DNA of 13,527 nt from an uncultured bacterium (lineage in GTDB: Bacteria; Auribacterota; JABMQX01; JAFGEW01). The notes below the pieces were generated by a model. That model saw nothing but the letters and a program-made list of their open reading frames with translations. It searched no databases and was not told where the DNA came from. This document shows positions 1 through 13,527 of the stretch, piece after piece. A program made the position numbers and the translations under genes. The number at the start of each line of letters is the position of its first letter. Position 1 is the stretch's first letter. The stretch is taken from NCBI GenBank assembly GCA_965369835.1, contig CBDUSE010000088.1, positions 1-13,527 on the forward strand, written 5' to 3'.

Positions 1-1
1 C

Positions 2-1399
2 GGTGAAGCGCCTCGACCGGCGCCCGAGCCGGAACCTGCCGAGCTCGAGGCGGCGGGACCGGCCGTCGCCGAACCGATCCCGGCCCAGCCCGAAACACCC
101 CAGCCGCAGCCGGAGCTTGCCGCTACGGAAGCGCAAACCATGGCGGAGCCTGTCGAGCAGAAAGGCGGCCAGGCCGCGGCCGAGGTGGGGCCGCGGAAGG
201 TGCAGGCGGTCAAGACGATGCGGATCGACCAGGAGAAACTCGATATTTTCATGAACCTGGTCGGCGAACTGATCATCACGAAGAACACGTTCGCGCACAT
301 CGTCAGGCGGATCGAGGGCAACGACTTCACCGACGAGATGCTGAAGGAGTTCAAGTCCGGTGTCTTCTCGGTCAACCGGATCTCGGACGACCTGCAGGTC
401 AACGTCATGGATATGCGCATGGTGCCGGTGCGCGTGGTGTTCTCGCGCTTCCCCCGGCTGGTGCGCGATCTGGCGAGGAAAAACGGCAAGAAGGTCCGTC
501 TTATCGTCCACGGCGAGGAGACAGAGCTCGACAAGGGCATCGCCGAGGACATCGGCGACCCGCTCGTACACCTGATCCGTAACTCGGTGGATCACGGCAT
601 CGAGACGCCCGAACGGCGTCGCGAGGCGGGTAAGGATGAGACCGGTACGATCATCCTGCGCGCGGCCCACGAGGGCAACGCCATCGTGATCGAGATCACC
701 GACGATGGCGCGGGCATTGATCCGGAGAAGGTGAAGCGCAAGGCCCTCGAAAAGGGCCTCATGACCCCGGACGAGGCCGACGGCATGAGCGAGCGTGATC
801 TGGTCAAATTGATCTGCCGGCCCGGCTTCAGCACGGCAGAGAAAGTCACCGACGTGTCGGGCCGCGGCGTCGGCATGGACGTGGTGCATACGAACATCTC
901 GAAGCTCAACGGCACAGTAAAAATCGAGAGCAAAGTTGCCGAGGGCACGATGATCCGTGTCGAGCTGCCGCTGACCCTGGCGATCATCGAGGCGCTGCTG
1001 GTGCGCGCCGGCGGGCAGGATTTCGCCGTACCGCTCGATGCAGTGGACGAGACGATCAGCATCGCGCGTGACCAGATTCAGTGGTTACAGGGCAAGGAGG
1101 CGATCATGCTCCGGGGCGAGCCGATAGGTCTTGTGCACCTGGACCGGCTTCTGCGCCTCAAGGGCAATGGCGGGAAGAGTCGGGCAAAGCTGCCGGTGGT
1201 GATTCTCTCGGTTGGGGTCCACCGGGTCGGTGTGGTCGTCGAGCAACTGCACGATCAGGAAGAGATCGTGATCAAACCGTTGGACGAGTGCCTCGCCACG
1301 ATCAAAGGGCTGGGCGGGGCTTCGATCATGGGCGATGGCCGGATCGTGGTTATCCTCGATCCGCTCGAGATAGTCGGGATGGCCGTCGGAGGCGCGTAG
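2..1399 (+). CDS. cheA: Chemotaxis histidine kinase CheA, 5'-truncated at the window edge. Visible domains: Pro/Glu-rich linker, P3 dimerization, P4 HATPase_c, P5 CheW-like. The Hpt/P1 and P2 domains lie upstream of the window.
   Basis: Frame 2 is open from nt 2 with no stop and translates to a PEPEPAELE...PQPQPE low-complexity linker typical of CheA inter-domain linkers. Then comes IDQEKLDIFMNLVGELIITKN (dimerization domain). Then kinase motifs DPLVHLIRNSVDHG (N box), ITDDGAGID (G1), GRGVGMDVV (G2). Then a C-terminal CheW-like domain (GQDFAVPLDAV...VVILDPLEI). Stop TAG at 1397-1399. The listed start at 140 is only an internal Met. Confidence 0.9.
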   Translation, partial: GEAPRPAPEPEPAELEAAGPAVAEPIPAQPETPQPQPELAATEAQTMAEPVEQKGGQAAAEVGPRKVQAVKTMRIDQEKLDIFMNLVGELIITKNTFAHIVRRIEGNDFTDEMLKEFKSGVFSVNRISDDLQVNVMDMRMVPVRVVFSRFPRLVRDLARKNGKKVRLIVHGEETELDKGIAEDIGDPLVHLIRNSVDHGIETPERRREAGKDETGTIILRAAHEGNAIVIEITDDGAGIDPEKVKRKALEKGLMTPDEADGMSERDLVKLICRPGFSTAEKVTDVSGRGVGMDVVHTNISKLNGTVKIESKVAEGTMIRVELPLTLAIIEALLVRAGGQDFAVPLDAVDETISIARDQIQWLQGKEAIMLRGEPIGLVHLDRLLRLKGNGGKSRAKLPVVILSVGVHRVGVVVEQLHDQEEIVIKPLDECLATIKGLGGASIMGDGRIVVILDPLEIVGMAVGGA

Positions 1400-1416
1400 C
1401 GCGGCGGGCGAGGCGG

Positions 1417-2271
1417 CTAGAGCTCGAAGAGCCCCTTTTCCGCCTCGAGCGTTTCTTTGATCATTGTAAGGAATCCGTCAACTCGTTCTTTGGAAACGCC
1501 AAGGGCCTCCATGGTGATCTCCATGCCTTCGACGGGGATCTCGGCGCCCTCGGAGACCGGTACGAGTATCTGGTTAGTGATGCCGTCGGCCAGGTTGATG
1601 AGCGCGGTGAGCTCCTTGGGACGGGGCTTGAGCTTGTTGAACGCGGGCCTCTCGAGCGAGTGGTGTAGCCCGATGGCGGACTCGAAGTTCTCCGGCAGGT
1701 TCCACCGGTTTATGAGGACCGCCCCGACGTCGGCATGGGTAAACCCGTAGGCGTCACGCTCGCTGATGTAGCACGGGACGCCTTGCTTCTGCTGGGCGAG
1801 GATGTCGGTGTAGCGCTCAGGGTCCTGTGTGTGGAAGATGAGTTTGCCCAGGTCGTGCAGGAGCCCCGCGGTGAAGGCGTCCTCGAGGTTGCCGGGGCAA
1901 AACGCAATCGCAAGGACATGCGAGGCGACGCCGACGGCGAGCGAGTGCTCCCACAGCGTCTGTTCCGTGGCGCTCTGCTGGTGATAAAGGCTCTTGGTGC
2001 TGGTGGCGATGACCAGGTTCTTCAGGGTGTTGAACCCGAGCACGACGACGGCAAGCTGGATCGAGCCGACTTTACGCGCGCAGCCGTAGAACGCCGAGTT
2101 GGCGATCTTGAGGATGCGGGTCACCAGCGCCTGATCGGTCTCGATGACCTTCGAGAGCGAATCGGCCGAGGCCTCGAGGCTCATCAGTTCGCGCATGACG
2201 CGCGTGGCGACCACCGGCATCGGTGGGAGCGTGCAGGAGTTGCTGATAAGTTCATGCAGGTCTGTTGTCAT
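1417..2271 (-). CDS. HDOD (HD-related output domain) protein, about 284 aa. Putative signalling protein often associated with c-di-GMP or chemotaxis modules.
   Basis: The translation from MTTDLHELISNS... contains HDOD hallmarks: LKIANSAFYG, LAVVVLGFNTLKNLV, HSLAVGVASHVLA, AGLLHDLGKL. Start ATG at 2271-2269 is preceded by GGCGAGGACC (GAGG SD about 5 nt upstream). The longer 494-aa ORF extending to 2901 is an N-terminal shadow extension that runs through the intergenic region and overlaps cheY on the other strand. Confidence 0.85.
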   Translation of the reverse strand: MTTDLHELISNSCTLPPMPVVATRVMRELMSLEASADSLSKVIETDQALVTRILKIANSAFYGCARKVGSIQLAVVVLGFNTLKNLVIATSTKSLYHQQSATEQTLWEHSLAVGVASHVLAIAFCPGNLEDAFTAGLLHDLGKLIFHTQDPERYTDILAQQKQGVPCYISERDAYGFTHADVGAVLINRWNLPENFESAIGLHHSLERPAFNKLKPRPKELTALINLADGITNQILVPVSEGAEIPVEGMEITMEALGVSKERVDGFLTMIKETLEAEKGLFEL

Positions 2272-2433
2272 GGTCCTCGCCTTTGCTGAAGGCTTTGGCC
2301 ATTGATCCGTCACCTGGCCATTCTGGGAGGGGGCGGACGGCGTGTCAAGCACGAGAGGCGGGTTTTGGAAATACGGCAGGGGAAACCGCCGGCGCCGCCG
2401 GACCACTGGTTTAGCAGCCGCCCGGTGCAAAAG

Positions 2434-2449
2434 TGGCATAGAAATAGCG
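2434..2449 (+). promoter_or_regulatory. Sigma-54 (RpoN) -24/-12-like element, TGGCAT-N5-TAGCG, upstream of cheY
   Basis: The sequence aagTGGCATagaaaTAGCGtg has the GG and GC dinucleotides at the canonical spacing of TGGCAC-N5-TTGC. It lies about 33 nt upstream of the cheY ATG (2482), so the TSS would fall near 2460. Pattern match only. Confidence 0.3.
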
Positions 2450-2481
2450 TGCAAGATCAATAGGCAGGGAGGGAAGAGCTC

Positions 2482-2871
2482 ATGCCGAGCATGAAAGTGT
2501 TGGTCGTTGACGATTCTTCGACCATGCGCCGTATTATCATCAATTCCCTGAACAAGCTGCAGTTCAGTCAGGTCGCCGAGGCCGAGAACGGCGTGGACGC
2601 GCTCGAAAAACTCACCGCCGAAACCGGGTTGATCGTCACGGACTGGAACATGCCCGAGATGAACGGACTGGAGTTTATCAAGGCGCTCCGGTCGAAACCG
2701 CAGTACAAGGACGTGCCGATCATCATGGTCACTACCGAGGCGGGCAAGAGCGAGATCGTCGAGGCGATCAAGAACGGCGTGAACAACTACATCGTCAAGC
2801 CGTTCACGATCGATGTGCTCAGGGACAAGATCCAGAGCGTGCTGGGCATCGAGCTCGGAGAGCTCGGCTAA
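2482..2871 (+). CDS. cheY: CheY-like single-domain response regulator (receiver domain)
   Basis: MKVLVVDDSSTMRRII (acid pocket DD), phospho-acceptor Asp in IVTDWNMPEMNG, conserved Thr in IIMVTTEA, conserved Lys in YIVKPF. Length 129 aa. SD GGGAGGGAAG upstream of the ATG. Confidence 0.92.
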   Translation: MPSMKVLVVDDSSTMRRIIINSLNKLQFSQVAEAENGVDALEKLTAETGLIVTDWNMPEMNGLEFIKALRSKPQYKDVPIIMVTTEAGKSEIVEAIKNGVNNYIVKPFTIDVLRDKIQSVLGIELGELG

Positions 2872-2913
2872 CCGACGCGGCGCTGGACCAGACTGCTTCA
2901 TTAGGAGGTTACC

Positions 2914-3390
2914 ATGCCTGCATCCATGAAGGTTGATTACATCAACCCCTTTATTCGCAGCACGACCAATGCCCTCGAGACAATGGCGTTCACCAAGGCC
3001 AAGATCGGCAAGCCGTATCTGAAGACGGCCGACGCGCCGAAGTGCGACATCTCTGGCACGATCGGCTTGACCGGGGAAGCCACCGGCTCGGTCACCGTCA
3101 ACTTAGGCAAGGGTCTCGCCTGCGCGGTCATCTCGAGAATGCTCAGCGAGGAGCACACGGAGATGGATGCGACCGTCAAGGACGGTGTCGGCGAGATCGC
3201 CAACATGATTGCCGGCGGCGCCAAGGGCGAGATGCAGGACAAGGGCATGAACTTCCAGATCGCCCTGCCGACAGTGACGCTGGGGTTCGACCAGAGCCAC
3301 AGCCATCCGCCTGATGTGAGCTGTGTCGTTGTGCCGTTCTCGACGGACGTGGGGGATTTTACGATCGAGGTTGCCCTCAAGATAGGCTAG
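2914..3390 (+). CDS. cheX: CheX-type CheY-P phosphatase (CheC/CheX/FliY family)
   Basis: 158 aa. N-terminal MKVDYINPFIRSTTNALETM and central GEIANMIAGGAKGEM are characteristic of CheX/CheC-like phosphatases (E..N motif, here GEIAN). Strong SD TTAGGAGGTtaccATG. It sits immediately downstream of cheY with no terminator, so it is probably co-transcribed. Confidence 0.85.
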   Translation: MPASMKVDYINPFIRSTTNALETMAFTKAKIGKPYLKTADAPKCDISGTIGLTGEATGSVTVNLGKGLACAVISRMLSEEHTEMDATVKDGVGEIANMIAGGAKGEMQDKGMNFQIALPTVTLGFDQSHSHPPDVSCVVVPFSTDVGDFTIEVALKIG

Positions 3391-3414
3391 CCGCCGTACG
3401 CGGACGCAACACCG

Positions 3415-4698
3415 ATGGCGGCCCAGAGGCAACACTTCGCGGTCTCCTTCCGCCCATCTTCCGAGATCCGGAAGAGGCTTCGCCTCGGCACCATTGTGCG
3501 CGCTGTCGTTGTTCAGCCGCTGGCCAAGGGCACCGCGATGATCAGCGTCCGCGGCCTCAACACGGTTTCCGTTTCACCCCTTCCACTGATGCGTGGCCAG
3601 GTGCTCTACGCCGAAGTGACCGACATCGGCGAGAAGGTGCACTTGCGCATTGTGCCGTCGCCGAAGGTGCGTGAGGCAAGCCGGGCCACCACCGCCGCCG
3701 AACTGGCGCGCCACCTTGCCGGCCTCGGTATCGAACCGACCGAAGCGGCCATCTGCCTCGCCGCTGCTATGCTCTCAGCCGAGCTTCCGATCACGGCGGA
3801 GGATTTTGCCACGGTGTCCCGACTGGTGCATGAAGCGGGTCGCGACGACGAGGCGACGGCCGCGGCCGCTGCATACACCGTTCGCCATGGGCTCGCCGAC
3901 GATGCGGAAGCCATCGCAGCCGTGCGGGTGGCGCTCTTCGAGCCGCCGTGTCTCGGGGAGCTGCTTGTCGCCCTCGAGGCGGCGCTCTCGTCGGCCAATC
4001 CGGCGCCTTCCGGTCGGGAAAGTATCGCTTCAGCGGTCCGATCGCTCTTGAGACGCCTTCGTTCGGGCGGCCCGGGTGAGTGGCTCTCGTGCGCGGCGGA
4101 ACTCTACGCGGCACCCGCCCAGCCGGAAGCCGAATCCCCGTGCGACTGGCCGGCCCTGCTGGCGCAATGCGCACCCGGGGGAGAAGGAGACCTCGCCGAG
4201 ATCGCCACCCGTTTGCGCGCCGTGCTGGCCGGTTTGCGTGCGGCACACGAGGTCGGCACGCGTGCGGGGGAAGCTCGCTGGATGTTCCAGGTGCCGTTCG
4301 TCCGAAGGGGCGCTGTTGCCACCGCTTTTGTCGAGCTCGCCGGACCGCCGGGAGCATTGCACGCTATGCTCCTGCCAAGCCACGTCAAGGCGCCTGTGCC
4401 GAGCCTCATCGAGGTACGGGCCTGGGTGCCGCTCGAGGCTGACGGCATGGTGTGGTGCGAGCTTCGCGTCCAAGACGGGCTGGCAAAGGGCAAGCTGCGA
4501 GTGGTGGGGGCTGACGAGGCAGGCTCGGTCGCCGCTGAGGCCAAAGCCTGGATCGTCCGGGAGCTGCGTCGCGCCGGCACCGAGCTTTCGAGCCTTGTTG
4601 AGGAAGCTCCTGACGACGAGGGCGCCGGCGCGGGCCGGAGTACCGGCCCGGAGCGTGATCAGGTCATGCCGACAGTCGGCCTGGACTTCAGGATCTGA
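3415..4698 (+). CDS. Ala/Leu/Glu-rich hypothetical protein (427 aa), possibly a FliK-like hook-length-control or related flagellar/chemotaxis accessory protein
   Basis: Long ORF in the same frame as cheX, starting 8 codons after the cheX stop. It has a weak SD, so translational coupling or reinitiation is likely. GC3-biased codon usage, in contrast to the Arg/Pro-rich junk in overlapping frames. The N-terminal segment GTIVRAVVVQPLAKGTAMISVRG...GQVLYAEV and C-terminal segment LLPSHVKAPVPSLIEVRAWVPLEADGMVWCELRVQDGLAKGKLRVVGADEAG...AKAWIVRELRRAGTEL loosely recall the N- and C-terminal (Flg_hook) regions of FliK-type proteins. No confident family assignment. Confidence 0.55.
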   Translation: MAAQRQHFAVSFRPSSEIRKRLRLGTIVRAVVVQPLAKGTAMISVRGLNTVSVSPLPLMRGQVLYAEVTDIGEKVHLRIVPSPKVREASRATTAAELARHLAGLGIEPTEAAICLAAAMLSAELPITAEDFATVSRLVHEAGRDDEATAAAAAYTVRHGLADDAEAIAAVRVALFEPPCLGELLVALEAALSSANPAPSGRESIASAVRSLLRRLRSGGPGEWLSCAAELYAAPAQPEAESPCDWPALLAQCAPGGEGDLAEIATRLRAVLAGLRAAHEVGTRAGEARWMFQVPFVRRGAVATAFVELAGPPGALHAMLLPSHVKAPVPSLIEVRAWVPLEADGMVWCELRVQDGLAKGKLRVVGADEAGSVAAEAKAWIVRELRRAGTELSSLVEEAPDDEGAGAGRSTGPERDQVMPTVGLDFRI

Positions 4699-4715
4699 AC
4701 CGGCCTCTGCACAGG

Positions 4716-5165
4716 TCAGGCGCTGCGGTCAACGCCCGCCTTTTTCCCTGGAACAAAGTCCCTGGCGTAGGCGTGTAGTGTCTCCCGCCCTTTCCGCAGC
4801 CCGTTGAGTTCATCGGTCATTTCCGCTTTTCGTGTGCTGATCACCTCGGCGATGAGGTCGTCCTGCTGCGTGATGGACTCGACGAGTTTGTCCGACTTGC
4901 TGATGAGCGTGCGCAGGCGGGCCTTCTGGTCGGCGGAAAGCGTCCCGGCCCGTGTAGGCTCTAGCTGCGGGCCGAGTGCTTGCTCAAGCTCACGCCACTG
5001 CCGTAGTGCATGGTCGCGGCGGCGGATGAGCCGGTCGAGCCGTCGGGTTTTACCCTGCTCGACGCACTTGCGCTGGCGCTGGGCGAGTTCAAGCACCTCG
5101 GTCAGCAGCTCGACGCGCCGCTCGAACTTCGCAATGAGGTCTTCGTTGAGTGCGGTGGTCGTCAT
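4716..5165 (-). CDS. Small coiled-coil protein (about 149 aa), FlgN-like flagellar export chaperone family (tentative)
   Basis: The start at Met of MTTTALNEDLIAKFERRVELL... is supported by a strong SD (AGGAGGT, 5 nt upstream on the minus strand, plus coords 5171-5177). The protein is Leu/Glu/Arg/Gln-rich with heptad-like periodicity (LTEVLELAQRQRK..., LRTLISKSDKLVESITQQDDLIAEV) resembling FlgN-family chaperones. The ORF-track start at 5324 would overlap the upstream gene and lacks an SD. Confidence 0.55.
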   Translation of the reverse strand: MTTTALNEDLIAKFERRVELLTEVLELAQRQRKCVEQGKTRRLDRLIRRRDHALRQWRELEQALGPQLEPTRAGTLSADQKARLRTLISKSDKLVESITQQDDLIAEVISTRKAEMTDELNGLRKGRETLHAYARDFVPGKKAGVDRSA

Positions 5166-5175
5166 TTCGGACCTC

Positions 5176-6231
5176 CTATTTCGACACGATGCACAGCCCG
5201 CGATCGGCGAGCGGGAGCGTGACGCGTGCGCCGTCGCGCTTGCTCGACTCGAACATCGCAAGTGCCAGCTCGAGCGCCGCGCGGGCATCCTCGGCCGTCG
5301 AGGAGGTTGTGCCGCCCTGTTCAATCGCCTCGACGAGCTCTTTGACGGCGAGCACGTAGGGGTTCGTCTCGCCGGCGGGCGGCGACGGGAACGGCGCGCG
5401 GCGCAGCTCGAAGAAGCCGTCGTAGTGCGGGCTCTCGCCGGACTCGAAGAGCTCGAGTACGCCGTTGTTGCCGATCCGGACGCGGCCGCGGGAGCCGAGC
5501 AGGTCGAGCTCGAACAGCGAGTAGTCCTTGGCGATCGCGTCCACGTGCGCGTACGCGCCGCACTGCATCTCGATCGTGGCGACGCCGTCGCCGTCGTCGT
5601 TCGTCTCGTTGGTGTCGGGGTCCACGTGCGGCCACGTCGAGGCCGAGACCGATTGGGCCGGCCCGGCGAGCCACAGGAGCGCGTCGAAGAAGTGCGTCCC
5701 GGTGTGGATCATCTGGCCGCTGAACGCGCCGCGAACCGACTGCAACTCGCCAAGGCGGCCGTCGTCGAGCAGCGCCTTGAGCGCACGGAAGTCCCAGCAC
5801 CATCGGCGGCTGTGGTTGACGGTCATCGCGATGGTGCGTGTGCGGCAGAGCTCGACGATCTCATCCGCCGCCGCGAGGCTCGTCGCCAGCGCCTTCTCAC
5901 AGAAGATGCCGCGCACGCCGCACGCGATGGCCGCGCGCACGACGTCGAGCCGGACCGACGCAGGAGTACAAATGCTGACGAGATCGGGCCGTTGCTCGTC
6001 GAGCATCGTCTCGAAGTCGTCGTACGCGGCGGGGATGTCGAAGCGCTGCGCGAACTGTTCGGCGCTCTCGATCGTGCGGCCGGCGCAGGCGACAATGCGC
6101 GTCGCTTCGACCGCCCGGTAGGCGCCCGCGTGCGTGCTCGGGTGGCCGCGACGGGTATCGTCCTCGAGCAGGCCCGCGATCCGACCACACCCCACAATGG
6201 CAGCGCGTATGGTTTCTTCTCGAGCGGTCAT
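5176..6231 (-). CDS. Gfo/Idh/MocA-family NAD(P)-dependent oxidoreductase
   Basis: N-terminal Rossmann fingerprint IRAAIVGCGRIAGLL. Typical family elements follow: conserved EKA/EKP motif (here FCEKALA) and a C-terminal alpha/beta dimerization region. Its ATG (6231) overlaps the stop of the upstream gene in a palindromic TCATGA (ATGA-type coupling). Its stop at 5176 is 10 nt before the SD of the next gene. Confidence 0.85.
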   Translation of the reverse strand: MTAREETIRAAIVGCGRIAGLLEDDTRRGHPSTHAGAYRAVEATRIVACAGRTIESAEQFAQRFDIPAAYDDFETMLDEQRPDLVSICTPASVRLDVVRAAIACGVRGIFCEKALATSLAAADEIVELCRTRTIAMTVNHSRRWCWDFRALKALLDDGRLGELQSVRGAFSGQMIHTGTHFFDALLWLAGPAQSVSASTWPHVDPDTNETNDDGDGVATIEMQCGAYAHVDAIAKDYSLFELDLLGSRGRVRIGNNGVLELFESGESPHYDGFFELRRAPFPSPPAGETNPYVLAVKELVEAIEQGGTTSSTAEDARAALELALAMFESSKRDGARVTLPLADRGLCIVSK

Positions 6232-6578
6232 GACGGCTCTCTCGTGCGGCCGACGGCCTCCTCGATTGTCATCTTGCGGACGATACGCTTGACCTCGGCC
6301 ATGATCTCATCGCCGTCGTCCGGGGCGAACTTCTCGTCGAGGGCGCGGTCAATCGCAGCGAGCAGGTCCGGGTCGAGCTGCGCTGCGGCACTGCCGGCAA
6401 GCACCTCGCGGCCGATGCCCTCGACGACCGCCTCGCGCACGTCCCAGCGCTTGAACTGGTCGAGGTGCTTCTCGGTGAGGCGCGTGCCGCGCGGCAGGAG
6501 CATGAGGCCCTTGCTGTTGAACAGCGGCAGCGCCAGGACCATTCCGGGCTGAAGCTCGCTCAGGCTCAGCAGGCCCAT
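6228..6578 (-). CDS. Standalone DUF3391-like domain protein (116 aa). The domain is normally found N-terminal to HD-GYP phosphodiesterases.
   Basis: LSLSELQPGMVLALPLFNSKGLMLLPRGTRLTEKHLDQFKRWDVREAVVE matches the L-x-PGM-V ... G..L......I..L...GV..V pattern I associate with DUF3391. SD AAGGAGA about 9 nt upstream of the ATG at 6578. It is the first gene of a minus-strand operon, followed by the oxidoreductase and the FlgN-like gene. Confidence 0.65.
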   Translation of the reverse strand: MGLLSLSELQPGMVLALPLFNSKGLMLLPRGTRLTEKHLDQFKRWDVREAVVEGIGREVLAGSAAAQLDPDLLAAIDRALDEKFAPDDGDEIMAEVKRIVRKMTIEEAVGRTREPS

Positions 6579-6836
6579 CCGATGGTGTCTCCTTTACGTC
6601 CCGGCACAGTGCAGCCTCCTCGTTCTGAGTGATGCAAGAGACGTGCCACGGACAGCGGGCGGCAGGCTGCATGAACTCCAGAGAAGGGGGTAGGTGAGGG
6701 CAAGAAGAGGAATGTGGGCCTTTGCGACACCCTGTCCCCTGGCAGAGAGGGTACGTCCGGGTCAGAGCGGTAACTCGGGGGATGGTACGGATATTGCGTT
6801 GGAAAAGCTGAGTGAGCGAGTTTCTGGAGCAGGTGC

Positions 6837-8012
6837 GTGAGCAGGATCATAGACATCCAGGGCGCGGCCGAGCTGCTGGCGGTTGACTACAAGACCGTGT
6901 ACCGGCTCATCCGGAGCGGTGAGCTGCCGGCGGCCAGGATCGGGCGCATCTATCGTCTTGCGCTGGAGGACGTTGAGCGCTACTTCGAGGAGCGCAAGGC
7001 GGCTACGATGCGCGAGCTCCGGGCCAACGGCCGGGACAACCGTGTGGCCAGACCGCTGCACGGCGACGATAAGTCGGTCGAGCGCCGCTGCGCCTGGTGT
7101 GGCCGCGAGCTGGTGCTCAAATACTCCGTCGCCGCCGAATGTGATGAGCCGGGCTGCGAGGCGGTAATTTGCCGCGAGTGTGCCCGCGTGGATAAGGCGA
7201 CCCGCTGCCCGGCGCATGCCCGGCCGAAGGACCGCAACGAGCAGGTCGAGAGACTGCGCGCCGAAGGTCTCCCGGTCGTGGGCGCGGAGGACCTGCAAGC
7301 GCTTGCCGCCTCGTATCTCTCGGAGGTGACCGATCGCTTCGATCAACTCTCCGGCTGGCCCGCGGACAATGCGTCCCTCGTGCCCCGCGAAAAGCTTGCG
7401 GTGACGATTCGTCGCAACCCGGCAGCGGAGGAATGGCTTGCGCTCGACGGGGGAGCGGCGGCGTTCGAGGCGGAGATTGCGCGGCGCGGCCGGGTCCGAA
7501 CCGGTCGGGCGTTTCTTGCAGTACTGCTTGTGCCGGCGGTGCACCGGTCGGCATACAAACGGCACGGTTTCGACGTACAGCCGTGCACGGCCGCCGATCT
7601 CCGCGCAGTCCTCGATGAAACAGTAAGGACTCGCAAAGACATGGGCTACCTTGTTGTTACGGTTTGGTCGCCGACGGGATGGACGGAACAAGCGGTGGAT
7701 CGGGCGGCAACGGGCTTGCGCGCCGGCATTCGTGTGGTGCTCGTGGACCGGCCGGGCGGTCGCTGCTATGGCGCGGGCGAGCCGGTGGAATACCTCCTCA
7801 ACCCGCTCTCGGATGGGCCGGTGATCAGCGAGTGCGCAGCGTTCGTGCGGAACGGGCTCGCGGTGCAGTCGAGCATCCGGCTCGAGACACTCGTCGAGGA
7901 GGGCGGCTTCCACCGCGAGATCGCGCACCGCTGCTTCGAGCGGCTGGCGGCAACAGGCGAGTACCTCATTGACCGGTTCGACGACCTCGGCGCGGTTATT
8001 TCGAGGCGCTAG
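6837..8012 (+). CDS. Excisionase/MerR-type HTH (HTH_17) DNA-binding protein with a central Cys4 zinc-ribbon and a C-terminal domain of unknown function. First gene of the 4-gene operon.
   Basis: GTG start with GGAG 7 nt upstream. The N-terminus IIDIQGAAELLAVDYKTVYRLIRSGELPAARIGRIYRLALEDVERYF is a textbook excisionase-family HTH. The Cys cluster C-AWCGRELV...CDEPGCEAVICRECARV...RCPAH forms a zinc ribbon or treble clef. The C-terminal 200 aa have no recognisable family. The antisense 477-aa ORF (6762..8195) is rejected as a shadow. Confidence 0.8.
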   Translation: MSRIIDIQGAAELLAVDYKTVYRLIRSGELPAARIGRIYRLALEDVERYFEERKAATMRELRANGRDNRVARPLHGDDKSVERRCAWCGRELVLKYSVAAECDEPGCEAVICRECARVDKATRCPAHARPKDRNEQVERLRAEGLPVVGAEDLQALAASYLSEVTDRFDQLSGWPADNASLVPREKLAVTIRRNPAAEEWLALDGGAAAFEAEIARRGRVRTGRAFLAVLLVPAVHRSAYKRHGFDVQPCTAADLRAVLDETVRTRKDMGYLVVTVWSPTGWTEQAVDRAATGLRAGIRVVLVDRPGGRCYGAGEPVEYLLNPLSDGPVISECAAFVRNGLAVQSSIRLETLVEEGGFHREIAHRCFERLAATGEYLIDRFDDLGAVISRR

Positions 8013-8015
8013 GCG

Positions 8016-9518
8016 ATGGGCTTTTTGACGACACAATGTCCGTACTGTGGCGCGCGCGTGCGCAAGTCGAGCAACTTTTGTGGGGCGTGCGGCAAGCCGG
8101 CGCCGAAGCGGGCGGTGCATTGCGGCCGCTGCGGGCGTGCGAGCGCGTCGGGCGCGAAGTTCTGCTCGCACTGCGGCGCGGAACTCGCCCGACACGGCAA
8201 GGCGATGCTCGTGGACAACCGCTGGGCGCGCGAGCCCGAGGAGTTCGCGGTCGTCCTCGACGTTGAGGACCTGGCGGGTTTCTTGGCCAAGTCGCTGGTC
8301 GTCGAGCCGGGCACGCGCGCGCTCCTATTCCGTGGCGAGCGACACGCGGGCGTGCTCGAACCGGGCCGTCACACGGTCGAGAGCGTGCCGCGGCGGCTTG
8401 CGACGCTGGGGCGCGATGGACCGACGACGGTGGTTCTTGTCTCGGCTGACGACGTGGCGGTCGAGCTGGATCTGCCGGAGGTGTGGACGGCCGACGAGCA
8501 GGTGGTGTCGGTGAAGGTCTTCCTCGTCGTGCGGCTCGTGGACCCGCAGGCGTTCCGGCGCGAGGTCGTGGGCGCTAGGTGGCGCGTCCTGCTCGACGAC
8601 ATTCGCGAGCTGTGGCGCGCGGAGGGATTGCCGGTGGTGGCGGAGATCGTCCGGCGCGAGACGCTCGAGTCGCTCTGTGCGAGGCCGGGCCTCCGCGAAG
8701 CGGTCGAGGAGGAGCTGCGGATCGAGCTCAACGGCACGTGTGCGCGAAGCGGCCTCGAGCTTGTGCAGCTTCGCTGCCTCGACTTCTACGGCGACGCCTA
8801 CGAGCGGCTTCGCGCCGAACGCGGCGAGGCGTTCCAACTGAGCCGCGCGCTCGAGCTTTACAGGCGCGTGCAGGGCGAGCTGTCCGCCGAGCGGATCGAG
8901 CGCTTTCGGTCCGAGCAGGAGTTCGAGCAGTTCGTGCGCGAGGCCGAGCACCAGGCGGGACTCAAGGTGCTGCTGCGCGAGCAGGAAATCGAGGACTTCA
9001 AGCGGGCGTACCGCGAGCGGCTGGCGCTCGACACAGCGAGGCGCGAGATCGAGCAGGGCGCCGTCGCCTTCGAGTCGGAGCTCGAGAAGGAGAAGGCGCT
9101 CGACGAGCTGCGGTGGGCCAAGCGCGAACGTGGACTCGAGCTGCTCGAGAAGATTCGCGAGCTGCGCCACCGCGAGCGGCTGCGCCGGATCGAGACCGAT
9201 GAGCTCCGGCTCGGCATCTACAGCCGGGCGACGATCGAGGCGCTCATCGCCATCCTCGACGACGAGCGGGCCGACCGCCTGGTCGAGTTGCGGAAGTTTC
9301 AGGAGCAGACGAAGATGTCGCCCGAGCAACTGCTGGCGCTCGTGGCGGCGAACTCGCCCGAGGCGGCGCTGGCATTGGCGGAAAAGTACCGTTCTGAGGC
9401 GGCCATAACGGCCGAGACCTACGAGCGTGTCAGCGGCGAGATTGCCGCGGCGAGTGAGACAAGCGACGGCGAACCGATGCCGGAGCAGGAAAAACGCGAA
9501 GAGCAGGAGTACGCGTGA
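8016..9518 (+). CDS. Double zinc-ribbon :: SPFH/Band-7 (stomatin/flotillin-like) domain :: long Glu/Arg/Leu coiled-coil protein, without a predicted membrane anchor
   Basis: N-terminal CPYCGARV...FCGACGKP...HCGRCGRA...FCSHCGAEL contains four CxxC pairs (a double zinc ribbon). It is followed by SLVVEPGTRALLFRGERHAGVLEPGRHTV...TADEQVVSVKVFLVVRLVDPQAFRREV, matching the SPFH core pattern (PG..a..f.G.....l.PG.H ... T.D...V.V......v.dp). After that come about 250 aa of EA/ER-rich heptads as in flotillins. The ATG lies 3 nt after the stop of the previous gene (GAGG upstream). Confidence 0.8.
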   Translation: MGFLTTQCPYCGARVRKSSNFCGACGKPAPKRAVHCGRCGRASASGAKFCSHCGAELARHGKAMLVDNRWAREPEEFAVVLDVEDLAGFLAKSLVVEPGTRALLFRGERHAGVLEPGRHTVESVPRRLATLGRDGPTTVVLVSADDVAVELDLPEVWTADEQVVSVKVFLVVRLVDPQAFRREVVGARWRVLLDDIRELWRAEGLPVVAEIVRRETLESLCARPGLREAVEEELRIELNGTCARSGLELVQLRCLDFYGDAYERLRAERGEAFQLSRALELYRRVQGELSAERIERFRSEQEFEQFVREAEHQAGLKVLLREQEIEDFKRAYRERLALDTARREIEQGAVAFESELEKEKALDELRWAKRERGLELLEKIRELRHRERLRRIETDELRLGIYSRATIEALIAILDDERADRLVELRKFQEQTKMSPEQLLALVAANSPEAALALAEKYRSEAAITAETYERVSGEIAAASETSDGEPMPEQEKREEQEYA

Positions 9519-10984
9519 TGCCGCCGACGAGCTCCGAGAGGCGCGTGGCCAGGTGCCCCGAGTGCGACCACGAGGTATCGCACAAGCGCTACTGCGAGCA
9601 TTGCGGCGCGCTCCTGTCGAAGGCGATCGTGCCCGGGTCGCTCGGACTGGAGACGGTGCCGGCCGCTGCGGGCGACTTTCGGCTCGAGATTGACGCGTCG
9701 CGCGTGTTGCAGCAGTACGCGGTCGGCGTGCTCGAGCTGCGGCTCACGAACACCGGTGCGCACGAGGTGCAACTGGCGATGGTCGAGATCGAGACGCCGG
9801 TGGTGGACTCGCCGCTGCGCAGCATCGTGCGGGACGTGCGGCGCGGGCGGCACATGCCGTTGAGGTTCTCGGTCATCCCGGTGCGGCACGGCGAGGCGGC
9901 GTGCCGGGTGCGCATCAAGGCGCTGGATGCGGCGCAGGTCTTCAGCGTGCACGTGGGTGAGCTTACGCTCATCGTCAACCCACCGCACGTCGAGGAGACA
10001 ACGCTACAATTTGTCATCAAGAACAGCGATGTGGTGGGCGACTTCGAGAACGTCTTCAAGCCGGCGCGGCGCTGGCCGCGCGGCGTGATGCAGCCGCGGC
10101 GCCGCGCACTGTGGGTGCCGGTGCGGCTCGTCGAGGAGGTGCGCTGCGAAGTGCGGCCGGTGCGCAAGCAGATCGTCGGTCCGGAGCGCCTTGCGGGCGT
10201 GCCGCCGATGGAGAGAGCGGCGCTACGCATGCTCGAGCGGGGCGAGATGCGCACCGTGGCGCTCTTTGCCAAGCTCAAGCTTGCCTTCGGGCGAAGCTCA
10301 GCACCGGACCCGCAAAGCCGGGAGCGCAACGACGTGGTGCTTCGGCTCGAGCCGGACACGGCGCCAACCCGGGACCTCTCGCGGCGGATTCATCGCTTTG
10401 CCTTTCAGTTGCGCGCGGGGGCCGACGAGGTGCAGCTTGTGCGGCTCGGACGGCGCGATGGTCGGGTCGTTGTCGAGGCGATCGAGCCACTCGGCGACCG
10501 TGAGCCGATTGATGTGGCGGGACTTTTTGAGCTGATGCCCCGCATCGTCAAGGGGCCCGACTACCTCAGGTGGAAGAGGTTCAACGTGTATCGCGGTTCC
10601 GAGCGCGCGCCCGAGATCGAGCTGGTGGAGGTCTGCGTGCCGAGCGCCGAGCAGGTGCTCGGCGTGGTGCTCAGCCGCTCCGACGAGGCGGCCGAGCGCG
10701 AGGCGTACGTCCAGGTGCGCCGGTACGTGACGATCGGCGCCTCGCCCGAGGCGGCGATCGTGGTGCGCGAGCCGGGCGTCTCAGGCATTCATGCGCGGCT
10801 GATCGCTAAGGGAGGCCTTTTTCTCGTCGAGGACCTCGGCAGCGCGAACGGTACGTGGGTCAACGAGCGGCGCCTCCAGCCGGACGAGGTCGCGCCGCTC
10901 AAGTACGGTGACCACATCATGCTGGGCAACACGGCGCTGGCGTTCGAGCCGTTTGAGCAGCACTTTGGAGAGGGCGATTCGTGA
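9515..10984 (+). CDS. Zinc-ribbon :: central beta-rich region :: C-terminal FHA (forkhead-associated, phospho-Thr binding) domain protein
   Basis: The ATG overlaps the preceding stop (GTGATG; AGGAG 8 nt upstream). N-terminal RCPECDHEV...YCEHCGAL is a zinc ribbon. The C-terminal YVTIGASPEAAIVVREPGVSGIHARLIAKGGLFLVEDLGSANGTWVNERRL...GDHIMLGNTALAF carries the FHA signature (G-[RA], S-x-x-H, DLGS-NGT-xVN), though GA replaces the usual GR. Confidence 0.8.
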   Translation: MMPPTSSERRVARCPECDHEVSHKRYCEHCGALLSKAIVPGSLGLETVPAAAGDFRLEIDASRVLQQYAVGVLELRLTNTGAHEVQLAMVEIETPVVDSPLRSIVRDVRRGRHMPLRFSVIPVRHGEAACRVRIKALDAAQVFSVHVGELTLIVNPPHVEETTLQFVIKNSDVVGDFENVFKPARRWPRGVMQPRRRALWVPVRLVEEVRCEVRPVRKQIVGPERLAGVPPMERAALRMLERGEMRTVALFAKLKLAFGRSSAPDPQSRERNDVVLRLEPDTAPTRDLSRRIHRFAFQLRAGADEVQLVRLGRRDGRVVVEAIEPLGDREPIDVAGLFELMPRIVKGPDYLRWKRFNVYRGSERAPEIELVEVCVPSAEQVLGVVLSRSDEAAEREAYVQVRRYVTIGASPEAAIVVREPGVSGIHARLIAKGGLFLVEDLGSANGTWVNERRLQPDEVAPLKYGDHIMLGNTALAFEPFEQHFGEGDS

Positions 10985-12714
10985 ACCGGGACGCGCCGGG
11001 CACAAAAAAGAGCCGACCGCACGATCCGCTCGACGAGGCGACCACCTTCGTCGAGGGACGCCGGGTGGCGCAACCGTTCGAGGTGGGCGATACGGTCTCG
11101 GACCGGTACGTGCTACGTGCGGGGCTTGGCCGAGGCGGGATGGGCGTCGTGTACCGTGCCGACGACCTGCTGTTGGACGAGCCGGTGGCGATCAAGATGA
11201 TGAGCCCGGCGCTGCTGGCGAGCGAGTCGCTCTCGCGGCGTTTCTTCGAGGAGGCGCGAATCGCCCGCCGGCTCAACCACGACAACATCATTCGCGTCAA
11301 CGACGTCGGCGAGACCGAGGGTGTCAAGTACATCACGATGGAGTTTGTGGATGGCATCTCGCTGCGCGAGTGGATCCGCGCGCACGCACACAGCGAGACA
11401 GGTTCAGAGTACCTGGCGGACACCCTCTTCATTGTGCGGCAGATCTGCGCCGGGCTGCGATACGCGCACCGGCACACGCTGCACCGCGACCTCAAGCCGG
11501 AGAACGTGCTCCTGAGCAACGACGGGCAGGTCAAGATCGCCGACTTCGGCATTGCCCGGCTCAAGGACCGGGCCGACTACACGGTCTCGAAGGCGCGGTT
11601 CGGCACGATGTACTACGTCGCGCCCGAGCGGCTTTCGGGAACGGGCGACGACGCGCGCTCGGACCTCTACTCGCTCGGCGTCCTTTTCTACGAGATGCTC
11701 ACCGGCCGGCTGCCGGTCGGCCTGTTCGCGATGCCGACGAAGCTCGACCCCGAGCTGCCGGCGGTCATTGACGAGATCGTGGCGAAGCTGCTCGCCTTCA
11801 ACCCGCGCGACCGCTACCGGTCGGCAGCCGACGTGCTGCTCGAGCTTGACAAGCTCAGCGGGCGGCAGGTCTGGCGCGAGGCGCCTGCGACTGCCGCGGA
11901 AGCCAGGGCAAAGGCGGAGGTCGCGACTTCCTTGGAAACGGAACCGACCGTCACGACTGCTCGCGCCACACCGGCTCCCCCCACGCGGCGGACGGCTCCC
12001 GCTGGGATGGTGCTCATTCCGGGGGGCACGTTCAAGATGGGGAGCGAGACGGGCGACGAGGACGAGCAGCCGATTCACGCGGTCAAGATCGAGCCATTCT
12101 TCATGGACCAGGCGCCGGTGACAAACGCGCAGTTCTTCGAGTTCCTCCAGGCACGGCCCGAGTGGCGCAAGGCCGCAGCCGATCGCGCCCGGACCGACCG
12201 CGACTACCTCGCGCTCTGGAACTACAACACCTATCCGCCGGAGCTGAGGGACCACCCGGTGGTGTTCGTGAGCTGGTACGCGGCGAGGGCGTACGCCGAG
12301 TGGCGCGGCTGCCGCCTGCCGACCGAGGCGGAGTGGGAGCACGCCGCGCGTGGCGGGCTCGAGGAACGCGAGTTCCCGTGGGGCGACCTGCCGGATTCGG
12401 ACCGGGCGCACTTCCACTCGAGCCTCGGGACGGTGCCCGTGAAGTCGTTCCCGCCGAATGGGCACGACCTGTTCGAGATGGCGGGCAACGTCTGGGAATG
12501 GTGCGAGGACTGGTACGACGAGAAGTTCTACCGCGGCCTGACCGAAAGGGTTGAGGGTCCCGTATGCAGCGATTCGGCGAGCGGCCTGAAGGTGATTCGC
12601 GGTGGCGCGTGGTGCTACTACGCTTATGTGATGCGCTGCGCCTTCCGGAGCGGCTTCCCGCCGCATTCAGCCGACATCAACGGCGGCTTCCGCTGCGCCC
12701 GCAGTCTTGGCTGA
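10981..12714 (+). CDS. Hanks-type Ser/Thr protein kinase fused through an Ala/Pro/Thr-rich linker to a C-terminal FGE-sulfatase (SUMF1/EgtB/PvdO-like) domain
   Basis: The GTG start overlaps the upstream stop (GGAGAGGG 8 nt upstream). All catalytic kinase motifs are present: LGRGGMGVVY, VAIKMM, FFEEARIARRL, HRDLKPENVLL, DFGIAR, YVAPERL. After the linker PAPPTRRTAPAG comes an FGE-sulfatase fold: MVLIPGGTFKMGS, PIHAVKIEPFFMDQAPVTNAQF, WEHAARGG, GNVWEWCEDWY, IRGGAWCYYAYVMRCAFRSG, GFRCARS. No hydrophobic transmembrane segment is visible. Confidence 0.9.
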   Translation: MNRDAPGTKKSRPHDPLDEATTFVEGRRVAQPFEVGDTVSDRYVLRAGLGRGGMGVVYRADDLLLDEPVAIKMMSPALLASESLSRRFFEEARIARRLNHDNIIRVNDVGETEGVKYITMEFVDGISLREWIRAHAHSETGSEYLADTLFIVRQICAGLRYAHRHTLHRDLKPENVLLSNDGQVKIADFGIARLKDRADYTVSKARFGTMYYVAPERLSGTGDDARSDLYSLGVLFYEMLTGRLPVGLFAMPTKLDPELPAVIDEIVAKLLAFNPRDRYRSAADVLLELDKLSGRQVWREAPATAAEARAKAEVATSLETEPTVTTARATPAPPTRRTAPAGMVLIPGGTFKMGSETGDEDEQPIHAVKIEPFFMDQAPVTNAQFFEFLQARPEWRKAAADRARTDRDYLALWNYNTYPPELRDHPVVFVSWYAARAYAEWRGCRLPTEAEWEHAARGGLEEREFPWGDLPDSDRAHFHSSLGTVPVKSFPPNGHDLFEMAGNVWEWCEDWYDEKFYRGLTERVEGPVCSDSASGLKVIRGGAWCYYAYVMRCAFRSGFPPHSADINGGFRCARSLG

Positions 12715-12722
12715 CCTCGGGC

Positions 12723-12742
12723 GCACGCATGCCTCTGCGTGC
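12723..12742. terminator. GC-rich inverted repeat (gcacgca-tgcctc-tgcgtgc) in the convergent gap between the kinase gene and csp. Candidate bidirectional stem-loop, but no U-tract.
   Basis: 7-bp perfect stem with a 6-nt loop read directly from the sequence. A second small palindrome, gccccttggggc, follows at 12744-12755. The only T-rich context is tgcccctt. A weak intrinsic terminator at best. Confidence 0.3.
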
Positions 12743-12799
12743 TGCCCCTTGGGGCATGGGAAGGTACGGCGCCGGTGAGAGAGGGAAGAAGGGTTAGGT

Positions 12800-13057
12800 C
12801 TAATCGGATTCCGACCCGTTGGCGCCGGAGCGCCGTTGAGAATCCCCGTTCCGATTGCTTTCCCTGATCACGTTGGCGGCCTGTAAGCCGCGCGGGTCCT
12901 CCACGATCTCAAACTCAACCGGCTCGTTACGGCGCAGGGTCTTGAATCCTTCGCCGAGGATCGCCGAATGGTGCACGAAGATCTCGCCGTGCTTCTCGTC
13001 ACGGATAAACCCATACCCTAGCTTGCTGTCGAACCACTTGACAGTGCCACGCATCAT
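12800..13057 (-). CDS. cspA: Cold-shock protein (CspA family, S1-like cold-shock domain) with a C-terminal Arg/Ser/Asn/Gly-rich tail of about 20 aa
   Basis: MMRGTVKWFDSKLGYGFIRDEKHGEIFVHHSAILGEGFKTLRRNEPVEFEIVEDPRGLQAANVI carries the RNP1 (KGYGFI) and RNP2 (VFVHF-like, here IFVHH) motifs. The start ATGATG at 13057 is preceded by GAGGGGGT, a good SD. The ORF-track start at 13171 adds an unlikely 38-aa leader that has no SD. Confidence 0.9.
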   Translation of the reverse strand: MMRGTVKWFDSKLGYGFIRDEKHGEIFVHHSAILGEGFKTLRRNEPVEFEIVEDPRGLQAANVIRESNRNGDSQRRSGANGSESD

Positions 13058-13211
13058 AGCTGCTACCCCCTCACTCCAAGAGCGTGCTTGGGTGCTTAGT
13101 CCGTAGGTGGAGAGTGGAAGGCAGGGAGACTGAGTGCCCTGCACGCGCTCACCGAAAACGGAAAGCATCACCCCGATAAAAAGACCGCTACTACAAAGTC
13201 TCTTGCCGTGT
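13058..13211 (-). other. Predicted long 5' untranslated leader of the cold-shock gene, a possible cold-box or thermosensing RNA element
   Basis: No ORF lies between the csp start and the promoter-like element. CspA-family mRNAs characteristically carry structured 5'UTRs longer than 100 nt. This is inferred from geometry only. Confidence 0.35.
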
Positions 13212-13218
13212 ATTGCAT

Positions 13219-13248
13219 TTCATACACCGAAAGCGTCGAATAGTCAAG
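13219..13248 (-). promoter_or_regulatory. Sigma-70-like promoter for csp: TTGACT (-35), 17-nt spacer, TATGAA (-10), in the only AT-rich stretch of the window
   Basis: On the minus strand, TTGACTattcgacgctttcggtgTATGAAatgc. The -35 is complementary to plus 13243-13248 and the -10 to plus 13219-13224. The TSS predicted near 13211 would give a 5'UTR of about 150 nt, which is typical of cspA-type genes. Confidence 0.45.
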
Positions 13249-13527
13249 ATAGAAAGTACATATTTGTACGTTTCAGCCATATATCGCGGAAAGCTTGAGC
13301 TCAGGCATGGCAACGCTAGCCCGCATTTCTCACCCGCCGAGCGTGCGAGGGCGCTCGATGCGATGGAACTGCCTTCACAAGAATCCGTTCTGTCGCTGAT
13401 CGCAAGCGGCCTGATCCAAACACGGTGTCACATAAAGCGATTCGGATTTTGGTCTTTGGGCGAGCACCCGAGTCGGCTTGAGCTGAAGCCGGCGCATGAA
13501 TCCAAGCCCCGCCAGGGGCGTCTGAGA

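Follow-up and report, generated by a model that had tools for sequence, protein, structure and literature searches.

An undescribed four-gene operon encoding HTH, SPFH, FHA and kinase-FGE proteins in an uncultured bacterium

The operon and its upstream region

The window, by which we mean the whole 13,527-nt stretch of DNA from an uncultured bacterium that was analysed, contains four consecutive genes, here called g1 to g4. The initial annotation described them as a tight plus-strand operon with a Shine-Dalgarno (SD) sequence for each gene; the reading frames, the 3-nt gap and the overlapping junctions are all borne out by the sequence, and an SD-like motif lies ahead of each of the four starts. 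The features of the region are:

6713-6729, no strand assigned: conserved TGT-N11-ACA element, TGTGGGCCTTTGCGACA, between two divergent promoters (alignment of three lineage members)
6783-6797, plus strand: predicted sigma-54-type (-24/-12) promoter, TGGTACGGATATTGC, ~40 nt upstream of the g1 start
6826-6829: SD-like motif of g1, GGAG
6837-8012, plus strand: g1, ORF of 391 aa
8003-8006: SD-like motif of g2, GAGG
8016-9518, plus strand: g2, ORF of 500 aa
9505-9509: SD-like motif of g3, AGGAG
9515-10984, plus strand: g3, 489 aa from GTG or 488 aa from the ATG at 9518
10967-10974: SD-like motif of g4, GGAGAGGG
10981-12714, plus strand: g4, ORF of 577 aa

Read from the sequence, the g1/g2 junction is TAG gcg ATG, with a gap of 3 nt, and the g3/g4 junction is GTGA, an overlap of 4 nt. 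The g2/g3 junction, cGTGATG, offers two possible starts for g3, a GTG at 9515 (4-nt overlap) and an ATG at 9518 (1-nt overlap). The ATG is the start that the collection's gene caller chose, and the spacing of the AGGAG motif suits it better than the GTG. As had been proposed, none of the four products has a transmembrane (TM)-like segment, the maximum Kyte-Doolittle mean over 19 residues being <=1.52 in all four. Rfam returned zero matches within the window.

The sigma-54 consensus is TGGCAC-N5-TTGC, with GG at -24 and GC at -12. The plus-strand site upstream of g1 is conserved in an alignment of upstream regions and its -24/-12 spacing is exact. Each locus of the window's lineage has exactly two matches to the pattern TGGYAYN5TTGC, always divergently oriented as here, and the minus-strand site fits a stricter pattern ending in W that is expected 0.01 times per window. 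A scan for sigma-70 promoters and terminators gave nothing convincing for the operon, and no sigma-70 promoter at the sigma-54-type site. A sigma-54-type promoter is thus predicted to drive the operon throughout the window's lineage. The TGT-N11-ACA element, which is a perfect palindrome (TGTGGGCCTTTCCCACA) in the related locus L008, is a candidate binding site for an activator or for g1.

Domain composition of the four proteins

All of the domains originally called (HTH_17, DZR/zinc ribbon, Band_7, FHA, Pkinase and FGE-sulfatase) are upheld by Pfam. By residue, the proteins are organized as follows:

g1: HTH_17, 7-53; C7H zinc finger, 85-127; helical linker; alpha/beta domain, ~170-325; winged helix, ~326-391
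g2: two Cys4 zinc ribbons, 8-53; SPFH/Band_7 domain, 95-274; charged helical region, 276-~470; acidic tail
g3: Cys4 ribbon, 14-30; beta-rich domain, ~54-156; tentative internal FHA-like region, ~246-346; C-terminal FHA domain, 405-471
g4: Hanks-type Ser/Thr kinase, ~36-303; FGE-sulfatase-like domain, 341-574

The excisionase-type HTH ascribed to g1 is confirmed by Pfam (HTH_17, E = 4.6e-13), with the excisionase-family domain (HTH_17/TIGR01764) scoring 48.4 bits against a cut-off of 28.8, although the structure model gives this N-terminal HTH low confidence. Because the window contains no integrase or recombinase gene, we regard it as a putative regulator-type DNA-binding domain rather than an excisionase; a prophage excisionase is rejected on account of the missing integrase and the stable synteny. 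What had been called a Cys4 zinc ribbon is in fact an eight-ligand finger of seven Cys and one His (C85, C88, C102, C107, C112, C115, C124 and H127), and the C-terminal domain, previously listed as unknown, comprises an alpha/beta domain and a winged helix. We define the C7H finger, alpha/beta domain and winged helix as one module, g1CTD. It belongs to a rare family, with 177 clusters in 1.84 billion. The module is always C-terminal, fused to HTH_17, Pkinase (with zf-HC2), CHAT or FHA; CHAT caspase-like protease fusions occur in members P0070, P0143 and P0159, and P0066 carries an N-terminal zf-HC2 anti-sigma-type finger. Of all parts of the system, it is the C-terminus of g1 that tells the most.

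In g2, CxxC motifs at 8, 22, 36 and 50 account for the ribbons (Zn_ribbon_3, E = 1.3e-10; DZR, E = 1.2e-8), and the Band_7 match (E = 2.1e-9; score 38.1 bits, cut-off 23.6 bits) places the protein in the SPFH/Band 7 family; Band_7_1 matches with E = 0.063. A profile of the g2 family finds the flotillin-2 SPFH domain as its top match in the PDB (E = 0.002), and the single g2 sequence finds no PDB match. The double zinc ribbon fused to an SPFH core thus stands as first described, but not the 250-aa length of the coiled coil that follows; the helical region is ~225 aa (276-500), and from its composition it is probably a coiled coil. The family is small, with 23 matches (5 loci from GTDB genomes, 17 from metagenomes), and a TM-like segment is absent in all 23 (maximum 19-residue mean <=1.72). 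Membrane-anchored SPFH proteins have an N-terminal TM segment or hairpin and, in many bacterial operons, an NfeD partner; g2 is without both, NfeD not being among the called neighbour genes of the window and lineage loci. Its sequence therefore does not look like that of a member of the membrane-anchored type (flotillin, stomatin, HflK/C).

The C-terminal FHA domain of g3 (Pfam E = 7.4e-17) also matches Yop-YscD_cpl (46.9 bits, cut-off 33.2) and is detectably similar to GarA, OdhI and FhaB. The hallmarks of canonical phosphothreonine-binding FHA domains are Gly-Arg, Ser-x-x-His and Asn-Gly, in which the Arg and Ser contact phosphate (Rad53 FHA1, GarA). Aligned with GarA, however, the g3 domain has GA for GR and SgiH for SrrH. 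The Ala that replaces Arg after the conserved Gly is invariant in 9 lineage sequences, and the Ser position is Ser or Ala, followed by Gly or Pro rather than a basic residue; the His and NG are retained. Most other FHA proteins collected, unlike g3, have GR...SRRH. The altered positions are presumably those that contact phosphothreonine, and the domain does not appear to be a canonical phosphothreonine-binding FHA. The kinase/FHA writer/reader pair proposed earlier is therefore not secure. In the internal FHA-like region the generic FHA profile found nothing, and hhalign placed the motifs in the correct register with a probability of only 2.8%. AF2 modelled g3 poorly (pLDDT 40.6); the beta region alone reached ~70. 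Distant full-length relatives of g3 lie in loci L026, L016 and L019.

The description of g4 as an intact Hanks kinase fused to an FGE-sulfatase-like domain holds. Both Pfam domains are present (Pkinase, E = 4.8e-46; FGE-sulfatase, E = 3.7e-63), and the translation has a complete set of catalytic motifs: GxGxxG (GRGGMGVVY), VAIK, HRDLKPEN, DFG and APE. By these motifs, g4 is a predicted Hanks-type Ser/Thr protein kinase. The FGE-like domain aligns with the solved FGEs 6muj, 2q17, 6s07 and 5nxl (fold-level E = 2.6e-42). In FGE/SUMF1 the active site is a Cu-binding, catalytic cysteine pair, C-x4-C. At the pair in our alignment that we take to be the same, C545 of g4 keeps the first Cys, the second is Val and two residues are deleted. 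Because the second Cys is missing, the domain probably serves for binding or is some other kind of enzyme, and we reject a true FGE enzyme.

Relatives, genomic context and known systems

The initial annotation left the conservation of the four genes across genomes to be checked. Lineage relatives keep all four, at 55-85% identity, and distant Planctomycetota loci, whose SPFH proteins are 26-36% identical to g2, hold these modules rearranged, with different gene orders and domain fusions. Specifically, L026 encodes a g3-like FHA protein, an HTH17-ZnF-CTD protein, a PK-FGE protein and an SPFH protein inside 10 kb; L005 encodes ZnR-SPFH, ZnR-FGE and FHA-PK proteins, plus a PK-ZnF-CTD protein; L019 has SPFH, a g3-like FHA protein and a kinase in the same order as the window; and in L018, L004 and L033 the SPFH gene is paired with a g1CTD protein. 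Among the 11 distant SPFH loci that span 7 kb or more, 5 carry the g1CTD module. In L004 and L005, the gene of a g1CTD-bearing kinase either adjoins an ECF sigma gene or overlaps it. The SPFH gene has AAA and Snf7 genes next to it in L004 and L016, and an AAA gene in L005 and L018 (AAA in 4 and Snf7 in 2 of the 11); the classical AAA proteins of these relatives score higher against p97/Cdc48 D2 than against Vps4. PspA and Snf7 are absent from the window and lineage loci up to 10 kb on each side, and the window's operon has no AAA gene. Kinases and FGE-domain proteins are very abundant in Planctomycetota, and their proximity to SPFH genes there could be partly chance.

Searches of PADLOC, NCBIfam and PHROGs gave domain-level matches and no named system, and a description of the four-gene system was not found in the searched literature, in keeping with the earlier statement that the assembly was not recognized as any named signalling, stress-response or anti-phage defence system. 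Among known systems, Bacillus subtilis ydjFGHI (PspA, SPFH protein YdjI, zinc-ribbon YdjG) likewise combines SPFH/Band-7 and zinc ribbons with a tie to the ESCRT-III superfamily (PMC8581546, PMC11237479). YdjI brings in PspA (PMC8581546), whose partners include Band-7 proteins with zinc ribbons and AAA+ ATPases (PMC11237479), and g2 relatives similarly adjoin Snf7 in L004 and L016. However, the window lacks PspA/Snf7 and a membrane-integral YdjG/H-like partner; g2 matches Band_7 rather than Band_7_1 and has N-terminal ribbons, unlike the ydj proteins; and kinase, FHA, FGE and HTH components are all absent from the ydj module. By its neighbourhood, the window operon is not a PspA/ESCRT-III-linked (YdjI-type) SPFH module. 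Archaeal ESCRT loci encode SPFH-coiled-coil-zinc-ribbon proteins, Ser/Thr kinases (STK), FHA and winged-helix proteins (Makarova et al. 2024, PMC10936438), a likeness at the level of shared domains. They are defined by Vps4 and ESCRT-III, both absent from the window; the Snf7 and AAA ATPase likeness is found only in the Planctomycetota relatives.

The mycobacterial Hanks/FHA pairs, PknB with FhaA/FhaB and GarA/OdhI, resemble the operon, in which an intact Hanks-type kinase and an FHA protein share a transcript. They differ in that g3 has Ala for Arg, g4 is soluble with an FGE-like domain in place of the PASTA/TM sensor, and the operon also includes an SPFH scaffold and an HTH protein of its own. 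ECF-STK pairs are already known, and the planctomycete ECF43 and ECF59-62/STK pairs, as given in the available text of PMC7826278, are similar to the kinase-g1CTD genes beside ECF sigma in L004 and L005; the window instead has an HTH_17 fusion. That text makes no mention of the C-terminal ZnF-alpha/beta-winged-helix module.

A proposed phosphorylation module on an SPFH scaffold and its alternatives

The four-gene assembly is a real, undescribed signalling module. Our best explanation, which we put somewhat short of an even chance, is a cytoplasmic Ser/Thr-phosphorylation module on a soluble SPFH oligomeric scaffold, with a transcriptional output and a probable role in membrane or envelope surveillance or response. 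In this scheme, the SPFH domain and the charged helical region of g2 would mediate its oligomerization, and its ribbons would dock partners and possibly the membrane. The g4 kinase, probably competent given its intact motifs, would be gated by a ligand on the non-catalytic FGE-like (C-type-lectin-fold) domain, and g3 would serve as an adaptor through its FHA-type domains. The output would be g1, whose constant C-terminal module may plug into the complex while HTH_17 binds DNA; the data show this domain logic, in that the same module in relatives carries a kinase near ECF sigma, CHAT or FHA instead of the HTH. A membrane or envelope role is most likely because relatives have AAA and Snf7 (ESCRT-III/PspA superfamily) genes and SPFH-PspA ties exist elsewhere; since the window operon lacks PspA, Snf7 and AAA, the membrane-stress link rests on distant relatives. 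That the operon proteins diverge no faster or slower than flanking housekeeping genes counts in favour. We counted against this explanation that g2 is anchor-less and matches solved SPFH structures weakly, that the C-terminal g3 FHA has lost the Arg and the internal one is statistically unsupported, that the g1 HTH is modelled with low confidence, and that kinases and FGE-domain proteins abound in Planctomycetota. A more specific proposal, which we consider unlikely, is that the operon is a minimal form of a PVC-specific system for membrane surveillance or remodelling, in which a soluble ZnR-SPFH cage under Ser/Thr-phosphorylation control recruits or controls an ESCRT-III-like (Snf7) filament and a Cdc48/Vps4-like AAA ATPase, and the hitherto undescribed ZnF-alpha/beta-winged-helix adaptor domain reports to transcription. 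The Snf7 and AAA genes that this proposal calls on lie beside SPFH genes in Planctomycetota relatives, and possibly elsewhere in the window's genome.

A role in anti-phage defence or conflict, of the abortive-infection type, would have the FGE-like domain or the g1 alpha/beta-winged-helix part sense an invader, the kinase phosphorylate host or phage proteins, and SPFH or g1 execute the response. In PADLOC-DB v2.0.0 the g4 kinase domain matches PD-T4-6 (E = 4.5e-74), mad6 (E = 1.7e-65), Stk2 and MkoA, and the g1 HTH matches mad1. These are generic kinase and HTH domains, however; g2 and g3 have no match, so no known anti-phage system is recognized, and the NCBIfam equivalogs MADS1 (MAD1; 29.2 bits against a cut-off of 80) and MADS6 (MAD6; 173.1 against 460) fall far short of MADS membership. 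The CHAT fusions in the g1CTD family favour defence, as do the WD40, TPR and AAA genes around L005, a weak EAD9 match in the g1-ZnF protein of L011 and a resolvase in L019. So does the published description of FGS/FGE domains that bind or 'neutralise' effectors in conflict systems, planctomycetes included; in NTP-dependent conflict systems they are non-enzymatic binding modules C-terminal to signalling domains, as is probable for g4 (Kaur et al. 2020, PMC7159879). The window nevertheless lacks the STAND, MoxR, vWA, GTPase core, DGR and methyltransferase components of such systems and of PD-T4-6/Stk2/MADS, and holds no other defence or mobile genes. The operon is flanked by chemotaxis/flagellar and housekeeping genes with synteny stable across the lineage, the operon proteins diverge at the same rate as the flanking housekeeping genes, and g2 relatives are absent from viral contigs. 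Context and evolutionary rate argue against a defence role, which we judge quite improbable.

The flanking genes bear on another reading of about the same low probability, a lineage-specific flagellar/chemotaxis regulator, co-regulated with the divergent FlgN operon through back-to-back sigma-54 promoters. CheR, CheY, CheA, HDOD, CheY, CheX and FlgN adjoin the operon in the window and L002; in L008 the che genes are replaced, yet FlgN, GFO and a 116-aa gene remain adjacent. The two conserved divergent -24/-12 promoters with their common TGT-N11-ACA element fit this reading, as does the Yop-YscD_cpl match. In Sulfolobus, ArnA (zinc-ribbon-FHA)/ArnB with the kinases ArnC/ArnD control archaellum expression. 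The g3 FHA matches PDB 5a8i, which we take to be the ArnA FHA, with E = 7e-4, and shares with ArnA an N-terminal ribbon plus FHA, a kinase-controlled circuit and a link to motility genes; g3 differs in having ~370 extra residues between ribbon and FHA, only the FHA being detectably similar, and the window has no vWA partner, the ArnA system being archaeal. Against a motility role, flagellar and chemotaxis genes are missing from all the distant loci that carry these modules, adjacency in one lineage is explicable by inherited synteny, and sigma-54 promoters are not flagellar-specific. Finally, four unrelated genes might be together only by recent common ancestry, as full-length g1 and g3 relatives from a word-indexed search all belong to one lineage that also shares the flanking genes. 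This coincidence is hardly credible given the overlapping or 3-nt junctions, the recurrence of the modules in different orders and fusions in distant loci, and the 5 of 11 loci in which two rare families, g1CTD and ZnR-SPFH, occur together.

The phosphorylation module on a soluble SPFH scaffold that we favour would bear on several questions. SPFH proteins have usually been studied as membrane-anchored scaffolds; the operon genetically links one that has no TM segment to a kinase, a putative FHA adaptor and a predicted transcription factor. The partners of bacterial Ser/Thr kinases are usually unknown, and the operon offers a defined four-protein system for reconstitution. The newly delineated, rare and uncharacterized module of C7H finger, alpha/beta domain and winged helix is a constant C-terminal 'plug', to which an HTH, a kinase with ECF sigma, a CHAT protease or an FHA domain is attached as output. 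The Snf7 and classical AAA genes beside Planctomycetota SPFH relatives bear on membrane remodelling in PVC bacteria, which have complex endomembranes, and provide a bacterial parallel to the archaeal ESCRT-associated kinase/FHA/SPFH loci. If the minimal PVC-specific membrane-surveillance proposal were true, the operon would be the bacterial counterpart of those archaeal ESCRT/STK/FHA/SPFH loci.

Layout and domain content of the operon

The initial annotation described four consecutive, translationally coupled genes on the plus strand, and this layout is borne out by the open reading frames (ORFs) and by the junctions read off the sequence, which are TAG-gcg-ATG for g1/g2, GTGATG for g2/g3, and GTGA for g3/g4. 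Each start is preceded by an SD-like purine run.

Genes of the operon
6837–8012, plus strand: g1, ORF of 391 aa
8016–9518, plus strand: g2, ORF of 500 aa
9515–10984, plus strand: g3, ORF of 489 aa
10981–12714, plus strand: g4, ORF of 577 aa

For g3, the ATG at 9518 appears the likelier start, because it is the gene caller's choice (488 aa) and AGGAG (9505–9509) lies 8 nt upstream. Pfam searches confirmed every domain type that had been proposed: HTH_17 in g1 (E = 4.6e-13), zinc ribbons/DZR plus Band_7 in g2 (Band_7 E = 2.1e-9, exceeding the gathering score), FHA in g3 (E = 7.4e-17), and Pkinase (4.8e-46) and FGE-sulfatase (3.7e-63) in g4. As anticipated, none of the four proteins has a transmembrane-like segment, nor do any of 23 g2-family members. 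The operon combines known domain types with two uncharacterized ones; even with the threshold relaxed to E ≤ 1, Pfam matches nothing in residues 131–391 of g1 or 39–395 of g3, and the predicted structure of g3 is unusable except for a beta-rich segment at ~53–155.

Examination of individual motifs changes several assignments. The Cys4 ribbon assigned to g1 does not hold up; instead, seven cysteines and His127 form the pattern C-x2-C-x13-C-x4-C-x4-C-x2-C-x8-C-x2-H, which is kept in the g1-family consensus and defines a predicted eight-ligand, probably binuclear, finger. The g4 kinase contains the full set of Hanks catalytic motifs, and the domain fused to it aligns strongly with solved FGEs (E = 2.6e-42). 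Copper binding and catalysis by FGE require both cysteines of a motif that reads 'CHdsYC' in the solved enzymes; in g4 the alignment gives 'CyyaYV' followed by a two-residue deletion. With the second Cys replaced by Val, one member of the required pair is missing, and we rejected a canonical FGE identity. Of the proposed fusion, the intact kinase and the match to an FGE-like fold therefore stand, but not the canonical enzyme.

The proposed kinase and FHA writer/reader pair likewise survives only in part. FHA domains contact phosphothreonine through an Arg and a Ser, and in the alignment with GarA, 'GR...SrrH' becomes 'GA...SgiH' in g3. The Ala is invariant in a nine-sequence lineage alignment and the Ser position is Ser or Ala; most unrelated FHA proteins collected have GR...SRRH. 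Both domains are present and the kinase motifs are intact, but, given Ala for Arg and the variable Ser position, the Pfam-detected g3 FHA is unlikely to be a canonical phosphothreonine reader. Distant full-length g3 relatives (L026, profile E = 7e-19; L016; L019) have a Pfam-significant internal FHA (residues 259–334 in L026), and the matching region of g3 keeps an invariant GR (G258/R259 when numbered from the ATG) and SRRIH. An FHA profile gave this region no statistical support, and hhalign assigned it 2.8% probability; we consider a second, internal FHA in g3 a lead rather than a result.

Conservation and reshuffling of the modules

Close relatives, including MAGs labeled Verrucomicrobia/Verrucomicrobiota, keep all four genes (identities of 73–85% for g2, 62–76% for g3, and 55–70% for g1). 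Because the flanking genes are shared as well, this conservation alone indicates only inherited synteny. More informative are distant g2 homologues (26–36% identity, nearly all labeled Planctomycetota), for which GTDB representative genomes supplied 5 loci and metagenomes 17. There, local profile searches and Pfam identified the operon's modules in different orders and fusions. Specifically, L026 contains a g3-like FHA protein, an HTH17-zinc finger-CTD protein, a kinase-FGE protein, and an SPFH protein inside 10 kb. L005 encodes zinc ribbon-SPFH, zinc ribbon-FGE, and FHA-kinase proteins; a further kinase at this locus shows homology to g1 residues 81–389 in its C-terminal half (E = 1.2e-21), and its gene overlaps that of an ECF sigma factor. 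L019 has SPFH, a g3-like FHA protein, and a kinase in the same order as the window, and L016 has a g3-like zinc ribbon/beta protein directly after SPFH. In L018, L004, and L033, SPFH is accompanied by a protein with g1CTD, the C-terminal module of g1 (C7H zinc finger, alpha/beta domain, and winged helix). L019, a Planctomycetaceae contig, also encodes a serine recombinase (291–947; Resolvase, E = 7e-18) ~2.5 kb upstream of its SPFH, FHA, and kinase genes; no other gene of mobile-element type was seen in the vicinity of these loci.

Among the 11 distant loci that span 7 kb or more, 7 have a kinase, 6 an FGE-like domain, 5 a g1CTD protein, 4 FHA, 4 a classical AAA ATPase, and 2 Snf7. An exhaustive profile search found 177 g1CTD clusters among 1.84 billion representatives. 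Because g1CTD and zinc ribbon-SPFH are both rare families, we infer that their meeting by chance in 5/11 loci is very unlikely. Finding kinases and FGE domains close to SPFH is weaker evidence, given how abundant both are in Planctomycetota. The combination thus extends beyond this genome, kept whole in the lineage and reshuffled in distant loci; the feature is real and conserved.

The g1CTD module follows a simple architectural logic. Among the best 150 of the 177 family members, it is always C-terminal, preceded by HTH_17 in about 69/150 and by a Ser/Thr kinase in at least 10/150, one of which (P0066) has an additional N-terminal zf-HC2 anti-sigma-type finger. Other N-terminal partners are a CHAT caspase-like protease (P0070, P0143, P0159), tandem FHA domains (P0112), and, in some members, a long helical region resembling the gene downstream of SPFH in L013. 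That this C-terminal module stays constant while the output domains ahead of it vary suggests that g1CTD is what senses the common machinery or docks into it.

Three loci (L004, L005, and L018) have a conserved ~212-aa gene after the g1CTD gene, and next to it the gene of a single-domain classical AAA ATPase.

AAA ATPase genes near SPFH and the ~212-aa uncharacterized family, always between g1CTD and AAA genes
L004 3456–4121: ~212-aa family
L005 1025–1660, minus strand: ~212-aa family
L018 1992–2630: ~212-aa family
L004 4133–5923: region with the AAA ATPase (ORF 4133–5311)
L016 6207–7930: AAA ATPase
L018 2683–3852: AAA ATPase
L005 3–899: AAA ATPase

The L004 and L018 members of the ~212-aa family have no Pfam match. 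The best PDB match of the ATPase is p97/Cdc48 D2 (E = 5e-76), with Vps4B at 5e-44; the L016 ATPase has a weak Vps4_C match, and a Snf7 (ESCRT-III family) gene directly adjoins the ATPase in L004 and L016. In an ORF scan, L004 1135–3459 (kinase-zinc finger-CTD) and 4133–5311 (AAA ATPase) are clearly coding and absent from the contig's recorded gene table.

Predicted promoters and flanking genes

The divergent intergenic region upstream of g1 is 258 bp long (6579–6836) and carries two back-to-back sigma-54-type (-24/-12) promoters.

Elements of the divergent intergenic region
6633–6648, minus strand: sigma-54-type promoter TGGCACGTCTCTTGCA, putatively driving the 116-aa/GFO/FlgN operon
6713–6729, between the two promoters: conserved TGT-N11-ACA element
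6783–6797, plus strand: sigma-54-type promoter TGGTACGGATATTGC, putatively driving g1–g4

The 16-nt pattern of the minus-strand promoter is expected by chance 0.01 times per window. Exactly this promoter pair occurs in every locus of the lineage; it was not found in the distant Planctomycetota loci, and a scan upstream of g1 found no sigma-70 promoter. The TGT-N11-ACA element, a perfect palindrome in the close relative L008, could be recognized by an enhancer-binding protein or by g1. In the close relative L002, the public call of the g1 orthologue (8600–9997, 465 aa) starts upstream of the conserved sigma-54 promoter (8776–8790) and the conserved protein starts about 77 residues after the annotated start; the annotated N-terminal extension is therefore probably wrong.

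The operon is flanked by a chemotaxis cluster, FlgN, a GFO/Idh/MocA oxidoreductase (GFO), and a cold-shock protein (CSD). A gene-by-gene comparison of the window with two relatives shows that the operon evolves like its neighbors: against L002, g4 is 78% identical and GFO 77%, g2 73% and CSD 74%, g3 62% and CheA 63%, and g1 55% and FlgN 52%. The fastest-diverging neighborhood gene (47% identity to L002) is a 427-aa ORF without a Pfam match between CheX and FlgN (3415–4698, plus strand). A 116-aa ORF (6228–6578, minus strand), likewise unmatched in Pfam, shares 4 nt with the start of the GFO gene and adjoins the operon in all lineage loci. The CSD gene (12800–13171, minus strand; ORF 123 aa, called gene 84 aa) is convergent with the end of g4, and no convincing intrinsic terminator lies between them.

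Possible roles of the operon

The earlier impression that this is no named signaling or defense system agrees with our searches. PADLOC returned generic kinase and HTH matches and nothing for g2 or g3, NCBIfam MADS1 and MADS6 scored far under their cut-offs, PHROGs matched at the domain level only, viral contigs contained no relatives of the g2 family, and literature searches found no description of the four-gene assembly. The nearest described themes are YdjI/PspA of B. subtilis (PMC8581546), Band-7 plus zinc ribbon proteins and AAA+ ATPases with PspA or Snf7 (PMC11237479), archaeal ESCRT loci containing SPFH-CC-ZnR proteins, STK, and FHA (PMC10936438), ECF-kinase pairs (PMC7826278), and conflict-system FGS domains acting as binding effectors (PMC7159879).

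The last of these, together with the g1CTD-CHAT fusions, would fit a conflict or defense system, but both the genomic context and the divergence rates speak against this role, which we regard as unlikely. A regulator linked to motility has about the same low probability: the operon adjoins chemotaxis and flagellar genes and shares its sigma-54 region with the divergent operon, but flagellar genes are absent from the distant loci. That the four genes are juxtaposed by coincidence is highly improbable.

The data themselves establish the operon's structure, the intact kinase, the degenerate FGE and FHA sites, the conservation at module level, and the logic of the g1CTD architectures. Of the readings considered, the best supported, which we propose tentatively, is that the operon encodes an SPFH-scaffolded Ser/Thr signaling module. 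Its members would be in physical contact, a stimulus would act on the module, and g1 would be its transcriptional output; through a presumed link to the membrane, the module would probably monitor membrane or envelope state.

What the first reader, a model, noticed from the sequence alone, without database searches (positions are those of the whole stretch)
10981..12714. Cytoplasmic Ser/Thr kinase fused to an FGE-sulfatase-like domain with atypical Cys spacing
The kinase half has every catalytic motif and should be active. The C-terminal half has the FGE/SUMF1 fold motifs, but the region where I would expect the catalytic Cys pair reads RGGAWCYYAYVMRCAFRSG, with the two Cys 8 residues apart. 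From memory, catalytic FGEs have a closer pair (C-x4-C) in the equivalent RGGS.-C...YC.RYR stretch. No signal peptide or TM segment is present, so the FGE-like domain is cytoplasmic. Canonical FGE is periplasmic or ER-luminal and oxidises sulfatase Cys to formylglycine. The domain here may be a ligand-binding or sensor module, or a different Cu-dependent oxidase such as the EgtB/OvoA or PvdO types.
Basis: partly seen in the sequence, partly recalled or inferred. Interest (0 to 1): 0.6.

Follow-up and report, generated by a model that had tools for sequence, protein, structure and literature searches.

The report
Soluble kinase with inactive FGE-like domain
This gene encodes an apparently active cytoplasmic Ser/Thr protein kinase fused to a formylglycine-generating-enzyme-like domain that has lost the copper-binding catalytic site; this fusion is common, has been reported in the literature since 2005, and its extra domain most likely binds a ligand or partner rather than doing chemistry.

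Summary
ORF 10981-12714 (+) encodes 577 aa: a Hanks-type kinase with all catalytic motifs, a roughly 45-residue disordered linker, and a full-length FGE-sulfatase domain (Pfam E 4e-63). No hydrophobic segment reaches TM strength.

Solved FGEs are the closest structures, but the active site is not retained. Only one Cu(I) ligand may survive (Cys545). The second is Val550, the catalytic Ser is Ala543, the substrate-contacting Arg is deleted, and the FGE-specific insert is about 27 residues shorter. Cys553 sits at a framework position that alternates Cys/Thr in related fusions. EgtB/OvoA and PvdO readings fail: there is no DinB half and scores are far below curated cut-offs.

The fusion is not unusual. 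Thousands of homologues exist, with or without a TM linker, and none of those inspected has C-x4-C. The architecture is in the literature, including cytoplasmic chlamydial Pkn1. The FGE active-site loop is the most conserved region within clades and among the least conserved between them, which fits a specificity-determining binding surface.

The gene ends a four-gene operon conserved in a small Verrucomicrobiota clade.

Verdict: an ordinary new member of a known, functionally uncharacterised kinase family.

The parts
10981..12714 (+). Complete gene for the 577-aa Ser/Thr kinase fused to an FGE-like domain (GTG start, TGA stop)
   Evidence: The identical protein P0001 is called on ENA contig NODE_357 (L001).
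11107..11856 (+). Hanks-type Ser/Thr kinase domain (residues 43-292). Key residues: K72, E91, D170, N175, DFG 188-190, APE 214-216. It is an RD kinase with Thr/Ser in the activation loop.
   Evidence: Pfam Pkinase E 4.8e-46. Motifs located and their conservation shown. Foldseek matches PknA/PknB kinase domains at TM about 0.8 on the target.
11857..12000 (+). Ala/Pro/Thr-rich linker (residues 293-340) with no hydrophobic segment
   Evidence: AF2 pLDDT is below 50 for 293-302 and 311-337. The maximum KD19 in the linker is -0.02.
12001..12702 (+). FGE-sulfatase / C-type-lectin-fold domain (residues 341-574), predicted catalytically inactive as an FGE
   Evidence: Pfam PF03781 E 3.7e-63 over the full profile. 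phmmer against PDB: Sco FGE 9e-42, Tcu FGE 7.5e-39, human FGE 9e-36. Foldseek top hit is 2q17.
12598..12651 (+). Loop RGGAWCYYAYVMRCAFRS (residues 540-557), equivalent to the FGE active-site loop. Ala543 replaces the catalytic Ser. Cys545 aligns with Cu ligand 1. Val550 replaces Cu ligand 2. There is a 3-residue deletion that includes the substrate-contacting Arg. Cys553 is at a framework position.
   Evidence: Residue-by-residue HMMER alignments to 6muj, 6s07 and 2afy. tcFGE residue roles come from PMC6676471. Within-clade identity is 0.85 and between-clade identity is 0.30.
9518..10984 (+). Upstream, translationally coupled gene: 488-aa protein with an N-terminal Zn-ribbon, an unknown middle region and a C-terminal FHA domain. 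The FHA lacks the canonical pThr-contacting Arg (GR is GA), and the Ser and Asn positions are variable.
   Evidence: Pfam FHA E 7e-17. Gene call. FHA alignment. Full-length homologues occur in only 9 clusters.
8016..9518 (+). 500-aa protein with a double Zn-ribbon, an SPFH/Band-7 domain and a Glu/Arg-rich helical tail, with no TM segment; same operon
   Evidence: Pfam DZR, Zn_ribbon and Band_7. Maximum KD19 is 1.52. Synteny.
6837..8012 (+). 391-aa protein with an N-terminal HTH_17 (excisionase/MerR-like) domain, a Cys-rich segment and an unknown C-terminal region; first gene of the operon
   Evidence: Pfam HTH_17 E 4.6e-13. Nothing further was found at relaxed thresholds. Synteny.

Best explanation
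The gene encodes a soluble, cytoplasmic, catalytically competent Hanks-type (RD) Ser/Thr kinase. Its C-terminal FGE-sulfatase-fold domain is not a formylglycine-generating enzyme. It is most likely a non-catalytic binding module, the 'FGS'/C-type-lectin-fold sensor type. The surface that forms the substrate groove in true FGEs (the 540-568 loop plus the 392-423 insert) would here bind a clade-specific ligand or protein. That binding would control where, or on what, the flexibly tethered kinase acts.

Shown here: the domain composition, the intact kinase motifs, the loss of the FGE Cu site, the absence of TM or signal segments, the conservation pattern of the loop, and the operon synteny.

Inferred: that the domain binds rather than catalyses, and that binding regulates or targets the kinase. 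The identity of the ligand is unknown. The operon partners (a Zn-ribbon/degenerate-FHA protein, a Zn-ribbon/SPFH protein and an HTH_17 protein) are candidate substrates or outputs, but this link is inference only.
For: 1. Both domains are real. Pfam gives Pkinase 4.8e-46 and FGE-sulfatase 3.7e-63. AF2 plus Foldseek match Sco FGE and PknA/PknB, with a disordered linker between the two folds.
2. The kinase catalytic residues are present and are invariant or nearly so across 33 fusion proteins.
3. The FGE active site is largely lost (alignments, read against the tcFGE residue roles in PMC6676471). Cu ligand Cys274 is Val550. Ser266 is Ala543; S266A costs 50-fold in kcat in tcFGE. Arg276 is deleted. 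The insert that carries Trp108/Trp109 is about 27 residues shorter and is poorly modelled (pLDDT below 50 for 398-417).
4. All 33 TM-less kinase-fused domains aligned share the shorter loop, and none of the 120 best hits has C-x4-C. Stand-alone canonical FGEs in PVC loci keep GGS[FY][LM]C-x4-C and carry signal-like N-termini or sulfatase fusions.
5. Loop 543-568 is 0.85 identical within clades but only 0.30 between clades. The fold framework gives 0.76 and 0.50. This is the pattern expected of a specificity-determining surface.
6. There are precedents for non-catalytic FGE-fold domains: FGS sensor or effector domains in conflict systems and NLR-like proteins (PMC7159879; bioRxiv 10.1101/2022.07.19.500537) and Tsi3 immunity proteins (bioRxiv 10.1101/2021.05.21.445229). 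Cytoplasmic chlamydial Pkn1 has the same two-domain plan and is a validated kinase (PMC5177608; bioRxiv 10.64898/2026.09.24.754023).
Against: - No ligand or partner has been identified, and nothing here directly shows binding.
- The nearest solved structures are true FGEs, at about 34% identity.
- Cys545 aligns with Cu ligand 1 and Trp505 with the O2-pocket Trp228. Four Cys (444, 529, 545, 553) are specific to this clade, so a thiol- or metal-dependent function is not excluded. Cys-Cys distances could not be measured because the tool gives no model coordinates.
- The operon FHA domain lacks the canonical pThr-binding Arg, which weakens the simple 'kinase to FHA reader' scheme.
- One related lineage (L003-L006) keeps the kinase without the three upstream genes, so the kinase does not depend strictly on them.
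Confidence: 0.6

Rival explanations
1. Cys-based redox or metal (for example Cu(I) or Zn) sensing. The clade-specific cysteines of the FGE-like domain (Cys545 at the former Cu-ligand position, with Cys553, Cys529 or Cys444) form a reversible disulfide or metal site that switches the kinase.
For: Cys545 aligns with Cu ligand 1 of FGEs. Cys444, 529, 545 and 553 are conserved throughout the orthologous clade at 74-100% identity and are mostly absent from other kinase-fused clades. The domain is cytoplasmic, so the thiols would be reduced.
Against: Cys553 occupies a position that alternates Cys/Thr across clades and equals the buried structural Cys346 of human FGE, so it probably does not face the groove. 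FGE needs two ligands five residues apart on a loop that is 3 residues longer than the one here. The orthologues are too close (74% identity or more) for conservation of four Cys to mean much. No distances could be measured.
Confidence: 0.12
2. A new enzymatic activity on the FGE fold, acting on a small molecule or a protein side chain and coupled to phosphorylation. This would be a cofactor-independent or differently metallated oxidase in the manner of ToxD, CalU17 or PvdO.
For: The FGE fold hosts several enzymes. PDB hits include ToxD (6e-20), CalU17 (5e-20) and PvdO (5e-14). The loop and insert are strongly conserved within the clade.
Against: No curated enzyme family is reached: EgtB 118 of 360 bits, SenA 113 of 420, PvdO 65 of 500. 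There is no DinB half. No biosynthetic genes are in the neighbourhood, which holds signalling, chemotaxis and flagellar genes. The loop differs completely between kinase-fused clades, which is unlike a conserved catalytic site.
Confidence: 0.1
3. A bona fide, if divergent, formylglycine-generating enzyme that matures cytoplasmic or pre-export sulfatases under kinase control.
For: True FGEs are the best PDB matches, at E 1e-41 to 1e-35 and in Foldseek. One Cys and the O2-pocket Trp are retained.
Against: The second Cu ligand, the catalytic Ser and the substrate-contacting Arg are all missing, and the insert is truncated. [quoted passage not shown] Canonical FGEs in related phyla are separate proteins that keep C-x4-C. 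There is no sulfatase in the operon and no CxPxR motif in the operon proteins.
Confidence: 0.03
4. Part of an anti-phage or conflict system in which the FGS domain senses an invader and the kinase is the effector, as in PD-T4-6, MADS or Stk2-like kinase defences.
For: PADLOC kinase models (PD-T4-6, mad6) match the kinase half, and mad1 matches the HTH. FGS domains act as sensors in conflict systems (PMC7159879). The three upstream genes are present in some lineages and absent in another.
Against: The PADLOC and NCBIfam hits are generic domain matches far below curated cut-offs: MAD6 173 of 460 bits and MAD1 29 of 80. The whole neighbourhood, from CheA to the 2-oxoacid dehydrogenase genes, is syntenic in a MAG whose FHA protein is only 62% identical. 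That indicates vertical chromosomal inheritance, not a defence island. No NTPase, nuclease, methylase, or DGR reverse transcriptase or template repeat is present.
Confidence: 0.07

Closest known systems
Chlamydia trachomatis Pkn1 (CT145), a cytoplasmic Hanks kinase with a SUMF1-related C-terminal domain
   Same: The two-domain plan is the same: an N-terminal STK and a C-terminal FGE-sulfatase-type domain. Both are predicted cytoplasmic and both come from the PVC superphylum. Pkn1 autophosphorylates and is essential for cell division (PMC1262709; PMC5177608; bioRxiv 10.64898/2026.09.24.754023).
   Different: Chlamydial kinases are reported not to sit in operons with partners, whereas this gene ends a four-gene operon. 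The role of Pkn1's C-terminal domain is also unknown.
STK-DUF323/FGE-sulfatase fusions of cyanobacteria, myxobacteria, Planctomycetes and Chloroflexi, including the 'Proteo1' family of the bacterial STK atlas
   Same: The architecture is the same and so is the short non-FGE loop (RGG-x10-R-[CT]). Many members also have a 25-50 residue TM-less linker (PMC2176072; bioRxiv 10.1101/2025.01.12.632604).
   Different: Identity is only 35-42%. The loop sequence is clade-specific (CYYAYVMRC here). Many relatives have a TM helix that places the domain outside the cell. Several occur in tandem arrays, for example four in a row in Gimesia L038, while this gene appears once in each locus retrieved.
Catalytic FGE (human SUMF1; S. 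coelicolor, T. curvata and M. tuberculosis FGE)
   Same: The fold is the same, with 33-35% identity. The NVWEW Trp (tcFGE W228) and the GFRC tail are retained, and one Cys lies at the position of Cu ligand 1.
   Different: It lacks Cu ligand 2 (Val550), the catalytic Ser (Ala543) and Arg276. The active-site loop is 3 residues shorter and the insert about 27 residues shorter. It is fused to a kinase and has no export signal.
Non-catalytic FGE-fold proteins: pFGE/SUMF2, T6SS immunity protein Tsi3, T9SS PorK/GldK, DGR variable proteins (TvpA), and FGS sensor domains of NACHT/ternary conflict systems
   Same: All have the FGE/C-type-lectin fold without the catalytic Cys pair and use it as a binding scaffold. 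In the DGR proteins the variable region lies at the C-terminal end of the FGS domain (PMC7159879). From memory, it covers the stretch equivalent to residues 543-568 here; this was not checked..
   Different: None of these is fused to a protein kinase. Most are secreted, periplasmic or lipoproteins. There is no DGR template repeat or reverse transcriptase here, and scores to GldK and PvdO models are far below their cut-offs.

Membership tests
Hanks-type (eukaryote-like) Ser/Thr protein kinase | Gly-rich loop, VAIK Lys, alphaC Glu, HRDLKPxN catalytic loop, DFG and APE motifs | tested here: met
   All motifs are present at residues 49-57, 72, 91, 168-175, 188-190 and 214-216. Pfam Pkinase scores 157.7 bits against a cut-off of 31.7.
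Hanks-type (eukaryote-like) Ser/Thr protein kinase | Phosphotransfer activity | not testable with these tools
   This needs an in vitro autophosphorylation assay.
FGE-sulfatase superfamily (PF03781, C-type-lectin-like fold) | Full-length match to the family HMM above the gathering score, and the FGE fold | tested here: met
   214 bits against a cut-off of 23.3, covering profile positions 3-255 of 255. Foldseek top hit is 2q17 at E 6e-21.
Catalytic formylglycine-generating enzyme (SUMF1 type) | Two active-site Cys in C-x4-C that ligate Cu(I) (tcFGE C269/C274; human C336/C341) | tested here: not met
   Cys545 aligns with the first Cys. The second aligns with Val550 against the Sco and Tcu enzymes, or with Ala548 against the human enzyme. 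The loop is 3 residues shorter. Both Cys are required for activity (PMC2459300; PMC6676471).
Catalytic formylglycine-generating enzyme (SUMF1 type) | Active-site Ser (tcFGE S266, human S333) and Arg276 next to the Cu site | tested here: not met
   The Ser is Ala543 (GGS becomes GGA). Arg276 falls in the deleted positions.
Catalytic formylglycine-generating enzyme (SUMF1 type) | O2-pocket Trp (tcFGE W228) | tested here: met
   Trp505 in NVWEWC aligns with the first Trp of tcFGE NVWEW.
Catalytic formylglycine-generating enzyme (SUMF1 type) | FGE-specific insert carrying Trp108/Trp109 | tested here: inconclusive
   HMMER splits the alignment here. The query has 32 residues where Sco FGE has 59. 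AF2 pLDDT is below 50 for 398-417. The query does have Trp395 and Trp413, but their equivalence cannot be established.
EgtB / OvoA / SenA sulfoxide (selenoxide) synthases | N-terminal DinB_2 domain contributing to the non-haem iron active site, and a score above the NCBIfam cut-off | tested here: not met
   The EgtB model matches only over positions 146-413 of 413, at 118 bits against 360. SenA scores 113 against 420 and OvoA 36 against 400. The N-terminal half of this protein is a kinase.
PvdO (dihydropyoverdine dehydrogenase) | Score above the family cut-off; periplasmic export | tested here: not met
   65 bits against a cut-off of 500. There is no signal-like N-terminus.
PorK/GldK/GldJ T9SS lipoproteins | Score above the family cut-off; lipoprotein signal | tested here: not met
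   GldK scores 131.5 bits against 350 and GldJ 61 against 458. There is no signal peptide.
DGR variable protein (FGS/CLec type) | Template repeat matching the 3' variable region, and a nearby reverse transcriptase | tested here: not met
   No direct repeat involves 12560-12714. No RT domain is found among the window proteins. Only this window was searched; a distant TR elsewhere in the genome is not excluded.
Chlamydial Pkn1-type kinase | STK plus C-terminal SUMF1-like domain, cytoplasmic | tested here: met
   The architecture and predicted location match the published description.
Chlamydial Pkn1-type kinase | Orthology (reciprocal best hit or a shared clade in a tree) | not tested
   The Pkn1 sequence could not be retrieved with the available tools.
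Kinase-based phage defence (PD-T4-6, MADS MAD6) | Score above the curated cut-off and the characteristic partner genes | tested here: not met
   NCBIfam MAD6 scores 173 bits against 460 and MAD1 29 against 80. PADLOC hits cover only the generic kinase core. There are no methylase or other MADS genes.

The most novel reading that the evidence does not exclude
The clade-specific cysteines in the remodelled FGE active-site loop (Cys545, with Cys553, Cys529 or Cys444) make the cytoplasmic FGE-like domain a thiol, Cu(I) or redox sensor that switches the kinase. Together with the degenerate-FHA, Zn-ribbon/SPFH and HTH_17 partners, it would form a previously undescribed four-component stress-signalling cassette in Verrucomicrobiota.
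Probability: 0.1. Interest if true: 0.55.

Novelty: new member of a known kind. Interest (0 to 1): 0.22.

Why it matters
It matters mainly for annotation. Databases label such proteins 'formylglycine-generating enzyme required for sulfatase activity' or 'SUMF1/EgtB/PvdO family nonheme iron enzyme', and even solved FGE-fold proteins carry 'Ser/Thr kinase' names (5nxl and 7spq). This analysis shows the kinase-fused domain cannot be a canonical FGE or an EgtB.

The function of the FGE-like domain in this very large kinase family, which includes essential chlamydial Pkn1, is still unknown. The conservation pattern points to loop 543-568 and insert 392-423 as the surfaces to mutate.

The finding does not open a long-standing question or overturn any expectation.

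Tried and rejected
- DGR target: rejected for this window. There is no template repeat and no reverse transcriptase.
- Defence island: rejected. PADLOC and NCBIfam hits are generic and sub-threshold, and the whole neighbourhood is syntenic in a distant MAG.
- EgtB/OvoA/SenA, PvdO, GldK: rejected on missing domains, missing signals and curated cut-offs.
- FGE recognition motif: a search for CxPxR in the operon proteins found none.
- Partner domains: Pfam at relaxed thresholds and PDB sequence searches on the unknown regions of the HTH_17 and FHA proteins, plus relaxed Pfam on the 427-aa and 116-aa neighbours, gave nothing significant.
- Cys-Cys distances: the prediction tool returns no coordinates, so they could not be measured.
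- Chlamydial Pkn1: its sequence could not be retrieved for direct comparison.
- Gene calls: the 582-aa (+) ORF at 4804-6552 listed mechanically is most likely spurious. The called genes there are on the minus strand: FlgN, GFO_IDH_MocA and a 116-aa protein.
- Cytoplasmic location as evidence: I considered arguing that it is uninformative because some bacterial FGEs are cytoplasmic (my own knowledge of actinobacterial FGEs).

Full report
**1. The observation**

- The ORF at 10981-12714 (+) exists and encodes 577 residues.
- Its GTG start overlaps the stop of the upstream gene as GTGA. A GGAGAG motif lies about 10 nt upstream.
- An identical protein (P0001) is called on a 19,979-bp ENA metagenome contig that contains the whole window (L001 coordinate + 980 = window coordinate).
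- Pfam finds Pkinase at residues 46-246 (E 4.8e-46) and FGE-sulfatase at 341-574, covering 3-255 of 255 profile positions (E 3.7e-63).
- The quoted string RGGAWCYYAYVMRCAFRS is residues 540-557. The two Cys are 545 and 553.
- The highest 19-residue Kyte-Doolittle mean in the protein is 1.26, inside the kinase fold. The N-terminus is charged, and the inter-domain linker peaks at -0.02. No TM helix or signal peptide is indicated.
- SignalP and TMHMM were not available, so this last point rests on hydropathy only.

**2. The kinase half**

- All Hanks motifs are present: LGRGGMGVV (49-57), VAIK (K72), E91, HRDLKPEN (168-175), DFG (188-190), APE (214-216).
- In an alignment of 33 TM-less kinase-FGE fusions, D170, K172, N175, D188, F189 and G190 are invariant. 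K72 and E91 are nearly invariant.
- The AF2 model is mean pLDDT 72 and pTM 0.52, with low confidence in 293-302 and 311-337. Its kinase part superposes on M. tuberculosis PknA/PknB at target TM about 0.8.
- It is an RD kinase with Thr/Ser in the activation loop, so activation by autophosphorylation is plausible. That last step is inference.

**3. The FGE-like half**

Solved FGEs are the nearest structures by sequence: S. coelicolor 9e-42, T. curvata 7.5e-39, human 9e-36. They rank ahead of EgtB (2e-21), CalU17 and ToxD (about 5e-20), PorK (about 5e-19) and PvdO (5e-14). They are also nearest by fold.

The residue-by-residue alignments were read against the tcFGE residue roles in PMC6676471:

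| tcFGE residue | Role | Query |
|---|---|---|
| Cys269 | Cu ligand 1 | Cys545 |
| Cys274 | Cu ligand 2 | Val550 (Ala548 in the alignment to human FGE) |
| Ser266 | Active-site Ser; S266A lowers kcat 50-fold | Ala543 |
| Arg276 | Contacts the substrate Cys | Falls in a deletion |
| Trp228 | O2 pocket | Trp505 (retained) |

- The whole active-site loop is 3 residues shorter than in FGEs.
- The FGE-specific insert that carries Trp108/Trp109 is 32 residues here against 59 in Sco FGE. It is the least confident part of the domain model.
- Cys553 aligns with human Cys346. From my own knowledge of Dierks et al. 2005, that is a structural disulfide Cys. Its partner position (human Cys235) is Ala in the query.
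- The domain therefore cannot form the bis-thiolate Cu(I) site and is not a canonical FGE.

**4. EgtB/OvoA and PvdO**

- The NCBIfam EgtB model matches only over positions 146-413 of 413, at 118 bits against a cut-off of 360.
- SenA scores 113 against 420, OvoA 36 against 400, PvdO 65 against 500 and GldK 131 against 350.
- The DinB_2 half needed for the EgtB active site is replaced here by a kinase.

**5. How common the fusion is, and the Cys pattern**

- The protein search returned 7,263 significant hits among the 8,000 candidates scored.
- Among the best 120, kinase-FGE fusions fall into two topologies. One has a strongly hydrophobic segment in a long linker, which would place the domain outside the cell. 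The other has a short (25-50 residue) non-hydrophobic linker like the query.
- None has C-x4-C.
- In the alignment of 33 TM-less fusions, all share the short loop RGG-x10-R-[C/T]. Position 553 is Cys in 13 and Thr in 18. Position 545 is Cys only in the query's own clade and one other protein. Cys508 (WEWC) and Cys572 (GFRC) are family-wide.
- The 'C-x7-C' is therefore one common framework Cys plus one clade-specific Cys, not a shared motif.
- By contrast, stand-alone proteins in Planctomycetota, Phycisphaerae and other loci keep GGS[FY][LM]C-x4-C-x2-YR. Among the four PVC loci examined (L037, L041, L043, L054), the proteins have signal-like N-termini or are fused to a sulfatase.
- The literature already records the architecture:
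  - chlamydial STKs with a NirV/DUF323 domain (PMC1262709);
  - cyanobacterial STK-DUF323, including tandem paralogues in Trichodesmium (PMC2176072);
  - the 'Proteo1' family of the bacterial STK atlas (bioRxiv 10.1101/2025.01.12.632604);
  - cytoplasmic chlamydial Pkn1, a validated kinase whose C-terminal domain InterPro relates to SUMF1 and which is now implicated in cell division (PMC5177608; bioRxiv 10.64898/2026.09.24.754023).

**6. What the domain probably does**

I compared four clades of TM-less fusions:

| Region | Identity within clades | Identity between clades |
|---|---|---|
| Loop 543-568 | 0.85 | 0.30 |
| Insert 392-423 | 0.77 | 0.28 |
| Rest of the fold | 0.76 | 0.50 |
| Kinase | 0.81 | 0.41 |

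- In true FGEs, the loop carries the Cu ligands and Arg276, and the insert carries Trp108/Trp109, which hold a water bonded to the substrate backbone.
- In DGR-diversified FGS proteins the hypervariable region is at the C-terminal end of the domain (PMC7159879). That it corresponds to this loop is my recollection and was not checked here.
- High constraint within a clade combined with divergence between clades is what a specificity-determining binding surface would show.
- There are precedents for catalytically dead FGE-fold binders: Tsi3, FGS sensor domains of conflict systems and NACHT proteins, and PorK and TvpA among the PDB hits.
- Together this makes a non-catalytic ligand- or partner-binding module the best-supported reading.
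- It remains an inference. No ligand is known, and a Cys-based redox or metal role for Cys545 is not excluded.

**7. Genomic context**

Gene calls on the source contig and my Pfam scans give the following order:

- CheA
- HDOD (minus strand)
- CheY-like receiver
- CheX
- a 427-aa unknown protein
- FlgN (minus strand)
- GFO_IDH_MocA oxidoreductase (minus strand)
- a 116-aa unknown protein (minus strand)
- then a plus-strand operon with abutting or overlapping stops and starts:
  - HTH_17 protein (6837-8012)
  - double Zn-ribbon/SPFH protein (8016-9518)
  - Zn-ribbon/FHA protein (9518-10984)
  - the kinase (10981-12714)
- a convergent cold-shock gene

All four operon proteins lack hydrophobic segments.

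The closest genomes are Verrucomicrobiota MAGs, at 84% and 81% identity. The operon, and in the two loci that reach that far (L019 from FlgN, L090 from CheA) the upstream neighbourhood as well, is conserved in L019, L090 (GCA_016931415.1), L092, L007, L008 and L010. This argues for vertical inheritance rather than a mobile island.

One related lineage, whose kinase is 74% identical (L003-L006), has the kinase directly after the 116-aa gene and lacks the three upstream genes.

Full-length homologues of the FHA protein exist in only nine clusters, all from this clade. In all nine of these orthologues, as in the window protein, its FHA domain has Ala in place of the canonical pThr-contacting Arg (GR becomes GA). 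The Ser and Asn positions vary. The identification of these positions as the pThr-binding residues is from my own knowledge of FHA domains. The simple 'kinase phosphorylates, FHA reads' model is therefore doubtful, and the FHA protein may instead be a substrate or a scaffold.

**8. Verdict**

- The oxidase alternative is not supported.
- The feature is a routine member of a large, long-recognised and functionally uncharacterised kinase family.
- Novelty: new member of a known kind.
- Interest is low to modest.

Noticed in passing
window 9518-10984 (FHA domain, residues about 400-475): The FHA domain of the upstream, translationally coupled protein has Ala instead of the canonical pThr-contacting Arg (IGAS instead of GR) in all nine orthologue clusters, as in the window protein. 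The Ser of SxxH and the Asn of NG also vary. It may not bind phosphothreonine.
   Followed up: partly
window 6837-10984 compared with L003-L006: The three genes upstream of the kinase (HTH_17, Zn-ribbon/SPFH, Zn-ribbon/FHA) are missing in a related lineage whose kinase is 74% identical. The flanking genes (HDOD, FlgN, the 116-aa gene, CSD) are kept. The cassette was therefore gained or lost as a unit.
   Followed up: partly
window 8016-9518: This SPFH/Band-7 protein has no TM segment. It carries two N-terminal Zn-ribbons and a long Glu/Arg-rich helical tail, which is an unusual soluble SPFH architecture. Zn-ribbon Pfam domains are also fused directly to some kinase-FGE proteins (P0070, P0080, P0093).
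   Followed up: no
window 6837-8012: The HTH_17 protein has a Cys-rich segment (about residues 85-125, CxxC...CxxxxxC...CxxC...C) and a C-terminal region of about 250 residues with no detectable family.
   Followed up: partly
window 4804-6552 (+) compared with 4716-6578 (-): The long 582-aa plus-strand ORF has no family hit. It overlaps three called minus-strand genes (FlgN, GFO_IDH_MocA oxidoreductase, a 116-aa protein) and is probably a high-GC artefact.
   Followed up: yes
window 1-4698: This is a chemotaxis cluster: a CheA C-terminal part, an HDOD protein on the minus strand, a CheY-like receiver (2482-2871), CheX, and then a 427-aa Ala-rich protein with no family hit. The cluster is syntenic in L090.
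   Followed up: no
L038 (Gimesia sp.), L052, L044, L034: Planctomycetota carry tandem arrays of up to four consecutive kinase-FGE-like genes. This resembles the tandem DUF323 kinases reported in Trichodesmium.
   Followed up: no
L041 and L043 (Planctomycetota/Phycisphaerales MAGs): These loci encode 811-aa proteins that fuse an N-terminal sulfatase-like region to a canonical FGE domain (GGSFLCGPNFC). They have a mildly hydrophobic N-terminus. This would be an enzyme-plus-maturase fusion.
   Followed up: no
PDB names (5nxl, 7spq): Solved FGE-fold proteins are deposited under 'serine/threonine protein kinase' names (T. curvata FGE, ToxD). This looks like annotation carried over from kinase-FGE fusions.
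   Followed up: no
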